Assembly: GCA_002414225.1 (NCBI GenBank)
Contig: DHYV01000019.1
Location: 54,907-118,906 of the forward strand
DNA from: Desulfobulbaceae bacterium UBA5121
Lineage (GTDB): Bacteria > Desulfobacterota > Desulfobulbia > Desulfobulbales > UBA5123
Length of the DNA stretch: 64,000 nucleotides
Reading direction: 5' to 3'
Positions within the stretch are counted from its first letter, which is position 1, and each line of letters starts with the position of its first letter. Positions 1 to 64,000 of the stretch are shown one piece after another. The notes under the pieces are model-generated. The model searched no databases. It saw nothing but the letters and a program-made list of their open reading frames with translations, and was not told the DNA's origin. The translations under genes were made by a program, and so were the position numbers.

Positions 1-170
1 GGGTCCATTTCGAGATGACCGGTGATGACGTCACCGAGTGCACCGGCGGCGGCCGCGACATCAAGGACAGCGAACTCAGGCTCAACTACCAGACCAACTG
101 CGACCCGCGTCTGAACGCCGAGCAGAGTCTGGAGTTGGCCTTTCAGATCGCCGAGATGATCCGGGGGTGA
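1..170 (+). CDS. DAHP synthase, class II, C-terminal fragment (5' end lies outside the window)
   Basis: Frame 3 reads [55 protein letters not shown]. The TEC.GG, CDPRLN and QSLELAF blocks match the conserved C-terminus of class II 3-deoxy-7-phosphoheptulonate synthases. Confidence 0.7.
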
Positions 171-373
171 GGTAAGCGGTCACAGGGCACCGCATCTCCT
201 TTGTCATCAGCCTGTCCGCATACCTGATGTATAGCGGGCAGGCTTCTTCCGCGGATCTACGGCACCCTGCAACCGCTTACCAGTCGGGGGACCAGCGCGA
301 TTCGCGGGAGTCTTGCCCCGTGATCCGTTACCTTCAGCCGGACGGCTTTCGCAAGGTTGTTTCCGGATGGAAA

Positions 374-979
374 CTACGGCAGGGGCGGCAGCCCTGGCGG
401 CCCCTCCACCAGCATCTCGGCCAGGGTCTTGTTGACCTTGGGCAGCAGGTGGCGGCGGTGGCCGAGGAAGGCGACTTCCAGCGCCACCAGTTCACGGTAG
501 AACCCGGTGCGGTCCACGGTGGGGACGTCAGCGCGTTCCCCCACCAGCTCCTGACAGCGGAAGCAGCCGGGGAACTTCTGGCTCTGCCCGTCCGGCCGGG
601 TAAGCGAGGAGGGCACCCCGTGCATCCGGCAGATCATCAGCCGGTGGGCGTAAAGGGTGCAGAGTCCATCGTCGTTGAGCGGGCACATCACCTGGGGCCG
701 TTGTTCGCGGGCCAGGGCGCGTTCGCTCGCTTCCACGTATTCCTCGGCCCGGGCCACCAGTTGCCGTTGCCGTTCCTCCGGCAGTTCGTTCACCCCCTCC
801 CACAGGTAGGCCCACTCCACGTACGTATGGTGGCGGAAGTAGGAGTCGCAGCAGTTGTCCGGGCAGCCCTGGCAGGAAAAGTCGAGCTGGCGGGCCACAT
901 CGTCGTAGGCCGCTTCCATGCGGGCGTAAAGGTCGGCGAGCTGGGTGGCGATTTCGGGGGACAGGTGGGCGTTGGCCAT
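374..979 (-). CDS. YkgJ-family cysteine-cluster (CxxCxxCC) zinc/iron-chelating domain protein
   Basis: 201-aa ORF with CQGCPDNCC near the N-terminus and further Cys pairs (CPLNDDGLC, CRMH, CFRC). The overlapping ORFs on both strands are Arg/Pro-rich shadows. Confidence 0.8.
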   Translation of the reverse strand: MANAHLSPEIATQLADLYARMEAAYDDVARQLDFSCQGCPDNCCDSYFRHHTYVEWAYLWEGVNELPEERQRQLVARAEEYVEASERALAREQRPQVMCPLNDDGLCTLYAHRLMICRMHGVPSSLTRPDGQSQKFPGCFRCQELVGERADVPTVDRTGFYRELVALEVAFLGHRRHLLPKVNKTLAEMLVEGPPGLPPLP

Positions 980-1122
980 GGTGGTTCTCGTCAGGTAAGG
1001 AGTCTGTAAGGGATAGTGGATAGGGCAAACAGAATCCCCATGCGGAGAAGGCCCGTTGTCCTGACTGTAGTTGTTTCCCTAACCGGCCACAGTCTATCAA
1101 CCCAAAACGTTTAAAGGGGTCC

Positions 1123-2520
1123 ATGATACCCCATTGCGTGAAAATTGCAAAAGGAGCTGTCACCGTGTCGACTGCCATTCCCCCTTGTTTCAAAGCCTAT
1201 GACCTGCGCGGCCGGGTGCCGGACGAACTCGACGAGGCGCTGGCCTATCGCATCGGCCAGGCCTATGCGGCGGAACTCTCCCCCAGGCGGGTCGCCATCG
1301 GCCATGACATCCGGCTCTCCGGTCCGGCCCTGGCCACGTCCCTGGCCAGGGGCTTTACCGACGCCGGGGTCGAGGTGCTCGATCTCGGCCTCTGCGGCAC
1401 CGAGGAGATCTACTTCGCAGCCTTTCACCTGGAGATCGACGGCGGCATCATCGTCACCGCCAGTCACAACCCGGCCGAGTACAACGGCATGAAGTTCGTA
1501 CGTGAAGGCGCCCGGCCCATCTCCGGCGACACCGGTCTCCATGAGATCGCCCGGCGGGCGGTGACCGGCGGGCCGGTCCGGGCGGCCCGGCCCGGCACCG
1601 TCATTCCCTACGACAATCGCTCCGCCTATATCGATCACTTGCTGGGGTATGTGGATATGGGCCGGTTGAAGCCCTTGAAGCTGGTGGCCAACTGCGGCAA
1701 CGGCTGCGCCGGCCCGGTGGTGGCGGAGCTTGCCAAGCGGCTGCCCTTCTCCTTTGTCCTGCTCCAGGCTGAGCCCGACGGCAGCTTCCCCAACGGTGTG
1801 CCCAACCCCCTGCTTCCCGAGAATCGCGATGCCACGGCGCGCGCGGTGCGCGACCATGGTGCCGATATGGGCATTGCCTGGGATGGTGATTTCGACCGCT
1901 GTTTTCTCTTTGACGAGCAGGGCAACTTTATCGAAGGCTACTACATGGTGGGGCTGCTCGCCCAGGCGATCCTCGCCAAGCAGCCGGGGGCCAGGATCAT
2001 CCATGATCCGCGGTTGGTCTGGAATACCGTTGAGCTGGTGGAGCAGGCCGGCGGAGTGCCGGTGATGAGCAAGACCGGCCACGCCTTCATCAAGGAGCGG
2101 ATGCGGGCCGAGGACGCGGTGTACGGTGGCGAGATGAGCGCCCATCACTACTTCCGCGACTTTGCCTACTGCGACTCCGGGATGATCCCCTGGCTGCTCG
2201 CGGCGGAGATTCTGTCCACCTCCGGCAAGCCGCTTTCCCAACTGGTGAGCGACATGCTGGCCGCCTATCCGGTGAGCGGCGAGATCAACAGCCGGGTGGC
2301 GGACCCTGACGCGGTGATTGCCAAGGTGGAGGCATTTTACGCCGACACCCCGGGCGAGAAGGAGTACACCGACGGCCTGAGCTTTGCCGCCGAGCGCTTC
2401 CGCTTCAACATCCGTAAATCCAATACCGAGCCGGTGCTGCGGTTGAACGTCGAGACCCGCGGCGACCGCAAGCTTATGGAGGAGAAGACCGCCGAGCTGT
2501 TGGGGCTGATCCGGGGGTGA
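1123..2520 (+). CDS. phosphomannomutase/phosphoglucomutase
   Basis: 465-aa ORF with the active-site [13 protein letters not shown], the DGDFDR metal loop and GEMSAHHYF. An alternative GTG start at 1165 lies 8 nt after AAGGAG. Confidence 0.9.
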
Positions 2521-2907
2521 TGTTTGCCGGGGAGGGCGCTTCGCGGCAAAGAGGGTTGTCTCCTTCCGCCGGGTGCCATGGCGGTTGGCAGGCATCGTTG
2601 GCAATGGACCGTTGGCGTCACTCATCACCACTACCGCCAACCGCCAGGCGCGGCAATTCCGTCTTGGGGCGCGGCAGGCGTACATCGTGAAGCTATCGTT
2701 GCATTAGGCTTGCCAAGCTTGTTTTCCGGGCTCGCTGCGGTCTGCGTTCTTCCCCTCCATCGGCAGGGCGCGGCGCTGGTCGTCTTGAATCCTTGACGCT
2801 TGGCCTTGTTTCGAATAAAGATGTGCCTTTCTCTGTCGGAAAAAGAAGCAGTTGGCCTCCAAGAAAGACGGCCGCTGCCACCACCAACATAGTTTTAAGG
2901 AAGGAAG

Positions 2908-5133
<2,226 letters not shown>

Positions 5134-5240
5134 TTGCACCTTTGCTCTGAGTCAGAGGCCGGATGACGAACAAACCGGCTTGCCTTGGGCGTCTCTGGAC
5201 AGGCGCAGGCATGGCTAGCCCAACAATCGCGTTCCGCTGA

Positions 5241-5288
5241 AAAAAACGGCCGGGATCGGGACCTCCCTTGATCCCGGCCGTTTTTTTG
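5241..5288 (+). terminator. rho-independent terminator after icd
   Basis: Stem acggccgggatc / gatcccggccgt with a 12-nt loop, followed by a T7 run. Confidence 0.7.
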
Positions 5289-5345
5289 TGATAGGAATAA
5301 TTAAATTTTAGGTTACTATTGTTAAGTTTTTTGTTAGATTCTTTA

Positions 5346-5374
5346 TTGACATGCCCGGAATGTTTGAGTAATGC
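5346..5374 (+). promoter_or_regulatory. candidate sigma70 promoter for the outer-membrane protein gene
   Basis: TTGACA (5346-5351), a 17-nt spacer, then TAATGC (5369-5374), inside an AT-rich spacer. Confidence 0.35.
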
Positions 5375-5624
5375 TAAGGCCAATCCTGTGTTTACAGTCT
5401 GGTAGGACATAAGTTTAGGCGGGAGGTTTCTTTGTAGTTCTCCATGGGAAGACATGGGTGTGGAGTGTTCGCGATGGCGCCGGCTGACGGCGTTGGGAAT
5501 GCTGCCTCCTTTAGAAAAAAAGGATTGTTCCGTTGTGACGGCTACGAGGCTGTCGCGAGCGAAGGGGATTGCTTGGGGCGATCTCCGAATATGACACCAA
5601 CTGTTTACTGTAGGAGGAAAAGAG

Positions 5625-7574
5625 ATGGTGAAAAAAATTTCAATCCTGGCCCTGGCTGGCCTCATAGCCCTGCCGGGAGCCGCGCTGGCCGCCAGCAACG
5701 CTGATCTTGAGGCCAAGATCGCGGAGCTGACTCGCCAGCTGCAAGAACTCAAGGCCCAGGTGCAGGCCAATCAGGATACTGTTTCGGCGATAGACGAAAA
5801 GTCTGAAAAATGGGATCTTGCCTCTCGGATTCAGATCAGCGGTGACGCTCGTTCTCGCCTGGATTACATGAGCGCGGAATCACCGAGTTATTTTACCGCC
5901 CTGAACGTGGGCGCCGGGGTAGCGGATGTCTTGAATGCCGGGGCGGCCTTCCCGACCCTGCTTGGCGATTTTGGCATGTCCGCCTCTACTCCCCTTTCCG
6001 CAATGCTGGCCGGGCTGCCGGGGACACCGACGGCATTTGCCACCGCCGCCCAAGTTGACAACGACGGCAACGGTTCCGCCCTTACCGCCAAGCAGGCCAA
6101 CGACCTCGCTGCCATCTTCTACAATCCCGAGGTCGGCGCCATGTTGGCGTCCATGCCGGCGGGTACCACCGTTGGCGACATTGCGTCCAGTTTTGCCAAC
6201 GCCCAGTCGTTGGTTGGTTTCATGAAAAACTTAAGCCCTTCGGCCCGGAAGACGGTGTTCAGCGCCCTTACCGGCGGCTATACGCCACAGGCGGCGGCTG
6301 ATCAGGACAACGACACCATTTGGACCACCAGGCTGCGTTTGAACCTGCGCGCCCAGGCCACCGAGAATGTCGAGTTCAAGGGCCGTTTGGCCATGTACAA
6401 GGCCTGGGGCATGCAAAGCGATCCGGTGGACGAACAGTACAATGCCGGGAACGGCGGCGGTCCCTTCATGCTGAGTTCCATGTCCGGCATGGACGGTGCA
6501 ACCACCCGTCAGCCCCAGGACAACGTCCTGCGGGTTGACCGTGCCTTTGTTAACTGGAACAACATCGGCGGTTTGCCGATCTGGTTTTCCATCGGCCGTC
6601 GGCCTACCTCTGACGGTCCCCCGGCCCAGCTGCGCATGGGCATGGACGCCCGCATGGCAACCCCGGTGGAATACATGGATTATCCCTTCGACGGTATTTC
6701 CGTGGGGTATGCATATCGGAGCCTCTTCGGCATCGAGGATTTCCCCGGCCGGATCCGGTTCTGCTATGGGCGTGGCTTCGAGGCTGGTCCGACCCAGGAC
6801 AACACCGGCATCAACGACACCGATTTCGCCGGCGTGAGCTGGGATATCTACAAGAAGGGCGACCGTTTTGCCAATATCCAGTCATTCCTGGCCATGAACA
6901 TGTTTAACGTGCCGGACGGCGTGACCTTCACCAACCCCCTTGAGTATGCGTTCTGGAAGATCGACAACACCCAGTACGACCCCCTGGATCCGAGCAAGAA
7001 TCTGATTCTTGACCGTGCCAATCTTGGTGATATCTGGCATACCAGTGGCGTCTATATGGACAAGATTAACAATCTCAACTACTTCGTTGTCGGTGGCTGG
7101 AGCCGCACCAACCCCCGCGGGGTTGACGAACTGGGCACCGGTCTCCTTTCCTCTTGGTGGGATCCCAACTATCTGGATGACAAAAACGGTTACTCATTCT
7201 ATGCCGGTCTCCGCTACGATATGCCGGATGCGCCGTTCAAGCTCGGTCTGGAGTACAACTGGGGCTCCAAGTACTGGATCTCCTTTACCCCGGGGCATGA
7301 TGATCTCTATGCCTCCAAGCTTGCCACCCGCGGTAACGTCTACGAGGCTTACGTGATCTGGGATATCCCGGCCGGCGAGGCGGTTTCCAAGTACGGCAAG
7401 GCATTCATGCGCCTCGGCTATCAGCATTACGACTACAACTACACCGGCAGCGGCTTCTGGCTCGGCGAGCCCCTCGATATCGACCAGCTGGCCAACGATC
7501 CGCTTAATGCCCAGTTCTATACCCCGATTGAAAACATGGATCAGGTCTACCTCACCTTTGAGGCTGCTTTCTAA
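5625..7574 (+). CDS. outer-membrane beta-barrel protein with N-terminal coiled coil (possibly DUF3373-like)
   Basis: AGGAGG RBS; signal peptide MVKKISILALAGLIALPGAALAA; heptad-like AKIAELTRQLQELKAQVQ; aromatic/Gly-rich alternating strands; C-terminal ...YLTFEAAF with a terminal Phe as in OMPs. Confidence 0.8.
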   Translation: MVKKISILALAGLIALPGAALAASNADLEAKIAELTRQLQELKAQVQANQDTVSAIDEKSEKWDLASRIQISGDARSRLDYMSAESPSYFTALNVGAGVADVLNAGAAFPTLLGDFGMSASTPLSAMLAGLPGTPTAFATAAQVDNDGNGSALTAKQANDLAAIFYNPEVGAMLASMPAGTTVGDIASSFANAQSLVGFMKNLSPSARKTVFSALTGGYTPQAAADQDNDTIWTTRLRLNLRAQATENVEFKGRLAMYKAWGMQSDPVDEQYNAGNGGGPFMLSSMSGMDGATTRQPQDNVLRVDRAFVNWNNIGGLPIWFSIGRRPTSDGPPAQLRMGMDARMATPVEYMDYPFDGISVGYAYRSLFGIEDFPGRIRFCYGRGFEAGPTQDNTGINDTDFAGVSWDIYKKGDRFANIQSFLAMNMFNVPDGVTFTNPLEYAFWKIDNTQYDPLDPSKNLILDRANLGDIWHTSGVYMDKINNLNYFVVGGWSRTNPRGVDELGTGLLSSWWDPNYLDDKNGYSFYAGLRYDMPDAPFKLGLEYNWGSKYWISFTPGHDDLYASKLATRGNVYEAYVIWDIPAGEAVSKYGKAFMRLGYQHYDYNYTGSGFWLGEPLDIDQLANDPLNAQFYTPIENMDQVYLTFEAAF

Positions 7575-7626
7575 TAATTGCCAGGTCGGGTGAGGCATAG
7601 CCAGTCACCCCAAAGGCGACAGACAG

Positions 7627-7670
7627 CAAAAAAGCTAGCAAAGCCCACGCGCTTTGCTAGCTTTTTTTTT
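7627..7670. terminator. bidirectional rho-independent terminator between convergent genes
   Basis: A-run, then agctagcaaagc-ccacgc-gctttgctagct, then a T9 run. Confidence 0.7.
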
Positions 7671-7704
7671 GGGGGAAGAGAGGCCGAATTCCCGATGTCG
7701 GCGT

Positions 7705-8472
7705 TTAGCCACCATCCTCCGGAGCCAGGGCGGCCCGCAGAAACTCGCGGTTGAGCCGGGCGATGTTGGCGAGCGAGATCTGCTTGGGGCAGGCGGCAGC
7801 ACAGGCACCGACGTTGGTGCAGTTGCCAAAGCCCGCTCCGTCCATGGCGGCCACCATGGTGCGGACGCGACTTGTCCGTTCGGGTTCGCCCTGGGGGAGG
7901 AGCGCGAGATGGGAAACCTTGGCGGCGGCAAAGAGCATGGCCGCGGCGTTGGGGCAGGCGGCCACACAGGCGCCGCAGCCGATGCACTGGGCCGCGTCCA
8001 GGGCCTGCTCCGCCCGAGCGGCCGGCACGGGAATGGAGTTGGCCTCTGGCGCGCCGCCGGTGTTCACCGAGATATAGCCGCCGCTGATGAGGATGGCGTC
8101 AAGGCTGGTACGGTCCACAACCAAATCCCTGACGATGGGGAAGGCGCGCGCCCGGAAGGGCTCGATGACGATGGTCTGCCGGTCCTTGAAGTGGCGCAGG
8201 TGGAGCTGGCAGAGGGTGGTGGCCGGCTGCGGGCCGTGGGGCTCGCCGTTGACCACTGCGCCGCACATGCCGCAGATGCCCTCCCGGCAGTCGTGGTCAA
8301 ATGCTACCGGCGTCTTGCCGGCCAGGGTCAGCTCCTCGTTCAATACATCCAGCATTTCGAGGAACGACAGGTCGGTGGAAATCGGCCCAATCCGGTGGGT
8401 TTCGAAGCGGCCCGGAGCCTCGGGGCCGGTCTGGCGCCAGATCTTCAAGGTCAGAGTGATGGAGCGGCTCAC
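7705..8472 (-). CDS. sdhB: succinate dehydrogenase/fumarate reductase iron-sulfur subunit
   Basis: 255 aa with [10 protein letters not shown] (2Fe-2S), [12 protein letters not shown] and [12 protein letters not shown] ferredoxin motifs. 4-nt overlap with sdhA. Confidence 0.95.
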
Positions 8473-10382
8473 TTGTAGTTCCTCCGGCTTAAGTGCACGT
8501 TTTCAAAGGCAAGCGGCTCCACATGGCGCCGGGGCGTGACGTCCTCGCCCGCATACTCCCAGGCCGCCACATGGGCGTAGTTGGCGTCGTCGCGCAGCGC
8601 CTCGTTCTCCTCGGTCTGGCTCTCTTCGCGAAAATGGCAACCGCAGGACTCCCGCCGTGCCAGGGCGTCACAGACCATCAGCTCGGCAAACTCCAAATAA
8701 TCGGCCACCCGGCCGGCTCGTTCCAGGGACTGGTTCAATTCTTCCTTGCCGCCAGGGATCAAAACATTTCCCCAAAACGCGTCCCGGATGGCGGCTAGCC
8801 GCGCCAATGCCTCGCGCAGTCCCGCCTCGTTGCGGGCCATGCCGCAACGGTCCCAGAGCAGGAGCCCTAGCTCGCGGTGGAAGTCGTCCACGCTCCGCCT
8901 CCCCTTGATGCCGAGGAGGCGGGTAAGCCGGGTCGCGGCCTGAACTTCGGCGTCGGCAAAGGCCGGGTGGTCTGGATCGGGGTGCTGGCCGCCGGTTTCG
9001 GCAAGATAGGCGCCAATGGTGGGCGGCAGAATGAAATACCCGTCGGCGAGTCCCTGCATCAGGGCGCTCGCCCCTAACCTGTTGGCGCCGTGGTCGGAGA
9101 AGTTGGCCTCACCCAGGGCAAAGAGGCCGGGGACGGTGGTCATCAGGTTGTAGTCCACCCACAGGCCGCCCATGGTGTAGTGGACCGCCGGCGAGATCAT
9201 CATCGGTTCCCGAGTGGGATCCACACCGGTGATCCGTTCGTACATTTCGAAGAGGTTGCCGTACTTCTTGTCGATCACCGTTCTGCCGTCGCGCTGGATG
9301 GCGTCGGCTAAGTCGAGGTAGACGGCAAGCCCCGATTCCCCGACCCCCTTGAAGAGGTCACACTGTGCCTTGGCGTTGCGAGAGGCTACGTCCCGAGGCA
9401 CCAGATTGCCGAAGCTCGGGTACCGTTCCTCGAGATAGTAGTCCCGCTCCGCCTCCGGGATTTGGGCGGGTGGCCTCCGGTCGCCGGATTTCCTGGGCAC
9501 CCAGACCCTGCCGTCGTTGCGCAGGCTCTCGCTCATCAAGGTGAGCTTGGACTGGCCGGCGCCATGTACCGGGATACAGGTGGGATGAATCTGCACGAAA
9601 CAGGGGTTGGCGAACCAGGCCCCTTTTTTGTAGGCCCTGAAGGCGGCGGTGACGTTGGAGGCCCGGGCGTTGGTGGAGAGGCAGTAGACGTTGCCGTAGC
9701 CGCCGGTGGCGAGCACCACCGCGTGGGCGGCGTGGCGCGTCATGCGGCCGCTGATCAGGTCGCGGGTGACTATGCCGCTGGCCCGGCCTTCCGCCACTAC
9801 CAGATCGAGCATCTCGTGGCGGGGGTAGATGGTGATCCGCCCCTGGCGGACCTGGCGGAGAAGGGCGCCATGGGCGCCCAGCAGCAGCTGCTGGCCGGTC
9901 TGGCCCCTGGCGTAGAAGGTCCGGGAGACTTGCGCGCCGCCAAAGGAGCGGTTGGCTAACCCGCCGCCGTACTCGCGGGCAAAGGGTACCCCCTGGGCCA
10001 CGCAGTGGTCGATAATGCGGTTGCTAAGTTGGGCGAGCCGGTAGACGTTGGCCTCCCGGGCCCGAAAGTCGCCGCCCTTTACGGTGTCGTGAAACAGGCG
10101 ATAAATCGAGTCGCCGTCGTTACAGTAATTCTTGGCAGCGTTGATGCCGCCTTGGGCGGCGATGCTGTGGCCGCGCCGGGGCGAGTCCTGGAGGCAGAAG
10201 ACCTTGACCCGGTAACCCAGTTCGGCAAGCGATGCCGCCGCCGAGGCCCCTGCAAGCCCGGCCCCCACCACGATGATCTCGTAGCGCCTGCGGTTGGCCG
10301 GAGCCATGAGCCGGCAGCGGGCCAAGTGGTTGTCCCACTTGTCGGCCAGGGGGCCATCAGGGATTTTTGCATCAAGGAGCAT
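8469..10382 (-). CDS. sdhA: succinate dehydrogenase/fumarate reductase flavoprotein subunit
   Basis: 637 aa with the FAD-binding [24 protein letters not shown] (FAD-attachment His region) and HYTMGGL. Confidence 0.95.
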
Positions 10383-10385
10383 GGC

Positions 10386-11036
10386 TCACCGGAGAAAATT
10401 CGGGTTGAGGAGACAGAGAATCGGGATCAGTCCCAGAAGCACGGCCAGGGCCAGGCTGAAGCCCATGGCCCCGCTCTTGAGCCAAGGGGAGAGCTTTGGG
10501 TGATCAATCCCCAGGGTCTGCCAGATGCTCCATAGGCCGTGGTTTGCGTGAAGAGCGAGAGTTGCCACGCCGGCGAGGTAGAGCACCGCGTTGGCCGGTT
10601 GGGCGAGGGTCGCGCGGAGCAGGTCGGGCAGGGGCAGGTCGGGTGGGGCAAGGCGAAAGCGGAGCAGGTGGAAGACGAGAAAGAGGAGAAGCAGGAGCCC
10701 TGAATAGGGCATGGTGCGGGCGGCCAGGGAGGTGGCGCTAGGGCAGCGGTGGACCTCGTAGCGGCATGGTCGGGCGGCGCGATTTTCGAGAAAGAGGAGA
10801 AGGCCGGTGCCGATGTGGACCAGGAAGACGGCGGCGAGGAGGAGTTCAAGAACCGGAACCAGTGGTCCCAACGCGTGAAGGTGACCGGCGTAGTTGAGCA
10901 GCGCCTCGCGGCCCTGATAGGAAAAACTGTTGCCCAAGGCGTGGATTAGGACGAAGAAGGCAAGAATGGCACCGCTTGCGGCCATTACCGCCTTTTTGCC
11001 GATGGAGGAGGAAAGGGTCCGGGAGAGCCAGGCCAC
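10386..11036 (-). CDS. sdhC: succinate dehydrogenase/fumarate reductase cytochrome b subunit (b558-type, five-helix)
   Basis: SSIGKKAVMAASG...HALGN N-terminal block and multiple TM helices with His residues. A GTG at 11036 with GAGG 6 nt upstream gives about 216 aa. The track ORF extends to an ATG at 11111. Confidence 0.85.
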   Translation of the reverse strand: MAWLSRTLSSSIGKKAVMAASGAILAFFVLIHALGNSFSYQGREALLNYAGHLHALGPLVPVLELLLAAVFLVHIGTGLLLFLENRAARPCRYEVHRCPSATSLAARTMPYSGLLLLLFLVFHLLRFRLAPPDLPLPDLLRATLAQPANAVLYLAGVATLALHANHGLWSIWQTLGIDHPKLSPWLKSGAMGFSLALAVLLGLIPILCLLNPNFLR

Positions 11037-11181
11037 GGGAAACCTCGGAGTCTTGAGTGAGAGAACGGTGGTGCAGTCGGTTGACGTCGCTGGCACCGGC
11101 AACACATGCACGTTGGCTCGATTTCAGCTTAGTGAATAACTCCCAAAATTTGTAGCATATTTCGCTGGGGCGGGCATGGCC

Positions 11182-13017
11182 TTAGTGGCTTTTTTTGCCG
11201 CCCCGGTGCCTGGCCTGCTTGGTCTTGGCCGGTGCGGCGGCCTGGCTTCCGGTGCCTGGCGGCCGTAACCGGGAACGGCCCATCCCGGGCTGATGTTGTG
11301 GCGTCTGGTGGCTGATCGCTTCGAGCTGCTGCCGCTGGGCGCGGCGCTCGTTGGCAGAGCGGGCCACGAAGAGGGGGGTGCCGTGGTCCCGGTCGCGGCC
11401 GCTCACGTACATGGCGGTGGCCATGGTGCCCGGGGTGGGGGTGAAGTCCTGGAACTGGCGCACCGGCAGATTAAGAAGGCGCACGGTTTCGGCGAGTCTG
11501 GCCATGGCCGCCTCGGTGCAGCCGGGGTGGGAGGCGATGAAGTAAGGGGTGAGATGGATGTCGCGGCCTGCCTCGCGGCCGACGGTGCGGCAGGCCGCGA
11601 CAAACTCGGCGAGCACCGCCGAGCCCGGCTTGTGCATCAGCCGGAGCACTTCGGGGTCGGCGTGCTCCGGCGCGATTTTCATCGCGCCGGGGGTGTGGGC
11701 GAGGAGGATTTTGCGGAGCAGCGCCGGTGTTTTGAGGAGAAGCTCCATGCGCAGCCCCGAGGAGACGAAGAGGTGCTTCACTCCCGGGATGGCGGCGGCC
11801 GCGTCGAGGAGGTCGGCCAGGGCGTTCTCGTCGATCACAAGCTGGCGACAGACCTCGGGGTAGAGGCAGTCGTGGCGTTTGCAGGCCGTGCTCGTCCGGC
11901 AGGAGGTGCCGTAGAGGTTCGCGGTGGGGCCGCCCAAATCGCTCACCGTGCCCCGGAAGTCCGGCATCTTGGCCACCTCGGCCACCTCGGAGAGCACCGA
12001 CTCGGGGCTGCGGCAGGTAACCACCGGTCCCTGGTGGCGAGCAATGGCACAGAAGGAACAGTTGCCGCAGCAGCCCCGGACGATGGTGAGCGAGTGGCGG
12101 ATCATCTCGTAGGCCGGCACCCGGCCGGCCGCTGGATGGGGGGCGCGCACATAGGGCAGGGCGTAGAGGCGGTCGAGTTCGGCAGTGGCGAGCGGGGCGG
12201 CCGGCCGGTGCTGGATCACCCACACTGCCTGCTGACGCTGGACAATGGGGGCGGCAGCCAGGGCTCGGGCCGCGCGATCGACGGTCTGTTCGGCGTCGAG
12301 AAAAAAATTCGGCTCGGCCTGGAGCGTCTGCCAGTCGGGGAGGAGCACCGGCTCGGCCAGGGCGCGTTCGGCATACTCCCGGTCGGTGAGCCGTTCGCAG
12401 GTGCCAGGGATACCGCTGAGACCTTTTCCCGCGGCCAGCCGTTGGGCGATCTCCACCACGGCCCGCTCACCCATCCCGTAGACCAGCAGATCCGCCTTGG
12501 CGTCGGCCAGCGCCGACTGGCGGAGCTTGCCCTGCTGGTAGTCGTAGTGGACGAAGCGGCGTAGCGACGCCTCCAGGCCGCCAAGGACAATGGGGGTGGA
12601 GCGGGCTGCGGCCCGGGCCAGGTTGGCGTAGCGGATCACCGCCCGGTCGGGTCGGCGCCGCTCCTCCTTGGCTTTGATGGTGCCGAAGTAGGGCGAGCCG
12701 TCGGGCGAGTAGTCATCGCGGTCCCGCACCTTGGCATTGCCCGAGTAGTTGGCGACGATGGAGTCCAGATTGCCGGCGGTGATGCCGTAGAAAAGGCGTG
12801 GCGGGCCGAAGCGCAGGAAGTCGTCGGGTCGGTCGTGGCGTGGCTGGGCGAGAATGGCCACCCGGAAGCCGTGGGCTTCAAGCCAGCGACCGAGAAGGGC
12901 CACCCCGAAGGAGGGGTGATCGACATAGGCGTCGCCGGTAACCAAGACGACGTCCGCTGCCTGCCAGCCGCGAGCGGCCATCTCCTCCATGCTGGCGGGT
13001 AGAAAGGGGCGGCTCAT
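11182..13017 (-). CDS. ygiQ: YgiQ-family radical SAM protein (UPF0313)
   Basis: 611 aa. N-terminus LVTGDAYVDHPSFGVALLGRWLE; radical-SAM cluster CCGNCSFC; Lys/Arg-rich C-terminal tail. Confidence 0.9.
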   Translation of the reverse strand: MSRPFLPASMEEMAARGWQAADVVLVTGDAYVDHPSFGVALLGRWLEAHGFRVAILAQPRHDRPDDFLRFGPPRLFYGITAGNLDSIVANYSGNAKVRDRDDYSPDGSPYFGTIKAKEERRRPDRAVIRYANLARAAARSTPIVLGGLEASLRRFVHYDYQQGKLRQSALADAKADLLVYGMGERAVVEIAQRLAAGKGLSGIPGTCERLTDREYAERALAEPVLLPDWQTLQAEPNFFLDAEQTVDRAARALAAAPIVQRQQAVWVIQHRPAAPLATAELDRLYALPYVRAPHPAAGRVPAYEMIRHSLTIVRGCCGNCSFCAIARHQGPVVTCRSPESVLSEVAEVAKMPDFRGTVSDLGGPTANLYGTSCRTSTACKRHDCLYPEVCRQLVIDENALADLLDAAAAIPGVKHLFVSSGLRMELLLKTPALLRKILLAHTPGAMKIAPEHADPEVLRLMHKPGSAVLAEFVAACRTVGREAGRDIHLTPYFIASHPGCTEAAMARLAETVRLLNLPVRQFQDFTPTPGTMATAMYVSGRDRDHGTPLFVARSANERRAQRQQLEAISHQTPQHQPGMGRSRLRPPGTGSQAAAPAKTKQARHRGGKKSH

Positions 13018-13513
13018 GGCTGGCGGCGGGGAATGGGGAAGGCGATGATCTGCATGGCTTCAACATAGCCAAAAGCTGCCAGGTCGGCAAGGGAACTGCA
13101 TGGTATGGGGCTGTTTGCCCGAGCGGTCAGTGGCCCACCTGTGAAGGTGGTGCCTATCGTGTCTGCGGAGTGCGTGTCAGTGATGGCTTTAAACGGGTGG
13201 CATGACTGTTCTTCGGTCATGACCGGTGTCATCCTGGCTGACGAGCCGGCTTCTTTTCCATGGTGAAGGGCGTTATTATGTCGGAATGGAGCAAAAAAGA
13301 AGATTAAAAAAATCTTGCTTTTTTTGAAGGGAGGTGATTGTATGATTTATTGCTTTAGAGTTTGTGTAGTAGATCCACCAAATGGTCAGCCAGCGAAAAC
13401 GCCGCACGACCTTGTGGAAGGTTGCTGCGGCCTTTTTTGTTCGGCTGTTGGATCCTGCACAGGAAATGCCTCCCGGTTGGGGGCAAGAATCAGCGAAACA
13501 TGAGGATTAGGAC

Positions 13514-13717
13514 ATGGCTGAAGGTACGGTAAAATGGTTTAACGATGGCAAGGGTTTTGGGTTTATTGCCCAGGAAAATGGTCCGGACGTGTTTGTGCAC
13601 TTCTCTGCTATTCAGGGTGAGGGCTTCAAGTCCCTTGCCGAGGGCGAGCGGGTCCAGTTCGATGTGGTTGACGGCGCCAAAGGCCCCCAGGCTTCAAATG
13701 TCGTTAAGCTTTCCTAA
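13514..13717 (+). CDS. cspA: cold-shock protein (CspA family)
   Basis: 67 aa with [12 protein letters not shown] (RNP1) and VFVHFSAI (RNP2). Confidence 0.95.
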
Positions 13718-13759
13718 TCTACGTAACTGAATCGTAAAGATTAGCAGGCTGCAAGCTCC

Positions 13760-13794
13760 AACGCCCCGCGGTTTTCCGCGGGGCGTTTTTTTTT
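13760..13794 (+). terminator. rho-independent terminator after csp
   Basis: aacgccccgcgg-tttt-ccgcggggcgtt followed by a T-run. Confidence 0.8.
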
Positions 13795-14004
13795 GCGTGC
13801 GCCCGGCACGTTCCCTTGGCGGTGCAAGTCCTCTCCTCGCCCGGCAACCCGGCAAGGTGAAGAGCTAGTTAAACGGCGGGCATGCGCAGACTCCGGGGGT
13901 GTTGCGGGTCCGGTTTCCTTCGAGACCTTGGTGCCCTGCTGGTCGTGGCGGAAAAGGCGCGGGGGATTGCTCCCGCCGGCCGGTCGCAGGCGGAGAGCAG
14001 AAGC

Positions 14005-14048
14005 AAAAAAAAGGCAGAGCCCGTCATGACGGGCTCTGCCTTTTTTTT
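14005..14048. terminator. bidirectional terminator-like perfect palindrome
   Basis: A8, then ggcagagcccgtca/tgacgggctctgcc, then T8. Confidence 0.6.
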
Positions 14049-14060
14049 GCGTTGCAGCCA

Positions 14061-14088
14061 CCGCCCGCCCCTACTGAGGGGCGGGCGG
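14061..14088 (-). terminator. GC hairpin just downstream of the cytochrome operon stop
   Basis: ccgcccgcccc-tactga-ggggcgggcgg, 23 nt after the stop at 14112. It has no U-run of its own but is followed (minus sense) by the 14005-14048 element. Confidence 0.4.
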
Positions 14089-14111
14089 CAGAAGTCACGC
14101 GGATGAACTGT

Positions 14112-15011
14112 TTACTTCTTTTCTTCTTTTTTGTCTTCCTTCTTGCGCTTCACCGGCAGGTTGTGCACGTCGAGATGGCAATCGAGGCAGCGCGGGGTCC
14201 GCTTGTGCAGAGCCTCGCCGTGCGGATGGCCATGGCACATCGTACACTCGGGGATCTGGCCGTGCTTGAGATGACAGCGGGCGCAGTTCACCGTGCCGTG
14301 CTTGCTCGGGGTGTGCGACCACTTGTCGTATTCTTCGGCGTGGCAGGCCTGGCAGGTGTTGACCTTGGTGTCAGCGCCATGGAACATGATCTGCAGCGGC
14401 TTGTGCGGATTATGGCAGGTCTTGCAATCCTCGAAGGTCTGGCCCGGGATGTGCGGCTCATGGCACTTGAAGCAGGTCGGGATCACCCCGTGCTTGTCGG
14501 TGTCATGGCAGGCCCGGCAGCCCTGCTTGGTATGCTTGCTGGGGAACTTGGTCAGCATATCGTTTTCAGCGGTGTGGCAGTTGCCGCAGTTGGCCTCAAG
14601 GTGCTTGGTGACCGGTACGTTGCGCGGCGTATGCGGGTTGGCGTGACAGGTCAAGCAATCCGTGAACTTGTCACCATGCGGCGGGGTCAAGTGGCAGTTC
14701 TTGCACTTGGGCATGATGTCGTCGTAGTTCTTCTTGCGCGGATTGTAGGCGTGGAAAACCTTGTGACAGTTCTGGCAGGCAAACTGATGGTGGCGGCCAT
14801 CGTCCTGCAGGTTCTTGAACTGCTTCACATGGCACTGTCCGCACTGTACCGGTAGCAACGGTGTCGGCGTCTCCTTGTACAGTTCGGGGGTGTGGGGGAT
14901 CTTCACCGTCTCTGCGCTAGCCGAGCCGGCCATGAGCGCCACGCAGACGACCGCCAGCAGCAGCCCGGGCGCGAACAACATCCTTCTAAAGATAGTCTGT
15001 TTTGATTTCAT
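14112..15011 (-). CDS. periplasmic dodecaheme c-type cytochrome
   Basis: 299 aa. Signal peptide ending SASAET. Twelve CxxCH motifs counted (CGQCH ... CLDCH), spaced as three four-heme modules. Lys/Glu-rich C-terminal tail. Confidence 0.9.
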   Translation of the reverse strand: MKSKQTIFRRMLFAPGLLLAVVCVALMAGSASAETVKIPHTPELYKETPTPLLPVQCGQCHVKQFKNLQDDGRHHQFACQNCHKVFHAYNPRKKNYDDIMPKCKNCHLTPPHGDKFTDCLTCHANPHTPRNVPVTKHLEANCGNCHTAENDMLTKFPSKHTKQGCRACHDTDKHGVIPTCFKCHEPHIPGQTFEDCKTCHNPHKPLQIMFHGADTKVNTCQACHAEEYDKWSHTPSKHGTVNCARCHLKHGQIPECTMCHGHPHGEALHKRTPRCLDCHLDVHNLPVKRKKEDKKEEKK

Positions 15012-15031
15012 CTCTCTATCCTATGTCCCTT

Positions 15032-15859
15032 CTATTTAATGATGTCATGGGCGATGTTGTGGCAGTGACCGCATTTCGGGAACTTCTTGTGGATTTTCTC
15101 GGGATGCGGCAGGCCATGGCAGTCCTGACACTGGGGCACGGTCTTGTGCTTCTTGGGGTGACAGAAGGCACAGGCAAAGGTCTTGTGTTTAGCGTTGCTT
15201 GCCCGCAGCTGGGTCAGCTCTTGTTCGTGGCAGGCGCCACAGAACTTGGAGTCGATGTTGTCGGGATAAGTCACCATCAGCGGTTTGTGCGGATCGTGGC
15301 AGGTGAGGCAATCCGACTGCTTCTGGCCGTCCAGATGCGGCGAATGGCAATGCTGGCATTGCGGGATGAAACCATGTTTCTCGCGGTGACAGGTGCTGCA
15401 GGCCACTTTGGTGGTATGCTTGCTGGGATACTTCTGCAGCTTCTCATACTCCTCGGTGTGGCAGGTCAAACAGGGTTTGGTGATGTTGTCGGGCAGGGTG
15501 ATGACCAACGGGGTATGGGGATTGTTGTGACACTGCAGACACTCGTTTGCCGGGGTCTTGGGGTCGTCCAAAGTGAAATGGGCACGATCCTGCGGATGGT
15601 GGCACTTGCTGCACTTGGGAATATTATCCGCAACCCTGGGTGGATGGCCCACGTGGCAGTCGACACAGGTTACCTTGGTCTTGTGCTTCTGGCCATTGGC
15701 CTCAATGGCGCGGGGCTCTTTGTCGTGGCATTTGATACAGTCGTCGACGCCCAACGCAGGCGCGGCCAACGCTTGCCCGGCCAGGCCGGATGCCGCCAAG
15801 AAGGCAGTCATCCCCAGGAGACATGCAAGCTTTTTGAATCTTTTCCTTTGAGTAGCCAT
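15032..15859 (-). CDS. periplasmic dodecaheme c-type cytochrome (tandem paralogue)
   Basis: 275 aa. AGGAGGAGGA RBS, signal peptide, and twelve CxxCH motifs (CIKCH ... CGHCH) with the same three-by-four module pattern. 20-nt gap to the next cytochrome gene. Confidence 0.9.
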   Translation of the reverse strand: MATQRKRFKKLACLLGMTAFLAASGLAGQALAAPALGVDDCIKCHDKEPRAIEANGQKHKTKVTCVDCHVGHPPRVADNIPKCSKCHHPQDRAHFTLDDPKTPANECLQCHNNPHTPLVITLPDNITKPCLTCHTEEYEKLQKYPSKHTTKVACSTCHREKHGFIPQCQHCHSPHLDGQKQSDCLTCHDPHKPLMVTYPDNIDSKFCGACHEQELTQLRASNAKHKTFACAFCHPKKHKTVPQCQDCHGLPHPEKIHKKFPKCGHCHNIAHDIIK

Positions 15860-15921
15860 TCCTCCTCCTTTCTCCTCAAATAATAGCTGTTAATGCATGG
15901 AACTTAGGCAAATTGCTGAAT

Positions 15922-15949
15922 AGTGATCTTTTGGTGCCCGAGGATCACT
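15922..15949. promoter_or_regulatory. inverted repeat AGTGATC-N14-GATCACT upstream of the cytochrome operon (candidate operator)
   Basis: Perfect 7-bp arms at 15922-15928 and 15943-15949, in the AT-rich spacer about 65-90 nt upstream of the 15859 start codon. Confidence 0.35.
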
Positions 15950-16204
15950 AAAATTTTCCAATTTATCGAAATACTGTGGATGAAGCCACCAGTGCAATAG
16001 GCTATCCATTTATTTATCGATAAGCAAGCTTAGGGTGGAAAAGCCCTAAAAGTATCTAATCGCCTAGCATAAAACGTTTTCTAAAATGAATCGCGATTCA
16101 GCGCCAGTAAAAAATGCTTTCCGAGGAAAATTTTTTGTTCGGCAGATGCTCAATAGGCCCCAGGGCATCTGATGCCAATATGCCGTTAGCGCGCGGCCGC
16201 CGGC

Positions 16205-18670
16205 TCAGGATGGCGCGCCGGCAGGGCTTTCCGTTTCGGCCATGATCGCCTCCAGCTCGGCGCCGTCGACGATCTCTCGGGTGATGAGCACCTGGGCGAG
16301 CCGTTCGATCCTGGCCCAGTGACGGTTGACCAGTTCATCGGCCCGGCTGGTTGCCTCGGCGATCCACTGGCGCACCCGTTCCTCCACCGTCTGTTGGAAG
16401 AGCTGCCGGTTGACGTTCTGGCAAAGGGTGTCGGCCTGGACATTCCCCAGCTGGTCGTCCATGCCCAGGGTGGCCACTGCCATGTAGGCTTGGTGGCTGG
16501 CGAGTTCCAGATCGTTGGCGGCGCCCGAGTCCAGACCGCGGGATCCGAACTGCTTGATGTTGGCGGCACGGCCGGCCAGCAGCACGCAGATATTGTTGAA
16601 GACCTCCTCCTTGGTGACGTTGCCGATGAAGTCGTCGGTGGAGTAGGCGGTAAAACCAAGAGTCTGGAGGCGAGGGGCGATGGTGACCTGCTCGATCTTG
16701 ATCTCGGGCAGCAGGAGGTAAGAGAGCACGGCGTGTCCAGCCTCGTGGTAGGCGGTGACCTTGAGATCCTCCTCCAGGTTGCGGATTTGCTTCTTTTCCA
16801 CCTTGCTGCCGTATTTTATGTTGTTGATCTGTTCGATGAGGATCGCCTCGGTGATGCAGTCAAGCCCCTGCCGGATGGCGGAGAGCGCCGCCTCCTTGCC
16901 GATGCGCTGCAGGTCGTAACAACTCATTCCCGACAGGTAGCGCACCACCTTGTCGACGTCGATTTTGCCGTCGTTGGGTTTTTCAAGGATCTTGTCGATG
17001 AAGAAGCGTCGCGCCTCCCGATCGAGTTCCGGCACCTCAAGGAAGATGTCGATACGCCCCGGCGCGAGCAGGGCTGGCCCGATGTCCTCGCGGGCGTTGG
17101 CGGTGGCCACGGTGAAAACGAACTCGCCGGGCTCGGCGGCCACGGCATCGATCTCCATCACCAGCGGGTCCACCGGCACCGGGGTCACCACCCCTTCCAC
17201 CAGGCCCTTGACATCTACCCCGTCGAGGAAGACGATGCTTGGCGCGTACTCGCGCGCCTTGCGATAGGCGGCGCGCAGGTAGCTCGGGTTGAACAGCTCT
17301 GCCCGCGGCACATGGATATACGGCAGCTCCGCCTCGTGGGCAAACGCCTTGCCGAGCATGGTCTTGCCTACCCCGGGCGGGCCGGAGAGGAGCACCCCCT
17401 TGGGCATGTCGATGGCGAACCGCTTGACCTCCGCCGCGGCGTGCAGGATGGTGATGATCTCCCGGAGATCTTGCTTGATGGTGGTGTTGCCGGCGATATC
17501 CGCAAAGCCCAGTTCCGAATAAGCGATGCGCGGTCCGTCTTCGCGAAGCCATTCGCCGGCCGGCTTCAGTTGCCGCACCGTGGCCGCGTCCACCGTAAAG
17601 GTCAGCCGGCCGGCGCGGCGGTGGTGGTGCCAGGCAAGCTCCACGGTTTCGTTTCTCTTGAAGAGGCGGCGGAGGAGGTCGCCGTTTTCGCGCCGGAGTT
17701 CGGCAAGGGCGGCTGCGGCGGCCGGGGCAACGGTAAAGGTAATCCGTTCCGGAGTTTGTCCGTACTCACGGACCCAGGTGGTGATCTTGTCGAGGATGGC
17801 GTCGGGGAGTTTTTGCCGTACCCGGCGCATGTTGACCATGGGCCCGAGGGAGAGGGTGAGCAGCCGGACCAGTGAAGCGAATTTTGCGAATCGCAGTTCG
17901 ATGCCGCTCTTGGTCGAGAAATGTTCCGCCAGCCGGGCAAGGGACTCACCGCCCACCCTGAGCATGGAATCGAGGCTCAACGGCGTGAAGAGGACCACGT
18001 AGCTTCGGGACATGGTGGCGAGAAGCTTGGGAGCAATGGCGTTCTGGATCACATCATAGAGAACCTTTTTCTCGGCGGCCAGCGCCTCCATGAGCAGGCC
18101 CTGGGCGCGGGGCCGGTTGGCGGCGAAGTCCTGCAAGAACTCCTTGCTCTGGTAAAGGGAGCTGCCCATGGTGGAGGTGAAGATCACCACCAGGCCGGAG
18201 CAGTCCGGGTCGTTTTCGCCGCCCCGCCGGGTGAGCAGATCAAGCAGGGAGAGCTGGAGTTTGTTGTCCGCCTTGTCGATGCTGTCGAACACCACCACCC
18301 CGTTGGGGTTGTTGCGGATGAACTGAACCAGCTCTCCGTCCGGAACCCCCTCGTAGCCGCCCGAAACCCCGAAAAGGCGGCTGCCCTCTTCCAGGTCGCA
18401 GTACTGTTCCATGTCGAAGATCTTGATTCCCTGCAGGCCGTCGGTACACTCGGCCATGGCCTGGGCCAGAAAACATTTTCCCACCCCGCTGGGACCGAGG
18501 AAGGTGAAAAGGGCTCGCGGCGGGGCTTCCAGGGGCTTGTACGCCATATGGATGAAGGCGTCGGCCACGGCGTCCACCGCCTGGTCCTGATCGTAAACAA
18601 TGCCCTTGAGTTCTTGGCGCAGCGCCTCAAGCGCGATGAAAATGTTGGTTTCGGAATGCTTTCCTTTCAA
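16205..18670 (-). CDS. soluble double-AAA+ / M41 (FtsH-like) metallopeptidase fusion protein
   Basis: 821 aa with no TM segment. Module 1 is ClpB-D2-like (GPSGVGK, VVVFDSIDKA). Module 2 is FtsH-like (GPPGVGKT, IVFLDGVD, PGRID). The M41 peptidase has HEAGH (16733-16747) and GAANDLE. Confidence 0.9.
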   Translation of the reverse strand: MKGKHSETNIFIALEALRQELKGIVYDQDQAVDAVADAFIHMAYKPLEAPPRALFTFLGPSGVGKCFLAQAMAECTDGLQGIKIFDMEQYCDLEEGSRLFGVSGGYEGVPDGELVQFIRNNPNGVVVFDSIDKADNKLQLSLLDLLTRRGGENDPDCSGLVVIFTSTMGSSLYQSKEFLQDFAANRPRAQGLLMEALAAEKKVLYDVIQNAIAPKLLATMSRSYVVLFTPLSLDSMLRVGGESLARLAEHFSTKSGIELRFAKFASLVRLLTLSLGPMVNMRRVRQKLPDAILDKITTWVREYGQTPERITFTVAPAAAAALAELRRENGDLLRRLFKRNETVELAWHHHRRAGRLTFTVDAATVRQLKPAGEWLREDGPRIAYSELGFADIAGNTTIKQDLREIITILHAAAEVKRFAIDMPKGVLLSGPPGVGKTMLGKAFAHEAELPYIHVPRAELFNPSYLRAAYRKAREYAPSIVFLDGVDVKGLVEGVVTPVPVDPLVMEIDAVAAEPGEFVFTVATANAREDIGPALLAPGRIDIFLEVPELDREARRFFIDKILEKPNDGKIDVDKVVRYLSGMSCYDLQRIGKEAALSAIRQGLDCITEAILIEQINNIKYGSKVEKKQIRNLEEDLKVTAYHEAGHAVLSYLLLPEIKIEQVTIAPRLQTLGFTAYSTDDFIGNVTKEEVFNNICVLLAGRAANIKQFGSRGLDSGAANDLELASHQAYMAVATLGMDDQLGNVQADTLCQNVNRQLFQQTVEERVRQWIAEATSRADELVNRHWARIERLAQVLITREIVDGAELEAIMAETESPAGAPS

Positions 18671-18706
18671 TCCCTCTTCTCCCTCTGCTGTGTTTGAATT
18701 GCCGGG

Positions 18707-19450
18707 TCACTCGCCGGGCCAGCGGAGTTCAACGGTGCCGGCAGCTTCGCTGGTGGTGACCCCGTAGCCGCCCAAGAGCTTAAAGAGCGGTCGGCCGAAC
18801 ACGAAGAACTCCACCGCTGGCGGCAGCCCGAACTCCGTCAGGGCATGATGGCGCACCGCCAGGTCACGGCGAACCAAATCGACGAGAGCGGCGCGGTGCC
18901 GGGATTCATCCGGCTTCTGCCGCCAGTCCGCCACCGCCTCGGCCACCGCCTCGGCCGGGCATTGCTGGTCGTGAAGGGCGATCAGCTCGAGCACCGGATC
19001 ATTGGGGTTGAGCAGGTCGCGTCTGGTGATGGTGTCTTGTTCCACGACCGCCAGCAGCGCTTCCGGTGCCCAACATTTGAGGAGTCGGCACTCCAGGGGC
19101 CGGTGAGCATAGATGGCACAACGCGCGGTCTTGGGTTGAAAAAAAAGGCAGACCCATTCCCGGCCGTGGCCGTTTATCTTCACCAGTTCGCGACGGGTGG
19201 GCTCCAGGCGGCCATCGACTGGACTAAACGCTGGCTCGCCACGGCGAAGGGTCATCAGCTGGTGGTGGCTGAAATGGCCCTGCCGGATCAGCTCCAGGTC
19301 GTCACGGTGCAGGGCTGGGCCGCCCTTGCGGCAACAGGTGCCGCACTGGCGGCAGTGGGTTTGTGCGGTGGTCACGGTTTCCTCGCTGCAAAAAAATTCA
19401 TGCCGCGCCCAGGCCGCGCACGGCTCGGGCGACAGAAAGCTGGGTTCCAT
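18707..19450 (-). CDS. YkgJ-type cysteine-cluster (CxxCxxCC) protein
   Basis: CRQCGTCCRKGGP motif plus C..C...C further on. The start is taken at ATG 19450 (MEPSFLS...); the track ORF extends 46 codons upstream with Arg/Pro-rich text. 36-nt gap to the AAA-peptidase gene. Confidence 0.75.
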   Translation of the reverse strand: MEPSFLSPEPCAAWARHEFFCSEETVTTAQTHCRQCGTCCRKGGPALHRDDLELIRQGHFSHHQLMTLRRGEPAFSPVDGRLEPTRRELVKINGHGREWVCLFFQPKTARCAIYAHRPLECRLLKCWAPEALLAVVEQDTITRRDLLNPNDPVLELIALHDQQCPAEAVAEAVADWRQKPDESRHRAALVDLVRRDLAVRHHALTEFGLPPAVEFFVFGRPLFKLLGGYGVTTSEAAGTVELRWPGE

Positions 19451-19704
19451 TATACGCAATACGGCGCGGTTTGATAAGCGTTCCGTTGGGGGGCGCGATA
19501 GGTCATTGGCAAACCGCCAAGAGCCTTTTTTATCGCAACGGGCGCGTGGCGTTGGTGTTTTTTTAGTTGGATGTAAACAGAATGCCAATTGACGCCGCGA
19601 TTCCGGATCATGAAGATGAAAGGTAACGGTAACTAGTGTTTATCCGAAGGGAATGGCGTTGGTGGCTGGGTGCGTGGGGGGATGAACATGTCCCGTGGGG
19701 CGGG

Positions 19705-19712
19705 CCCCCCCC
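19705..19712. repeat. C8 homopolymer tract (intergenic)
   Basis: ggggcggg-cccccccc read directly. A T7G7 tract follows at 19742-19755. Confidence 0.6.
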
Positions 19713-20002
19713 TGCGCTACCCTAACAGGCGCTGTGTTTTCTTTTTTTGGGGGGGCCGGACTGCCAGCGTGCGAAAGGGCTGTTTTCTGGTAGGTGCTGC
19801 TCATGGTCCGGCTTTGTGGTCAGGCCAAGGATCGGTAGAGCTGTAGTGCGCCTGCCGCGCTTTCAGCTGGCGGCCATCGCGGTCACGTGGGGGCGCGTGC
19901 ATCGAAAGAGGGCATGGCGTAGCTCTGGCGCTGCGCCGTTGCGTCTGGTTTTGGGGAAGAGGGGCACCGACCGTTGGCTGCCGCCTGCCACAAGGGGTTG
20001 GG

Positions 20003-23000
20003 ATGATAAAAAAGTTAATCGATTCAAATATCCGCACCTATCTACTTGTTTTTCTGGTTTCGCAATGTCTGTTGGTCGGTTTTCTGTTCTACGACAAGCA
20101 GGAGGAGCGAAATCTTTACCATCGGGATGTCATCACCCGGGTTGAATCGGATTTGGGAGGCGTTCTCTTTTCCTACGGCCAAATTTCCAGGGTTGTTTTC
20201 GGCGAGGCATTCAACCGGCCGGAAATCACCGACATTCTTCGGCGAGCCTATCGCGCCGATGCCGCTACCCAGGCGCAACTCAGGCAAGATCTGTACCGAA
20301 AGCTGCTTCCAACCTACCAGCGGTTGCAGGAGAACGGAGTTTTTCAGGTCCAGTTCCATTTCCCCAACGGTATCTCATTTCTGCGGATGCAGCGGCCGGA
20401 GGAGTTCGGTGACGCTTTGTTTCCGGTTCGGGCAAGCGTGCGAATAGCCAATACGGAAAAACGGGATGTGCAAGGCTTTGAAGAAGGGCGTCACTACCAC
20501 GCCTTTCGCTTTGTCTTTCCCTTGTTCAGCCAGGAGGGGAGCCACGTCGGCAGTGTCGAAACCTGCGTGCCGTTTGTCAGTGTCCAGCAAGCTCTGAGCC
20601 GTTCCTATCCCGCCGAATACTTCTTCATGCTCAAACAAGAAGTGGTTGGCCGCAAACTGCTGGTTTCCCGAAGGGATAACTACGAGTTTTCCGACCTGAA
20701 CGGCGACTATCTGCGGGGGAAAAACGATGTCGCCAACCCACCCGACCATCGTCAGCACCTCTCCAACGCCATTTTGCTGAAGATCGACCGGGCCATCAAG
20801 TCCAGCAGATTTACCCGCAAACTCGCTGCCGAGGAGCCCTTTGTCGTCAGCTGTTCGGTGGGGGGCGAGAGTTTCCTTGCCGTATTCGTCCCGGTATCCA
20901 ACGTAGAGGGGCAGGCGGTGGGCTATCTTTACTCCTATGCCCCGGACGCCGCCGCGGCCGCCATCCACAAGGGCTATCTTCTTTCCTACGCTCTGGTGAC
21001 GCTGCTCAGCCTGCTGCTCCTCTGCTCGCATCGCCTCTTTGCCGAAAAGGTCCGCGAGCGGTTGTATTTTCAACAGGCGCTTCTCGACTCCCTCCCCACC
21101 CCGGTTTTTTACAAGGATACCGAGGGGCGGTACCTCGGCTGCAACAAGGCCCATGCCGAATTGCTCGGCGTCGCGCCGGATCATTTGGTGGGCAGGCAGG
21201 CCCACGACGTCTATCTCAAGGAGCAGAGCGAGTGCCATCGGCAGCGGGAGCAGGAACTCCTCGCTACCGGCGGCATCGATCAGTACGAAACCGCGTACCA
21301 GGAAGCGGGCGGCCCCGGGCAGCACCTCGTGGTCTACAAAACGCCCATTGCCGCTGAAAACGGGGCTGTGGTCGGCCTCATCGGCTCGGTATTCAATGTC
21401 ACCGAATTGAAGCAGGTGGAGCAGGAAAAAGAGGCTATCCGCCGCCACCTCCTTCTCATTCTCGATTCCGCCGGAGAAGGCATCTTCGGCCTGGACAGCG
21501 AGGGGCGGGTGACCTTCTGCAACAAGGCGGCGGAGAAAATGCTGGGCTGGAAAGCCGAAGAGTTGCTGGGCAGGCGGCAGCATGAGTGTGTCCACGGCCT
21601 GCGGCGGGATGATTCCGGCCACCCGGATGGGGAGTGTCCCGCCGCCAAGTGCCTCGGCAACGGCCAACAGATGACCGTCTGCGACGAGGTTTACTGGCGC
21701 AAGGACGGCTCGTCGTTTCTTGTGGAGTACGCTACCGCACCGATTTTGGACGAGTCAGAGCGGATTTCGGGGGGGGTGATCATCTTCCGTGACATAACCC
21801 AGCGGCGTCAGGCTGAAGAGGCCCTGCGCGAGCGGGAGGCGCAGTACCGGCGGATCTTCAACTCCACCACCGACGCCCTGCTGGTTTTCGATGCCCGGGG
21901 AAGAATCGTCGAGGTCAACCGCCAGGCATGCATCATGTACGGCTATGCCTATGAGCAGTTCATCGACCGCTCGCGGCCGGATATCTTTCCGTCAGGATTC
22001 CACGGCGAGGTGTCACGCTTCATGGCGCCCAGCGGCGGCCGGCATGGCCAGCAGCTGGAGGTGGAGGGAATCAAAAGCGATGGCCGCCGCTTCCCCATCG
22101 AGGTGCGGGGAGCGGGCTTCGAGATGAAGGGATCTCCTCATTTTCTCGCCGTTATCCGCGATATCAGTGAAAGGCGCCGGGTCGAAGAGGCCTTGCGGCT
22201 GGCCATGGAGGGGGCCGAGGCGGCCAATCGCGCCAAGAGCGCCTTTTTGGCCAACATGAGTCACGAAATCCGCACCCCGATGAACGCCATCATCGGCATG
22301 AACCGCCTGGCCCTGCATACCGAACTGACCATGGAGCAACACCGCTACCTGAAAACCGTGCAGGATGCCGCCAACGGCCTCCTGGGACTGCTCAACGACA
22401 TCCTTGACCTCTCCAAGATCGAGGCCGGACAACTTGCCATGGAGCAGCTTCCCTTTGATCTGCGTGCCACCATGGAGTCTGCCGTGAAGACCCTGGCGAT
22501 CCGCGGTCATGAAAAAAATCTGGAAATCCTCTGCTCGCTTCCCCGGCATGTGCCCCGGGGGCTGATCGGCGACCAGATGCGGCTCAAGCAGATCCTTCTT
22601 AACCTGCTCGGCAATGCGGTGAAGTTCACGGAAAGCGGTTCCGTCGCGCTTTACTGCGAGGTGGCAAGCAGCGGCCGGGGTGAAGAGGATCGCGTCACCC
22701 TGCACTTCCGAGTCGTTGACAGCGGCATCGGGGTGTCGGCGGACAAGCAGCAGTTCATCTTCGACGATTTCACCCAGGCCGACTCCACTATCGCCCGGGC
22801 CCAGGGGGGGACCGGGCTCGGCTTGGCCATCTCGAAGAAACTCTGTGAGATGATGGGGGGGATGATCTGGCTTGAGAGTGCGCCAGGGGAGGGAAGCGTT
22901 TTTCATTTCACCGCCTCTTTCGCCAGGGGAGTGGTGAAACCCGAGCCCTGCTTCGCTTTGCCGACGGGCTGGCCTCCAGGGCAGCAGAAGTCGGTGCTGC

Positions 23001-24307
23001 TTGCCGGCCACAGCGCCGAAGGCCGGGCCATCCTCAAGGAAATGATCAACGGCTGGGGTTTCCCGGTTATGGAGGCCGAATGCGGCCGCGAGGTAATTGC
23101 CGAACTTGACCAGGCATGCCGGGGAGGGGCGCCCGTCGCGCTTCTCCTGCTCGAGCAACGGTTTCTCAGTCACGGTGACGATGATTTGCTGGGGCAGTTG
23201 AGCAAGGTGCCGGGCTACGCCGGGCTTCCCATCCTCCTTCTCCATTCCACGGTAGCCGTCCCGCCGTGCAAGGGCTGCCGCGAGGCCGGGATACTCTTCT
23301 GCCTTGCGACGCCGGTGGGAAAGGCTGAGCTGCAGGGCGCCATGGAGGCGGCGCTAAGGGGCGAGAGTTGCAACGCCTGTGGCCTTGCCCGGCAAAAGCT
23401 TTCTGCCATTGCGGCGGCGCAGACGCCGTCGGGCTTACCTTCCCTCAAACTGCTGCTGGTGGAGGACAACGATGCCAACCGGGAACTGGCCAGGATCGTG
23501 CTCGAAAACGGCGGCCATGTGGTCACCGAGGCGGTCAACGGCCTGGAGGCCCTGGGGGAGTTGAGCCGGACGCGTTTCGATGCCATCCTCCTCGATGTTC
23601 AGATGCCGCTCCTGGACGGCCTTTCCGTGGCCCGACTCCTGCGCCGTTGTGAGCAGGGGGAGGCGCCGTACGGCGAGGAGGTGGATCAGCAGCTGCTGCA
23701 GGGGGTGGTGCGGATGGTCAAAGGGACCCGGACCCCCATCATCACCATGACGGCCCATGCCATGGCCGGGGACCGCGAGATGTGTCTCGCCGCCGGCATG
23801 GACTACTACGTCACCAAACCCTTCCAGCCTGAAGACGTCAACGCCGTACTCTGGCGCCTGATCCAGGCCTTGCCGCAGCAGCCTGTGGTTGCCGCGAAGC
23901 CGGTTCCCGGAGCCACGGCTGCCGTCTCCTCGGTCAGGGCGCCGGTCTGCCCGGAGCAGGTGAAAGCCCATCTCATCAATGTCTGCAAGATGCCGCGCGA
24001 GCGTGTTGATGTCCTCTTTGACACCTTCCGGCGGACCCTGGTCGGCTATGTCGTCGAGGCCAGGCAGGCCCTGGAGGCGGGCGATGCCTCGGCTGTCCGT
24101 TTAGCGGCTCACAGTCTCAAGGGCGGACTCCTTAACATGGGGCTTGCGGATTGGGCGGAAGTGGCCTTCAAGATCGAAAGCGATGCCAAGAACGCCCGGC
24201 TGGGGGCGGAGCATGTCGCTCTCCTTCGTGAGGTGGACAAAGGGTTGGCGTCCCTGTTTGTCAATACGAATCGGCCCCCGGCAAAGTCGGGGGCTTGTCT
24301 TGCTTAG
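20003..24307 (+). CDS. hybrid sensor histidine kinase (periplasmic sensor domain, 3 PAS, HisKA, HATPase, pseudo-receiver, receiver, HPt)
   Basis: 1434 aa. Two TM helices flank a periplasmic domain of about 300 aa. Three PAS-like blocks. H-box SHEIRTPMNAIIGM; G-boxes DSGIGV and GGTGLGLAISK. REC with VEDNDANRE...LLDVQMP...TKPF. HPt with AHSLKGG (His codon 24110-24112). Confidence 0.9.
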   Translation: MIKKLIDSNIRTYLLVFLVSQCLLVGFLFYDKQEERNLYHRDVITRVESDLGGVLFSYGQISRVVFGEAFNRPEITDILRRAYRADAATQAQLRQDLYRKLLPTYQRLQENGVFQVQFHFPNGISFLRMQRPEEFGDALFPVRASVRIANTEKRDVQGFEEGRHYHAFRFVFPLFSQEGSHVGSVETCVPFVSVQQALSRSYPAEYFFMLKQEVVGRKLLVSRRDNYEFSDLNGDYLRGKNDVANPPDHRQHLSNAILLKIDRAIKSSRFTRKLAAEEPFVVSCSVGGESFLAVFVPVSNVEGQAVGYLYSYAPDAAAAAIHKGYLLSYALVTLLSLLLLCSHRLFAEKVRERLYFQQALLDSLPTPVFYKDTEGRYLGCNKAHAELLGVAPDHLVGRQAHDVYLKEQSECHRQREQELLATGGIDQYETAYQEAGGPGQHLVVYKTPIAAENGAVVGLIGSVFNVTELKQVEQEKEAIRRHLLLILDSAGEGIFGLDSEGRVTFCNKAAEKMLGWKAEELLGRRQHECVHGLRRDDSGHPDGECPAAKCLGNGQQMTVCDEVYWRKDGSSFLVEYATAPILDESERISGGVIIFRDITQRRQAEEALREREAQYRRIFNSTTDALLVFDARGRIVEVNRQACIMYGYAYEQFIDRSRPDIFPSGFHGEVSRFMAPSGGRHGQQLEVEGIKSDGRRFPIEVRGAGFEMKGSPHFLAVIRDISERRRVEEALRLAMEGAEAANRAKSAFLANMSHEIRTPMNAIIGMNRLALHTELTMEQHRYLKTVQDAANGLLGLLNDILDLSKIEAGQLAMEQLPFDLRATMESAVKTLAIRGHEKNLEILCSLPRHVPRGLIGDQMRLKQILLNLLGNAVKFTESGSVALYCEVASSGRGEEDRVTLHFRVVDSGIGVSADKQQFIFDDFTQADSTIARAQGGTGLGLAISKKLCEMMGGMIWLESAPGEGSVFHFTASFARGVVKPEPCFALPTGWPPGQQKSVLLAGHSAEGRAILKEMINGWGFPVMEAECGREVIAELDQACRGGAPVALLLLEQRFLSHGDDDLLGQLSKVPGYAGLPILLLHSTVAVPPCKGCREAGILFCLATPVGKAELQGAMEAALRGESCNACGLARQKLSAIAAAQTPSGLPSLKLLLVEDNDANRELARIVLENGGHVVTEAVNGLEALGELSRTRFDAILLDVQMPLLDGLSVARLLRRCEQGEAPYGEEVDQQLLQGVVRMVKGTRTPIITMTAHAMAGDREMCLAAGMDYYVTKPFQPEDVNAVLWRLIQALPQQPVVAAKPVPGATAAVSSVRAPVCPEQVKAHLINVCKMPRERVDVLFDTFRRTLVGYVVEARQALEAGDASAVRLAAHSLKGGLLNMGLADWAEVAFKIESDAKNARLGAEHVALLREVDKGLASLFVNTNRPPAKSGACLA

Positions 24308-24523
24308 CGGAGCGTGGCCCTTCGGGCCTATCCGAAGCAGGCCGTCTTTTTGCACTCCCTGTGCGACAAGTCGTCGTCCAGCCTATCCGTGGCCACCATT
24401 TTCGCGGGAAGCTTTTTCCAAAAGAACGGCCGCCAGAAAATAATGGCACGCAAGAATCGGCAATAAAGCAGCTGCGTTGCCTGTGCTAAAGGCCCCCTCC
24501 CTGAACCGCCAAGCTTTATGAGA

Positions 24524-24549
24524 CCCCCCCCAACCAGGCCCGGGGGGGG
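24524..24549. repeat. C8-N10-G8 inverted homopolymer pair (potential hairpin)
   Basis: cccccccc aaccaggccc gggggggg read directly, in the spacer after the kinase gene. Confidence 0.6.
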
Positions 24550-25051
24550 TACCTGAAAGAAATGAAAGGGCCTTTCCGCGACAGCGGCCCGGTTTCTTCC
24601 CCTCACCCTTCGCCATTCTTTGTCGCCGCTACCGTTTACGTATCTCCCCGGAACATTGCATTTCTTGCTGGATGTCCCTCCGGGCCCGGGGGGGCTCTCG
24701 CTACGGCTTTGGCGAACCGCCAAAGGCCCCCTGGGGCCGGCCCGGAGACCTGTTTCGTTTTCAGGGGGAAAATACGGGGTGGTAGTGCTTAGTTTGGTGT
24801 TTTTTGTTGGCGAGTTTATTCATATTTACATGAAATTATTAGAAATAAAAAAACAGTCCTTCGGTGTTTAGTACGGGGAAGCCATCCCTATTCTTTTTGG
24901 TTGTTTGGGGTTAGTTTTTTGTAGATAATTCAAATACATATTTAAGTTTTGATAAGGTCCGGACAAAAAAAGTTTTGTTCGGCTGGCGTCTCCAGGGAGG
25001 GCGGCTTGCCGCCGTTGACATCCGAAGGCATGCGCAATCGCAGGAGTTTGA

Positions 25052-25351
25052 ATGGGGCCGGAAAAACGGGGACATGAAAGGCATGCCATTCATGAGGAGA
25101 TCTCCTATACCGTGGACAATCGCACCTATTCATCGGAAACCATTGACATTGGCATGGGTGGAATCAAGTTCGGCACCGAGCAGCTCCTGCCGCCTCTGAC
25201 CCCGACCACTATCGTCCTGAAAAAGTCACCCGAGGTCGTCTTTGTCGGCGTGGTCATGTGGTCCGGGCGGATTGATTCCCGTTATACAGCTGCCATGAAG
25301 TTTGATAATCTCTCCCGGCTGCAGCGGCAACAGCTGATGCGGTTTTTGTAA
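25052..25351 (+). CDS. PilZ-domain protein (putative c-di-GMP receptor)
   Basis: 99 aa with RGHER (RxxxR) near the N-terminus and DIGMGG (a D/NxSxxG-like variant). Confidence 0.75.
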   Translation: MGPEKRGHERHAIHEEISYTVDNRTYSSETIDIGMGGIKFGTEQLLPPLTPTTIVLKKSPEVVFVGVVMWSGRIDSRYTAAMKFDNLSRLQRQQLMRFL

Positions 25352-25394
25352 AAGTGTGACGGCTGGGTATCTGGGAGTTGTCGAGGAGGGTGTT

Positions 25395-25607
25395 ATGCAG
25401 AAGCGTTTTAAATATCGGATCGAAAGGGGTGCGGAAGGGTTTATCGAGTCATGGGTGTGTGAGCCGTGCAAGAAGAAGAATGCGGAGAGTATCCTGCTGG
25501 GCAAGTGGAAGTTGATTGACCGCTGTGAAGACCCTCTCCTGCCGTGTGCGTATTGCAGTGCGGCAGGAGAAACCGGAGTCACCGTCGAGAAACAGGCCGG
25601 CGGCTGA
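25395..25607 (+). CDS. small Cys-rich (zinc-ribbon-like) hypothetical protein
   Basis: ATG at 25395 lies 4 nt after GAGGAGGG. CEPC ... CAYC pairs. The track ORF begins at 25356. Confidence 0.45.
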   Translation: MQKRFKYRIERGAEGFIESWVCEPCKKKNAESILLGKWKLIDRCEDPLLPCAYCSAAGETGVTVEKQAGG

Positions 25608-25745
25608 CGGCCGTTGGTGCCAAGGCAGGCAGTTGTGCAGCCGGGGAGAAGGCGGGGCAGGATCCCGTCTTCTCCCCTTTTTTCTTATGTGGCCGTGCTG
25701 CCTTGAGGTGACTTGCGGGGGAGGGCCTCTTCGCTTGCCCGCCGG

Positions 25746-26639
25746 CTATCGATCACCGAGGCAGCATTTTGCGACTGGCGTCGACACCGTGCTCTGAAAG
25801 GCGTCGATGGCCGCTTGGTGGATGGCGTCCACCTTCTCCTGGTAGGCGGCAGGGGTGATGCTGGCGCCACGGATACCGCCCCGCAGGTTGATTTCGGCCA
25901 GATAGCAACGGTCGTCCGGGGTGACCATGAGGTCGATGTGGGCATAGGGGAACCTGCCCCGGGTCATGGCCCGGCGGCAGAGTCGCCACTGCGGGTCGGT
26001 GAGTTCGCAGGGACGGCTTTCGCCGCCAAAGTGGAGGTTGTTGCGAAAGTTGTGGGGGTTGTGGCGCCAGTATGCCTCCACGTATTCCCCAAGGACGATG
26101 ACCCGGATGTCGCGGCCATCAGCCACAAAGGGCTGGAGGACGAAAGGAAGCGGCATGGTTCCGAAGGAGGCCAGGGAAAAGATCTCCTCGGTGGAGTTCC
26201 ACAGGTGGATGCCCATGCCGGCGTTGCGGCGGTCATGCTTGGTGACCACCCGGCCGACCTCGTGCTGCTGGTAGAGGTTGATCGTCTCCTGCAGGTCGTG
26301 GAGGTCGTGGATGGCCCGGGTCAGCGGCACCATTTCACGGCTGTAGAGGTGGGCCTGAAGGCATTTCGAGCGACAGGCGAGCTGGGCAAGGGCGGCGGGA
26401 AAGATCTGTACCCCCCGTTCCACCAGATCGAGGAGCAGGGCCTCCTCGCTCGCCTTGAGTCGCACCCGGCCGACGAAGCAGTCGCCCGCCGCAAGGTCGT
26501 CGTAGCGTTGCCGTAGGCTATGGTTATTGGTGATGAGTCGGGGTTGGTCCGCCAAGGGATCTTCCTGCAAAGAGAGATGGGCGCCTAGAAGAGCATCTCC
26601 AGAAACCGCTGGTGGGAGGCGGAGAGGTCGGCGTTGCAT
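25746..26639 (-). CDS. RimK-family ATP-grasp ligase-like protein
   Basis: GRDIRVIVLG, FRNNLHFGG and AHIDLMV...YLAEINLRGG blocks are typical of RimK/LysX-type ATP-grasp enzymes. The start is uncertain: ATG 26639 overlaps the upstream mini-gene by 55 nt, and TTG 26570 is the alternative. Confidence 0.85.
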   Translation of the reverse strand: MQRRPLRLPPAVSGDALLGAHLSLQEDPLADQPRLITNNHSLRQRYDDLAAGDCFVGRVRLKASEEALLLDLVERGVQIFPAALAQLACRSKCLQAHLYSREMVPLTRAIHDLHDLQETINLYQQHEVGRVVTKHDRRNAGMGIHLWNSTEEIFSLASFGTMPLPFVLQPFVADGRDIRVIVLGEYVEAYWRHNPHNFRNNLHFGGESRPCELTDPQWRLCRRAMTRGRFPYAHIDLMVTPDDRCYLAEINLRGGIRGASITPAAYQEKVDAIHQAAIDAFQSTVSTPVAKCCLGDR

Positions 26640-26800
26640 TCGGCGCAGAAAAATTTGATTTCGCCGAGGATCTGTGATTCGTCGCCGTCCTGGGTGAAGC
26701 TGCCGTCGTCGTTCTGGACGTACCGGGTGGTGAGGATAACGCCATCGGCGACCTCGAAGAAATCTCGGTCATTGCCGCAGTTGGGGCAGGTGATCCGCAT
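26585..26800 (-). CDS. zinc-ribbon mini-protein (71 aa)
   Basis: ATG at 26800 lies 6 nt after AGAGGAAG. CPNCG ... CAECN knuckles with an acidic/Thr-Ser-rich middle (QNDDGSFTQDGDESQ). The track ORF starts 20 codons upstream. Confidence 0.55.
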   Translation of the reverse strand: MRITCPNCGNDRDFFEVADGVILTTRYVQNDDGSFTQDGDESQILGEIKFFCAECNADLSASHQRFLEMLF

Positions 26801-27189
26801 GCAGTTCTTCCTCTGACGCGGGGTTTGCTGGCGTGTTGGGGTTGTCCGTTCTACTTCCATTCCTTATCTTCTCCGTTCCCAGTCCTTCGGGTCAATGCAA
26901 AACTATTGGAATCGCGCCGCTGGATGCAACGGCGGAGCATGGCTTCCGTGGAACTCATAAGGCAAAAGTATTTATGTTATGAGATATTGACAAATATGTC
27001 AATATTCTTCTCGGTAGCGTTTTGGGGCCGGGGGCGGCGTATTGCCTCGGTCTCCGCGGAACCTTTTTCGGGCGATGAGCAATTTACGCGCGTGGCAAAT
27101 TTGAGTATCGTAACGACTGGCATTTTTGTTTTCCCCAAGGGCGTCGTGGGCGCTGATCGCTTTTTCCTTTGACGGGGTGCCGTTCGGCC

Positions 27190-27735
27190 ATGGTACAGTT
27201 GCAACGCAAAGTCATTCTCACCGGCTACCGGGCCTGCGGCAAGAGCGCGGTGGGGCGGTTGCTCGCCCGTCGGCTGGGCGTCGCCTTTCTTGACATGGAC
27301 AAGGAGATCGAGGCTCGGGAGGGGACGACCATCAGCGAGATGGTCGCCGCCCACGGCTGGCCATATTTCCGGCAGCGGGAAGCGGCGCTGCTGGCGGAGC
27401 TGGTGGGGCGCGACCGGCTGGTGGTCGCCACCGGCGGCGGCGCCATTATGCACCAGGGGGTGTGGTTGCGGCTGATGGCAACCGGCCTGGTGGTTTGGCT
27501 CACCGCCGACCCCGCAACCATCTGTAAGCGTCTTGCTGCCGACAGCGCCAGCCCCGGCCAGCGGCCGTCACTCACCGGGGCCTCCATCCTTGCCGAGGTC
27601 GAGGCGGTGCTTGGCGAGCGACTTCCCCTCTACCTACAGGGCTCGCATCTGGCTGTGGACACGGCCGGCCATACTCCTGAGGAGATCGTGGCCCGCATCG
27701 AGGCGGCATTGGCGGCAAGACAACGCGATAGCTGA
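27190..27735 (+). CDS. aroK: shikimate kinase
   Basis: ILTGYRACGKSAVGRLLARRLG P-loop and FLDMDKEIE. A TTG at 27169 is an alternative start. Confidence 0.9.
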   Translation: MVQLQRKVILTGYRACGKSAVGRLLARRLGVAFLDMDKEIEAREGTTISEMVAAHGWPYFRQREAALLAELVGRDRLVVATGGGAIMHQGVWLRLMATGLVVWLTADPATICKRLAADSASPGQRPSLTGASILAEVEAVLGERLPLYLQGSHLAVDTAGHTPEEIVARIEAALAARQRDS

Positions 27736-27944
27736 TTATCAGTTTTTATTGACAGCCCTTTGCAAAACGAACTTCGTAGCGAGATCGAGAGAAAATATTC
27801 TGAGCAGGGCTGAGAGGTTGAATCGTCCGGAAGCGTAGCCGCGCAACGGAGGGGCGATTTGACATTGAAAATGCAGCACAGGGTATTTTTAGCCGTTCGG
27901 AGTAGATGTTCATTTTCCCAGAGGTTCGAGAGGAAGGAAATCAT

Positions 27945-29027
27945 ATGGCAGGCAATACATTTGGCTCGGTGTTCCGGGTGACCACCTGGGGCGAATCGCA
28001 CGGCACGGCAGTGGGCGCCACCATCGACGGCTGTCCCCCGGGGCTCGAACTCACCCCGGAGGTGATTCAGGTGGAGATGGATCGGCGGCGGCCCGGCGGC
28101 GGTGGGGCGGCCAGTCCCCGCAAGGAACCCGATCAGGCCGAGATCCTCTCCGGGGTCTATGAGGGGAGAACCACCGGCACTCCCATTTCCCTGGTCATCA
28201 ACAACAAGGATGCCCACAGCAAGTCGTACGATCACCTGAAGGAGATCTTCCGGCCCGGTCATGGCGACATCACCTATTTGAAGAAGTACGGCCTTCGCGA
28301 CCATCGCGGCGGTGGCCGCGCTTCGGCCAGGGAAACCGCCGCCCGGGTGGCGGCTGGCGCGGTGGCCAAGGTGTTGCTGGCCCAGGCCGGCATTACCGTT
28401 ACCGCCTATACCGTGGCCCTGGGCGGCATTCGAGCCCAGGCCCAGGATATGGCCACCTCCCTGGCCGCGATCAATGAAAACCGCTTCTACTGCCCCGACC
28501 CCGAGGCGGCCGAACGCATGGAGGCACGGGTGGCCGAGGTCAAGGCCCAGGGCGATACCCTGGGCGGTATTGTCGAGATCATGGCCACCGGCTGTCCGGC
28601 GGGTCTCGGCGAGCCGGTCTTTGACAAGCTCGACGGCGCGCTCGCCGGGGCACTGATGTCCATCGGCGCGGTCAAGGGGGTGGAGATCGGCTCGGGCTTC
28701 GCGGCCGCCGAACTCACCGGCTCCCAGAACAACGACCCCCTCACCCCCGTGGGTTTTGTCGGCAACCGGGCCGGCGGCATCCTGGCCGGGGTGTCAAGCG
28801 GTGCGCCCATCGTCGCCCGGGTGGCGGTGAAGCCCATTCCTTCCATCGCCAAAGAGCAGCATACCGTGAACCTTGCCAACGAACCGGTGTCCATTAAGAT
28901 AGGGGGCCGCCACGACATATCGGCCATCCCGCGCATCGTGCCGGTCTGCGAGGCCATGGTGCGTCTCACCCTGGCCGATTTCCTCCTCCGACAGCGCGCC
29001 ATTCGCTGTCAGGATCGGGCGTGGTAG
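27945..29027 (+). CDS. aroC: chorismate synthase
   Basis: MAGNTFGSVFRVTTWGESHG N-terminus, RPGHGD and GGRHD blocks. GAGGAAGG RBS. The track ORF starts 13 codons earlier. Confidence 0.95.
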   Translation: MAGNTFGSVFRVTTWGESHGTAVGATIDGCPPGLELTPEVIQVEMDRRRPGGGGAASPRKEPDQAEILSGVYEGRTTGTPISLVINNKDAHSKSYDHLKEIFRPGHGDITYLKKYGLRDHRGGGRASARETAARVAAGAVAKVLLAQAGITVTAYTVALGGIRAQAQDMATSLAAINENRFYCPDPEAAERMEARVAEVKAQGDTLGGIVEIMATGCPAGLGEPVFDKLDGALAGALMSIGAVKGVEIGSGFAAAELTGSQNNDPLTPVGFVGNRAGGILAGVSSGAPIVARVAVKPIPSIAKEQHTVNLANEPVSIKIGGRHDISAIPRIVPVCEAMVRLTLADFLLRQRAIRCQDRAW

Positions 29028-29070
29028 GGGGCGTCGTCGCTGCCTTGCTGGCGGCCGCAACTTCTTAAGG

Positions 29071-29403
29071 ATGCACATGTTTCCCGAAATAATCACCAGT
29101 TTGCCGCAGGCGGATATCCCAATTGAGAAGGTCAGGGCGTTTCTCGTGCAAGGCGAGAGCCAGCAAGTTCTGTTTATGGAATTTGAGAATGATCTCGAAA
29201 TCCCGGCGCACTCTCACCAAGCCCAGTGGGGTGTGGTCCTGGAGGGCGAGATTGAGTTGAAAATTGGAGAACAAGAGCACCTTTTCAAAAGGGGTGACAC
29301 CTATTTCATCCCAAAAGGGGCAGTGCATAGCGCCAAAATAAAGAAAGGCTACCGGGACATTACGTTCTTCAACCAGAAAGACCGGTACTCCATTAAAAAA
29401 TAG
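29071..29403 (+). CDS. cupin-domain protein
   Basis: 110 aa with PAHSHQAQWGVVLEGE ... GDTYFIPKGAVH, matching the two cupin motifs. ATG 29077 has better RBS spacing. Confidence 0.8.
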   Translation: MHMFPEIITSLPQADIPIEKVRAFLVQGESQQVLFMEFENDLEIPAHSHQAQWGVVLEGEIELKIGEQEHLFKRGDTYFIPKGAVHSAKIKKGYRDITFFNQKDRYSIKK

Positions 29404-29498
29404 CAGTGCACCTCCGGCACCCGGCGAGTGCCCTCGCACCTGGAGCGGCATGGGGGGCGGGGGAAATCGTCCGAAATTTTTGCTAAGGAGCTGGGCAG

Positions 29499-31094
29499 AT
29501 GAGTGCGGCGGACGGCGGAGAAGCGATTAAGTCGGTGTGGATGGTGACCCGTGAATACGAGGGGCTTGCCGGGGCCGGTGGCGTCAAGGACGTGTCGCGG
29601 CAGCTGGCAGCGGCCTTGGTCCGCGCCGGAAGGACGGTCACCGTGGTGATGCCCCTCTACGGCTTCATGGACCCCGAGACGCTGGGCTTCAAGCGGCTCG
29701 ACGGCCTCGTCCTGCAGGTGGACATGGCCTATGTGGGGGAGGAGCGGCGGGAGAAGGTCAGTTTTTGGGAGCGGCGAATTGAACGGGTGCACGTCGTGCT
29801 GGTGGATGCCGAACGTTTCCGGGAAAAACAGGGGATCTACACCTACACCGCCGTCGAAGAGGCGGCCGACTCGCACCATGTCCGCGGCTCGGGCCATTAC
29901 GACTACTTCGCCATGAACGTCCTGCTGGAGAAGGCGGCGCTCGACCTGATGCTCGCCACCGGCCAGCACCCCGACGTCATCCACTGCCATGACGGTCATA
30001 CCGCCCTGATCCCGGCGCTGATCCGCGAGCGCGAAGGCTACCGAGCCTACTTCCGCGCCACCGGCCTGGTGGTCACCATCCACAACGCTGGCCGCGGCTA
30101 CCACCAGGAGGTGGGCGACCTGCCCTTTGCCGAGGCGGTCACCGGCCTGCCGGCACGGGTGATCGGTGCGAACCTCCTCGAGGGCGGTTTCGATCCCTTC
30201 CTGGCTGCGGCGGCCTACGCGGTGCTCAACACGGTGAGCGAGAACTACGCCCGGGAGCTGCGCGAGACTGGTGACGACGAACTCACCGGCTGGCTCGGCC
30301 ATGCCCTGGGCAGCCGGGGAGTGATCCTGCGGGGGGTGACCAACGGCATCGACCCGGCCGCCTTTGATACCACCAAGCCCAAGAAGCTGGGCCTGTCGGT
30401 TGGCTACGATCCGGCCGCCGGCGACCTGGCCGGCAAGCACCGCTGCCGCCGCGAGCTGGTCGATGCCCTGGCCGACGGCGGGGTCCGGGATGCGGCGCAG
30501 AGCGGTATGCTCGCCGGCCGGCTCGATCTGCCGCTCTTTACCCTCATCGGCCGGCTCACCGCCCAGAAGGGGGTGGACAAGCTCCTGGACGCCCTCGAGC
30601 GCCTGCTGCCGCTTGATCCCGATTTCCAGATCCTCATCCTCGGCTCCGGCGACAAGGAAATCGAGGCCGGGCTGGTCCGGCTGGCCGAACGTCAGGAATA
30701 CCACGGCAGGGTCTGCGTGTTGCGCGGCTATGCCCAGGAACTGGCCAGCCGGATCTATGCGGCCGGCGATTTTTTCCTCATCCCCTCTCGCTACGAGCCC
30801 TGCGGCCTCACCGATTTCATCGCCCAGCTCTTCGGCGCCCTGCCCGTCGTTCACCACGTGGGCGGTCTGGTCAAGGTGCGCGACGGGGTCACCGGTTTTG
30901 CGTATCGCGACCACGCCGCCGCCGCCCTCATGGCCACCATGCAACGGGCGCTTCAGGTCTTCCGGGAGCAGCCGGCGAAGATCACCGCCATGCAGCAGGC
31001 CGCGGTGGCGGAGATCCGCGACCGCTACACCTGGGACGTGGTGGTGCACCGCTACCTCGAACTCTACGGCGAGGCCCAACGGCTGGCGGGGTGA
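29499..31094 (+). CDS. glgA: glycogen/starch synthase-like glycosyltransferase (GT5)
   Basis: 531 aa. AAGGAG RBS. N-terminal GLAGAGGVKDV (a variant of the KTGGL motif) and C-terminal PSRYEPCGLTDF...PVVHHVGGL. Confidence 0.85.
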   Translation: MSAADGGEAIKSVWMVTREYEGLAGAGGVKDVSRQLAAALVRAGRTVTVVMPLYGFMDPETLGFKRLDGLVLQVDMAYVGEERREKVSFWERRIERVHVVLVDAERFREKQGIYTYTAVEEAADSHHVRGSGHYDYFAMNVLLEKAALDLMLATGQHPDVIHCHDGHTALIPALIREREGYRAYFRATGLVVTIHNAGRGYHQEVGDLPFAEAVTGLPARVIGANLLEGGFDPFLAAAAYAVLNTVSENYARELRETGDDELTGWLGHALGSRGVILRGVTNGIDPAAFDTTKPKKLGLSVGYDPAAGDLAGKHRCRRELVDALADGGVRDAAQSGMLAGRLDLPLFTLIGRLTAQKGVDKLLDALERLLPLDPDFQILILGSGDKEIEAGLVRLAERQEYHGRVCVLRGYAQELASRIYAAGDFFLIPSRYEPCGLTDFIAQLFGALPVVHHVGGLVKVRDGVTGFAYRDHAAAALMATMQRALQVFREQPAKITAMQQAAVAEIRDRYTWDVVVHRYLELYGEAQRLAG

Positions 31095-31185
31095 GCAGGG
31101 CCAAGGCGGAGAGAAAAGGCGGAACGCTGGCCGGGTTTCCGCCCCAAGACTACGGACTAACCCCTTCATTTGTAAGGAAGCGCCC

Positions 31186-33121
<1,936 letters not shown>

Positions 33122-33388
33122 AGGTAACTCCGTGAACGGCCAGGCCGGAAACAGGCCGTATCACCCTAGGTAGTTTCCATCCGGAAACGAGAAATTTCGT
33201 TCGAGGGCAAGGCGCGCGGGAGGCGAAAAAGCGGAGCGTACATGAGGTACGTGAGCATTTTTCGACGACCAAGCAACGCCGCCATCGGGCGAAAGGGCCG
33301 TTTCCGGACGGGAACTAGGTAAATTTGTCGGCGGAAGGCGTCTTGGCGCGTCTTCCGCCGGTCTTTCTCTGCTCAGGTCCCTTCGCCC

Positions 33389-36300
33389 ATGACCGACAAC
33401 ACCGCCTTTGTCATCGAATCCGACGCCCTCAAGGCCAACCTGCTGGAGACGGCGGTCACCGAGGTGACCATCGATCCCGCCTTCATGCTTCTGACCGATA
33501 TAGTCAGGGATTACAAGGGGATACTCAATAGCCTGGAAGAGCTGCTCTATGAGGTGAGTCACCCCTTTCACAACTGGAACCTGATCCTGCCCAAGCTCCG
33601 CGCCTTTGTGCTCAAGAACGGCGGCCACTTCCGGCGCCATGCCAAGGGGCCCGCGGCAGTTCCCCTCCTGGCCGGGATCTTTTTTTCCGCCATCGCCGAA
33701 TCGCGCAAGAACGAAGCCCTCATGGGGCAAGCCATCGAGGGGCTGCTTGCCTACATCGACAATCTGGTGGGCTCTCTCGATCCGGCCACCCTGAATGATT
33801 ACGAGGCCCCCTTGCGCTACTGCGGCGAGCGGTTGGGCGAACTCGATGATCCGACCCTGCTCCACGTGGTGCAGGGCCATCACCCCATGAAGAAGATCGC
33901 AAGCCGCCTGGTTTCCTTTGCCCAGCGGCAGTCCGAGGCGACCGGGGTCTACGACCTGCGTCCCCTGGGGCGGCTCCTGAAGCGGATTTTCGCCCTCAAC
34001 TACCGCTACTGGCTCGCCGAGGAAGACCCGCTGCCCTGGCTTAACCAGCAGTGCGCTGAGATGTGCGACGGCTGGGAGTCCGGCAAGTTTTTTGCCGCCG
34101 TTTCCCATGCGCGGCTTCGGGAACACCAGGCGGCGCTCGAAGCCATCGACATCGAGGCCAATCCGGCGGAGGTGGTCAAGATCCTCGAACTCCCCTCCCA
34201 CATGGATATCGTCCGCCTCTACAAGGAGATCCCGGCCCAACTGGTGGCGGTGAAGTCCGTGGCGCCCGAGGCGGCCGGCGGCGACCGCTTCGCCGAGAAC
34301 AGAAAACTCCTCTTCCTCTTCCGGATCATGGATACCGCCGGGCTTGCCCTGATTCACGAGGAGAGTTTGCGGGAGATCAACCGAAGTCTGGTCCACTTGA
34401 TCCGCCAGCAGACCTTCGAGGAGATCGAGAGCTTCCTGCTCACCACCCTGCAGCTCCTGAAAGAGAACGTCAAGAAGTACCCCCACACCTCGCTGCAGTG
34501 CATCCAGGTGCTGGGCTCCGAGGTCTTCGACCGCGGCAACAGCCGGCTGGTGGAGGCCTTTCTCTGGGAGACGGTGCGCTTCGGCTTCCAGTACGCCAAC
34601 GTCGCCGGCGTCGACGAGGACTGGCAGCCGCTCGCCAACCCCGCCCACCTCGCCAACATCCGGGTCTGGTTGAATCTGATCATGCAGGAGCCCAAGTGGT
34701 GCTCCACCCTGTTTTCGGCCCTGATCATCAACCTCAAGCTCTCCGGAACCTGCATCAAAGATACCGACCTCTTCCAGCGCGACATCACCCGGTTGTTGAA
34801 TCACCCCATTGAGCCGGTCTACAATCTGGTTAAGCAGTTCGCGAAACTCCTGCCGGTCTTCTTCAACGAGATCGGCGCCGAGGGGGTGCTGCGCGACGTC
34901 TCCACCGAACTTGACGAGATCCATCGCCGCAAGGACCGGCTTATCCACTTTCTGCGCAAGCAGAGCCACGTGGAGAGCAGCAACCTCATCGTCGGCTTCA
35001 TCCAGGCGATTCTCGAGTTCTGGCACACCCTGGACAAGGAGGGGCTCACTTCTTTTCTGCCGCCCGAGGTTCTTCTCCAGGTGCAGCCGCAAGGCCCCTT
35101 CGTGGATGCTCTCCACCAGCTCATGGTGCGGCTCTTTGCCGAAAAGGATATCGAGCGGGTGGAAGACCTCCTCGACTGGGAGGACCATCGCCTTGCCCTG
35201 TGGCTCGACGGCCAGAAGGATCTGGCCGAGAACGAAACCCGGCGCTTCCGCCTCCTGGTCAGCATGTACCGGCTCCTCTACCAGAAGTACAACCTGGGCT
35301 TCCAGGAGATCCGCCGCCAGCTCGAACAGGCGGTGAACAGCGGTTTCCCGGAGATGGAGCAGCTCTTGGCCGATCTGGAGATCTGCGACACCTTCGAGTG
35401 TCTGGACGCCCTTCTCGGCCAGCTCGAGGCGCTCAAGAAAACCATCCTGAGCCCGGAAAAGTTCGAGGCCAAGGAGGACATCTACTACAAGCGCCACATC
35501 GCCGTGGACATCCCCTCGGTCTACGGTCGCTACCGCGAGAGGAAGTTCGACGCCCTGGGGCTTACCTTCCGGCTCGAAAACCTGGCCAATATCTATCTTG
35601 AAAAGCTGCCCAAGAAGGTGAACCTCTCCTTCATTACCCGGGCCACCTTCATTCGGATCATCAAGTGCCTCCGTTTCTACCTGCGAGCGCTTCAGATCGA
35701 CGGCATCACCAGCCGCCAGCTTGAAACCTACATGTCGCTGCTGTCGGGGTCGCTGGGGATCAAGCGGTTTTCCTACACCCAGTATCTCGATATCTTCAGG
35801 GGGCTCTCCGAGGGGGTGAAGACGGTGATCTACGCCTACTACACCAATATCCACGAGAACAACCTGTCGATTATCATCCCCCAGATCGGCGCCGGCAACC
35901 TGCTCACCAAGTACCGCGGCCTCTGGGACGATGACGTGGACAGTTCGGTGCATCGTCTCTCGGAGTCATTCCTGCGCGACCTCATTTCCACCACCTTCGG
36001 CCTCCAGCATCTCGACAACTTCATTTCCCGGATCTATCAGACCCTGGAGAGCCAGAAGGAACTGCTCGACGAGGAGAGCCTGGATCTTTTGATGACCTAT
36101 AACCCGGAGCGGGCGATCAGCTTCCTTCATCAGCGCAATCCCCGGGCCAACAACCTTATCCTGCTGGGCAACAAGGGCTACAACCTCACCCTGCTCGCCG
36201 GTGACAACAAGCCAGTGCCGCCGGGCTTCATCGTCACCACCGAGATCTTCCGCTGCTGGCCGGTGGTGAAGAGTTTTGCCAAGGCGCGGGAGGAGTTCAT

Positions 36301-37645
36301 GGTTCAACTCCGCCACTCGCTGAGCGCGCTTGAAAAGCTCACCGGCCGCAACTACGGCGATCCGGCCTGGCCGCTGCTGCTTTCGGTGCGGAGTGGCGCC
36401 GCGGTTTCCATGCCCGGCATGATGGCCACCATCCACAACGTGGGCCTCAACCAGGAGATTGTCGAGGAGTTTGCCGCTGCCACCGGCCAGGATTACCTGG
36501 CCTGGGACAACTACCGGCGCTTCCTGCAGTCCTGGGCAATGACCCGCGGGGTGGCTCGCGAGGAGTTCCAGGCCCTGATGGACGCGGCCAAGGCCCGCCA
36601 CGGAGTCAAGGTTAAGCGGCAGTTCACGCCCGCGCAGATGAAGGAACTGGCCCTTGAGTATCAGCGCACCATCCGTAGCGTGGGGATCGGCATTCCGGAC
36701 GACCCGTGGCTGCAGCTGGTGGGGGCGGTGGAGATGGTCATCGATTCCTGGGATACGGTCAAGACCCGCGACTACCGGGCGTTGATGGATATGTCTGAGG
36801 CGTGGGGCACGGCGGTGATCGTCCAGACCATGGTGTTCGGCAACCAGGGGACGCTGTCGGGCAGCGGCGTGCTCTTCACCGCTCACCCCTACCGCAAGGT
36901 GCGGCGGGTGGCGCTGTGGGGCGATTACGCTCCCGGCGACCAGGGCGAGGACATCGTCAGCGGCCTGGTCACCACCTATCCCATTTCGGTGGAACAGGCC
37001 GAAATCGACGGCCGTTCCAAGGAGAACAGCCTGGAGGTGCGTTTCCCCGCCATTTACCAGGAGCTTCTCGCCCTGGCCCGCGAGCTGGTCTACGACAAGG
37101 GATGGAACCCCCAGGAGATCGAGTTTACCTTCGAGGGCGAGGGCGTGAAGGATCTCTATATCCTCCAGACCCGGGACATGATCACCATCAAGAAGGACGA
37201 GAGCTTCGACGTGCTCGCCGATTCGGTGGATATCGCCGCCCACCAGCTGAGCAAGTGCATCGGGGTGAGCGGCGGGGCGCTCGCCGGCCGGGCAGTGTTC
37301 ACCGCTGATAACATCCGCCGGCTCCGCAAGGAAGACCCGGACACCCCGCTGATTCTCATCCGCCAGGACACGGTGCCCGAGGACATCAAGGAGATCTCCA
37401 TGGCCGACGGGCTCCTCACCGCCCGGGGCGGCCAGACTTCGCATGCCTCGGTGGTGGCGATCCGGCTTGAGAAGACCTGTCTGGTGGGCTGCAACAGCCT
37501 CCGGGTTTATGAGGCCGAGGAGCGGGCCGAGATCAACGGCCAGGAAATCCGTTTCGGTGACCCAATCACCATCGACGGCCGCAAGGGGTTGCTGCTCAAG
37601 GGTATGCACCCGGTGCGGCGGGAAGTGCATATCTTACCTATCTAA
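33389..37645 (+). CDS. large PPDK/PEP-synthase-related protein: unassigned helical N-terminal region + nucleotide-binding domain + phosphohistidine swivel domain, with no PEP/pyruvate TIM barrel
   Basis: 1418 aa. From about residue 920: NKGYNLTLL, SVRSGAAVSMPGMMATIHNVGLN, WGTAVIVQTMVFGN, QGEDIVSG, and TARGGQTSHASVV (His codon 37442-37444). The protein ends about 65 aa after the catalytic His. Confidence 0.9.
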   Translation: MTDNTAFVIESDALKANLLETAVTEVTIDPAFMLLTDIVRDYKGILNSLEELLYEVSHPFHNWNLILPKLRAFVLKNGGHFRRHAKGPAAVPLLAGIFFSAIAESRKNEALMGQAIEGLLAYIDNLVGSLDPATLNDYEAPLRYCGERLGELDDPTLLHVVQGHHPMKKIASRLVSFAQRQSEATGVYDLRPLGRLLKRIFALNYRYWLAEEDPLPWLNQQCAEMCDGWESGKFFAAVSHARLREHQAALEAIDIEANPAEVVKILELPSHMDIVRLYKEIPAQLVAVKSVAPEAAGGDRFAENRKLLFLFRIMDTAGLALIHEESLREINRSLVHLIRQQTFEEIESFLLTTLQLLKENVKKYPHTSLQCIQVLGSEVFDRGNSRLVEAFLWETVRFGFQYANVAGVDEDWQPLANPAHLANIRVWLNLIMQEPKWCSTLFSALIINLKLSGTCIKDTDLFQRDITRLLNHPIEPVYNLVKQFAKLLPVFFNEIGAEGVLRDVSTELDEIHRRKDRLIHFLRKQSHVESSNLIVGFIQAILEFWHTLDKEGLTSFLPPEVLLQVQPQGPFVDALHQLMVRLFAEKDIERVEDLLDWEDHRLALWLDGQKDLAENETRRFRLLVSMYRLLYQKYNLGFQEIRRQLEQAVNSGFPEMEQLLADLEICDTFECLDALLGQLEALKKTILSPEKFEAKEDIYYKRHIAVDIPSVYGRYRERKFDALGLTFRLENLANIYLEKLPKKVNLSFITRATFIRIIKCLRFYLRALQIDGITSRQLETYMSLLSGSLGIKRFSYTQYLDIFRGLSEGVKTVIYAYYTNIHENNLSIIIPQIGAGNLLTKYRGLWDDDVDSSVHRLSESFLRDLISTTFGLQHLDNFISRIYQTLESQKELLDEESLDLLMTYNPERAISFLHQRNPRANNLILLGNKGYNLTLLAGDNKPVPPGFIVTTEIFRCWPVVKSFAKAREEFMVQLRHSLSALEKLTGRNYGDPAWPLLLSVRSGAAVSMPGMMATIHNVGLNQEIVEEFAAATGQDYLAWDNYRRFLQSWAMTRGVAREEFQALMDAAKARHGVKVKRQFTPAQMKELALEYQRTIRSVGIGIPDDPWLQLVGAVEMVIDSWDTVKTRDYRALMDMSEAWGTAVIVQTMVFGNQGTLSGSGVLFTAHPYRKVRRVALWGDYAPGDQGEDIVSGLVTTYPISVEQAEIDGRSKENSLEVRFPAIYQELLALARELVYDKGWNPQEIEFTFEGEGVKDLYILQTRDMITIKKDESFDVLADSVDIAAHQLSKCIGVSGGALAGRAVFTADNIRRLRKEDPDTPLILIRQDTVPEDIKEISMADGLLTARGGQTSHASVVAIRLEKTCLVGCNSLRVYEAEERAEINGQEIRFGDPITIDGRKGLLLKGMHPVRREVHILPI

Positions 37646-37865
37646 GGTCCGGAAAGGATCCTTTCGCCCGATGGCTGCGTTGCCTGGTCGTCGCAAATGC
37701 TTGCGTACTTCCTGTACGCGGAGTTTATCCCTGTTTGTTTGAGTGAGGCTTTTGGGTTCCGGCGCGCCTTGCCTTCGAACGAAATTGCTCGTTTTCGGCG
37801 GCTGGCCATCAAGGATGGAGGCGGTTCATTGTTCAGGGGTGACCCTGTTGAGGGAGGAGGAAGGG

Positions 37866-38972
37866 ATGATCATCGGCGTACCCAGGGAGATCAAGGACAA
37901 GGAGTTTCGGGTCGGCATGGTGCCGGCCGGGGTGAAGAGCCTCGCGGATCGAGGCCACACCGTGCTGGTGGAGGCCGGGGCCGGGGCGGGCAGCGGAGTG
38001 GCCGATGCGGAATACCGGGCCGCCGGTGCCGAGATCGTCGCCGCGGCCGATCAGGTTTATGGCCGGGCCGAGCTGGTGGTCAAGGTCAAGGAACCGCTGC
38101 CGGCCGAATACGGGCTGCTGCGCGAGGGCCAGATCCTTTTCACCTATCTCCACCTGGCGCCGCTGCCCGAACTCACCCAGGCGCTTCTTGACCGCAAGGT
38201 GATCGGGATCGCCTACGAGACGGTGCGGCCCGACGACGGTTCCCTGCCGCTTTTGGCGCCCATGAGCCAGGTGGCCGGCAGGATGGCCATCCAGGCCGGA
38301 GCCCGGTTCCTCGAAAAGGAGGCCGGCGGCCGGGGCGTGCTTCTGGGAGGGGTGCCCGGGGTGGAGCGTGCCCATGTCACCATTATCGGCGCCGGCACGG
38401 TGGGCGGCAACGCCGCCAAGATGGCCATGGGGCTGGGTGCCGAGGTGACGGTGCTGGGGTTGCGCATCGATCAGTTGACCGCCCTCGAAACTCTGTACGC
38501 CGGCAAGCTTACCACCCTGTTTTCGAACCGCCATAATCTCGAAGAGGAGCTGCGTCGCGCCGACTTGGTGGTGGGGGCGGTACTCTTGCCGGGACGAAGC
38601 GCGCCCAAGCTCATCACCCGTGAGATGCTGGGCTTGATGAAGAAGGGTTCGGTGATCGTCGATGTGGCCATCGACCAGGGCGGCTGCGCCGAAACCTCCC
38701 GCCCCACCACCCACTCCGAACCGGTTTATGAGGTGGACGGGGTTCTCCACTACTGTGTCGCCAACATGCCGGGTGCGGTGCCCCGCACCTCGACCTTTGC
38801 GCTCACCAACGTCACCCTGCCCCTAGTGGAGGCCCTGGCCGACAAGGGATTCCGCCAGGCGGTGGTAGAGAACGTCGCCTTGCGGCGCGGGGTTAACGTT
38901 TACCTGGGCCGTCTGATCTGTCCGGACGTGGCCGAATCCCAGGGGCGGGTCTGCGAGGAACTGCCGTTTTAG
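37866..38972 (+). CDS. ald: alanine dehydrogenase
   Basis: [24 protein letters not shown]-terminus and the NAD fold [29 protein letters not shown]. The track ORF starts 41 codons upstream. Confidence 0.95.
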
Positions 38973-39077
38973 CCAGCATTGGCCGCCGAACGCAAAGATC
39001 GACATCTTGTTCACCAGCGGTCAGCTGGCCGCTCTGCGGTCACGGCAGTCTCGGTTCGGCCATGGTTGAAAGAGATA

Positions 39078-39800
39078 TCATTTGTCCCGGAGAAGGGGCT
39101 GCTTCTGCAATCGCTTGTAATAGAGGTTTTGCCCGTAGAGAACGGATACCGGATTATGGCCGGTAACCCGGTCCTTTACCACCATGGTGGTAACCGGAGC
39201 ATCCGAGTATCTGGTGAACAAAATGTCATGGCCCACGCACAATCCGACAATAATATTAAGGTCGGTATTGGCCTCGTTCAGAAGCCTGGCCTGAGCCACT
39301 GGATTGCAGGCCGGCTCAAAGGTGTTGGGGCGAACCTTTTCTTCCTCCGTGAGTCCAAGTTCCAACTTGTCGATACTGCCTGATTTGCAGCAGACGCTGA
39401 CCGTCTTGAAACCCTGGGCATCCAAAATGGCTGCCAGGCGGTTTGTCTCATCCAGCAAGCCGATACAGGTTGCGATGCCAATCTTCTTGTATTTCATGAA
39501 CTTGGCAAAGGCGATGGTGTCTTCCACTCTGGTCCAGCGGGCATTGATTGCATCACTGCCTGCGGCGGACTGGTAGCCGAGACCTTCCACCTGGGCCGCG
39601 ACCTTGGCTATACGGGCATCTTCCGTGTTCTCTTTGTAGAGTTCAAATGATTCCTTTATAATCTCGGCATGGTTTCTCGTCGGGCAGTTGCCCGGTTTGG
39701 CCGGTTTGTTTTTCGGGTCAACGCTCCAGCAATTGGTGCTTTCGCTTTTTCGCCAGGCGGCGCTGCATTTGCTACAGCTGAAATCATTTTGCTTGCTCAT
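39078..39800 (-). CDS. DUF1847-like metal-binding (Cys-rich) protein
   Basis: ATG at 39800 after GGGGGAGA. CSKC, CW, CP N-terminal cysteines, plus GIATCIGL and VCCKSG blocks. The family name is from memory only. Confidence 0.75.
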   Translation of the reverse strand: MSKQNDFSCSKCSAAWRKSESTNCWSVDPKNKPAKPGNCPTRNHAEIIKESFELYKENTEDARIAKVAAQVEGLGYQSAAGSDAINARWTRVEDTIAFAKFMKYKKIGIATCIGLLDETNRLAAILDAQGFKTVSVCCKSGSIDKLELGLTEEEKVRPNTFEPACNPVAQARLLNEANTDLNIIVGLCVGHDILFTRYSDAPVTTMVVKDRVTGHNPVSVLYGQNLYYKRLQKQPLLRDK

Positions 39801-39987
39801 GGTTAATCTCCCCCCCTTGCCCATCTCCTTTCGGAAAGGCTGGTTCCACATTTTTCACCATGTTCATGGGAAATGCGGCTGATGGCTCGACTCGAGGTGA
39901 TTTCGGTTCCGGAATTGACAGCTTAACCATTGGCAACTATCATTACAAATGAATACTTCGGATGTGAGCTATCACTGTTGGTGATTT

Positions 39988-40842
39988 GTGGAGATTAGCG
40001 ACCTCAGAATATTTTTAGCCGTTGCCCAACAGGGCAGCATTTCACGGGCAGCAGAGGAATTGCACTACGTCCAGTCCAATGTCACGGCGCGGATCAAGCA
40101 GCTGGAGGAGCGGCTGGGCACCGTTCTCTTCCACCGGAAAAGCAGGGGGGTGGTCATGACCTCCTCCGGGCAGCTCCTTTTGGACTATGCGCAACGAATT
40201 ATCCGATTGACCAAGGAAGCCGAGGAGGTGATCCGCGACCAAGGAGAACCGAAAGGCAGGCTTTTGATCGGGTCCATGGAAACGACCGCGGCTGTGCGGC
40301 TGCCTCCACTTCTGGCCAGCTATCATCGTTTGTATCCGAAAGTCGAGTTGAGCCTGGTCACCGGTTCGTCGGCAGAGTTGTTAAAACGGCTGCTTGATTA
40401 TCAAATCGATGGGGCTCTGGTGGCGGGAGAAATTTCTCAAGAAGCATTGCTCGTCGAGAAGGCCCATGAAGAGGAAATGGTTCTCGTGACCCCCCCGGAT
40501 GTTGATGACCCGGGACAACTGGCAAATTTCAAGATCCTTGTTCTGCGTGCCGACTGCGCTTGCCGGGCACAACTGGAGAAGTGGCTGCATAGCACCGGGC
40601 GACTGCCGTATCAAATTATTGAAATCGGCTCAATTGAGGGAATTATCGGCTGCGTTGCCGCCGGCATGGGGGTTGGTTTCATGCCGCGCTCGGTTGTCGA
40701 CAAAGCACACATTCGCAAAATTTGCGCGCTGCACTCCTTGCCCGATCATTTTGGCACCCTGACAACCTGGTTTGTTCGTCACCACACGGATAACACAAGC
40801 AGGGCCATGCAGGCTTTTAGAGATCTGGTCGTGGCTGAATAA
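39988..40842 (+). CDS. LysR-family transcriptional regulator
   Basis: GTG start. HTH block LRIFLAVAQQGSISRAAEELHYVQSNVTARIKQLEE and a typical LysR substrate-binding region. Divergent from the DUF1847-like gene. Confidence 0.9.
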   Translation: MEISDLRIFLAVAQQGSISRAAEELHYVQSNVTARIKQLEERLGTVLFHRKSRGVVMTSSGQLLLDYAQRIIRLTKEAEEVIRDQGEPKGRLLIGSMETTAAVRLPPLLASYHRLYPKVELSLVTGSSAELLKRLLDYQIDGALVAGEISQEALLVEKAHEEEMVLVTPPDVDDPGQLANFKILVLRADCACRAQLEKWLHSTGRLPYQIIEIGSIEGIIGCVAAGMGVGFMPRSVVDKAHIRKICALHSLPDHFGTLTTWFVRHHTDNTSRAMQAFRDLVVAE

Positions 40843-41037
40843 CGAATTCAGGAAAACCATTTTGTTAGTGACGACGAGGACACCTTGCCGGATTTCGACT
40901 AACGTTTTTAGGCCAGGCCGCGCCTGCCCCCATCTCAAGGCCGATGCCGTGGAGCCGCCGGCCTGGCCTGGTTGACCGGCGACCGCGAGGAAGAGAGGCA
41001 ATTCACGGAGAGCCAGCGCCGGCCAGCCGATTACCTG

Positions 41038-41859
41038 TCAGGCAATCCCGTTTATCCCCACCCCATCCAGCGCCGCCAGCCGGTCGATGAGCAGTTCGAT
41101 ATCGCGGGGGCCGATGATGATGTTGCCGTGCTGGGGGGCGATGGTTTGGATGGGCAGCCCCCGGATCTGGTTCATGGCGTGGTGGAGCGCCTTGTCGCTG
41201 GTCATCACCTTGCGGTGGAAGTCGTATACGGCCTGGATGGGGCAGTAGGGGCGGTGCTCGGGGCAGGACGAGATATCGTTGCAGCTGTAACAGCGCGAGC
41301 CGAGGGAGAAGAAGATATCCTCGGCGTGGTAGTAGAAACTGCCGAAGAGGTCGCTGCTGAACAGGGTGCCGGTGGCCTCATCGTAGGTGACGAAACTGCC
41401 GGGGCTGTGGGCGTAAGGGGTGTTGATGAAGCGCAGCCGGCGGTTGTTGAGCAGAACGGCATTGTCCTGCTGGCCGATGTCTTCGATGAGGGGATAGTGG
41501 TCCTTGTGAATGTAATAGGAGATGAAGAGGTTGTTGGGCTGCGTCGACAGAATCCTGAGTTCGGGGTTTTTGCAGATGTCGATCAGGTTGGACATGGAGC
41601 CGCAGAGGTCGGGATCGTAATGCTGATAGATTAGGGCGGTGATGTTTGCCGGGTCGATACCGGCCTGGAGGATCTTCATCATCACATTGGCGAAGTCGGC
41701 GCGGCTGCCGCCGTCGATGAGCACCGCCCGGTCGCCGTCGACGACCAGATAGGGGTTGCAGTGGAGGCTGGCATCCACCTCGTGGCTGCCGACCCAGTAG
41801 ATGCCGTCGGCAACCGTTACCGGGTGGTCGATCTGCGCGGGTTCCATCATGACTGACAT
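41038..41859 (-). CDS. MBL-fold protein (flavodiiron/ODP-like or phosphodiesterase-like), Cys-rich C-terminal part
   Basis: MSVMMEPAQ... start at 41859, or 41850 with an ATGA overlap on the cyclase stop. VLIDGG, a divergent metal motif QHYDPD, TPYAHSPG, and CYSCNDISSCPEHRPYC. The upstream part of track ORF 41038..42405 is out-of-frame read-through of the cyclase gene. Confidence 0.8.
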   Translation of the reverse strand: MSVMMEPAQIDHPVTVADGIYWVGSHEVDASLHCNPYLVVDGDRAVLIDGGSRADFANVMMKILQAGIDPANITALIYQHYDPDLCGSMSNLIDICKNPELRILSTQPNNLFISYYIHKDHYPLIEDIGQQDNAVLLNNRRLRFINTPYAHSPGSFVTYDEATGTLFSSDLFGSFYYHAEDIFFSLGSRCYSCNDISSCPEHRPYCPIQAVYDFHRKVMTSDKALHHAMNQIRGLPIQTIAPQHGNIIIGPRDIELLIDRLAALDGVGINGIA

Positions 41860-42662
41860 ACCTCTGCGGGGTGTTGGCGTTCGTCGGCCACGAGATAGGC
41901 GACCATGGCCGGCTTGTTCTTGAGGGTGATGGCCCCTCGTTTTTCGAAGGCGAAAGCGTGTTCGGCCTCTCGATAGGTTGCCTGGGAGACGTTGACCCGG
42001 CCGGGGAGTCCCGCCGACTCGAAGCGGGAGGCGATGTTGACGTCGTCGCCGAAGACGTCGAACTGCATGCGTTCCGTGCCGACCACTCCGGCCATCACCT
42101 GGCCGGTATGGATGCCCAGCCGCATTGCCAGGGGGTGCTCCCGGCCGCGGTTGAATGCGCGGATGAATTCCTGCATGGCCAGACCGGCCCGGATCGCCAG
42201 GACCGGATGAGCTGCCACCTCCTCGGGGGCGCCGAACACCGCCATGTAGGAGTCGCCGATGGTCTTGACCTTGGTGCCGCCGGCGTCGGCCACCAGTCGG
42301 TCGAAGCCGCTGAAGATCGTGTCGAGGGTTTCGACGAGCTGTTCGGGCGGAACCTTTTCGGCCAGCGCGGTGAAGCCGACGAAGTCGGTGAAGAGGATGG
42401 TGCACTGATAGCGGCGCGGCGTAAAACGGCTGCGGTACTTGATCTCATCGGCCACCCCGACCGGCAAGGTGTTCTTGAGGAGGCTGTCCACTCGTTTTTC
42501 GAGCCGGACGTAGGATCTGAGCAGCTCGCTGAGCAGGCTTTTCTGGAGGGCGTCGTCCCGGATCAGCGACAGGGAGTCGAGATAGGTCAAGAGAAGGGCG
42601 TTGACCGAGTCCCGGCTGGCCTCCGCGCCTTGATAGAGCGTGAGCAGGGTATGGGTTTCCAT
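41847..42662 (-). CDS. class III adenylate/guanylate cyclase (adenylate-type residues), short helical N-terminus
   Basis: 271 aa with FTDFVGFT, VKTIGDSYMAVFG (Lys as in adenylyl cyclases), FDVFGDDVNIASRFES. AAGGA RBS. Confidence 0.9.
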   Translation of the reverse strand: METHTLLTLYQGAEASRDSVNALLLTYLDSLSLIRDDALQKSLLSELLRSYVRLEKRVDSLLKNTLPVGVADEIKYRSRFTPRRYQCTILFTDFVGFTALAEKVPPEQLVETLDTIFSGFDRLVADAGGTKVKTIGDSYMAVFGAPEEVAAHPVLAIRAGLAMQEFIRAFNRGREHPLAMRLGIHTGQVMAGVVGTERMQFDVFGDDVNIASRFESAGLPGRVNVSQATYREAEHAFAFEKRGAITLKNKPAMVAYLVADERQHPAEVCQS

Positions 42663-42696
42663 CGGGTATCCTTGGCAGCGAGAGAGGGGGGGCGGG

Positions 42697-43158
42697 TCAG
42701 CCGATGGCGTCCTTGACCGCCTGGGCTCTTGCGAGGTGAATTTCGGTTTCCTTGGCCAGTTGTTTCAACACGGAGCGCGCCTTCTCCGTCATCCCGTCGA
42801 AGTGGTTGAAGATGTTTTTTTCGAGCAGCGAGCGCTCCAGGTCAACGGTGGCGGCTACGGCATGGGACAGGGTGAGCTGGTTGTCCTCCGCCTTGGCGAG
42901 GATCTGCTCGACATATTCAATGAAGCTGCTCACCGTGTAGGTTTTGATCTTCCCCTCCTGGAAGAGCACCACTCCCTTGTCGGCGGCCTCATGGAGCTGC
43001 TGCAGCCAGCTGGCGTGCTTGTGTTCCTCCTTGGCAAGGGTGTTCCAGAGTTCCGCGTGCTGCGGAAACTGCGCGGCGAAAAGGGAATAGAGCTTGCAAA
43101 GAAGTTGTTCCTGACGGACCAGGGAGTCGAGCATCTTCTTTTGGTAGGGTTTGAGCAT
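42697..43158 (-). CDS. ferritin-like four-helix-bundle protein (possible di-iron)
   Basis: 153 aa, all-helical text, with AKEEHKH (ExxH) and a second acidic/His block KETEIH that is imperfect. 34-nt gap to the cyclase gene. Confidence 0.65.
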   Translation of the reverse strand: MLKPYQKKMLDSLVRQEQLLCKLYSLFAAQFPQHAELWNTLAKEEHKHASWLQQLHEAADKGVVLFQEGKIKTYTVSSFIEYVEQILAKAEDNQLTLSHAVAATVDLERSLLEKNIFNHFDGMTEKARSVLKQLAKETEIHLARAQAVKDAIG

Positions 43159-43373
43159 GGTTTATGCGCCTCGTCCTCGGCGTGGAGAAAATTAATCACT
43201 GGCAAACATTTAAGCCTAATTTTGGGGCGGCGGCAAGTGAGTGTTTCTGTCAGGAAGGCGGTTTTCGCCGGCGCTTCGTGTATTGCATTCCTGTCCCCCG
43301 CTGCGCTACTCTTTTTGGGAGAGATTCGGCAAACCGGGGCGTTGGTCGCGCTGGCTGCGGCAAGGGAGGGCTG

Positions 43374-44618
43374 ATGGCGCTGGAACTGGGCAGGATCATG
43401 GTCGAGGAGGTCGTCTTGGGCGAGGCGACCTGGCTCGCCGGCCGGACCTTGGTGGTGGGGCGTGAAGAGCTTGACGATTTTCTTCGCGGCAGCGACGCAC
43501 GACTCGCCCGGATCGATGTCTCCCTGGCGAGCCCCGGCGACGATTGCCGGATCGTCTGCGTCAAGGATGTCATCGAGCCGCGGGTGAAGGTGGCCGGCGA
43601 CCGGATCGGCGTCGGCCGCACCCTTATCCTCAATGGGGTGGCGGTGGTCACCTGCGGCCAGATCGTCGGCTTCCAGGAGGGGATCATCGACATGCGCGGC
43701 CCGGGTGCGGCCCATTCGCCCTTCAGCCAGACCATGAACGTGGTGCTGGATATCGCGGTGGTCGACGGCCTCTCCCCCCACCAGCACGAGGAGGCGGTCC
43801 GGCTTGCCGGGCTGCGGGCCGCCGCTTTCCTGGCCGAAGCGGCGCGCAAGGCGCGGCCCGAGGCGGTGGCGTGTTACGAGGAACTCGTGGCGAGCGCCGG
43901 TTCCCCCTCACTGCCCCGGGTGGCCTATCTCTACATGCTGCTCAGCCAGGGTCTGCTCCACGACACCTATGTCCTGGGAGAAAACGCCCAAGGCGGGCTG
44001 CCCCGCGACATCTCCCCCCTGGCGCTCCTCGACGGAGCCATCACCTCGGGCAACTGCGTCAGCGCCTGCGACAAGAACACCACCTTTCATCACCAGAACA
44101 ATCCGCTCCTTGCCGAGCTGCTGGCCCGCCACGGCCGCGAACTCAATTTCGTCGGCGTGGTGCTCACCAACGAGCCGGTGCGCTTGGCCGACAAGGAAGC
44201 GTCGGCCCGTCGGGCCGTGGCCCTTCTCATGGAGCTGGCCCCGGCCGGGGTGGTGATCAGCAAGGAGGGGTTCGGCAACCCGGACGCCGACCAGATGATG
44301 TTGATCCGCGGCCTGGAGCAGGCGGGGATCAGGACGGTATCGATCACCGACGAGTACGCCGGCCCGGACGGCGCTTCCCAGTCCCTGGCCGATATCACCG
44401 CCGAGGCCGACGCCATCGTCTCGGCGGGCAACGCCAATGCACGCATCGTCCTGCCGGCCATGGCCCGCACCTTGGGGCCCCTTGCCGACCTGAGCAGGCT
44501 GGCCGGGGCCTATCCCCAGAGCCTGCGGCCGGACGGTTCCGTGGAGATCGAGCTGCAGGGATTGATCGGCGCCACCAACCAGCTGGGCTGGCAGCGCTTG
44601 CGGGCCAGGGAGGTGTAG
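43374..44618 (+). CDS. grdE: glycine/sarcosine/betaine reductase component B proprotein (GrdE/GrdG/GrdI-like)
   Basis: ATG at 43374 after AAGGGAGGG; 414 aa. GAITSGNCVSACDKNTTFHHQNNP contains the Asn-Cys (Cys228) expected for pyruvoyl-forming self-cleavage. The stop lies 3 nt before the grdB-like start. Confidence 0.8.
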   Translation: MALELGRIMVEEVVLGEATWLAGRTLVVGREELDDFLRGSDARLARIDVSLASPGDDCRIVCVKDVIEPRVKVAGDRIGVGRTLILNGVAVVTCGQIVGFQEGIIDMRGPGAAHSPFSQTMNVVLDIAVVDGLSPHQHEEAVRLAGLRAAAFLAEAARKARPEAVACYEELVASAGSPSLPRVAYLYMLLSQGLLHDTYVLGENAQGGLPRDISPLALLDGAITSGNCVSACDKNTTFHHQNNPLLAELLARHGRELNFVGVVLTNEPVRLADKEASARRAVALLMELAPAGVVISKEGFGNPDADQMMLIRGLEQAGIRTVSITDEYAGPDGASQSLADITAEADAIVSAGNANARIVLPAMARTLGPLADLSRLAGAYPQSLRPDGSVEIELQGLIGATNQLGWQRLRAREV

Positions 44619-44621
44619 GGA

Positions 44622-45941
44622 ATGGCGATACGGGTGGTGCACTATCTGAACCAGTTCTTCGGCGGCCTGGGCGGCGAGGAGCAGGCCGGAGTCGGTCCCT
44701 CCCTGGTGGCCGGCGCCAAGGGGCCCGGCATCCTGCTGGAACGGCTCCACCCGGATCTCTTGGTGGTGGCCACGGTGGTCTGCGGCGACAACGCCCTGGC
44801 CGAGCGTCCCGAAGCCATGGTGGCCGAGATCCTCGACCTGCTGGCGCCTTTGTTTGCCGCCGGTCAGGAGGAGCGGCCGCAGCTGCTCGTCGCCGGCCCC
44901 GCCTTTAACGCCGGCCGGTACGGGCTCGCCTGCGGCGCGGTCTGTCAGGCGGTGGCCGAGCGGTACGGGATACCGGTGGTCACCGCCATGGCCCCTGAAA
45001 ACCCCGGGGTCGAGCAGTACCGCCACGCGGTGCCCATGGTCGCCACCGCCCTGGACGTGGGCGGCATGGCGGCGGCGCTTGGCGGCATGGCCGCGCTGGG
45101 CGGGAAGCTTGTCAAAGGTGTGGAGGTACTGCCGGAACGGGACGGCTATCTGCCCCAGGGGTTGCGCAGAAACGTCTGGGCGGCCGAAAGCGGGGCGCAG
45201 CGGGCGGTGGCCATGCTGCTCGCCAAGCTGCATGGCGAGCCCTTTGCCACCGAGTACGCCATGCCGGTCTTCGACCGGGTGGAGCCGGCCCCGGCCATTG
45301 CCGACCTGAGCCGCGCCACCCTGGCCCTGGTCACCTCGGGCGGCATCGTCCCCCGGGGCAACCCGGACCGCATCGAGGCGGCCAACGCCCAGAAGTACGG
45401 CGCCTATTCGCTCACCGGCCTGGCGGCCTTAAGCCCGGCAAGCCATCAGACCGCCCACGGCGGCTATGACCCCACCTACGCCAACGACGACCCCAACCGG
45501 GTGCTGCCCCTGGACGCGGTGCGGGAACTCGAGGCAACGGGCCGCATCGGCCGCCTCCATGAAACCTACTTTGCCACCGTGGGCAACGCCACCTCGGTGG
45601 CCAACGCCCGCCGTTTCGGCCAGGAGATCGCTCACCGGCTGCTGTCGGCCCGGGTGCAGGCGGTGATCCTCACCTCCACCTGAGGTACCTGCACTCGTTG
45701 CGGGGCAACGATGGTCAAGGAGATCGAACGGGCCGGGATCACGGTGGTGCACTGCTGCTCCATCGTTCCCATCTCGCTCACCGTGGGCGCCAACCGCATC
45801 GTGCCCACCGTCGCCATTCCCCACCCCTTCGGCGACCCGGCCAAGACGGTTGCCGAGGAGCGGGCGCTGCGGAGGCAGCTGGTGGAGCGGGCCCTCCAGG
45901 CCCTGGCCACCCCAGTGAGCGGCCAGCAGGTTTTTTCCTGA
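44622..45941 (+). CDS. grdB: glycine/sarcosine/betaine reductase selenoprotein B (GrdB/F/H-like); in-frame UGA at 45681-45683 read as selenocysteine
   Basis: N-terminus MAIRVVHYLNQFFGGLGGEEQA. Track ORFs 44622..45683 and 45711..45941 are in the same frame. Read-through gives TST-U-GTCTRCGATMVKEIERAGITVVHCCSIVPISLTVGANRIVP (UxxCxxC). Confidence 0.85.
45695..45711 (+). promoter_or_regulatory. SECIS-like hairpin downstream of the grdB UGA
   Basis: Perfect stem tcgttgc / gcaacga with a GGG loop, starting 11 nt after the UGA. Confidence 0.5.
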
Positions 45942-45948
45942 AATTTCC

Positions 45949-46404
45949 CTATTCTTCCCGCTTCTCCCCCAGGGTCTTGAGGATGGCGGCCAGGGCCTCT
46001 TCCTCCAACTCCAGCTCGTAGATGGCCATCTGTTCCTCCCACACCGGGGCCGGGATTTCTCCTTTCAGCTCCATGATGTGGTAGGTGGCGAGCCCCAGTC
46101 CGACCCCGGCCAGCGGCCCGGCAAAGCTCGGGTCGCCGCTGCGGAAGGTGGTGGCCATGATGGCCAGGGCGCTGGGCTGGTTGATGCCGGTCACCACCAG
46201 CAGTTCTTGGTTGCCGTACCGTTCGGCAAGGTTCTTGACCTCTTCCTGCTCCGTAAAACTTACGGCGCCGGCCGCGGTTCAGACAAAGCAGGCGGTGGCC
46301 TCGTAGAGGATCTCGCAGCCCGCCGCTCGCAGACAGGCGGCGATGGTGGTCCCGGAGATATCATCCCGTTCGCCAAAGACGATGGCCTTCTTGCCCTGCA
46401 GCAT
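45949..46404 (-). CDS. grdA: glycine reductase complex selenoprotein A; in-frame UGA (plus-strand 46279-46281) read as Sec42
   Basis: Manual translation from ATG 46404 (AAGGGAGG RBS): MLQGKKAIVFGERDDISGTTIAACLRAAGCEILYEATACFV-U-TAAGAVSF...GDPSFAGPLAGVGLGL.... This carries the CxxU motif of GrdA. The track shows only the part after the UGA (45949..46197). Confidence 0.85.
46251..46265 (-). promoter_or_regulatory. SECIS-like hairpin downstream of the grdA UGA
   Basis: Minus-strand ccgtaa-gtt-ttacgg, starting 13 nt after the UGA. Confidence 0.4.
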
Positions 46405-46435
46405 GGTTCATACCTCCCTTGCCCTGATTCAGTTG

Positions 46436-47905
46436 TCAGCTGGTACCGGCCCGCGGGTTCCGTTCCATGATGAAGGAAACCCCGTCCAGCAGGTTGGTGC
46501 AGCGGTTGAGAAAGATGCTGGCCCGGGCCAGGAACATGGCCCGCCTGATCTCGCCCCGCGCCATGGCCGCCATGGCGTGGCCCAGGTAGGGAACGGCCGA
46601 GGGGATGTGGCCCTGGGTGGGGGCAAAGCCGACCATGCCCACCCGGCCGATCCACGCCTCCATCTCCTCCTTGGCCAGTTGCCCGGCCCGCACCGCCATG
46701 GCCGCGATCTTGCGGTAGTTCTTTTTGGTCACGTCGCCGGAGCCGGCAAACTCGGTGATCTCCGGGTTCTGCAGCTCCGGGGCAAAGCGGTCGATGTCGG
46801 TGAGCTTGAGCCCCAGGGCCGTGAGCGGCGCCAACAGGTAGTGGCGGAAGACCGCCTCGTCCGAGGTGCTGGCCGCCACCGGCACCTTGCCTACCGCCCC
46901 CGGATCCAGGCGGATGACGGGATTTTCGCCGTCGTCCTCGCCGACCAGGAAGGCCATGGCGGCCAGCGCGTCGTCCAGGATCGGCATCTCGTGGTCGAGA
47001 AAGGCCTGGAACTTCATGCCCAGCTTGGCAAGCGAGCCGCCGCCCACCACCACCACGCGGCGGTGGACCCCGGCCCGGACCAGGGCCGCCGCGGTGATGA
47101 TGGCCGAGGCCGGGGCGGCGCAGAAGTTCTTGAGGTCCATGCCCGAGGCGTTAGGGCAGCCGCAGAGTTCGGCGATCGCCTTGGCCATGCCGCCGCCGCC
47201 CCGCTGGTAGCGGTCGCCGCATGCCTCCTCGCCGCAGCTGATCACGAAGTCGACCTCTTCCGGGTCGATTCCCGCCCGGTGGAGGAGCCAGGTCAGGGCC
47301 AGGCCGCCCGAGGCCTTGGTGCAGAGGTTTTCCAGGAGATGGTGGGCGGCGAGGTTCTCATCGTCGCTGCCCTCGGCCCGCAGGTCGCCGTGAAAAGAGC
47401 CGAAGACTTCGTCGTGCAGGGTGAGGGGCAGGGCCGCCGCCGGTGCCGCGGCCGGGGCGCTTTCCATGGACCGGTCAGCGAGATCGGCGCCGAAATGGGC
47501 CAGCAGGGGATGGCCGGCCAGCCGGCGGGCGAGCCGCTGCCGGTGCGTGTCGTCGCAGATGAGGAGGGGGGGCTGCAGGGCGTCGGCCCGGAGCAAGAGG
47601 CCGTAAAAGGTTTCCTGGTCGATGATCTCGCCAAAGGGGCCACGGCTGGGCGCCTTGGCGTCCGGCGGTGGCCGGAACCAGGGGCGCTCAATGCCGCCCA
47701 GTGCCTCCGGGCTGAGGTTGCCGATGAAGGTCTGGTTGGCGGGGTAGGAAACGGCCTCCTTAAAAGAGCGCAGCCGGTGGGCGAGTTGGCTGGCGAGCTC
47801 CGGCGCCCTGGCCAGTTCCCGACGCGGCTTGGAGCCGTACCGCACCAGATCCGGCACATGGGCAAGGCAGTAGGCAACACTCTTGATCACCGGCCAGCTG
47901 GGCAT
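46436..47905 (-). CDS. grdC: glycine reductase complex component C, beta subunit-like (GrdC)
   Basis: 489 aa. N-terminus MPSWPVIKSVAYCLAHVPDL; CGEEACGDRYQRGGGGMAKAIAE; MVGFAPTQGHIPSAVPY. 31-nt gap to grdA. Confidence 0.8.
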   Translation of the reverse strand: MPSWPVIKSVAYCLAHVPDLVRYGSKPRRELARAPELASQLAHRLRSFKEAVSYPANQTFIGNLSPEALGGIERPWFRPPPDAKAPSRGPFGEIIDQETFYGLLLRADALQPPLLICDDTHRQRLARRLAGHPLLAHFGADLADRSMESAPAAAPAAALPLTLHDEVFGSFHGDLRAEGSDDENLAAHHLLENLCTKASGGLALTWLLHRAGIDPEEVDFVISCGEEACGDRYQRGGGGMAKAIAELCGCPNASGMDLKNFCAAPASAIITAAALVRAGVHRRVVVVGGGSLAKLGMKFQAFLDHEMPILDDALAAMAFLVGEDDGENPVIRLDPGAVGKVPVAASTSDEAVFRHYLLAPLTALGLKLTDIDRFAPELQNPEITEFAGSGDVTKKNYRKIAAMAVRAGQLAKEEMEAWIGRVGMVGFAPTQGHIPSAVPYLGHAMAAMARGEIRRAMFLARASIFLNRCTNLLDGVSFIMERNPRAGTS

Positions 47906-48250
47906 GAATTCCTTTCTCTCGCCGAAGGAGACACCGATTGCCTGACTCCCTGGAGTTGGCTTGTGTGCCGCGTTCCAGCGCCATCTTTTCTTCTAATATA
48001 CATGAGTTGTCGGGTTCGCGGCGGTGATTTTAGCGTCTTGCAGATACTGAGCCACCGGCCGTTATGTCTTGGCCTGCCGGCATGATGCGGGGAGGGCGGA
48101 GCGGATGGCCGCCCTCCAGCCTCGGAGCGCCTCGCGTCACCCTGCTGTCCCCCTCGGTAAAAGGGGGATCTTCCGGAACCTGCCCGCCTTTTTTCGTTTT
48201 TTCGCCTTGTTCTGCTTGTGATGCGAGTCCGCCAGTTGTAAATACAGGCT

Positions 48251-48943
48251 ATGTCCTTGATCTGCGACAGTATTGGCTTCACCTATCCCGACGCCGCGCT
48301 CCCACTTTTTTCCAATGTGTCGTTCCGGTTGCCGGCACCGGGCTTTCATGCCTTTTTCGGACCATCAGGGGTGGGGAAGACCTCGCTGGCCAGGATCATC
48401 ACCGGCGGTATCGGCCGCTTTTCCGGCACGGTTACCAGCGCCGGCCTCAGAACCCTCCTCTACTCCTACAACACCGAGCGGCTCCCCGGCTGGTCCAGCG
48501 TCGGCCGCCACCTGGAACGGGTCATCCCGCCTTCGCAGCACCGCCGCCTGGCGGAACTGGTGGAAATCTTCGGGCTCGCCGACTGCATCGGCTCCCGCTT
48601 CAACCGCCTCTCCATGGGGCAGCGCAACCGGGTCAACCTGATCCGCTACCTGCTCCAGGACTGCGACCTGCTGATCATGGACGAGAGCCTGGCCAATGTC
48701 GATGAACTGACCCGGGAAAAGATCATCCTGGCCGTGAAGGCGCTCTTTCCCGAGCGCTACTTCATCTATATCTCCCACAACGTCACGGAGGTCGCCAGGT
48801 TTTGCGATGCGATCCTGGTCTTTCGCAGCGCCGACAAGGCGCCGCAGACCGTGATGGTGCAGGGGGGCAACCTCCGGGACGGGGAGAGCCTGTCGCGCTC
48901 GGCCCTGGACGCCACGCTCCTGGAGATCATGAATGCTGCCTAG
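48251..48943 (+). CDS. ABC transporter ATP-binding protein (NitT/TauT-like)
   Basis: Walker A GPSGVGKTS, signature LSMGQRNR, Walker B LLIMDES. 11-nt overlap with the permease gene. Confidence 0.9.
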   Translation: MSLICDSIGFTYPDAALPLFSNVSFRLPAPGFHAFFGPSGVGKTSLARIITGGIGRFSGTVTSAGLRTLLYSYNTERLPGWSSVGRHLERVIPPSQHRRLAELVEIFGLADCIGSRFNRLSMGQRNRVNLIRYLLQDCDLLIMDESLANVDELTREKIILAVKALFPERYFIYISHNVTEVARFCDAILVFRSADKAPQTVMVQGGNLRDGESLSRSALDATLLEIMNAA

Positions 48944-49691
48944 GCGGATCCTCCAGTTCCTGATCATCTACTGTCTCTTCATCGGCACCCTCATGCTGGT
49001 CAAGTATGGCTTACGGCTTTCCGATTACGTGATCCCGGCGCCCGCGGCCATCTTCCAGACCCTGCTTGCCGAGTACCGCCAGTACACCCTCGCCACCATG
49101 AACACCTTGACCGTGGCGGTGGTGGGCCAGGTGCTGTCGGTGATCCTGGCGTTCGCCATCGGCATCGTCGGCCGGCGCTCCACCTGGTTCGGCTCCTTCA
49201 TCAAGGTCGCCGCCTACAATATCCAGGCCTATCCCATCGTGGCCCTGGCCCCGATCCTTTTCATCCTGCTGGGCGACGGCTTCCTCACCCGGCTGCTGAT
49301 CGCGGCCATGATCTGTTACTTTCCGGTGCTCCTCTCGGTGCTGGGGATTATGTCCAAGCCGGTGGAGGACATCGAGCATTTCTACCGGGCCACCGGCAAG
49401 ATGCGTTGGCAGCTGGAGGTCAAGATCCGGGCCTTTGAAAACCTCTCCCAGCTGACCACGGTGATCTCGGGCAGCGCCACCCTGGCCATGGCCGGCACCA
49501 TCGTGGCGGAGTTCATCGCCGCCGATGCCGGCATCGGCTACAGCATCCGCATCGCCCTCTACCAGAGCGATCTGGGCAAGATCGTGATCGCCCTCTTCCT
49601 GATCGGGATCACCATCGCCGCCTACCAGGGGCTGCTGGAGCTGCTCGGCTCGGCGGTGAAACGGGCCTGGACCGGCAATGCCCTTTCGTAA
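48933..49691 (+). CDS. ABC transporter permease (NitT/TauT-like)
   Basis: 252 aa, about six hydrophobic helices, with an EAA-like loop region (ATGKMRWQLEVKIRAFENL). Confidence 0.9.
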   Translation: MLPRRILQFLIIYCLFIGTLMLVKYGLRLSDYVIPAPAAIFQTLLAEYRQYTLATMNTLTVAVVGQVLSVILAFAIGIVGRRSTWFGSFIKVAAYNIQAYPIVALAPILFILLGDGFLTRLLIAAMICYFPVLLSVLGIMSKPVEDIEHFYRATGKMRWQLEVKIRAFENLSQLTTVISGSATLAMAGTIVAEFIAADAGIGYSIRIALYQSDLGKIVIALFLIGITIAAYQGLLELLGSAVKRAWTGNALS

Positions 49692-49700
49692 GGAGGAACG

Positions 49701-50705
49701 GTGAAGAACGGAACAGAAAAGAGAGTGCTGGCGGCCTGGCTGCTGCTGGTGGCGATCCTGTGGAGGAGCAGCGCCTTGGCCGCTGACAAGGTGACCTACC
49801 GGCTGAAATGGCTCTACAACGTCAGCGTGGTGGGGGCGCTCTACGCCCAGACCCATCACCTGTTCGAGAGGGCGGGGCTTACCGTGGAGGTCAAGTCGGG
49901 CGGGCCTGAGCGGGACGCCATCCGGGAGCTGGAGCTGGGGTATGCGGATTTCGGCGCCGCCTCGGCCGATCAGGTGCTGCGGGCCCGGGCCAAGGGCTCG
50001 CCGGTGGTGGTGATCGCCCAGTTGTTCCAGGTCAATCCGCTCCAGTGGCTCTATCGGCCGGCTGAGGTGCGGATCGGAAAACTTGCCGACCTCAAGGGCA
50101 AGGTCATCGGTGTGACCTACGGCGGCAACGACGAAACCATCATGCGCACCCTGCTCGGCAAGGGCGGCATCACGACCGGCGAGGTGGACCTGTTCAGCGT
50201 CCGCTTCGACTACACGCCCTTCTACCGCCACCGGGTGCAGCTCTGGCCGGTGTACCGCAACGCCCAGGGGCCGATGATCAGCGACCAGCTGGCCAAGGCC
50301 GGGGAAGCAACCGCTTACTTCAATCCCGCCGATTTCGGGGTACGGTTCGTGGCCAACTCCGTGGTCACCGAGGCGCGCACCTTAGAGGAAAAGCCCGAGC
50401 TGGTGCAGCGGTTTCTCGCCGCCCTGCTGGCGGGCTGGCAGCAGGCGCTTGATCCCAAGAACGAAGAGGAGGCCATCAAGACCCTGCAACAGTTCGATCC
50501 GGACACCAGCTCACGGCCGATCCTCGCCGAGCAGTTGCGGATCACCCGTGAGCTGGTGCAGCCCACCCCAGGTTTTGCCATCGGCACCATCGATCACCAG
50601 GCCTGGGAACAGACCGAGAAGATCATGCTGGGCCAGAAGCAGCTCTCCCGGCAGGTCGATCTCAAGGCGGTTCTCAAGCCGATTGCCGTTCTCTCTGGCC
50701 GATAA
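49701..50705 (+). CDS. ABC transporter substrate-binding protein (NMT1/SsuA/TauA-like)
   Basis: GTG start 5 nt after AAGGAGG; signal peptide ending SSALAADK; 334 aa. Confidence 0.85.
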   Translation: MKNGTEKRVLAAWLLLVAILWRSSALAADKVTYRLKWLYNVSVVGALYAQTHHLFERAGLTVEVKSGGPERDAIRELELGYADFGAASADQVLRARAKGSPVVVIAQLFQVNPLQWLYRPAEVRIGKLADLKGKVIGVTYGGNDETIMRTLLGKGGITTGEVDLFSVRFDYTPFYRHRVQLWPVYRNAQGPMISDQLAKAGEATAYFNPADFGVRFVANSVVTEARTLEEKPELVQRFLAALLAGWQQALDPKNEEEAIKTLQQFDPDTSSRPILAEQLRITRELVQPTPGFAIGTIDHQAWEQTEKIMLGQKQLSRQVDLKAVLKPIAVLSGR

Positions 50706-50937
50706 TCGGTCTGGCCGGCGCCAAGCTTCTTTCCGGAATTTGCGCACCGGCCTCCCCCTCGCCCGGGTACGGACTACAAGGGGCAAGCCGGCAGTGACCG
50801 TGAATGTGGCCTGTCGGCTGATTTACCACGAGGAGGTGGCGACTCTGCGAGGAATTGTGCCGTGTGGGCAGGGAACGATTGGAGACAGACCGCAACCGCC
50901 CCGGAGGCCGACGCGACCCCGGGCGGTTGCTATGTTT

Positions 50938-52629
50938 TCAATTCTGGGATGCTGTGCCTGGGCGCGATTGCTGTTCGAGCAGCGCCGCCGCCTCTGTCCC
51001 CCTGATCACCCGTGAATGGCCGGGGTTCCCGTCGGGCTCGGCAACCCCGGGCGGCAGGATAAAGGTGGTCGAATGGCCGCCGTACAGTCCTGACGGAAAG
51101 CGCATCTTCTTGCGGATCACCAGTTGGGTGGGCAGCATGATTTTGCGGACCCCGCCGTTCGAGATGGCCAGCGCCTGGTTGCTGCGGAAAATTTCCAGCG
51201 CCCCTTGTTCGACGAGTTGGGCGAGACCCGCCTGCTGGGGTAAGATTGCAAAGCGTTGCACCGGCAGGGCGGCCACCACGGTGGACGGATCGATCTCGAT
51301 GATCCCGGCCGGGTTGTACTGCTGGGCCTGCTCCCAAAGGGGGGCCGCCGGGCCGCCATGGGGGAAAACGCGGGGCCCGGCCAGGGGGTGTTTGTCGTCC
51401 TGGCTTCCCAAGGGAATACTGATCCTGTCGGCGCTGTATGTTCCGGTGATGCTGTCCGGTGGACGACCAACCGCCAGGGTGATGGCCTCCAGCGTGCGTC
51501 TCGCCTCAACGCTGTTCGGTTTGTAGAAATAGGGGAGACAACCGTTGCGCCCGGTGATGGTCACCCGCTCTTTGGCCACGCTGATCACCCCGACCCGTGG
51601 CAGATCGCCTGCCCCGCCTGTCACGGCACCGGCCACCACCCGCTCGATCCTCTCGACCGAGCCTGAGAAGCGCCAGATGTTGGCCGTGTAAGATGTCAGG
51701 ACGACATAGAGGGGTTCGGAGCCGGATTCGACCGAGATGTCGCTGACCGTCACCGTTTTGTCCTCGTCGCCGAGGCTGACGGTGGAAAGCCCCGCACCTT
51801 CGTAGGCGCCAACCAGAACGATACGGCTGTGCGCACCTGGGGACGGCAGGCCGCATGCCTTTGCCATCTCGAGGAGCTTTTCCTGCTCAGCCTGTGCTCT
51901 TTTGGCCTTCTGGTACTCCTCCCTGATTGCCTTCTCTCGGGCGCGGAAAGCGGTGGCCTCCTCTGCGCTGATCGTGCCGTTGCCGTCCTGGTCGATGGCG
52001 GCGAGCACTTGCTGCGTGGCCGCATCAAACTCGGCAAAGCTTATGGTACCGTCATGGTCGTTGTCCAGCGACAGCGGTACGAGGTCGGGGGAGGAGCCAC
52101 TGCGGTATCTCGCCGCCGAATCGCTGGCGGCCTCGCGCACCTCGGCAAAGGTTATCGTGCCGTCGTTGTCCCGGTCCCAGGCGAGCGCTTCGGTGGTGAG
52201 CTTGGCCAACATGGCGGCGCTCTGTTCAGGGGTTGGCTCAAGAGGCACCCCGTGGCCGGAAAGGGGCAGACGGGTCTGGGGGGTAAAGAAAAGTTCGATT
52301 TCCGCTCGGGTCACCTTGCCGTCGTTGTTCAGATCCCAGCGTCCCCACCGTCTGAGCATCTCGGCTCGTCTCTGGGCCTGCTTGATCTGTTGGGCGAGTT
52401 CATAATCCCGGGCGCTCACTCCATTGCCATCGATATCACTGTTGCGGAAGATCGTGCGCAGGCGCTGACGCAGGAGATCGACTTTCGTATCCTTTTGTAC
52501 GTTGTGGGAGAGCTGTAGCAGAAGCCAGTCCTCTCCCGAGGCGGCGGAGTCACTCCGCGCCGACGTCGGCGCCGATGCGACAGTGGCCATGATCATCAAT
52601 AACCCCAACAGACGAAGAGCGCTTGGCAT
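50938..52629 (-). CDS. secreted EF-hand calcium-binding protein with an unassigned C-terminal domain
   Basis: AAGAGGAG RBS and a signal peptide. Four canonical DxDxDG-type loops (DLNNDGKVTRAE, DRDNDGTITFAE, DNDHDGTISFAE, DQDGNGTISAEE) plus one divergent loop (DIDGNGVSARDY). A region of about 300 aa after them is unassigned. Confidence 0.85.
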   Translation of the reverse strand: MPSALRLLGLLMIMATVASAPTSARSDSAASGEDWLLLQLSHNVQKDTKVDLLRQRLRTIFRNSDIDGNGVSARDYELAQQIKQAQRRAEMLRRWGRWDLNNDGKVTRAEIELFFTPQTRLPLSGHGVPLEPTPEQSAAMLAKLTTEALAWDRDNDGTITFAEVREAASDSAARYRSGSSPDLVPLSLDNDHDGTISFAEFDAATQQVLAAIDQDGNGTISAEEATAFRAREKAIREEYQKAKRAQAEQEKLLEMAKACGLPSPGAHSRIVLVGAYEGAGLSTVSLGDEDKTVTVSDISVESGSEPLYVVLTSYTANIWRFSGSVERIERVVAGAVTGGAGDLPRVGVISVAKERVTITGRNGCLPYFYKPNSVEARRTLEAITLAVGRPPDSITGTYSADRISIPLGSQDDKHPLAGPRVFPHGGPAAPLWEQAQQYNPAGIIEIDPSTVVAALPVQRFAILPQQAGLAQLVEQGALEIFRSNQALAISNGGVRKIMLPTQLVIRKKMRFPSGLYGGHSTTFILPPGVAEPDGNPGHSRVIRGTEAAALLEQQSRPGTASQN

Positions 52630-52870
52630 CGAAAAACTCCTCTTTTATGTGTTTTGGCAGGGGATGGCGACCATGTTTCTGCGCCGCATTCTTTCGCATC
52701 GCCAGCGCGCGGTCCTCCCTGGCCGCGATGTGCCGATTCGATCGAGGCGCAGGAATTTGGTCGCTGGCGCTGTTTGAACCTCTCCTCGCCTGGCGGGTCT
52801 CCCTTCCGTAAATCAGGACTGGACGGCGCGGGGGGGCGCCTCGCTGAATACACTGCCATAGGGGATTTTC

Positions 52871-55800
52871 TCATGGCGGCGGGCGGCCGCTGAGTGTCTC
52901 TGGGCGGCATGCCTGCCGTGGCGGCGCGCGGCCAGGCTGGTCAGCGGTGAACGGCCCGTCTTTCTGCAGAAGGGGTTGGAATTTATTGCTGAGGTCTGGA
53001 ACCCTGATGGCGGGACCGAGGCCTCCCGGCCCAGCCATTCCGACCCGGTCGGCAAGCAGGTCACCCTGGGCCGGCTGGTCTGTCCGGCTGTCGCCGAGTC
53101 CCAGGGGCGAAACAGCGGTGAACAGCCCGTATCGCGGCGCAAGACGCGGCCAAGGAAACCATGAGGCGCTTCGGGAACCCAAGCGGGATCGGGGCGTTTT
53201 TTTTCCCCGGCAGGCCGGGGCCGGGCGGCGGCAGGTGGGTGGCGGCGTGGCAGGCGGCAGGCAGCGGCGGCCGTGGTGCGGTGTCAGGGGCAGGAGCGTC
53301 GGCAGGCTGGCGGTGGGGCGCGGTTGTTCGGGTGCCTCTTCCGGGAGTTTGAAGATTTCACGGAAAGCCTTGCAGTGGCGTTGCAAGGTGGCGAAGCTGC
53401 CGTTTCCGGCCAGCCGGCCTTCGCTCACTACGTGGATGGTATCGGCATGGCGGACGAACTCGGGATCGTGGCTGATGGAGATGATGACGCGGTCCTGCCG
53501 CCACTCCTCCCGCAGGAACCGGCTCACCCGGTCGCGGCTGGCGGGGTCCAGCGCCGAGGTGGGTTCGTCCAGGATCAGGATCGGGGTGTCCCGGAGCAGT
53601 GCCCGGCCCAGGGCGATCAGTTGCCGCTGGCCGCCGGAGAGGCGCGACCCGCCGTGGCCAACCTCGAACGCCGTCCCCTGCTCGATGAAGAACTCCTGCC
53701 ACGGGCCGTGGGCCAGGAGGGCGGCGATCCTGTTTTCCAGTTCCCGCCGCAGCCGCTGGTCGGGGGCGCGGGCAGTGGCGTAGAGGAGGTTGTCCCGCCA
53801 GTTGAGGTAGGGGTGGGTCGCATCATGGCCGAACGGTTGCCAGTGGGGATGTACCACCTCCCGCAGCAGCTCGATCTCCTTGTTGAACGTCTGGAGTCGC
53901 CGGCAAAGGGACTTGATTTCCTCGGAACTGCTGTCCCACTCCTTTGGCAGCGAGGAGATGCCCACCAGGAAGAGAAGTCTTTTTTCGTGGCGGGAAGGCG
54001 GCCGCGCCAGGGAGCCGAGGCACTGGCGCCGCAGTTCCCAAACCTGGCGGGGCAACTTGAGATCCGAGCGGTTGCAGAAGTCGGAGAAGGAGTCAAGCTG
54101 CAGAAGTTCCCGGGAACTGGCGAGCAGCCGCCTGGCGCGCTCGATGAGCGGGGGGGCGAGGCCAGAGGCGGCGAGCCTGCCGGCGAGGCGGGTGCGGCCC
54201 GGCTGCAAGAGGAGGGCCGCCACTGCCTCGGCATCGGTTCTGCCGCCGAGCAGGGCATCCCAGGCCGGGGCCGCGGGATCGATCTCCCCTGTTTCAAAGG
54301 GCTGTAGGGGAATCCCCAGTTCGGCTGCCGCCTGCCGTGCCCTTTGGCGCAGTTCGGCGAGCCATTCCCCGGGCAGGGGGCGGTCGCTGGCCGTCGGCCG
54401 CATCTCAAGCGCCTTTTGCCGGCAGATGGCCGCCAGGCCTATTTTTTCCAGCCAGTCCAGCTCCATGGCGGTGAGGTAGTGGTCGCCAGCGGGGGACTTC
54501 CGTCCCAGGAGCAGGTTTTCCCGGATCGTGGTGTCGAAGAGCACCGGCTTCTGCGGCATCAGGGTACAGATGGAGGAGAGTTCTTCGTCTTCGCCGCCAT
54601 CCCGGTCCGCCAGGTGGTACCGGATCACTCCTCCCTGGGTGGGTTGGCGGCCGAGGATCATGTTGATCATGGTCGACTTTCCCGAGCCGGCGGCGCCGAC
54701 CACTGCGGCCCAGTTGCCGGCCGGGAAGGTGGCGCTGATGTCACAAACGCCGCCGTGGTGTTCGCCGCCTCGGTTGCGGTACTGGAGGGTGGCCGCCTCG
54801 GCTTCGATGACAAGCCCCTTTTCCCTGTCGGCAAAGACGATTCCACCCGACTGAGACTTTTGTTCCGGGCGGGTTTCGTATTCCAGCAACCGGCCCACGC
54901 TGTTGGCGGCAAGTTGATAGCTGATGCGCAGGGTGAGCAGTTTGGTCAGGTTGTCGAAGATGGTGGGCAGGGCAAAGATCAGCACCGGCACCACGCTGGC
55001 GTGGGTCGCCGCCGACCGGGTTTCCTGGTGGCGGCCCAGGAGAATGATCAGCACCGAAACCAGCAGGGCGGTCACCGGCCAGATGGTTTGGGAGAAGAGA
55101 ACCTTGGCGCTGGCGGTGATCCAGTCCATGTAGGCTGAGAACCTTTTCTGCTGGGGGTGAGCGAAACGGCGGAGAACGGTATCGAAGAGGCCGCCGACCT
55201 GGATCTCAGGCACGGCCTGCAGGTAGTCTTCGAAGTCTTTTTTGACCTGATCGTTGTTGTGGAAGTATTCCCGGTCTGCCCGCTGGATCGGCTGGCTGAC
55301 GTAGTGGATGTAAAAGGTTCCGGCGGTACAGAGGAGGGCCACGACGATGGCCATTCGCCAATCGGTGAGAACAAAGAAGAGCAGGTTGCTGGCGATCATG
55401 GTCAGAGCCCACCAGCCGTCCACCAGGGTCAGGCGGCGGTCCACGACCCGAGCGACGTCTACCTCCAGGCGGTTGATGATCTCGGCGAGGGAGTGGTTGC
55501 TGTAGAAGTTATCGTCCCGGCGGAGGAGGTTGCCGAGGATCATTTGCTCCAGCTCATCCCGGGCGCTGGCGTACATGCCGAGGCTCAAGACGGTTTTTTT
55601 TTCGGTGAGGACGGCCCGGAGCAGGCCGGCGACAAAAATGGTCGCCAGGAAGACAAAGGGCGCCTGGCCTGTTCCGGCCAGGTGATGCAGGGAGATGGCG
55701 AGGGCGGACTGCTCCTGCCCCGCGTTAGCACTGATTTCCTGGACCAGGGCCTGGATCAGGGAGTTTTCGAAGTAGATGATGCCGCCGGCGCAGCTGCCGA

Positions 55801-55876
55801 TGACCAGCAGGGCGGCAAGCAGGCCCCGGTAGCGCGGGCTCAGGATTGCCATACAGGTCTTGAGGTCGTTGTTCAT
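52871..55876 (-). CDS. fused ABC exporter (TMD + NBD) with a large insertion in the NBD and a Pro/Arg-rich C-terminal extension
   Basis: 1001 aa. N-terminal ABC membrane domain. Walker [10 protein letters not shown] (aa 394-402), Q-loop LMPQKP (about aa 439), signature LSGGQ only at aa 746, Walker [14 protein letters not shown]-loop ISHD. Confidence 0.85.
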
Positions 55877-56266
55877 CGCCGTAGCTCGATGAATGGCACC
55901 GCAGGGAAGGAAAAAATGGTGACAGAAAACCGGCCGGGAGCGGATTCCGGGCCAGCCTCACTGAAAGGCCGGGTTTTTCCCAACTTGCAAAGGAATGGAG
56001 CTGTTTTTTTACAGTACTGAACCGGAGGTGGCCCTGACAATGATAATTTTAGGCAGCATCGGTGAAGAGGATTGGCAGGAGAGGCTGTTTGTGAATGGCA
56101 ATTAGTGCCATCATGGGCTGGTAACTGGTGCGATTGGCGAGGCAGCGCGAGGGGGAAATCGCCTCGGAACAGGGGGCATCCCGGGAAAAGGAAGTTAGGG
56201 GGGAGCCTTGCGAACTAACTTCCCTGGGCCAGCCCCTTGGCCTGTCGTGGGTGTTTGCGGAGCGTA

Positions 56267-56719
56267 TTACCTCCCTGTTTGGAGCGTGCCTTTAATGACG
56301 TTGTTCATGTCCTGGGGCGCGGAGAGGGTGGGGCACAGAATCTCTTTGATTTCTTTCTGGAAGAGCTTTTTGTCCCTCGGGGTATGGGTTCCGTGGACGA
56401 TGGCGAGCCCCGGATGGTGCTCCTTGATGATCTTTTCGTATTTGGCCAGGAAGGGGCAGAGGGCGGTCATGCAGTACGAAAAGTGCAGGGCATCGATCCG
56501 GTAGCCCGTTAATGCGTTCGTCCTGTTAAGAATTTTTTCCGGCGCGGCCGTGGTTGGACAGCCAGCGCAGTTGATGATGCCGATCAATTCCAGTTTTGCC
56601 TCGTCCTTGTACCGTTCAAACAAGCCTCTGCGTTTGCGGAGATCGCCAAGACAGACGACAGAGGCACAGTTTGCGTCCTGGGTGCAGTTTGAACAGGTGA
56701 GGATGCCGATGCGTGCCAA
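56267..56719 (-). CDS. CGGC-domain protein
   Basis: 150 aa with ILTCSNCTQDANC and IINCAGCP motifs. Confidence 0.8.
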   Translation of the reverse strand: MARIGILTCSNCTQDANCASVVCLGDLRKRRGLFERYKDEAKLELIGIINCAGCPTTAAPEKILNRTNALTGYRIDALHFSYCMTALCPFLAKYEKIIKEHHPGLAIVHGTHTPRDKKLFQKEIKEILCPTLSAPQDMNNVIKGTLQTGR

Positions 56720-56855
56720 TTGGATTTCTCCTTAACTTTAAAAAAATCCGCCTGCCGGGAGTCAATTTAAGCCTCTGGAGGCACCATGGCTTAGCCGGTA
56801 GTTTCATAAAGGCGATAGCCGGTTCGTTTGCCGAACCGGTGGAGGAAGACGGTCA

Positions 56856-56864
56856 CCCCCCCCC
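56856..56864. repeat. C9 homopolymer tract (intergenic)
   Basis: ggtca-ccccccccc-gtcgc read directly. Confidence 0.6.
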
Positions 56865-57309
56865 CGTCGCAGGCACAGAAATTGGAATCAGTGGAACCAG
56901 GCCGTGAACCAGCAAGTTTTTTTGTTTTCCACGAGTCCGTCTGCGCGGTAGCCAGTTCGCCTCTCGTCTTTTCCTGCCGGAGCTGGTGACAATGTTTCCT
57001 GGGAAAGGATAAAAGTCAATAAAAATCCAGGAATAAGTCAGGAAGGTGGCGATAGCGTCGTTTTGGCTTGCGCCTTAGAAAGGCGCTGCCGCCTGCTGGC
57101 CGGCACCCGCCCGGCGCATAAAGAGGAGGAACTTAGCCGCCGGCCCCGCCCGGTCCGTTCCCCCCGACCGGGCACCCACGTAACCGGTGGTAATCAGGAT
57201 TTTCGCTTCGGCCAGGTGCTGGTCCGGCTTTATGTCGCGCCGGGATCTCGGTGATCCCGGCGTTCTGACCCCATAAACCTGTTGACCGACCACGGCATCT
57301 TTTCTGGTC

Positions 57310-57338
57310 TTGTTGCAAGTGGCGCGATATTCTATAAC
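57310..57338 (+). promoter_or_regulatory. candidate sigma70 promoter upstream of the FHA-GGDEF gene
   Basis: TTGTTG (57310-57315), a 17-nt spacer, then TATAAC (57333-57338). Confidence 0.3.
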
Positions 57339-57349
57339 CTTCTGTAGAA

Positions 57350-58312
57350 GTGAGAAGCGGCCGCAATGCCTTGGGGCAGGAAGACAACGCAGGGTACAGA
57401 AGGATGCCGAACACCGAATTCTTCGACGCTACGACGCGGGTAAACGGTGGCGTGGGCTTCTGTCCACCCGGGCCGGACAACGATGCCCTGGTGCTCATCT
57501 ACCCGCCTGGCCCGAATCTGGGCCGCAAGTATAACCTCGACAGCCACACCGTCAACCTGGGCCGCGATATCTCCAACCACATCGTGATCCCTTCCTGTTC
57601 CGTCTCCAGGCATCACGCGCAGCTGACCGGCGAGGCCGGGCTGCGGCTGGTGACCGACCTGCGGAGCACCAACGGCACCTACGTCAACGACGTGCCCGTT
57701 GCCTCTGGTTATCTTAAAAACGGCGATCTGTTGCGGGTGGGGGACAATATCTTCAAATATCTGGTGGGCAGCGACGTGGAGTCGGCCTACCACGAAGAGA
57801 TTTACCTGATGACCATCAAGGATGGCCTGACCAATATTTACAACAAGCGGTACTTCGGCGAGGCCCTGGAGCGTGAACTGTGGCGGGCCCACCGGCACCA
57901 CCGGCAGCTCGCCCTGATCATCTTCGACATCGATTTTTTCAAGAAGGTCAACGACACCCACGGCCATCTGGCCGGCGACCATGTGCTGCGTGAGCTGGCG
58001 GCGCTGATTGCCGGGCGGCTGCGCCAGGAGGAGGTCTTTGCTCGTTACGGCGGCGAGGAGTTTGTGGTGCTGCTGCCCGAGTCGGATGGCCAGGAAGCGG
58101 CTTTTGTCGCCGAGCAGCTCCGAAAACTGGTGGAAGCCCACCGATTCGAGTTCGACGGCAAGGAGATTTTTCTCACCATCAGCGTCGGGTTTACGGTAAT
58201 CGACGGACACCGACGGGTTTCGGCCGCCGAGGTGATCAAGGCGGCGGATGCGCAGCTCTACCGGGCCAAGTCCGGGGGGCGCAACTGTCTGAAGGGGGCT
58301 GCGGCCCGGTAG
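57350..58312 (+). CDS. FHA-domain diguanylate cyclase (GGDEF)
   Basis: FHA block LGRDISNHIVIPSCSVSRHHAQL...STNGTYVN. GGDEF domain with YGGEEF. GTG start at 57350; an ATG at 57404 is an alternative favoured by the candidate promoter position. Confidence 0.9.
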   Translation: MRSGRNALGQEDNAGYRRMPNTEFFDATTRVNGGVGFCPPGPDNDALVLIYPPGPNLGRKYNLDSHTVNLGRDISNHIVIPSCSVSRHHAQLTGEAGLRLVTDLRSTNGTYVNDVPVASGYLKNGDLLRVGDNIFKYLVGSDVESAYHEEIYLMTIKDGLTNIYNKRYFGEALERELWRAHRHHRQLALIIFDIDFFKKVNDTHGHLAGDHVLRELAALIAGRLRQEEVFARYGGEEFVVLLPESDGQEAAFVAEQLRKLVEAHRFEFDGKEIFLTISVGFTVIDGHRRVSAAEVIKAADAQLYRAKSGGRNCLKGAAAR

Positions 58313-58488
58313 CCGGGAAGTCTGCGACCACCGGGCGGCCCTGCGGCGCATATTCCGGGCCGATTTTTGTTTGACAGCGTAAGGTCTGTGAAATAATTTG
58401 TCAGGAGCCGGGGCGGAGTGTCGGGTTCGCCCTGATTCTTGGCGTGCGGTCCGGCGCAGCGATTTCGGATTCTCCTTGGAAAATTTTC

Positions 58489-59013
58489 ATGGATGACGGC
58501 CAAAATCCCAACAGGTGCTCAAGGATAGAGATCCTGGGCACGATGATCCGTGAATTTGACGGTGAAGAAACGCTACTCGCCGTTCCGAGGGAGAAGATCC
58601 GGCAGATCAGCCTGAGCCACGAAACCCTCTCGCGCCATCCATTTTTTCTGTTTTTTTCGGGTTTTACCCTCCTGTCGATCGGTGCCCTGGGCATCATTGT
58701 CTCTTTTTTCGCCAGTTTCCGAGGCGCTCTGCCGATCAGCATCAACCCCGACGGCTTCAATATCCAGCTGATCCCCCTGGCCCTGTGGGTGATGACCGCG
58801 GCCGGTCTGTGGTGCCTGGCCGGCGTATTGAAGGCCGGCTACTATCTGCAAATAGAAACCGAGGAGGGCCAGAGCAAGATGTTCTTTGGCGAAACAGCCG
58901 ACCTGCAGGATATCCAAAAGCTGATCAGAAGGGCGAATTGGACTTTCGGCTATCAGATCGACACCTCGGTCCTCGAAAGTCAGCAAAATCCGCCTGACCC
59001 CTCCGAACGATAA
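58489..59013 (+). CDS. hypothetical membrane protein (two predicted TM helices)
   Basis: ATG at 58489. Hydrophobic stretches FFLFFSGFTLLSIGALGIIVSFF and LIPLALWVMTAAGLWCLAGVL. Followed by a strong terminator. Confidence 0.6.
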   Translation: MDDGQNPNRCSRIEILGTMIREFDGEETLLAVPREKIRQISLSHETLSRHPFFLFFSGFTLLSIGALGIIVSFFASFRGALPISINPDGFNIQLIPLALWVMTAAGLWCLAGVLKAGYYLQIETEEGQSKMFFGETADLQDIQKLIRRANWTFGYQIDTSVLESQQNPPDPSER

Positions 59014-59054
59014 AAAAGGAGGGCCGCCCCGTCGGGGCGGCCCTCCTTTTGTTT
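59012..59054. terminator. bidirectional rho-independent terminator
   Basis: A-run, a 14-bp perfect stem aggagggccgcccc / ggggcggccctcct with a 3-nt loop, then a T-run. It lies between convergent genes. Confidence 0.75.
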
Positions 59055-59078
59055 CAACCAAGCCTTCAGGCTTTCAGG

Positions 59079-60596
59079 TTACCCTTCCACCATGGCTATC
59101 TTGGCAGCTTCCGCCGCCTCTGCATCCAAAGGCTCGCTCTTGTTGGAAACCGAGAAGAATGCCGAGGCCACGGTGAGCACCAGCAGAACGCCCATCACGT
59201 AGACAAAGCCGTGCATGAAGGCCCCGTCCTTGACCGTAACCGGGATGGTGGAGTTGGCAAACACGTGCTCCACGTTGTGGAAGCCCTTTTCGGTGAGGTA
59301 ACGGTGTTCGAGGGTGGTGAAGATCACGCCCGAAATGTCCACCCCGAAGATCAGGCCGAGGGAACGCATCATGTTCAACACGCCGCTGGCCGTACCCAGC
59401 TTATCCTTGGGGGCGGCGCCCATGATCGCACTGTTGTTCGGCGGGGTGAAGAAGCCCATGCCGATACCGAGAACGATGAGTTCGACGACCAACAACGGCA
59501 AGGATACGTTTACTCCCAACAGCATCAGGGAGGCACAGGAGATGGCGGCCACGGCCATGCCCAGAGTGGTCATGATCCGGGAGCCGTACTTGTCGGAGAT
59601 ATGGCCGGCAAACGGAGCCACCACAGCCATGGCAAGCGGGATCGGGGTCAGCAGCGAACCGGTCAGGGCGGTGCTGTAGCCCAAGACCCTTTCAAGGTAG
59701 AAAGGCATCAGGAACAGTACCGCGAACATGACGTAGTACGACAGCATACCGGTCAGGTTGCCGATAACGAATGCGGAATTCTGGAACAACCGCATGTCGA
59801 TAAGCGGGTGCTTGACCCGGAGTTCGGTGAACACGAACAAGGAGAGCAGCACGGTGCTGGAGATGAAGTAGGTGATGATGGTGGGCGATCCCCAGCCCAG
59901 CTTGACCCCCTCGTTGAAGGCGAGCACCAGCAGGGCGAGGCCAGTGGCGAAGAGGACGGTCCCGAGGTAGTCGATGGTGCCTCTGTCTTCGACCTTCTGG
60001 TTCGGCGGCAGGATCAACAGGGCCGCCACCGTGCCCATGAGGCCGATGGGGATGTTGATGTAGAAGATGGCCCGCCAGCCGATGGTGGCGATCAGGATGC
60101 CGCCGACGAACGGACCAATCGACATCGAGATCGCCTGCACGGCGCCCTGAATACCAATCGCCTTGCCACGCTCAGAGGCGGGGAAGGCATAGGTGATGAT
60201 CGCCACCGAGTTGGCCTGCAGGAGGCCGGCGCCGATCGCCTGGAAGACCCGGGCGCCGATCAGGAAGTTCGCTGACGGCGCCATGCCACAGAAGAAGGAG
60301 CCGATGGAGAAGACAACGAAGCCCAGGTTGTACAGCTTGGATCTGCCGAACATGTCGGCAAGCCTTCCGAAGAAGGGCAGGAAGATGGTGAGCATGAGCA
60401 TATAGGCCATGGCCACCCATTCAATTTTTGCCATGGAGACGCCGAAGTCGCTTTTCAGCGTGGGCATGGCAACGTTGACGATACTCACGTCGAGAGCGGA
60501 CATCGTCGCGCCCATCAACACCGTAGAAAGGATGAACCATTTCCACGTCGAACGTGACGAAAAAAATGGATGTGGGAACTGCATTTTCGTGCTCAT
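59079..60596 (-). CDS. MFS transporter, DHA2 (EmrB/QacA-like, 14-TMS) family
   Basis: ATG at 60596 (MSTKMQF...) with GGAGG upstream. LDVSIVNVAMPTL N-terminal motif, GRLADMFGR motif, many TM helices. The track ORF extends 47 codons upstream. Confidence 0.9.
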   Translation of the reverse strand: MSTKMQFPHPFFSSRSTWKWFILSTVLMGATMSALDVSIVNVAMPTLKSDFGVSMAKIEWVAMAYMLMLTIFLPFFGRLADMFGRSKLYNLGFVVFSIGSFFCGMAPSANFLIGARVFQAIGAGLLQANSVAIITYAFPASERGKAIGIQGAVQAISMSIGPFVGGILIATIGWRAIFYINIPIGLMGTVAALLILPPNQKVEDRGTIDYLGTVLFATGLALLVLAFNEGVKLGWGSPTIITYFISSTVLLSLFVFTELRVKHPLIDMRLFQNSAFVIGNLTGMLSYYVMFAVLFLMPFYLERVLGYSTALTGSLLTPIPLAMAVVAPFAGHISDKYGSRIMTTLGMAVAAISCASLMLLGVNVSLPLLVVELIVLGIGMGFFTPPNNSAIMGAAPKDKLGTASGVLNMMRSLGLIFGVDISGVIFTTLEHRYLTEKGFHNVEHVFANSTIPVTVKDGAFMHGFVYVMGVLLVLTVASAFFSVSNKSEPLDAEAAEAAKIAMVEG

Positions 60597-61077
60597 TTTT
60601 TTTAAAACCTCCGTAAATTTGACGAATTGAAATTGCCTTTCGTAACCATTACAGCCAGTTGCGAAATAGATACTGCTGCTCCTTGGTTGGTCGGATCCGT
60701 TGCGCGGGCAACGGGTTCGGCTTTTCGGTGACGCCACCTTGCGGGGGGTGGTCTCTCCGTGTCAGGCAAAAAGCCGTGATGGTTGAAGTTTTTTGCGATA
60801 TGCGCTCGGTTCCAGTGGGGGGTAATGCATATGGTTTCCATTTTTTTAGTGATTCAGAGACAAGCCTGACGGCTCCCAAGCAGATCAGCTCGGAAGCCCG
60901 CTGTCCCTCTCTCTGGCCCTCGGTGTTTTAGCTGCCAAGGGCCGCAACGGCTCGCATTCGTTCGTGATCAGGAAATCGACGAACGCTATGTAAACCCTAA
61001 ACCTGGCTAACCTGTCCGCGAGTCTTCCGGGCAGCGTCAGGGCGGTTCGACGCCATACGGCTCGAATCAGCGCGTCT

Positions 61078-61086
61078 GGGGGGGGG
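61078..61086. repeat. G9 homopolymer tract (intergenic, between the MFS paralogues)
   Basis: gcgtct-ggggggggg-ccacc read directly. Confidence 0.6.
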
Positions 61087-61219
61087 CCACCTTAGAGGAT
61101 GCATGCAGAGCCGGTCATTGGGAGCACCGGTTGGGCAAGATCGAAAGGGAGGGCCGTTTCCGGCTCGGGCGCGAAAGTTGGGTTACAACCTACAACCGAA
61201 ACGGGGCCTGACGGTCCAG

Positions 61220-63148
61220 TCAGTTCACGGCAAACAGCAGCTGGTCGATGATAAAGTCCCGGATACCTGTTTTCTCTTCGGAAACCTTGCCGCCGCTGAT
61301 GTCGAGCCTCTTGACGAGAAAACCGTACTTGTAGACATCGGCCTCAGCGTGGTTCCCTAGGTTCTCGGTGTCGATGGAGACGTCCCGGTCATTGAATTTC
61401 CGGGCATAGTAGTCAAGGGCCAGGCGCTGGGTGTCTGTCGGGGCCGGACCGTTGCGGCCTGCTGCCACCGTCGAGCTGATGGCCGTTGGCGCAGTGGTGG
61501 CGGTGCTCCAGATTCGGGGCCTGGTAAAGGAAAAGGACTCGACATAGCCGGCCAGCAGGAGAATCAGAACCAGGATGGCCATCCCCGTGGTTTGCTGGTT
61601 GAAGCCGCCGAAGAACCCGGAAGAGACAACGATGGCGCAGGTCATGTCATGGTCGACCACCCCCACCGCACAGCTCTTCCTGGTGGCGGAGAGGACCGCC
61701 GCCACCATGTTGACGGCAAGCAGGATGAGGACCACGGTCATGAAGCCGTGCATGAAGGCGTTGTCCTTGAGGGTCATGGGGATGTTGGAGTTGCTGAAGA
61801 TCCGGCTCGCGTTGGGGAAGCCATTGGCGGCCAGGTAACCGTGTTCAAGACTGGTGAACACCAGGCCCGAGATGTTTACCCCAAAGATGAGGCCCAGGGA
61901 GCGGGTCATGTTCAGCAGGCCGCCGGCCATGCCGAGTTTGTCGACCGGGGCAACGCCCATGATGGCGCTGTTGTTGGAGGGGATGAAGATGCCGAGCCCC
62001 AGTCCAAAAAAGATCATCAGCCCGACGATGCCCGAAAGATTCGCCGACTCGCCCCTGTAGAACAGCCACAGACAGGCCAGGGCCGAGATGAGCATGCCGA
62101 CGGTGGAGATGATCCGTGAGCCGTATCTGTCCGCAATCCGCCCCGCCACCGGTGCCGCCACGGCCATGGCAAGGAGCAGCGGCATCAGGAGTACGCCGGT
62201 GAGCGCCACGCTGTAGCTGCGCACCCTTTCCAGGTAAAACGGCATCAGGAACATCAGGGCGAAGAGGACGTAGTAGGAAAGCATGCCACTGATATTGCCG
62301 AGCAGGAAGGTGGAGTTCTTGAAGAGCCGGAGATCGATGAGCGGTTCCTTCTCCTTGAGTTCGGTGACCACGAAGAGCGCCAGCATGATCACGCCACAGA
62401 CAAAGTAGGCGAGAATGGTGTGCGACTCCCAGCCGAGCTTGACCGCTTCATTCAAGGCCAACAGCAGACTGCCCAGACCGGCGGCGAAGAGGGCGGCGCC
62501 CAGGTAGTCCACCCGCACGTGTTGCTTCTTGGCGTCTGCCGGCAGGATAAGGAGCGCGGCCACCATGCCGAGCATTCCGATGGGAATGTTCACATAGAAG
62601 ATGGCGCGCCAGCCCACGGCGGTGATCAGGATGCCGCCCAGAAAGGGTGCGACGGCCATTGCCACCGCCTGCACCGCCCCCTGGATGCCGATGGCTTTGC
62701 CTCTTTCGGTGGCCGGAAAAGCCTGGGTGATGATCGCCACCGAGTTGGCTTGCAGCAGCCCAGCCCCCATGGCCTGGAGGACGCGGGCGCCGATAAGGAA
62801 TTCGGCGCTGGGCGCCAGACCGCAGAGCAGCGAGCCGGCCGAGAAGACGACAAAGCCGATGTTATAGAGCTTCGACTTGCCGTAGATGTCGGCAAGCCTC
62901 CCAAAGAGCGGCAGAAAGATGGTCAGGGCAAGCATGTAGGCCACGGCCACCCATTCGATAAGCCCCATGGAGACATTGAATCCCCTCTTCAAGGTGGGCA
63001 TCGCGACACTGACGATGCTGACGTCCAGCGCGGACATGGTTGCGCCGAGCAGGACGGTCCAAAGAATGAACCACTTTCTGCCCGGGTGTGATGAAAAACG
63101 GGCCCGCCATTGTGCGCGGGCCCGGCTCAAATAGATATTAGCGTTCAT
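61220..63148 (-). CDS. MFS transporter, DHA2 family, with an extra C-terminal TM helix and a 106-aa soluble tail
   Basis: 642 aa with LDVSIVSVAMPTL and GRLADIYGK. Collinear with the 59079..60596 paralogue up to about aa 490, then an extra helix MAILVLILLLAGYV and a tail ending ...FIIDQLLFAVN. AAGGAGA RBS. Confidence 0.9.
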   Translation of the reverse strand: MNANIYLSRARAQWRARFSSHPGRKWFILWTVLLGATMSALDVSIVSVAMPTLKRGFNVSMGLIEWVAVAYMLALTIFLPLFGRLADIYGKSKLYNIGFVVFSAGSLLCGLAPSAEFLIGARVLQAMGAGLLQANSVAIITQAFPATERGKAIGIQGAVQAVAMAVAPFLGGILITAVGWRAIFYVNIPIGMLGMVAALLILPADAKKQHVRVDYLGAALFAAGLGSLLLALNEAVKLGWESHTILAYFVCGVIMLALFVVTELKEKEPLIDLRLFKNSTFLLGNISGMLSYYVLFALMFLMPFYLERVRSYSVALTGVLLMPLLLAMAVAAPVAGRIADRYGSRIISTVGMLISALACLWLFYRGESANLSGIVGLMIFFGLGLGIFIPSNNSAIMGVAPVDKLGMAGGLLNMTRSLGLIFGVNISGLVFTSLEHGYLAANGFPNASRIFSNSNIPMTLKDNAFMHGFMTVVLILLAVNMVAAVLSATRKSCAVGVVDHDMTCAIVVSSGFFGGFNQQTTGMAILVLILLLAGYVESFSFTRPRIWSTATTAPTAISSTVAAGRNGPAPTDTQRLALDYYARKFNDRDVSIDTENLGNHAEADVYKYGFLVKRLDISGGKVSEEKTGIRDFIIDQLLFAVN

Positions 63149-63218
63149 GGCACGTCTCCTTCCCTTCTGGGTCGGCCTTTCGGTCGCCTTATCCGTATAA
63201 GGGTTTTTTATCCTGTCC

Positions 63219-63247
63219 GATAATTAATTAGTGCATTCTTCATGCAA
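63219..63247 (-). promoter_or_regulatory. candidate sigma70 promoter for the long MFS gene
   Basis: Minus strand TTGCAT (63247-63242), a 17-nt spacer, then AATTAT (63224-63219), in an AT-rich stretch. Confidence 0.3.
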
Positions 63248-64000
63248 CGTATGTTAAATTACCAGTTCATGTCACATGAGGCGTGTGGCGGCAAGCTTGA
63301 TGTCGCTCGCGCCGGACAACTGGCGGTTTTGCGCCGGATCGCTACTGCTACCGGCAGTGGTCGAACATTACCGTGAGTCCGTGGTTATGTAATCTGGTGC
63401 GGCATAAGGCCCACCAGCTCTATCATGACCTCCACGGTTGATCACGGTCGCCTTTGTACCAGGGACAGGTATGGAGCAAAGGCGCAGTACGACACTTTGG
63501 GTTGTACGTAAAAAACTCACAAATGTTGTTGTGGACGGGCGTCCCGCATCCACGACGCCAAAAAAACGTAACGACGTTGGGCGCCGCCTGTAACGGCCGG
63601 CGTTGACTGTCTCTTGCGATTCCTCGTTGCGTCCGGTTCCAACTCCCCGATGAGTCGGTTCGGAATCCTGCCAAGGTTCACCACCTCGGCCGCTGGCTCT
63701 CGCCGGACGCACCACCTCACGAGCAAGGTTACAGAACCCTGCGATTATCGCAGCGTCGTTCTGGCGAACCCCGACGCTTCTTTCAAAGATCCGTCGGCGA
63801 CCTTGTCGGTCACCTCTGGTTTCGAAATCATTACACCAAGTTAATCTTGGCAACCGGAACCTTTATCAATTTCCCAACACCTCAATTTATTCCACTTTCG
63901 CGACTCGTCAATACCTTTTTTGCGAAAAATTGCAACAATCGGATGGAGCGTGGCCTGTAAGGCAGGTTGCGGCTGATTTTCGTTTCTGGTGGGGGCGTGA

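Follow-up and report, generated by a model that had tools for sequence, protein, structure and literature searches.

In the RsbT-RsbU system, a PP2C phosphatase recruits a separate regulator through its helical N-terminal domain, and gas sensors of the H-NOX/HnoK type are stand-alone proteins encoded in operons. The study that paired the ODPs of T. denticola and T. maritima with a sensor-less chemoreceptor is reportedly that of Muok et al. (2019, PNAS), and the solved ODP structures are PDB 6qrq, 6qwo, 6qnm and 6r9n. The iron- and O2-binding ODP is described as an auxiliary sensory subunit in direct contact with its cognate receptors (PMC6978683). According to accounts of T. denticola (TDE2498/TDE2496) and T. 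maritima, ODP binds Fe(II) and O2 and works as an auxiliary subunit on a sensor-less chemoreceptor (PMC6978683, PMC7666581, PMC7319448). ODPs are also described as sharing operons with signal-transduction proteins or as being fused to them, and the supplement to the TREND case study lists neighbourhoods and fusions with Pkinase, MCP, GGDEF/EAL, START and HD (PMC7319448). That list names no partner that is a class III cyclase, a SpoIIE/PP2C phosphatase or a HisKA kinase, and the case study describes neither a Cys-rich ODP subfamily nor a partner module shared among outputs (PMC7319448).

The locus described here, in a window of 64,000 nt (the whole stretch of DNA that was analysed), likewise joins an ODP to a signalling output, and we consider it likely that its ODP is the trans-acting sensor subunit of an adenylate-type cyclase, the two proteins forming a sensor-effector unit to which a third protein is an optional addition. 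Through such a pair, anaerobic bacteria probably report oxygen, iron or redox state by way of cAMP. The features of the locus are as follows.

43159-43373, strand not applicable: divergent intergenic region between the ferritin-like gene and a glycine-reductase (grdB-type) operon, defined by gene calls; presumed promoter region of the triad
42697-43158, minus strand: ferritin-like (erythrin-type) gene, 153 aa; accessory gene of the cyclase-ODP pair
42663-42696, minus strand: 34-nt spacer between the ferritin-like and cyclase genes, with an AAGGA Shine-Dalgarno-like motif inside (sequence reading)
41847-42662, minus strand: class III adenylate-type cyclase gene, 271 aa, without a sensor domain
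42477-42608, minus strand: core of the cyclase's N-terminal helical "ODP-partner module", aa 19-62 (HMM match)
41889-42410, minus strand: cyclase catalytic domain, aa 85-258 (Pfam envelope and catalytic residues)
41038-41850, minus strand: gene for the ODP-family MBL-fold di-iron protein of the Cys-rich subfamily, 270 aa; proposed trans-acting sensor subunit
41608-41622, minus strand: ODP metal motif H77-Y-D79-P-D81 (HMMER alignments, ligand conservation)
41242-41292, minus strand: C187-x2-C190-x5-C196-x6-C203 insertion of the ODP, specific to the subfamily; putative second metal or Fe-S site

The three genes follow one another on the minus strand in the order ferritin-like, cyclase, ODP, as read from the open reading frame list and the sequence. 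A preliminary description of this DNA had reported three tightly linked same-strand genes with a 34-nt gap and an ATGA overlap, and this arrangement is borne out: the ATG of the ODP gene (41850-41848) overlaps the TGA of the cyclase gene (41849-41847). The motifs quoted there (VKTIGD, FDVFGD, QHYDPD, CYSC...C...C and ExxH) are likewise all present. By sequence reading, Shine-Dalgarno-like GAGG/AAGGA motifs precede all three start codons, and the same three genes appear in independent gene calls on contig DKAZ01000059.1 (GCA_002448905.1). A promoter scan of the triad returned no sigma-70 consensus, and a terminator scan of the triad returned nothing usable, the spacer at 42663-42696 containing no terminator-like site on the gene strand. 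The other neighbours in the window comprise LysR, DUF1847, a glycine reductase cluster, AlaDH and a PPDK-like gene. These were considered as parts of the system and rejected, since they are not kept beside the cyclase-ODP pair in other loci.

The MBL-fold protein is a member of the ODP family and not an odd hydrolase, as indicated by profile, structural and motif comparisons. It matches the full-length ODP model PF19583 (positions 1-194) with an E value of 1e-51 and 176 bits against a cutoff of 27.2, the only other Pfam domain found in its 270 aa being Lactamase_B (5e-12), and a PDB profile search matches it to ODP 6qrq (E 9e-19). For the AF2 model (pLDDT 86, pTM 0.88), which has the MBL alpha-beta/beta-alpha fold, the best Foldseek match is T. 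maritima ODP 6qwo (TM 0.77/0.82). Ranks 1-6 are all occupied by ODP 6qwo/6qrq (TM 0.71-0.77 query-normalised, 0.77-0.82 target-normalised), with the T. maritima and T. denticola ODPs first and flavodiiron cores after them; sequence identity to the solved ODPs is about 21%. The metal motif had been regarded as divergent, but it is the normal one for the family: HYDPD aligns with THQDPDV of the solved ODP 6qrq in HMMER alignments, in which 1ycf was also aligned. All 141 ODPs compared (60 + 21 + 60 sequences, the last 60 being classical MCP-linked ODPs) keep the residues H77, D79, D81, H148, D167 and H241. As in other ODPs, Fe(II) at this site would be expected to bind O2 as a mu-peroxo adduct.

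An MBL-fold di-iron domain is shared with the flavodiiron proteins (FprA, ROO, flavorubredoxin NorV), and the Moorella FprA ligands H81/E83/D85/H86...H148...D167...H228 align with positions of the window ODP. In the latter, however, Asp stands in the place of Glu and Leu in that of His as fourth motif residue, such that the motif reads H-Y-D-P-D-L, with L82 in place of the last His of the flavodiiron HxExDH motif. The window ODP also lacks a flavodoxin domain, its profile matches to flavodiiron proteins covering only their N-terminal half, and thus it has no electron input for O2 or NO reduction. Its predicted role is in signalling and not, as for the flavodiiron proteins, in detoxification.

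Judged by its sequence, the cyclase is a class III enzyme of the adenylate type, with cAMP as the predicted product. All six catalytic residues are present in one chain and invariant in 56 cyclase orthologues: the metal-binding aspartates D93 and D137, the transition-state pair N209 and R213, and the adenine-specifying pair K133 and D202. The match to Guanylate_cyc PF00211 (E 1e-52) covers aa 85-258 only. The cyclase has no sensor domain of its own, its extra-catalytic part consisting solely of an N-terminal helical module. The preliminary description had seen only a helical stretch of about 85 aa with no recognisable sensor there, but the N-terminus is not featureless, as it contains a conserved module.

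Conservation of the pair was assessed in the source contig and in 80 loci of other genomes (81 in all). The cyclase gene lies directly upstream of the ODP gene on the same strand in 60 of the 81; within these 60 pairs the genes overlap in 24 and are separated by at most 30 nt in a further 24 (48/60 together). Because this adjacency recurs in 60/81 loci, the linkage is far beyond chance. Independent gene calls confirm the pair in the isolate Desulfatirhabdium butyrativorans and in a JGI metagenome. At least 60 genomes carry it, three cultured isolates among them (available isolates are D. butyrativorans DSM 18734, Desulforhopalus vacuolatus DSM 9700 and Desulfocicer vacuolatum DSM 3385), and its hosts include strict anaerobes of the Desulfobulbales, Desulfobacterales, Syntrophales and Riflebacteria. 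A literature search combining ODP with adenylate cyclase found nothing.

Cyclases are one of several outputs found beside these ODPs. In sister Cys-rich ODPs, the gene that follows encodes a sensor-less SpoIIE, HisKA-HATPase_c or GGDEF protein, at spacings of -56 to +22 nt, and the ODP phylogeny follows partner type. A scan of 20 long ODP proteins covered natural fusions, which include three of ODP to Guanylate_cyc (P0352, P0328 and P0377) as well as ODP-HK, ODP-SpoIIE, ODP-GGDEF and MCP-ODP proteins. One Cys-rich fusion, P0253, passes from the C-terminus of its ODP part directly into helix 2 of the partner module and then the H-box.

This helical N-terminal module, of about 60 aa (about 60-75 aa in the cyclase), is common to the cyclase, SpoIIE, HK and GGDEF partners of Cys-rich ODPs. 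An HMM built exclusively from the N-termini of non-cyclase partners, and searched within the ODP loci, matches 56 of the 60 cyclase N-termini (E 7.5e-11 to 7e-4); beyond the cyclases it weakly matches two other ORFs only, and it matches none of the reversed control sequences. The window cyclase is one of the weak matches (E 3.7e-4, aa 19-62), and it is the sole match within the 64-kb window. A Pfam search with the module retrieved no family even at E<=10. The MCP partners of classical ODPs (L084-L086) lack the module, with a best E value of 23, which indicates that among ODP partners it is specific to those of the Cys-rich subfamily and that the studied ODP-MCP interaction is not simply transferable to the cyclase. 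Alternatively, the module could have come down with the neighbourhood as a generic helix for dimerisation or signalling.

The preliminary description had offered as one hypothesis that both metalloproteins flanking the cyclase act on it in trans as sensors. For the MBL-fold protein this proposal is well supported by its ODP family membership, its tight coupling to the cyclase, the fusions found elsewhere and the module shared by the partners of its relatives, whereas support is weaker for the ferritin-like protein. In the mechanism that we favour, the cyclase would act as a homodimeric class III adenylate cyclase whose module comprises a first helix and then a long signalling helix continuing into the catalytic domain. 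The ODP would dock on this module, and the state of its metal centre (di-iron loaded or apo, reduced or O2-bound, possibly together with the state of a second, Cys4 site) would alter the helical stalk and thereby switch cAMP synthesis. In strict anaerobes, O2 exposure, iron status or redox state would in this way be passed on through cAMP. The ferritin-like protein, which in some genomes gives way to a hemerythrin or is joined by one, would probably tune the sensor's iron or O2 state or protect it, as an accessory rather than an obligatory third subunit. In this scheme we infer that the two proteins bind each other, which signal is sensed, in which direction it regulates the cyclase, and what the Cys4 site and the ferritin-like protein do; the gene structure, family memberships, conservation of ligands and catalytic residues, conserved coupling, common partner module and natural fusions were observed directly.

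The proposed unit resembles the classical ODP systems in several respects. Both ODPs belong to the same Pfam family, share the fold and the six metal ligands, and are stand-alone proteins of about 250-270 aa; in both cases the gene adjoins that of a sensor-less signalling protein, consistent with the same auxiliary, trans-acting sensor logic. The output differs, as the partner in the window is a class III adenylate cyclase with cAMP as its predicted product, while the classical ODP output is the control of CheA. The partner gene precedes the ODP gene in the window, whereas the ODP gene precedes the MCP gene in the classical loci examined (L084-L086, n=3). The window partner presumably docks through its dedicated N-terminal module, which classical MCP partners do not have. 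As in the TREND list, ODPs are joined here to diverse signal-transduction outputs, either as operon partners or as fused domains. By analogy, the RsbT-RsbU and H-NOX systems also have a separate small protein that regulates a sensor-less output enzyme, although there is no sequence relationship to them and the window sensor is a non-haem di-iron MBL-fold protein. Whereas the ODP concept has so far been shown experimentally only for chemotaxis, the locus would extend it to second-messenger synthesis, and it offers, for one widespread group, a testable answer to the question of how sensor-less class III cyclases are controlled. To our knowledge, hardly any work has addressed cAMP signalling in the strictly anaerobic Desulfobacterota and Syntrophia, which have many such cyclases.

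The window ODP sits in a subfamily marked by an invariant CxxCx5Cx6C insertion that is absent from classical ODPs. The four residues C187, C190, C196 and C203 are conserved in 81/81 subfamily ODPs and deleted in 60/60 classical MCP-linked ODPs; this insertion is modelled by AF2 with moderate confidence (pLDDT about 75-84). Two further positions bring the number of extra conserved cysteines to six: C31 is Cys in every aligned subfamily member (one sequence has a gap), C83 is Cys in all but one of the 81, and the classical ODPs have Cys at neither position. The relevant input may consequently differ from O2 or Fe(II) at the di-iron site. It is possible, albeit doubtful, that the primary sensor is not the di-iron centre but the Cys4 site, acting either as a labile Fe-S cluster or, with C31 and C83, as a thiol/Zn switch. 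An Fe-S cluster would be labile to O2, NO and ROS, and the architecture of the pair would then be the same with a different signal. This reading draws on the subfamily-specific invariance of the cysteines and on the spacing of the first three, which is that of the [4Fe-4S] ligands in FNR and WhiB. The di-iron ligands, however, are also invariant, and hence that site is under selection as well; moreover, four loop cysteines would equally fit a structural Zn site. The invariant Cys4 insertion provides an experimental handle and may add a second redox- or gas-sensing centre.

We tentatively raise a broader idea, in which the Cys-rich ODPs would be a sensor family of their own with two centres (a di-iron site and a Cys4 site of Fe-S or thiol type) that plug in trans into at least four outputs (class III adenylate cyclase, PP2C/SpoIIE, histidine kinase and GGDEF) through an undescribed N-terminal docking/signalling-helix domain of about 60 aa. 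If this is true, the Cys-rich ODPs would give anaerobes a general third-party module for O2, iron or redox input, and their cyclase branch would represent the first cAMP pathway regulated by O2 through non-haem iron. As a second experimental handle, the shared N-terminal module would mark the output enzymes that listen to an ODP and, if confirmed, would make sensor-effector wiring predictable from sequence.

Conservation of the whole triad, raised as a check in the preliminary description, holds for the cyclase-ODP pair but extends to the ferritin-like gene in only about 60% of cyclase-type loci (about 37/60), where it is a frequent third member; it is absent from all 19 loci with other outputs. 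The gene is accessory to cyclase-type pairs only. A true three-protein complex, with the ferritin-like protein as the, or a second, obligatory regulatory subunit, seems to us unlikely. Its specific association with cyclase-type pairs would fit such a complex, as would the fact that proximity is kept among loci in which order and strand vary, and hemerythrin, another di-iron bundle, fills the same upstream slot in L040, L048 and L077. The putative di-metal site (E17, E45xxH48, D106/E108/E113 and T138xxH141, plus Y24) is also well preserved: nine residues do not vary among 30 homologues (16-75% identity), and E17, E45xxH48, E108/E113 and H141 are among the invariant positions, the second motif being T138xxH141 with a variable acidic residue at 137. 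(A word-based search gave 10 homologues; the family was assembled from the neighbourhood loci.) Against an obligatory subunit, about 40% of cyclase-type loci lack the gene within 3.5 kb, it often lies on the opposite strand and is thus not co-transcribed with the pair there, and none of the 20 long ODP proteins scanned is fused to it.

The other hypothesis of the preliminary description, a make-and-break pair in which the MBL-fold protein is a cyclic-nucleotide phosphodiesterase degrading the cAMP of the cyclase, fares worse and is in our view very improbable. MBL-fold phosphodiesterases for cyclic nucleotides (class II PDEs) do exist, and tight operon linkage would also fit an enzyme pair. 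The protein nevertheless has no HxHxDH motif, the second His being D79 and the His of DH being L82, and carries the ODP ligand set instead. It matches neither PDEase_II at E<=0.01 nor another hydrolase family, only ODP and the generic Lactamase_B, and its closest structures are O2-binding ODPs and flavodiiron cores. A phosphodiesterase would also leave unexplained the SpoIIE (PP2C), HK and GGDEF pairings of the subfamily and its HK and MCP fusions.

A Pycsar-like anti-phage module, in which the cyclase would make a pyrimidine cyclic nucleotide and its neighbours would be effectors, can be set aside as extremely improbable, for although PADLOC PycC models match the cyclase (best E 4.6e-20), this is a cross-match through the shared class III fold that is far weaker than the PF00211 match, the K133/D202 pair is of the purine type and invariant, PADLOC models match neither of the neighbours, there is no effector of the TIR or transmembrane kind, and the neighbourhood is of housekeeping character and not island-like.

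Returning to the ferritin-like protein as an accessory of the sensor-cyclase pair, its Pfam match is to Rubrerythrin PF02915 (E 1.5e-6), and a PDB profile search retrieved symerythrin and TM1526 with very weak similarity (E about 1e-4). The AF2 model (pLDDT 90) has helices at 4-30, 32-60, 73-91, 97-113 and 125-152. Foldseek gave weak matches to it (best E 3e-3, TM up to 0.73), all of them ferritin-like: MJ0754, DPS-like, aldehyde-deformylating oxygenase (ADO) and TM1526. With the erythrin-type proteins (symerythrin 3qhb, TM1526 1vjx, MJ0754 3q4n, sulerythrin and rubrerythrin) it shares a four-helix-bundle di-metal carboxylate scaffold, the pattern E...ExxH...E...xxxH and a conserved Tyr. It differs from them in that the second ExxH is TxxH and in that the chain ends at helix D with no rubredoxin-like C-terminal Cys4 domain. 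Also distinctive are extra carboxylates in helix C and the specific genomic association with cyclase-ODP pairs.

The locus comprises three linked genes, whose boundaries were established from the ORF list and the sequence:

42697-43158, minus strand, ferritin-like protein of 153 aa
41847-42662, minus strand, cyclase of 271 aa
41038-41850, minus strand, MBL-fold protein of 270 aa, assigned below to the ODP family (di-iron proteins that bind oxygen)

A gap of 34 nt separates the first two genes, and the ATG of the MBL-fold gene (41850-41848) overlaps the cyclase TGA (41849-41847) in an ATGA. A GAGG or AAGGA motif lies ahead of each of the three starts, and an independent set of gene calls for the source contig (GCA_002448905.1, DKAZ01000059.1) contains the same three genes. 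The arrangement reported in the preliminary description is confirmed, and every motif it cited is found in the sequences. A sigma-70 consensus scan found no promoter for the triad.

Just downstream of the ODP gene, a Cys-rich DUF1847 protein (39078-39851, minus strand) and a LysR regulator (39988-40842, plus strand) are divergently encoded. Selenoproteins of glycine/sarcosine/betaine reductase, of GrdB type (44622-45941, plus strand) and GrdA type (45949-46404, minus strand), each have an in-frame TGA where the canonical selenocysteine lies ('LTST*GTCTRCG' and 'CFV*TAAG', respectively), and each is therefore broken into two pieces by ORF finders and in the deposited annotation. None of these neighbors (LysR, DUF1847, or the glycine reductase genes) is conserved beside the cyclase-ODP pair in the loci of other genomes. 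An unusually long protein of 1418 aa with PPDK_N and PEP-utilizers domains is encoded at 33389-37645 (plus strand); its N-terminal region of ~900 aa has no Pfam family in the source's gene table.

The cyclase matches PF00211 (E 1e-52), with the match restricted to residues 85-258. Across 56 orthologues, the metal aspartates D93 and D137, the adenine-specifying pair K133/D202, and the transition-state pair N209/R213 are all invariant; because of this, we predict that the protein is catalytically competent as a homodimeric adenylate cyclase.

The MBL-fold protein matches PF19583 ('ODP family beta lactamase') with E 1e-51; among solved structures its closest relatives, at E 9e-19, are the ODPs of T. 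maritima and T. denticola. A structure search with its AlphaFold model (pLDDT 86, pTM 0.88) likewise returned the T. maritima and T. denticola ODPs first (best hit the T. maritima ODP, TM 0.77/0.82 when normalized to query/target), followed by flavodiiron cores, and every feature of ODP-family membership that could be tested was found. Its QHYDPD motif, previously described as divergent, lines up with THQDPDV in a solved ODP and H-x-E-x-D-H in Moorella FprA, and H77, D79, D81, H148, D167, and H241 are invariant across 141 ODPs of three kinds. Judged from these alignments, the motif is therefore the norm of the family and no oddity.

An ODP alignment scan using one genome per species yielded 374 relatives, from which the best 80 loci were retrieved. 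Among these and the source contig, 60 of 81 loci have, directly upstream of the ODP gene on the same strand, an orthologue of the cyclase (E 1e-76 to 1e-109). In 24 loci the cyclase stop overlaps the ODP start, and in 24 more the two lie within 30 nt of each other. The pair occurs in Desulfobulbales, Desulfobacterales, Syntrophales, Syntrophobacterales, Syntrophorhabdaceae, Riflebacteria/Ozemobacteraceae, and a few otherwise-labelled MAGs, and includes three cultured isolates (loci L004, L017, and L087).

In a sister clade of ODPs (47-52% identical), the gene right after the ODP encodes a different output: a SpoIIE/PP2C phosphatase at 12-13 loci, a short HisKA-HATPase_c kinase at three, or a GGDEF cyclase at four, with starts at -56 to +22 nt relative to the ODP stop. 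These partners and the adenylate cyclase have no classical sensor, at most a PAS domain, and all share a similar N-terminal helical stretch of ~60 aa, roughly ..LLEYRAxExDxxlNxxLLKELvxKYsxaExxLxxLN.., which is covered by no model in a Pfam search. An HMM of this module, built from 17 non-cyclase partners alone and run against 4983 ORFs from ODP loci, matched 56 of 60 cyclases at the N-terminus (E 7.5e-11 to 7e-4), including residues 19-62 of the cyclase studied here (E 3.7e-4); its other matches were two unrelated ORFs, both weak, and reversed cyclase sequences gave none. The module is confined to the cyclase within the 64-kb window and is absent from the chemoreceptor (MCP) partners of classical ODPs at three loci (L084-L086). 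In a neighbor-joining tree, ODP phylogeny tracks partner type.

The characterized ODP is an auxiliary sensory subunit that binds iron and oxygen and directly contacts a sensor-less receptor (PMC6978683, PMC7666581), and ODPs are reported to occur in operons with signal-transduction proteins or fused to them (PMC7319448). The most economical reading of the architecture is that the ODP probably acts in trans as the adenylate cyclase's sensor subunit, docking on its N-terminal module and thereby altering the helical stalk that connects to the catalytic dimer. By analogy, the system may work as the ODP-chemoreceptor pair does; it differs in its predicted output (cAMP), in gene order, in the Cys-rich insertion of the ODP, and in the dedicated module carried by partners of Cys-rich ODPs. 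The published ODP neighborhood list consulted here names Pkinase, MCP, GGDEF/EAL, START, and HD, and class III cyclases, SpoIIE, and HisKA partners are absent from it (PMC7319448). A literature search returned nothing linking an ODP to an adenylate cyclase.

The di-iron site of the ODP might respond to O2 or Fe(II) as the signal, a proposal we hold at slightly short of even. Its main rival, or a refinement of it, is a second center formed by the Cys4 insertion, which we consider possible and rather doubtful. The insertion (C187-x2-C190-x5-C196-x6-C203) is invariant in 81 of 81 subfamily members and deleted from all 60 classical ODPs examined; C31, which is Cys in every aligned Cys-rich member, and C83, in 80 of 81, are subfamily-specific too. 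The spacing C-x2-C-x5-C of its first three cysteines is that of the [4Fe-4S] ligands of FNR and WhiB.

One of two hypotheses in the preliminary description had cast both flanking metalloproteins of the triad as trans-acting sensors. For the ODP, family membership and conserved coupling to the cyclase sustain this view; the ferritin-like gene is a frequent accessory, found in ~37 of the 60 cyclase-type loci (upstream, downstream, or convergent) and in none of 19 loci with other outputs. The triad is better seen as a conserved pair that a putative di-iron accessory often joins, and an obligatory third subunit is improbable. The Rubrerythrin match of the 153-aa protein in Pfam is marginal, and a profile search led to symerythrin and TM1526. 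It is modeled with confidence (pLDDT 90) as a helical bundle whose Foldseek matches, weak as they are (best E 3e-3), are without exception ferritin-like proteins, and E17, Y24, E45, H48, D106, E108, E113, T138, and H141 are kept in 30 homologues with identity down to 16%. We assign it as a ferritin-like, putatively di-metal protein whose second motif is an atypical TxxH in place of ExxH. Rubrerythrin proper was rejected because the rubredoxin domain is absent. A hemerythrin (PF01814) lies beside the pair at five loci, L036, L040, L048 (2164-2640), L049, and L077, and also at L087 (5524-5931). In L040, L048, and L077 it holds the upstream slot of the ferritin-like gene and looks like a non-homologous replacement of that bundle. 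The likeliest role of either protein is that of an accessory, adjusting iron or O2 at the sensor.

The earlier suggestion that the MBL-fold protein is a phosphodiesterase found no support, and we judge it very probably wrong; a Pycsar-type defense role, equally unsupported, is more remote still.

Among 1.84 billion representative proteins, 1869 ODP relatives were recovered, and many of these are fusions. Examples join an ODP to Guanylate_cyc (P0352, P0328, and P0377), and further types are ODP-HK, ODP-SpoIIE, ODP-GGDEF(-EAL), REC-ODP, and MCP-ODP. P0253, a fusion of the Cys-rich kind, passes from the ODP C-terminus directly into module helix 2 and then the kinase H-box. Since helix 1 is missing, this sequence suggests that helix 1 may serve for docking in trans and helix 2 for signaling. 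In two other proteins, P0265 (284 aa) and P0378 (237 aa), a cyclase N-terminus, consisting of the partner module and the start of the catalytic domain, is followed directly by the C-terminal half of an ODP of the Cys-rich type; these may be genuine deletion fusions or chimeras created in assembly. A GGDEF or GGDEF-EAL gene adjoins the classical ODP-MCP pair in three unrelated genomes (L084, 5692-6978; L085, 5692-7362; L086, 1930-3978), which hints that even classical ODPs may feed c-di-GMP signaling.

Follow-up and report, generated by a model that had tools for sequence, protein, structure and literature searches.

The window, that is, the whole 64-kb stretch of DNA analysed here, carries four glycine reductase genes, all of which (4/4) were full length when compared with curated models (Table 1). 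Direct reading of the sequence confirmed the claim of an earlier note on this DNA that the grdE-grdB pair faces the grdC-grdA pair with 7 nt separating the stop codons, the grdB stop ending at 45941 and the grdA stop starting at 45949. The neighbours were also as described before: on one flank of the cluster lies an operon for rubrerythrin-like, nucleotide cyclase and di-iron ODP proteins (the cyclase operon) and on the opposite flank an SsuA/NMT1-type ABC importer, divergent from grdC. The intergenic region between grdC and the importer presumably holds the grdCA promoter; it gave no Rfam match and no consensus promoter. Two cytochromes c and one flavoprotein encoded in the window support the cytochrome-rich context that had been proposed.

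Table 1. Features of the grd locus and of its surroundings in the window.
Feature	Position	Strand	Description
grdE	43374..44618	+	protein B proprotein, 414 aa
grdB	44622..45941	+	selenoprotein B, 439 aa, Sec
grdB SECIS element	45684..45721	+	Rfam RF01990 SECIS_4, 57.7 bits (gathering score 38), E 6.5e-13
7-nt spacer	45942..45948		between convergent grdB and grdA stop codons; sequence read directly
grdA	45949..46405	-	selenoprotein A, 151 aa, Sec
putative grdA SECIS hairpin	46252..46266	-	5-bp stem, 5-nt loop, begins 16 nt past UGA
grdC	46436..47905	-	protein C beta subunit, GrdD-less 'RY' type, 489 aa
grdC / ABC importer intergenic region	47906..48250		divergent
cytochrome c	14112-15011		12xCXXCH
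cytochrome c	15032-15859		12xCXXCH
flavoprotein	8469-10382		fumarate reductase/succinate dehydrogenase

GrdE matched the Pfam family Gly_reductase (PF09338, E 5e-151) over model positions 1-425 of 426, and a 414-aa gene call in GCA_002448905.1 was identical to it. The protein contains a predicted Asn-Cys self-cleavage site (ITSGN/CVSA) that would yield a pyruvoyl group, and the SGNCVS motif is common to the window GrdE and canonical glycine GrdE. GrdB matched TIGR01918 (E 7e-171) over model positions 1-430 of 431 and has an in-frame TGA codon at 45681-45683 in the motif LTST-U-GTCTRC (UxxCxxC), with the SECIS element immediately 3' of the UGA. Judged by sequence, GrdE would be a proprotein that cleaves itself to give the pyruvoyl group, and GrdB a selenoprotein with UxxCxxC; together they would form a protein B of the glycine type. 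GrdA scored above the cutoff of NF040748 (152 against 130 bits) and its in-frame TGA codon (46280-46282) lies in the motif CFV-U-TAAG (CxxU), which marks it as a predicted CxxU selenoprotein carrier. The putative grdA hairpin showed compensatory changes in 3/5 pairs (RNAalifold, 20 loci of group A, defined below); its single-sequence fold alone was not significant. Identity between the window GrdA and canonical GrdA was about 41%, against about 71% for canonical GrdAs among themselves.

The window GrdC passed NF040746 (539 bits, cutoff 450) and was 40-44% identical to canonical GrdC. It carries the motif GDRYQRGGG at residues 230-238 and has a short C-terminus. Its AlphaFold model (pTM 0.84) had FabH, OleA and thiolases as top PDB matches (Foldseek E about 1e-9); GrdC Cys262 aligned with the FabH nucleophile Cys112 and the DRYQ stretch with the D84-F87 loop of FabH, which lines the acyl pocket. 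GrdC is thus by prediction a thiolase-fold protein, and its Cys262/His433 are conserved.

Protein C of the glycine reductase complex (EC 1.21.4.2) is represented in the window by GrdC; GrdD, with its Cys in GMGCTGP, is absent. The earlier observation that the window has no grdD or trx gene held in a tblastn search of the 64 kb for which the GrdD, TrxB and Trx queries came from three canonical loci (no match at E<=1e-3), and GrdD still gave no match when the threshold was relaxed to E<=1. The earlier note had also named two findings that together would speak against its reading, a canonical grdD-trxBA set just outside the window and B subunits clustering with the ordinary glycine type. The B subunits do resemble that type, and no grdD-trxBA set was found in the approximately 1.3 kb of further sequence covered. 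Since glycine cleavage and formate-THF ligase genes were not among the annotated genes of the window, a reductive-glycine role is neither supported nor excluded here.

A scan of GTDB species genomes revealed at least 556 loci with a GrdC of the same RY type, confirmed by peptide patterns that included GDRYQRGGG, a motif present in 81/81 typed loci. No GrdD was detected at E<=1 within 10 kb on either side of the best 80 of these at least 556 loci, barring one match at locus L053 (38 residues, E 0.5) that was read as chance. This leaves 67 non-redundant RY-type loci with at least 1.5 kb of downstream sequence and GrdD in none of them (0/67, a count that takes in the window and earlier look-ups); they span Desulfobulbales, Alphaproteobacteria, Chloroflexota, Acidimicrobiia, Bacillota and others. 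The GrdD-less locus is not a local accident; it belongs to a widespread lineage without adjacent GrdD. Gene order in this lineage was grdC->grdA in 73/75 loci, against grdA->grdC->grdD in canonical ones. Two forms were distinguished: group A, like the window, has no trx and two convergent gene pairs, and group B has the order grdE-grdB-grdC-grdA, often with trx. The convergent arrangement was found in 23 of the 26 group-A loci with enough room. Trx and TrxB were absent from every group-A locus at E<=1e-5, and Trx adjoined the cluster in 24 other GrdD-less loci (group B). Thiovibrio sp. JS02, Desulfogranum mediterraneum and an alphaproteobacterial MAG of 4.3 Mb also have the four-gene module with grdC-grdA facing grdB-grdE, set between unrelated flanks.

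The reverse survey, centred on GrdD in 80 metagenome loci, placed GrdC directly upstream of each GrdD that had upstream sequence. GrdC next to GrdD had GD(M/V/I)NQRGGG in 70/70 typeable cases, three reference loci counted in, and never RY. The tail after DGxSF measured 38-41 aa in GrdD-linked GrdC, the median for RY-type sequences being 11 aa, so that the C-terminus of the former is about 28 aa longer. Fixed differences between the RY type and canonical GrdC include K26, R29, Y233, K259, K298 and R398. The two types were reciprocally monophyletic in a midpoint-rooted neighbour-joining tree of 144 GrdC sequences, drawn without support values. Since each locus set was picked by a pattern (the RY motif for one, GrdD for the other), the clean partition between them is partly built into the sampling. 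Depending on the lineage, the GrdD-less A+C module is combined with protein B of the glycine, betaine-like or sarcosine-like type, which is what one would expect if it is functional and in shared use.

The earlier note considered that the substrate of the protein B pair could not be told from the sequence by eye, but it can be narrowed, the pair having signatures of the glycine type and not of the sarcosine or betaine types. The window GrdB matched the full glycine-GrdB motif published in PMC9751293 and did not match the GrdF motif; in place of the GrdF signatures IHGGYDR and TTGTGT it has AHGGYDP and TVGNATSV. A phylogeny of the B subunits, suggested earlier as a check, placed the group-A GrdBs beside canonical glycine GrdB and away from GrdH. 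The score against the glycine equivalog TIGR01917 was 546.9, below the cutoff of 602.2. The models and signatures of other reductases did not fit: sarcosine reductase (GrdF/GrdG; NF040794 561 against a cutoff of 800, NF040793 421.6 against 780, GrdF signatures absent), betaine reductase (GrdH/GrdI; NF040795 483 against 775, window GrdB outside the GrdH cluster), and D-proline reductase (PrdA/PrdB) and fluoroacetate reductase (FarE), for which TIGR04480, TIGR04483 and NF053623 gave 64.5, 85.1 and 124.8 against 700, 300 and 675. Identity was 42% to E. gilvus GrdH and 34% to GrdI. In related loci, Tdh/Kbl genes adjoined the cluster in 10-11 of 38 group-A loci, the neighbouring L-threonine dehydrogenase matching PDB 7cgv (E 7e-131) and Kbl matching 3tqx (E 1.5e-72); the window itself contains no tdh/kbl. 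Motifs and phylogeny support the assignment of the window B pair to the glycine type, but the TIGR01917 score does not.

GrdD is thought to make acetyl phosphate, and as it is never adjacent to RY-type GrdC in the loci sampled, the last reaction step probably differs here. The reading that we favour, as somewhat probable, is that the four genes specify an intact and working glycine reductase of a separate kind that does without GrdD. In such an enzyme glycine would form a Schiff base on the pyruvoyl group and then be deaminated, and the carboxymethyl group would pass from the GrdB Sec to the GrdA Sec. GrdC, acting as the sole protein C, would take up the two-carbon unit on Cys262 to form an acetyl thioester and, there being no phosphotransacetylase-like GrdD, would itself release the acetyl group. 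CoA would be the most likely acceptor, with acetyl-CoA as the product, such transfer being typical of this fold; phosphate or water could act instead. Oxidised GrdA could be re-reduced by the general cellular thioredoxin system, encoded elsewhere. In a cytochrome-rich Desulfobulbales-like host the reduction of glycine might offer an outlet for electrons and supply acetyl units and ammonia, and in relatives the glycine could derive from threonine via Tdh/Kbl. Whether acetyl-CoA, acetyl phosphate or acetate is set free is a point that we infer, and any role of the RY-type basic residues is conjectural. Kohlstock et al. in 2001 reportedly placed the acetyl-enzyme and acetyl-phosphate chemistry on Cys359 of GrdD, and we know of no activity shown for GrdC alone. 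The narrower proposal that RY-type GrdC is a self-sufficient protein C, taking the two-carbon unit from carboxymethyl-selenoprotein A onto Cys262 and handing it directly to CoA so that acetyl phosphate and GrdD are bypassed, is put forward as tentative and, on balance, doubtful.

The enzyme could instead be a canonical glycine reductase that does use GrdD, the gene for which, as with those for thioredoxin and thioredoxin reductase, would lie at another site in the genome and supply its product in trans; acetyl phosphate would then be formed, as in clostridia. The GrdD searches covered loci with their flanks, the thioredoxin genes of this clade must act in trans anyway, and the NCBIfam equivalog model that canonical GrdC passes is passed by the window GrdC as well. 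However, grdD directly followed grdC in all sampled canonical loci, and no orphan GrdD occurred among the 80 GrdD loci wherever upstream room existed. Moreover, across 67-75 loci from many phyla the RY type lacks the C-terminal tail, has fixed substitutions and shows the reversed grdC/grdA order, a combination better explained by a long history without GrdD than by relocation of its gene. We therefore regard GrdD acting in trans as unlikely. Somewhat more unlikely, in our view, is that the reductase acts on some other small amine or on an alpha-substituted acetate in place of glycine, be it sarcosine, betaine or whatever the adjacent SsuA/NMT1-type importer brings in. Such a substrate would agree with the failure of GrdB and GrdE to reach the curated cutoff of any of the three NCBIfam models for particular substrates (for GrdE the top score, about 421 bits against 780, was to sarcosine GrdG), with the divergent transcription of the importer from grdC and with the clearly non-glycine B pairs of other GrdD-less loci. 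It is at odds with the complete glycine motif of the window GrdB, its lack of GrdF signatures and its clustering with the glycine type away from GrdH, as well as with the Tdh/Kbl neighbours in related loci, which point to glycine; furthermore, the importer is not conserved beside the module in relatives.

That the locus is a decaying, non-functional remnant of a horizontally acquired grd operon which lost grdD and trx appears very improbable. GrdD and trx are indeed missing, and a GrdBE phylogeny marks some taxa outside Terrabacteria as likely recipients of horizontal transfer (PMC9751293). On the other hand, each gene spans its model in full, SECIS elements accompany both in-frame TGA codons (the one in grdA putative), and many species with differing flanks carry the module at 58-81% protein identity. 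The same intactness and wide recurrence leave the incomplete protein C that the earlier note had offered as one explanation unsupported. Its other suggestion, a repurposed protein C, came nearest of those made, in that GrdC belongs to a separate widespread lineage differing in fixed residues and in its shorter C-terminus.

Glycine reductase is a textbook selenium enzyme that conserves energy via acetyl phosphate, and one branch of the reductive glycine pathway of CO2 fixation has it as a key step. If hundreds of species in many phyla operate it without GrdD, the accepted division of labour in protein C needs revisiting, and the enzyme may give another product and a different energy yield, as it would if acetyl-CoA formed and no substrate-level phosphorylation took place. 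Pathway calls that require GrdD, such as KEGG-style completeness or reductive glycine surveys, may then undercount or misread glycine, sarcosine and betaine reduction in sediments, the subsurface and soils. A self-sufficient GrdC, if real, would set apart a second, 'assimilatory/respiratory' class of reductases for glycine, sarcosine and betaine, which pathway rules asking for five Grd subunits miss. The hosts of this class would be non-fermentative bacteria (Desulfobulbales, Alphaproteobacteria, Chloroflexota, Acidimicrobiia, Bacilli). The fixed differences R232/Y233, K26/R29 and K298 and the loss of the C-terminal tail are direct targets for mutagenesis.

The canonical complex of Peptoclostridium acidaminophilum, Acetoanaerobium sticklandii and Clostridioides difficile comprises GrdE/B, GrdA, GrdC+GrdD and TrxB/TrxA, and was represented here by loci of Enterococcus gilvus (L007), Acetoanaerobium noterae (L008) and Photobacterium sp. 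(L009). The window shares with it the protein families of B (GrdE/GrdB), A (GrdA) and C beta (GrdC), the CxxU and UxxCxxC Sec motifs, SGNCVS and GrdC Cys262/His433. It differs in having neither GrdD nor trxB/trxA at the locus, in a GrdC with GDRYQRGGG instead of GD(M/V/I)NQRGGG and without the approximately 28-aa tail, and in the order grdC->grdA with converging operons. The FabH/OleA/thiolase superfamily matches the predicted fold of GrdC, and FabH Cys112 is the acyl-accepting counterpart of Cys262, but sequence identity is only 12-20% and GrdC has an additional N-terminal region of about 190 aa. To our knowledge, no CoA or ACP substrate has been described for GrdC. The glycine reductase of Desulfovibrio desulfuricans G11 / ATCC 27774 serves the reductive glycine pathway (PMC7547702), and like that of the window it belongs to a sulfate-reducing, cytochrome-rich member of the former Deltaproteobacteria. 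The analogy drawn in the earlier note does not transfer directly, since the D. desulfuricans set is canonical: it includes both subunits of protein C (Ddes_0115 grdC adjoins Ddes_0116 grdD), and a thioredoxin-domain protein and a thioredoxin reductase are listed. For the 'GrdEBCA' clusters with SelA, SelB and TrxA of Lost City MAGs (PMC9469722), four grd genes are listed without GrdD. That study takes the cluster for a regular glycine reductase and makes no remark on the missing GrdD. The gene order of these clusters is that of our group-B loci, whereas the group-A form of the window also lacks trx and has its gene pairs convergent.

The four grd genes of the window were placed by translations and profile matches exactly where the earlier note had put them, with grdE-grdB converging on grdC-grdA and 7 nt, read from the sequence, between the stop codons of grdB and grdA. 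GrdE carries the SGN-CVS self-cleavage motif of the pyruvoyl proprotein, and a hairpin 16 nt 3' of the grdA UGA shows compensatory changes in three of its five pairs among 20 related loci. The claim that grdD and trx genes are missing also held, since GrdD, TrxB and Trx queries from three canonical loci gave no tblastn match across the 64 kb window at E ≤ 1e-3, nor did GrdD alone when the search was repeated at E ≤ 1. Past the right end of the window the contig was followed for about 1.3 kb more, and no grdD-trx set was found.

Features of the grd cluster and its cytochrome context in the window
Feature	Position	Strand	Details
Multihaem cytochromes c, two adjoining genes	14112-15011, 15032-15859	-	12 CXXCH each; cytochrome c3/c7-like Pfam matches
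grdE	43374-44618	+	414 aa; Pfam Gly_reductase over whole length, E 5e-151
grdB	44622-45941	+	In-frame TGA 45681-45683 within LTST-U-GTCTRC; TIGR01918 E 7e-171
SECIS_4 element of grdB	45684-45721	+	Rfam, 57.7 bits against gathering score 38; directly 3' of TGA
grdA	45949-46405	-	In-frame TGA 46280-46282 within CFV-U-TAAG; NCBIfam selenoprotein A equivalog, 152 bits against cutoff 130
grdC	46436-47905	-	489 aa; component C subunit beta equivalog, 539 bits against cutoff 450

The genomic context fits a respiring organism, as had been proposed, because the upstream genes include those for two dodecahaem cytochromes c and for a flavoprotein of fumarate reductase type. A contig of MAG GCA_002448905.1 has the identical sequence. 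Rfam searches at E ≤ 1 for riboswitches or other cis-regulatory RNAs 5' of grdE or grdC gave only chance-level matches, and promoter and terminator scans of positions 42600-48400 returned sites no more numerous than in shuffled sequence. A stem-loop with U-run at the grdB 3' end was not significant, and no repeats of note were seen in the grdC/ABC intergenic region.

The three genes of an operon beside grdE (41038-43158, minus strand) encode a 153-aa rubrerythrin-like protein, a 271-aa nucleotide cyclase and a 270-aa metallo-beta-lactamase/ODP di-iron protein. The operon resembles a cyclic-nucleotide signalling unit that senses O2 or redox state, and is not kept beside the grd module in relatives. 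Elsewhere in the window, the Rfam cspA thermoregulator, an enterobacterial-type RNA thermometer model, matched 13329-13790 (plus strand; 84.6 bits against a gathering score of 78) in this Desulfobulbales-like MAG, spanning a 5' UTR of about 185 nt and a 67-aa CspA-family ORF (13514-13717). PPDK_N and PEP-utilizer domains occur in a 1418-aa protein (33389-37645, plus strand), which is followed by an alanine dehydrogenase-like gene just downstream (37743-38972) and then by a DUF1847 gene (39078-39851, minus strand). On the minus strand, a secreted-looking protein of 563 aa that faintly matches EF-hands (50938-52629) adjoins an ABC protein of 1001 aa (52871-55876), which has two ATPase domains and is long extended at its C-terminus.

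The same module, with grdC-grdA facing grdB-grdE, was found in Thiovibrio sp. JS02, Desulfogranum mediterraneum and a 4.3 Mb alphaproteobacterial MAG, in each case without GrdD or Trx and with wholly different flanking genes. The GTDB species, each represented by a single genome, were next searched using a GrdC alignment and the patterns derived from it, GDRYQRG[GA]G and D[IVL]KNFCA[AG]P, the first of which contains the motif of the RY type of GrdC. At least 556 GrdC loci were confirmed, and the best 80 (45-67% identity) were kept. These came from Desulfobulbales, which among the matches listed hold the closest GrdC relatives of the window, and from Desulfobacter, Rhodospirillales and other Alphaproteobacteria, Planctomycetota, Desulfobaccales, Deferrimicrobiaceae, Syntrophobacteraceae, Chloroflexota, Acidimicrobiia and Bacillota (including Cytobacillus oceanisediminis and Ammoniphilus). 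None of the 80 had a credible GrdD within ±10 kb, even at E ≤ 1; a 38-residue match in one locus (L053, E 0.5) was read as chance. GrdD was likewise found in 0 of the 67 non-redundant RY-type loci with at least 1.5 kb downstream of grdC, a count that takes in the window and earlier look-ups of relatives. In 73/75 loci grdA followed grdC on the same strand, no more than 1 kb away. The missing GrdD is not a local accident.

When the ORFs of about 85 loci (80 aa or longer) were clustered all against all, no further family common to the GrdD-less loci emerged as a replacement for GrdD; what the clustering yielded was limited to Trx, Tdh, Kbl, acyl-CoA ligases and antisense shadow ORFs. A trx gene adjoins the cluster in 24 loci of the other GrdD-less group, not in the group of 38 to which the window belongs (group A). 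Tandem AMP-dependent acyl-CoA ligase-like genes (about 610 and 950 aa) upstream of grdC recur in several Desulfocapsa-like loci (L010, L012, L015, L017, L027, L028 and L043). In the Thiovibrio sp. JS02 locus (L003, 6416-15100), grdA and grdB are separated by the gene of a 983-aa sensor histidine kinase. Upstream are genes for a radical SAM protein resembling lysine 2,3-aminomutase, two ATP-grasp ligases, an acetyltransferase and a deacetylase, followed by a Gate-domain transporter gene and, overlapping the start of grdC, an ORF of 117 aa.

In the reciprocal survey, an alignment of GrdD from Enterococcus gilvus (order trxB-trx-grdA-grdC-grdD-grdI-grdH), Acetoanaerobium noterae and Photobacterium sp. 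fetched 80 metagenome GrdD loci, the best 80. GrdC stood directly before GrdD in every sampled locus with upstream sequence, and grdA was upstream of grdC, not downstream. The GrdC beside GrdD carried GD(M/V/I)NQRGGG, the canonical motif, in 70/70 typeable cases (the three references included) and the RY motif in none, the RY and GrdD sets each having been chosen by its own defining pattern and the best 80 of each read. After DGxSF, the canonical tail has 38-41 residues (medians by motif subtype) and the RY tail a median of 11. The types also differ (RY/canonical, window numbering) at K26/T, R29/T, Y233/N, K259/R, K298/N and R398/K, positions at least 90% conserved within each type. In a neighbour-joining tree of 144 GrdC, which has no support values, the two types split at the midpoint root and group A was monophyletic inside the RY type.

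The GrdD searches of RY-type loci covered flanking sequence (±10 kb), and the main rival explanation, which we regard as unlikely, is a GrdD encoded elsewhere in the genome and acting in trans. With moderate confidence, we favour the window locus as a functional GrdD-less glycine reductase.

The AlphaFold model of GrdC (mean pLDDT 77, pTM 0.84) gave FabH, OleA and thiolases as best PDB matches; among solved structures there were none for GrdE and only weak FabH matches for GrdC. In profile alignments, Cys262 (FCAAP) aligned with the FabH nucleophile Cys112, and D231-R232-Y233-Q234 with FabH D84-M85-P86-F87, a loop that in FabH lines the acyl pocket from across the dimer interface. Both GrdC types conserve Cys262, His433, D231, Q234, R235 and N396; as Cys262 is shared, a clade-specific catalytic cysteine was rejected. 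Because of the FabH-aligned Cys262 and the conserved residues, GrdC is predicted to have the requirements of an acyl-cysteine enzyme. The active cysteine of GrdD sits in an invariant GMGCTGP motif, and acetyl-phosphate chemistry was reportedly assigned to it by Kohlstock et al. in 2001. GrdD is related to phosphate acetyltransferases, as Pta sequences align with Ddes_0116 GrdD in iterative search (PMC12827605).

Up to carboxymethyl-selenoprotein A, the GrdD-less reaction would follow the established scheme, as the conserved motifs suggest. GrdC alone would then capture the acetyl unit on Cys262 and release it without GrdD. Transfer to CoA is considered most likely, since this is the native chemistry of the fold and since several basic residues acquired by the RY type could serve to bind an anionic cosubstrate; the acetyl unit may instead be released directly, by phosphorolysis or hydrolysis. 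Thioredoxin for group A would have to be supplied in trans.

Glycine is the best-supported candidate substrate of the window protein B. The window GrdB fully matches the glycine-GrdB motif defined by Nobu et al., but not the GrdF motif of the same authors (PMC9751293). Group-A GrdB all keep xHGGYDx with TVGN[AG]Txx, and RV[IL]PxD is kept in nearly all of them. The comparison of B subunits proposed in the earlier note placed group-A GrdB beside canonical glycine GrdB, away from the GrdH cluster. In 10-11 of the 38 group-A loci the module is adjoined by L-threonine 3-dehydrogenase (PDB 7cgv, E 7e-131) and 2-amino-3-ketobutyrate CoA ligase (3tqx, E 1.5e-72), which together convert threonine to glycine and acetyl-CoA. 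The TIGR01917 score of the window GrdB (546.9, under the cutoff of 602.2) counts against glycine.

If GrdA and RY-type GrdC form a working shared module, varied B pairs are expected. Other GrdD-less loci have a betaine-type pair (Desulfobacter latus, Cytobacillus, Ammoniphilus), a sarcosine-like pair without in-frame TGA (Acidimicrobiia) or a pair of unclassified type (Chloroflexota). The Desulfobacter latus AcRS2 locus (L054, 10001-14810) combines a group-A-type grdC-grdA with a betaine-type (GrdH-like) pair, and this mixed pairing therefore points to recombination of the GrdD-less A+C module with a different substrate module. In four Acidimicrobiia/Actinomycetota MAGs (L048, L058, L079, L087) the GrdB homologues have sarcosine-type TTGTGT with no TGA at the Sec position, and may be cysteine forms.

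The earlier interpretation was supported in part. The Desulfovibrio analogy does not carry over directly, the D. desulfuricans system being canonical, with both protein C subunits, thioredoxin and thioredoxin reductase, and the window locus lacking GrdD and trx. A Desulfobacterota survey included no Grd-bearing species of the window's clade (PMC12827605). Our full-text literature search found no discussion of GrdD-less Grd or DUF5940, and the only published trace found concerns Lost City MAGs, for which 'GrdEBCA' clusters are listed along with SelA, SelB and TrxA and treated as ordinary (PMC9469722). Relative to known glycine reductase, what is new is a putative protein C independent of GrdD, together with a GrdA lineage and a gene order of its own.

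Follow-up and report, generated by a model that had tools for sequence, protein, structure and literature searches.

The locus analyzed here raises a question of gene structure. Two open reading frames (ORFs), listed mechanically as 44622..45683 (353 aa, ending in ...AVILTST*) and 45711..45941 (76 aa), lie in the same frame on a 64,000-nucleotide stretch of DNA (64 kb; hereafter the window), and they may be either two genes separated by a TGA stop codon or a single gene in which this codon is translated. An earlier reading of the sequence alone (the sequence-only reading) had placed both ORFs, and the stop at 45683, precisely where we find them, and had proposed that the TGA is a selenocysteine (Sec) codon within a grdB-like gene. 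The features of the locus are the following.

43374..44618, forward strand: grdE-type proprotein gene (alpha/beta subunits of protein B), 414 aa, PF09338
44622..45941, forward strand: GrdB-family selenoprotein B gene, 439 aa with predicted Sec at residue 354 (translation, TIGR01918, PF07355)
45681..45683, forward strand: in-frame UGA, predicted selenocysteine codon (TGA at the aligned codon in 80/80 homologous loci)
45684..45721, forward strand: SECIS element (Rfam SECIS_4, RF01990), 57.7 bits, apical hairpin at 45695-45711
45949..46404, reverse strand: grdA (selenoprotein A), 151 aa, in-frame TGA at 46279-46281, CFV-U-TAAG, CxxU
46251..46265, reverse strand: SECIS-like hairpin of grdA, CCGUAA-GUU-UUACGG, 13 nt after the grdA UGA
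46436..47905, reverse strand: grdC (protein C, beta subunit), 489 aa, directly upstream of grdA

Reading frame and family membership across the in-frame UGA

Translated in one frame, 44622..45941 presents a single interruption, TST*GTCTRCGATMVKEIERAGITVVHCCS..., which becomes U-x-x-C-x-x-C if the TGA stands for Sec; past this codon the frame (TST*GTCTRCGATMVKEIERAGITVVHCCSIVPISLTVGANRIVPTVAIPHPFGDP...) stays open as far as the stop at 45939-45941. The read-through product reads TST-U-GTCTRCGAT around the UGA (TST-U-GTCTRC at 45681-45701), with U354, C357 and C360 as the residues of the motif (U354-x-x-C357-x-x-C360). The sequence-only reading had recognized this arrangement as the Sec motif of protein B, and UxxCxxC is indeed the Sec motif given for GrdB, GrdF and GrdH in PMC6778437, which cites Wagner et al. 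1999 for it; together with CxxU in GrdA, it counts among the established motifs of these proteins (PMC6778437, PMC13188914). The ATG of the gene is preceded, 8 nt upstream, by GGGAGG. Its GC3 is 0.88 before the TGA and 0.90 after it, and hence the coding signal continues past this codon. Since an NCBI MAG and Logan runs, assembled independently, contain the same sequence, the TGA is not an assembly error. In public annotation, large protein collections included, the gene is on record as separate 353-aa and 76-aa proteins, a split that the sequence-only reading had predicted for standard gene callers.

Scored with Cys in place of Sec, the read-through product matches TIGR01918, the selenoprotein B subfamily, from end to end (569 bits, cut-off 65.45; residues 4-438 against positions 1-430 of the 431 in the model), and PF07355 with E = 1.4e-138. 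The end-to-end match to TIGR01918 depends on the 85 residues that follow the UGA and therefore supports the read-through product, which the sequence-only reading had described as continuous and protein-B-like. These profiles place the product, over its full length, in the GrdB/GrdF/GrdH/PrdB selenoprotein B family. A sequence search of solved structures gave no relative of it.

Within this family, the label 'grdB-like' of the sequence-only reading stands as a statement of membership but must stay generic, for the product scores below the equivalog cut-offs of GrdB, GrdF and GrdH alike. It remains about 9% under the cut-off of the glycine GrdB model (TIGR01917, 546.9 bits against 602.2). GrdF is its top or near-top specific model, yet the score is far under the cut-off (NF040794 for sarcosine GrdF, 561.1 bits against 800), as it also is for betaine GrdH (NF040795, 483.2 against 775); the grdE-type partner matches GrdG best among the NCBIfam models, with 421 bits of the 780 required. 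The window protein shares with GrdF and GrdH the family (TIGR01918, PF07355), the Sec motif and the type of GrdE-like partner (GrdG or GrdI), and it differs from them in that no betaine/choline/carnitine-type (BCCT) transporter adjoins the window module. The resemblance to PrdB of D-proline reductase lies in a homologous, Sec-containing C-terminal half and in a partner, PrdA, that is also a pyruvoyl proprotein. PrdB, however, is about 240 aa long, GrdA and GrdC play no part in proline reductase, and the PrdB model (TIGR04483) yields only 85 bits against a cut-off of 300, with only residues 215-413 matched. The likeness to GrdB-type protein B is closer in architecture, comprising a length of about 436 aa, a U-x-x-C-x-x-C Sec motif some 85 residues from the C-terminus and a SECIS of the same sequence family directly following the UGA. 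Nonetheless, the window protein is only 52-56% identical to full-length Firmicutes-type GrdB members and carries a 7-aa insertion near residue 80.

The SECIS element

Starting with the first base 3' of the UGA, the match to RF01990 takes in the model completely (positions 1-38 of 38). Its 57.7 bits exceed the gathering score of 38, with E = 4.9e-11 calculated over the entire window, so that the check with a bacterial SECIS model that had been suggested for this region turns out in favor of the element. Only four positions of the matched sequence depart from the consensus; the loop reads GGG, as opposed to GGU in the consensus, at a loop position that is free among homologues. The hairpin that the sequence-only reading had pointed out is present as described, a perfect 7-bp stem (TCGTTGC/GCAACGA) closed by a GGG loop at 45695-45711, 11 nt after the UGA. 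Perfect 7-bp hairpins occur in the 64-kb window 9 times with a 3-nt loop and 79 times with loops of 3-8 nt, and from the window counts the chance of such a hairpin starting 5-25 nt after any given position is about 0.026. The single-sequence folding energy of the SECIS region shows no separation from that of shuffled sequences (z = +0.15 and -0.5). Hence, the case for the element rests on the covariance model and on comparative evidence, and not on thermodynamics.

This comparative evidence is drawn from 78 distinct sequences, in which 92.9% of the cells of the SECIS pairing are paired, against 22-63% in slid controls where the 3' partner was moved by 1-3 columns. Compensatory changes are found at pair 18-28, from UA to CG (71 UA, 7 CG, 0 unpaired), and at pair 15-31, from UA to GC (50 UA, 6 GC, 22 unpaired), and the covariation score of 0.089 compares with 0.045 for shuffled alignments, with 0/500 shuffles reaching the observed value. 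The third codon positions of the stem (columns 18, 21, 27 and 30 of alignment A2) are nearly fixed, even though changes there would be synonymous, whereas homologues differ freely at the wobble positions of the loop and beyond the stem (columns 6, 9, 12 and 15, and loop column 24, are variable in the same alignment). We count the near-fixed wobble positions and the compensatory pairs as pointing to a constraint at the RNA level, with the caveat that the stem also encodes the conserved RCGAT and that the protein thus constrains part of the stem.

Conservation of the UGA and rival readings

Homologous loci were searched with one genome per species, yielding 80 loci from 80 species that span Firmicutes, Desulfobacterota, Alphaproteobacteria, Spirochaetota and other groups; the best match in this species-representative search comes from a Desulfurivibrionaceae MAG and is 63% identical. 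At the aligned codon, 80/80 loci have TGA, which speaks for Sec in the column comparison that the sequence-only reading had put forward. GrdA and GrdB are reported to have few or no Cys homologues, and both had already been catalogued in Deltaproteobacteria (PMC1794560). The next nine codons, G[T/S][C/G/D]TRCGA[T/A], follow in frame in 80/80 loci, and the stem CGTTGC/GCAACG is kept in every one of them.

If the TGA were a true stop, the locus would hold either a truncated pseudogene or a 353-aa protein accompanied by an independent 76-aa peptide started at ATG 45711. The separate entries for both pieces in public annotation would fit such a layout, as would the ATG present at 45711, shortly downstream of a G-run. 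Yet from the TGA to this ATG nine codons remain in frame in 80/80 species and show wobble variation of the coding type, and the family models align unbroken across the TGA. Several homologues (among them loci L004, L007, L008, L021 and L042) have Leu or Ile in place of the Met with which the 76-aa ORF starts, and this Met is hence not a conserved start. Nor would one and the same codon have acquired a fixed nonsense mutation in 80 species of several phyla. The sequence-only reading had named as evidence against itself homologues that genuinely end at this position, with the downstream part encoded separately; what the 80 loci present is a frame that goes on in all of them. Both the pseudogene and the pair of separate proteins were rejected on the conservation of the TGA and of the downstream frame, and on the lack of conservation of the Met, and we regard termination at this codon as very improbable.

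Reading of the UGA as a standard amino acid, be it Trp or Gly through an alternative genetic code or Cys or Trp through near-cognate suppression, strikes us as scarcely credible. It finds some backing in the protein database, where full-length relatives (52-56% identity) show W, and once G, at the Sec column; the close relatives (61-81% identity) all end at 352-357 aa. But the DNA of the homologous loci is TGA, and not TGG or GGN, at this codon, and we thus attribute the W and G letters to gene callers run with genetic codes 4 and 25. TGA is also an ordinary stop in the window, where it ends about 13 of 45 ORFs at their expected C-termini, as in grdC (TGA 46436-46438), and an alternative genetic code was rejected for this reason. 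To this may be added the 62% G+C of the genome, the conservation of a dedicated SECIS and the fact that Sec has been established biochemically at this position of GrdB (Wagner et al. 1999, cited in PMC6778437). We are therefore highly confident that 44622..45941 is one GrdB-family gene in which the UGA encodes Sec. From the sequence evidence, the apparent stop at 45681-45683 is almost certainly read as selenocysteine, and the two records would stem from an ordinary split-gene annotation error.

Neighbouring grd genes and Sec decoding

As in GrdB-type systems, the gene comes directly after one for a GrdE-type pyruvoyl proprotein, and GrdA, with its CxxU Sec, and GrdC are also present. The mechanical ORF of the grdE-type gene starts at 43164, while both the NCBI gene call (414 aa) and the family match start at 43374; its product matches PF09338 (Gly_reductase) with E = 9.5e-151, from residue 71 of the long ORF onwards. 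It contains the sequence SGNCVSACDKN, invariant in a 13-sequence alignment, whose Asn-Cys we take to be the cleavage site of the pyruvoyl proprotein; this cleavage was reportedly described by Bednarski and colleagues in 2001.

Lying tail to tail with the GrdB-family gene, grdA repeats the situation of its neighbor. Its read-through product reaches 152.4 bits on NF040748, against a cut-off of 130 (model positions 1-149 of 151), and it passes this equivalog cut-off only when the TGA is read through; public annotation splits it into pieces of 41 and 82 aa. TGA occupies the Sec codon in 69/69 grdA copies of the homologous loci. The hairpin that follows the grdA UGA has an MFE of -16.8 kcal/mol (z = -2.1) and shows compensatory changes at two pairs among six sequences of the clade discussed below. 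A permissive Rfam search of 42600-48400 returned no family matching this hairpin and no glycine riboswitch. As for further selenoprotein genes, a crude scan for in-frame TGA codons found only grdA, the scan being of low sensitivity, as it missed the GrdB-family gene itself.

Directly upstream of grdA, grdC scores 539.3 bits on NF040746 against a cut-off of 450 (model positions 1-476 of 477) and carries the Pfam domains DUF5940 and ACP_syn_III. In contrast to the GrdB operon, grdA and grdC of the window are convergent on the opposite strand and do not form one operon with the GrdB-family gene. The window also departs from GrdB-type systems in having no grdD, trxA or trxB nearby. GrdD, the alpha subunit of protein C, carries the active-site thiol in E. 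acidaminophilum. A tblastn search with GrdD from L031 located grdD in 36 loci, directly after grdC, and gave none in the 64-kb window or in the loci of the clade; neither trxA nor trxB was among the genes called within 10 kb on either side of the GrdB-family gene. All three may have their place in another part of the genome. The module is flanked in the window by an SsuA/NMT1-type ABC transporter and a LysR regulator.

With regard to the decoding machinery, ARAGORN found no tRNA in the 64-kb window, and hence no tRNA-Sec there; Pfam scans of its roughly 45 ORFs found no SelA, SelB or SelD, and no sel genes were present in the recovered flanks, which cover about 7 kb upstream and 1 kb downstream of the window. 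The occurrence of a second gene, grdA, with a TGA at a known Sec position provides indirect support for the notion that the organism decodes Sec.

Proposed function and substrate

The gene product is, in all likelihood, the Sec-containing protein B subunit of a glycine-reductase-type (Grd) complex. From what is observed at the locus (the UGA, the motif, the family membership, the SECIS match, its conservation and covariation, and the partner genes) we infer Sec insertion, chemistry and substrate by analogy with characterized systems. According to the established bacterial Sec pathway, the SECIS at 45684-45721 in the mRNA would recruit SelB with Sec-tRNA(Sec), Sec would be inserted at the UGA as Sec354 and the ribosome would go on for another 85 codons. 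The ensuing chemical steps are modelled on the enzymes of Eubacterium acidaminophilum and Clostridium sticklandii (summarised in PMC13188914 and PMC6778437). The proprotein encoded by 43374..44618 would cleave itself at the Asn-Cys of SGNCVSACDKN to generate a pyruvoyl group, and this group of the GrdE-type subunit would form an imine with the amino-acid substrate. Sec354 of the U-x-x-C-x-x-C motif would then attack the alpha-carbon and take over the carboxymethyl group, with release of the amine, and the carboxymethyl group would pass to the Sec of GrdA (CxxU, 45949..46404). Finally, protein C, of which GrdC is present, would make an acetyl thioester and then acetyl phosphate.

As to the substrate, glycine appears the most likely one, a view we hold with some reserve. 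In four relatives of the clade (L003, L004, L008 and L083), a gene for a Kbl/BioF-like alpha-oxoamine synthase and an SDR gene lie beside the module. The Kbl/BioF-like genes match glycine C-acetyltransferase best, with 319-322 bits (cut-off 460), and L004 has in addition a weak SHMT-family match (PF00464, E = 1e-27). The pair probably constitutes a threonine-to-glycine route, and its presence in these four relatives suggests threonine-derived glycine as the substrate. In the 64-kb window itself the Kbl/SDR pair is absent.

A clade below the specific cut-offs

The window belongs to a small clade that also comprises the metagenome contigs L083 and L084, the Desulfurivibrionaceae MAGs L003 and L062, and the Alphaproteobacteria/Rhodospirillaceae MAGs L004 and L008. 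Its members have in common the convergent layout of grdE'B' and grdA-grdC, a 7-aa insertion near residue 80 of GrdB', a 12-aa deletion in GrdE', sub-threshold scores for both GrdB' and GrdE' and a grdA SECIS hairpin of their own. The organism from which the window derives is itself probably a member of the Desulfobacterota. Among the literature matches listed, none links glycine reductase to Desulfobulbales or to cable bacteria.

These peculiarities bear on the possibility that the protein is the Sec-containing protein B of a reductase for something other than glycine, such as sarcosine, betaine, or an uncharacterised amine or alpha-substituted acetate, in which case the clade would stand for a distinct Grd-type enzyme. 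The window protein and those of L003, L004 and L083 score 520-553 bits on TIGR01917 (520.6-553.2 for the three relatives, under the cut-off of 602.2), against 625.8-740.1 for GrdB of Syntrophus, Desulfovibrio and Firmicutes, and both the clade indels and the high-ranking, if far from sufficient, score on the GrdF model can be cited to the same effect. The flanking transporter and regulator genes of the window would also agree with a different substrate, and protein B pairs of unclear specificity are likewise reported in PMC6778437. On the other hand, the ABC transporter is no conserved feature of the clade, the shortfall of the window protein on TIGR01917 is small, and the Kbl/BioF-like and SDR genes beside the module in four relatives, along with the SHMT-family match in L004, point to a supply of glycine. 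We thus deem a substrate other than glycine rather unlikely, and retain glycine as our preferred proposal. The broader suggestion that the clade is a distinct Grd-type reductase, defined by another substrate or by a GrdD-independent protein C, and maybe spread horizontally outside the Firmicutes, is put forward as a speculative and improbable one.

Implications

Sec in a GrdB-family gene is a known kind of feature, and its occurrence here is ordinary and adds no new biological feature. The Sec of GrdB and GrdA, the SECIS hairpins and the presence of these genes in Deltaproteobacteria have been documented since 1999-2006 (PMC1794560, PMC1242214, PMC6778437), and what is known of Sec decoding is left unchanged. 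Mildly new is the sub-threshold clade, found in Desulfurivibrionaceae and in some Alphaproteobacteria MAGs, in which grdD and thioredoxin genes were not found nearby. The practical value of the analysis lies in correct annotation, inasmuch as split records of this kind would make metabolic reconstructions miss or mislabel a Grd-type reductase module in this organism. Beyond this, it extends the Sec-dependent Grd system to a further lineage outside the Firmicutes and flags a sub-clade that may differ in substrate and in the composition of protein C.

Selenocysteine column and motif variants

In the full-length GrdB homologues of the protein alignment A1 (database matches P0005-P0080, drawn from a collection of 5.8 billion proteins), the column of Sec354 is occupied by tryptophan, or by glycine in one sequence. 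All of the homologous genomic loci examined, on the other hand, carry TGA at this codon, and the W and G letters are most likely mistranslations arising from gene calling under genetic codes 4 and 25. In the nucleotide alignment A2, the first cysteine of the UxxCxxC motif is replaced by glycine in loci L021, L053, L056 and L060 (GTGTRCG) and by aspartate in L007 (GTDTRCG), and these loci retain both the Sec codon and the SECIS despite the replacement. The L021 homologue also scores below the GrdB cut-off, and the GrdB-family homologues with glycine or aspartate at this position may represent another specificity group.

Features of the grd module

Two indels are common to the clade relatives of the window (L083/L084, L062, L003, L004 and L008): the grdE-type proprotein GrdE' (43374-44618, +) lacks a 12-residue segment, GGIFPGxISxVxT, that is present in canonical GrdE, and GrdB' (44622-45941, +) bears a 7-residue insertion near residue 80. 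The module also includes a second selenoprotein gene:

45949-46404, minus: grdA, its reading frame split by an in-frame TGA at 46279-46281 (CFV-U-TAAG)
46251-46265, minus: hairpin CCGUAA-GUU-UUACGG, downstream of this TGA

Public annotation renders grdA as two fragments of 41 and 82 aa. The hairpin is clade-specific and displays compensatory changes, and it has no match among the Rfam SECIS families.

No grdD, encoding the protein C alpha subunit, was detected by tblastn in the whole 64-kb window. The gene was likewise not detected in the 10 kb on each side of grdB in at least ten other loci whose flanks are complete or nearly so (L003, L007, L008, L019, L021, L030, L033, L054, L056 and L063), mostly MAGs labelled outside the Firmicutes. 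The same search places grdD directly 3' of grdC in 36 loci, mostly from Firmicutes or Desulfovibrio. Either grdD is located elsewhere in the grdD-negative systems or these function without GrdD.

Genomic neighborhood

Other features of the window are:

13329-13790, plus: match to the cspA thermoregulator (Rfam RF01766; 84.6 bits, gathering score 78), extending over a cold-shock protein gene's leader and its coding region
39988-40842, plus: LysR regulator, upstream; top match PtrR, with a weaker match to a selenium-metabolism-associated LysR model
41038-41850, minus: ODP-family metallo-beta-lactamase-fold protein
41847-42662, minus: guanylate/adenylate-cyclase-domain protein
42697-43158, minus: rubrerythrin-like protein
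48251-50705, plus: ABC transporter (ATPase, permease and NMT1/SsuA-family binding protein), divergent from grdC

The three minus-strand genes run divergently from grdE'. Neither the transporter nor the LysR regulator is kept in the clade relatives. In the Rhodospirillaceae MAG locus L008, a gene with a domain of the UGSC family, a predicted selenoprotein family, lies close to the grd module (13758-15134, minus).

Of a gene pair not found in the window, one member belongs to the SDR/epimerase family and the other encodes a Kbl/BioF-like alpha-oxoamine synthase. The pair adjoins the module in clade relatives:

L083, 5291-7515
L003, 12708-14952
L004, 6319-8977
L008, 6411-8623

The pair occurs also in L033 and, more distantly, in L030. 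The top NCBIfam match of the synthase is glycine C-acetyltransferase, at a score below cut-off. Taken as a pair, these genes look like a threonine-to-glycine feeder route.

Follow-up and report, generated by a model that had tools for sequence, protein, structure and literature searches.

The question raised by this locus is whether two short minus-strand open reading frames, 46279..46404 (41 aa) and 45949..46197 (82 aa, with a GTG start), are the two parts of one gene for selenoprotein A (GrdA), split by a UGA that is read as selenocysteine (Sec). Both lie in the window, by which we mean the whole 64-kb stretch of DNA analysed here. The listing limit for ORFs is by default 60 aa and the 41-aa frame falls under it, so that the gene is, as a first-pass annotation had pointed out, mostly hidden from the ORF track, where only the 82-aa piece appears. 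Direct translation of the minus strand from the ATG at 46404..46402 gives MLQGKKAIVFGERDDISGTTIAACLRAAGCEILYEATACFV, the TGA at 46281..46279 and then, in-frame, TAAGAVSFTEQEEVKNLAERYGNQELLVVTGINQ..., which bears out the frame of 151 aa that the annotation had proposed. The 41 codons before the UGA finish ...ATACFV, the 109 codons after it begin TAAGAVSFTEQEEV..., and a TAG at 45951..45949 closes a gene of 41 + 1 + 109 = 151 codons. The ribosome-binding site said to precede the ATG is also present. The coordinates of this gene and of its neighbours are collected in Table 1. We conclude from the comparisons below that the interval very probably codes for a functional selenoprotein A that acts as the small carrier in a system of the glycine reductase type.

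Table 1. Features of the grd module in the window; Sec and SECIS assignments are predictions
Feature	Position	Strand	Details
grdA CDS	45949..46404	-	151 codons including one predicted Sec codon; selenoprotein A, glycine/sarcosine/betaine reductase family
In-frame UGA, predicted Sec codon (U42)	46279..46281	-	motif C39-F-V-U42 (CxxU)
grdA Shine-Dalgarno sequence	46413..46420	-	AAGGGAGG, 8 nt upstream of the ATG; read directly from the sequence
Putative SECIS-type hairpin of grdA	46251..46265	-	CCGUAA-GUU-UUACGG; 6-bp stem, GUU loop; stem starts 13 nt after the UGA
grdB-family selenoprotein B gene	44622..45941	+	439 codons; predicted Sec TGA at 45681..45683; split by ORF finders
grdB SECIS, Rfam SECIS_4 (RF01990)	45684..45721	+	57.7 bits (gathering score 38), E=5e-11, full length 1-38
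grdC, component C beta subunit	46436..47905	-	31-nt gap upstream of grdA; NF040746 equivalog, 539.3 bits (cutoff 450)
grdE/grdG-like component B proprotein gene	43374..44618	+	414 aa; directly upstream of grdB; PF09338 Gly_reductase, 502.5 bits

The protein matches the Pfam family PF04723 (GRDA) with E=1.5e-44 (151.7 bits, against a cutoff of 22) over profile positions 1-144 of 147, and the NCBIfam equivalog NF040748 with 152.4 bits (cutoff 130) over positions 1-149 of 151. Both matches run across the UGA, and the 41 upstream codons, which align to the first third of the two profiles, therefore belong to the family domain. When GrdA was compared by tblastn with 80 related grdA loci, found by scanning one representative genome for each species, the matches covered residues 1-149 in a single continuous frame. 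The pre-UGA 41 codons are 59-85% identical (mean 75%) to those of 33 close relatives, and are better conserved than the post-UGA part, whose mean identity to relatives is 59%. The 27 codons that separate the UGA from the GTG at 46197 are conserved as GrdA sequence. The earlier assignment to GrdA with a CxxU motif is thus upheld, both by C39-F-V-U42 and by the scores against the two curated profiles. A sequence search of the PDB with GrdA returned spurious matches only (designed 'Pizza' repeat proteins), and no solved GrdA structure by sequence. That GrdA is a CxxU selenoprotein has been known from the 1980s onwards. A 2006 catalogue records it in the Deltaproteobacteria Syntrophus aciditrophicus and Desulfuromonas acetoxidans (PMC1794560), and a 2026 review lists it among the CxxU selenoproteins (PMC13188914). 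The grdA gene described here is an unannotated addition to an already known family, and the splitting of such a gene by ORF finders at its Sec UGA is an expected artefact.

A grdB-family gene, also hidden as a predicted selenoprotein gene and overlooked in the first-pass annotation, converges on grdA tail-to-tail, with 7 nt between the two stop codons. The ORF 44622..45683 terminates at the predicted Sec TGA of this gene, and the SECIS_4 element begins immediately after it. The Sec residue would lie in the motif U354-G-T-C357-T-R-C360 (UxxCxxC), within ...LTST-U-GTCTRCG.... GrdB scores 569 bits against the subfamily model TIGR01918 and 462 bits against Pfam GRDB, and falls below every substrate-specific cutoff, with 546.9 bits against 602.2 for the glycine equivalog TIGR01917, 561.1 against 800 for the sarcosine-specific GrdF and 483.2 against 775 for the betaine-specific GrdH. 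The SECIS of grdB has a 6-bp stem (CGUUGC/GCAACG) and a GGG loop, and starts 12 nt after the UGA; elements of the SECIS_4 family are also found at grdB in five of the related loci (L013, L017, L028, L042 and L060).

The first-pass annotation had placed a 6-bp hairpin with a GUU loop 13 nt past the grdA UGA, and that is where it was found (46265..46251); its loop begins 19 nt after the UGA. We compared the hairpin in an ungapped alignment of the 35-member clade that contains the window, and scored covariation in 34 distinct related sequences. Across the clade alignment 98% of the stem cells are paired, and three of the six stem pairs have changed on both sides with pairing kept (C-G/U-A; U-A/C-G/U-G; A-U/C-G). 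Neither the covariation score nor the paired fraction was matched in any of 500 column shuffles, and in a control in which the 3' arm was slid by 1-3 nt, pairing dropped to 22-48%. RNAalifold finds the same stem independently. At the first loop position every one of the 35 sequences has G, and at the second at least 90% of them have U. Some of the compensatory changes shift the encoded amino acids in step (A-V-G-L-T vs A-A-G-L-A), suggesting that the RNA is under selection. The CCUG/CAGG helix that flanks the stem hardly varies and is hence uninformative on covariation. When only the RNA 3' of the ribosome footprint is folded, the hairpin comes out as the minimum free energy (MFE) structure, both in the window and, slightly varied, in every one of the 35 clade members. 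In the free RNA, a different and longer fold is far more stable (-25.2 kcal/mol, vs -7.3 kcal/mol for the hairpin).

No Rfam family matched the grdA hairpin in a search of 43000..50000 at E<=10, nor did any match it at the gathering score in seven related loci. In the more distant grdA genes there is no consensus hairpin, and the SECIS model could not be extended past the 35-member clade. The grdA hairpin is, on this evidence, a putative clade-specific SECIS variant not covered by Rfam. It resembles RF01990 SECIS_4 in its 6-bp stem, in a triloop that starts with G and in its distance of 12-13 nt from the UGA, but differs from it in sequence and is not detected by the SECIS_4 model. Presumably the same SelB serves the grdA and grdB hairpins, in which case a similar design of the two would be expected. 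The SECIS of the E. coli fdhF type lies at a short fixed distance 3' of the UGA, and the G/U of its apical loop is contacted by SelB. Like that element, the grdA hairpin is located 3' of the UGA, inside the coding sequence, and carries G/U in its apical loop; unlike it, the grdA hairpin has a shorter stem, a triloop instead of a larger loop with a bulged U, and an unrelated sequence. The grdA element could be used as the basis for a search model.

Several observations bear on how the UGA itself is decoded. A TGA occupies the homologous Sec codon in all 81 loci (the 80 related ones and the window), within C-F-V-U-T in 78 and within C-S-V-U-T in the three Coprothermobacter loci. As an ordinary stop, TGA closes 14 of the 33 Pfam-confirmed genes of the window, grdC and the end of grdB itself included, and no stop is commoner among these genes; there is thus no genome-wide reassignment, and recoding would be site-specific. 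A scan of the 64-kb window for in-gene TGAs with coding-like GC3 on both flanks yielded two only, those of grdA and grdB, its third match being the frdC stop that abuts frdA. The 64-kb window contains no tRNA gene and no selA, selB, selC or selD. The Desulfobulbales include known Sec users, for example Desulfotalea (PMC1794560). Among GrdA homologues in the databases, one (P0002) has a true TGC Cys codon at the Sec position, a rare Cys form, and another (P0004) is recorded with W at that position.

Three other accounts of the UGA and its RNA context have to be weighed against these data. The UGA could be a real stop in a decayed or split gene, yielding a peptide of at most 41 residues and possibly also an 82-residue fragment from the GTG at 46197. 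ORF finders and public gene calls do give 41 + 82 aa, and Sec machinery was not found in the window; we nevertheless regard this account as extremely unlikely, since an identical in-frame TGA is present in 81 of 81 homologous loci, and conservation at the protein level and coding-like GC3 are seen on both sides of it. The retention, as GrdA sequence, of the codons between the UGA and the GTG argues in the same direction, as do the covarying hairpin at SECIS distance and the neighbouring grdB, which is built likewise and has a recognised SECIS. Hardly credible, too, is decoding of the UGA as a standard amino acid (e.g. Trp, Gly or Cys) by way of an altered code or near-cognate suppression. TGA terminates too many of the confirmed genes of the window for this, grdC and grdB among them, and SelB-dependent recoding requires just such a conserved hairpin, with G-U in the loop; the W of P0004 and the TGC codon of P0002 make a non-Sec residue conceivable, but that W most simply reflects gene calling with a different translation table.

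The remaining account leaves Sec at the UGA and concerns only the RNA element, proposing that the SECIS is a long imperfect stem-loop of the free RNA (about 46292..46245) that pairs the UGA itself. The decoding ribosome would melt half of this structure, namely the part situated at the UGA or 5' of it, and the apical loop would be just 9 nt away from that codon. In most relatives the inner helices are disrupted, with several pairs unpaired in 10-33 of the 34 sequences; overall pairing is 82.7% vs 82.2% after shuffling, and the covariation score is no better than that of the shuffles. Although the 66-76-nt context has its MFE in this fold (-25 to -31 kcal/mol, z=-2.3), we consider the long stem-loop very unlikely to be the SECIS. 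The free-RNA fold of the 76-nt context was accordingly rejected as a functional element, as it is unconserved and depends on the UGA and on upstream RNA. Sec decoding at the grdA UGA is favoured by the adjoining UGA-containing grdB with its SECIS_4, by the TGA shared by all the loci and by the compensatory changes in the short hairpin. Indirect as it is, this evidence for Sec decoding in the organism is strong, and from it we infer Sec insertion at this codon.

The four genes form a module in which grdC-grdA on the minus strand converges on grdE-like-grdB on the plus strand. GrdC also has matches to Pfam DUF5940 and to thiolase-like families, and grdC and grdA are probably co-transcribed. Their adjacency is kept in nearly all of the 80 loci; the exceptions include the three GrdD-containing loci described below, and L071 and L077. 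The start of the grdE-like gene was set by the public gene call. Its product stays below all substrate-specific NCBIfam cutoffs, the best score being 420.7 bits to GrdG (cutoff 780). Of 42 homologues, 33 conserve Cys228 of this protein, in SGN-C-VSAC, which by analogy with clostridial GrdE may be the cysteine of the pyruvoyl-forming cleavage site. A scan of 42600..48400 for promoters and terminators gave nothing above shuffle expectation. In 11 close relatives, the region upstream of grdC repeatedly encodes an AMP-binding enzyme. An ABC transporter (48251..50705) adjoins the module and was considered as a member of the system; we rejected it, as it is not conserved next to the grd genes in relatives, those from the Desulfobulbales included.

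How the product might work can be sketched by analogy. The clostridial glycine reductase system, reportedly set out by Andreesen in 2004, is taken here as established knowledge. The enzyme steps that follow are modelled on that characterised system as summarised in PMC13188914. Translation would start from the ATG at 46404, and the hairpin 13 nt past the UGA would direct Sec insertion instead of termination, acting as a bacterial SECIS recognised by the elongation factor SelB carrying Sec-tRNA. The product would be a 151-residue protein with the redox motif Cys39-x-x-Sec42. If the analogy holds, protein B (the GrdE-like proprotein and GrdB) would transfer a carboxymethyl group to the selenol of GrdA, and protein C (GrdC) would then make an acetyl ester, leaving GrdA oxidised with an Se-S bridge that a thiol system would re-reduce. 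The substrate is probably glycine or sarcosine. As to the reductant, and to the completion of the protein C step without a nearby grdD, we infer rather than observe.

That a partner of GrdC is missing from the neighbourhood was seen with a verified Coprothermobacter GrdD as the query (587 bits to NF040747). In tblastn searches this protein matched nothing in the window, nor anything within +-10 kb of grdA in 77 of the 80 related loci, and the matches within that distance were confined to three Firmicutes-type loci. In nearly all of the GrdD-less loci grdA directly follows grdC. When the GrdD alignment was used for a homology search, the best 120 of 7,991 matches were all Firmicutes-type proteins. 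The window contains no thioredoxin (Trx) or thioredoxin reductase (TrxR) gene either, and genes for the two are found near only some of the more distant grdA loci. In GrdC from GrdD-less loci, a Cys248-x-Cys250 pair is present in 50-52 of 60 proteins, and R232, Y233 and K298 are invariant; all of these residues are absent from the three GrdD-linked GrdC proteins. In Desulfovibrio desulfuricans G11, a cluster with both C subunits plus Trx and TrxR has been reported (PMC7547702). Our literature searches found no paper on GrdD-less clusters in the taxa concerned.

These observations raise the possibility, which is compatible with the main reading of the gene, that a genuine GrdA operates here in a non-classical module, that is, in a variant without GrdD and/or with another substrate. 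We think this rather unlikely. It would account for the absence of GrdD from the window and from the surroundings of grdA in so many of the loci, for the direct succession of grdC and grdA there, and for the residues that set the GrdD-less GrdC proteins apart; the scores of GrdB and of the GrdE-like protein under all substrate-specific cutoffs and the AMP-binding enzyme that recurs upstream of grdC would also fit. However, the genes for GrdD, Trx and TrxR may just lie in other parts of these genomes, the GrdD-linked comparators number only three, GrdC passes the canonical equivalog cutoff, and both C subunits are present in D. desulfuricans, which belongs to this broad group. The absence of grdD near grdC outside Firmicutes-type loci is consistent with such a variant, but is a lead and not a finding. 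More broadly, and no less tentatively, the grdE-like, grdB, grdC and grdA genes might represent a widespread, undescribed, GrdD-less glycine-reductase-like system with a distinct GrdC, a clade-specific grdA SECIS and perhaps a substrate other than glycine, a proposal that we hold to be doubtful. If it were true, the GrdD-less type would span the Desulfobulbales, Syntrophales, Binatia, Acidobacteriota and some Spirochaetes, and the distinct GrdC would finish the acetyl-forming step either in the absence of GrdD or with the help of an unlinked or a non-homologous partner.

Whatever the details of the protein C step, the public record of the selenoprotein A gene is fragmentary. The GrdC of the window has an identical counterpart on contig DKAZ01000059.1 of the metagenome-assembled genome (MAG) GCA_002448905.1, where the public gene calls split grdA into 41 + 82 aa and grdB into 353 + 76 aa. 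The pieces of both genes are present in public protein collections as unnamed fragments only, so that pathway reconstructions would miss a glycine-reductase-type system in this uncultured lineage of the Desulfobulbales. Such an omission bears on Stickland-like glycine reduction and on the reductive glycine pathway of CO2 fixation, the latter described in Desulfovibrio (PMC7547702). While grdA itself is textbook, any broader value of the locus would lie in the well-supported, clade-specific SECIS, in the consistent absence of grdD beside grdC outside the Firmicutes-type loci and in the rare Cys-form homologue of GrdA.

In comparison with the clostridial GrdA proteins (PF04723/NF040748), the GrdA of the window likewise has 151 aa and a CxxU motif with a predicted UGA-encoded Sec, and its gene likewise stands beside grdB-, grdC- and grdE-type genes. 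The clostridial order is grdE-grdA-grdB-grdC-grdD, as seen in Coprothermobacter (L038 and L042), in contrast to the convergent layout of the window, and no grdD, trxA or trxB is adjacent in the window. At the protein level, the GrdA of the window is only 42-49% identical to the Firmicutes- and Syntrophus-type proteins. Its identity to GrdA from the Desulfobulbales is 60-68%, the comparators being Desulfogranum mediterraneum DSM 13871, Desulfogranum marinum DSM 2058, and Desulfocapsa and Desulfurivibrionaceae MAGs; these also share the convergent four-gene layout and the position and shape of the SECIS. The loop of the window hairpin is GUU with an A-U closing pair, whereas most relatives have GUC and G-U. 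Because the nearest GrdA proteins come from the same order and the convergent layout is alike, the grd cluster looks native to the Desulfobulbales lineage. From c7 cytochromes, a monomeric isocitrate dehydrogenase (IDH) and frdCAB, all encoded in the window, an assignment of the organism to the Desulfuromonadales had been considered. We rejected it in favour of an uncultured member of the Desulfobulbales, since the nearest named relatives of the IDH, with 76-79% identity, are proteins of Desulfurivibrionaceae, Desulfobulbaceae, Thiovibrio and Desulfurivibrio.

The selenoprotein A gene is not the only one that the mechanical ORF list conceals. Because TGA always ends a frame in that list, the grdB-family gene, of which the note says nothing, is hidden just as grdA is, and two selenoprotein genes are thus missed in the window. 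The two genes are convergent, with stop codons 7 nt apart, and no terminator-like site was detected at their junction (window 45941..45949) in a scan covering window 42600..48400. Together, the short spacing and the lack of a terminator-like site imply that the grdB and grdA transcripts must overlap, or that each terminates within the opposite gene.

Features of the window and of a related locus
Feature	Location	Strand	Remarks
grdB-family selenoprotein gene	window 44622..45941	+	UxxCxxC motif; in-frame TGA 45681..45683
SECIS_4 of grdB	window 45684..45721	+	
DUF1847 protein and LysR regulator gene pair	window 39078..39851 and 39988..40842	- and +	
AMP-binding gene (PF00501), example	L006 6516..8360		L006 and 10 other close relatives
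EF-hand protein (563 aa)	window 50938..52629	-	
cspA thermoregulator (RF01766)	window 13329..13790	+	

No gene for the protein C alpha subunit, grdD, was found in the 64-kb window, nor within 10 kb on either side of grdA in 77 of the 80 related loci (L003-L082); the three loci that carry it (L038, L042 and L054) are all Firmicutes-type. Among the GrdC (protein C beta) proteins of the GrdD-less loci, R232, Y233 and K298 are invariant, and an extra Cys248-x-Cys250 is present. Directly upstream of grdC, an AMP-binding gene of the acyl-CoA-ligase type recurs in 11 nearest-clade loci; it is absent from the window.

In the Coprothermobacter locus L042 (14822..17204), selD and selA directly follow grdD, and in L054, from a Selenomonadales MAG, a tRNA-Sec (748..839) is located upstream of grdA, at a distance of about 9 kb. 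Those lineages thus have Sec machinery linked to their grd genes; such a linkage was not seen within the 64-kb window.

Two GrdA homologues are recorded with a residue other than Sec at the Sec position. In P0002, encoded on a 1187-bp ENA metagenome contig (L086), TGC (Cys) replaces TGA at 277..279, giving CFV-C-TAAGA; a survey from 2006 knew of no Cys homologues of GrdA (PMC1794560). The TGC may be a sequencing error. The second homologue, P0004 (ENA, 152 aa), is recorded with Trp, as CFV-W-TAAGA, presumably because the gene caller used a translation table in which UGA means Trp.

At a distance of a few kb from the grd cluster, a gene for a DUF1847 protein adjoins that of a LysR regulator. 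With the "selenium metabolism-associated LysR" model, the regulator scored 150.7 bits, which is below the cutoff of 250. Also near the cluster is a protein with many EF-hand calcium-binding repeats, the N-terminal part of which weakly matches a model named "deiodinase family protein", at 25.7 bits against a cutoff of 250. Elsewhere in the window, this Desulfobulbales genome matches the Rfam model of the cspA thermoregulator over its full length, scoring 84.6 bits against a gathering score of 78.
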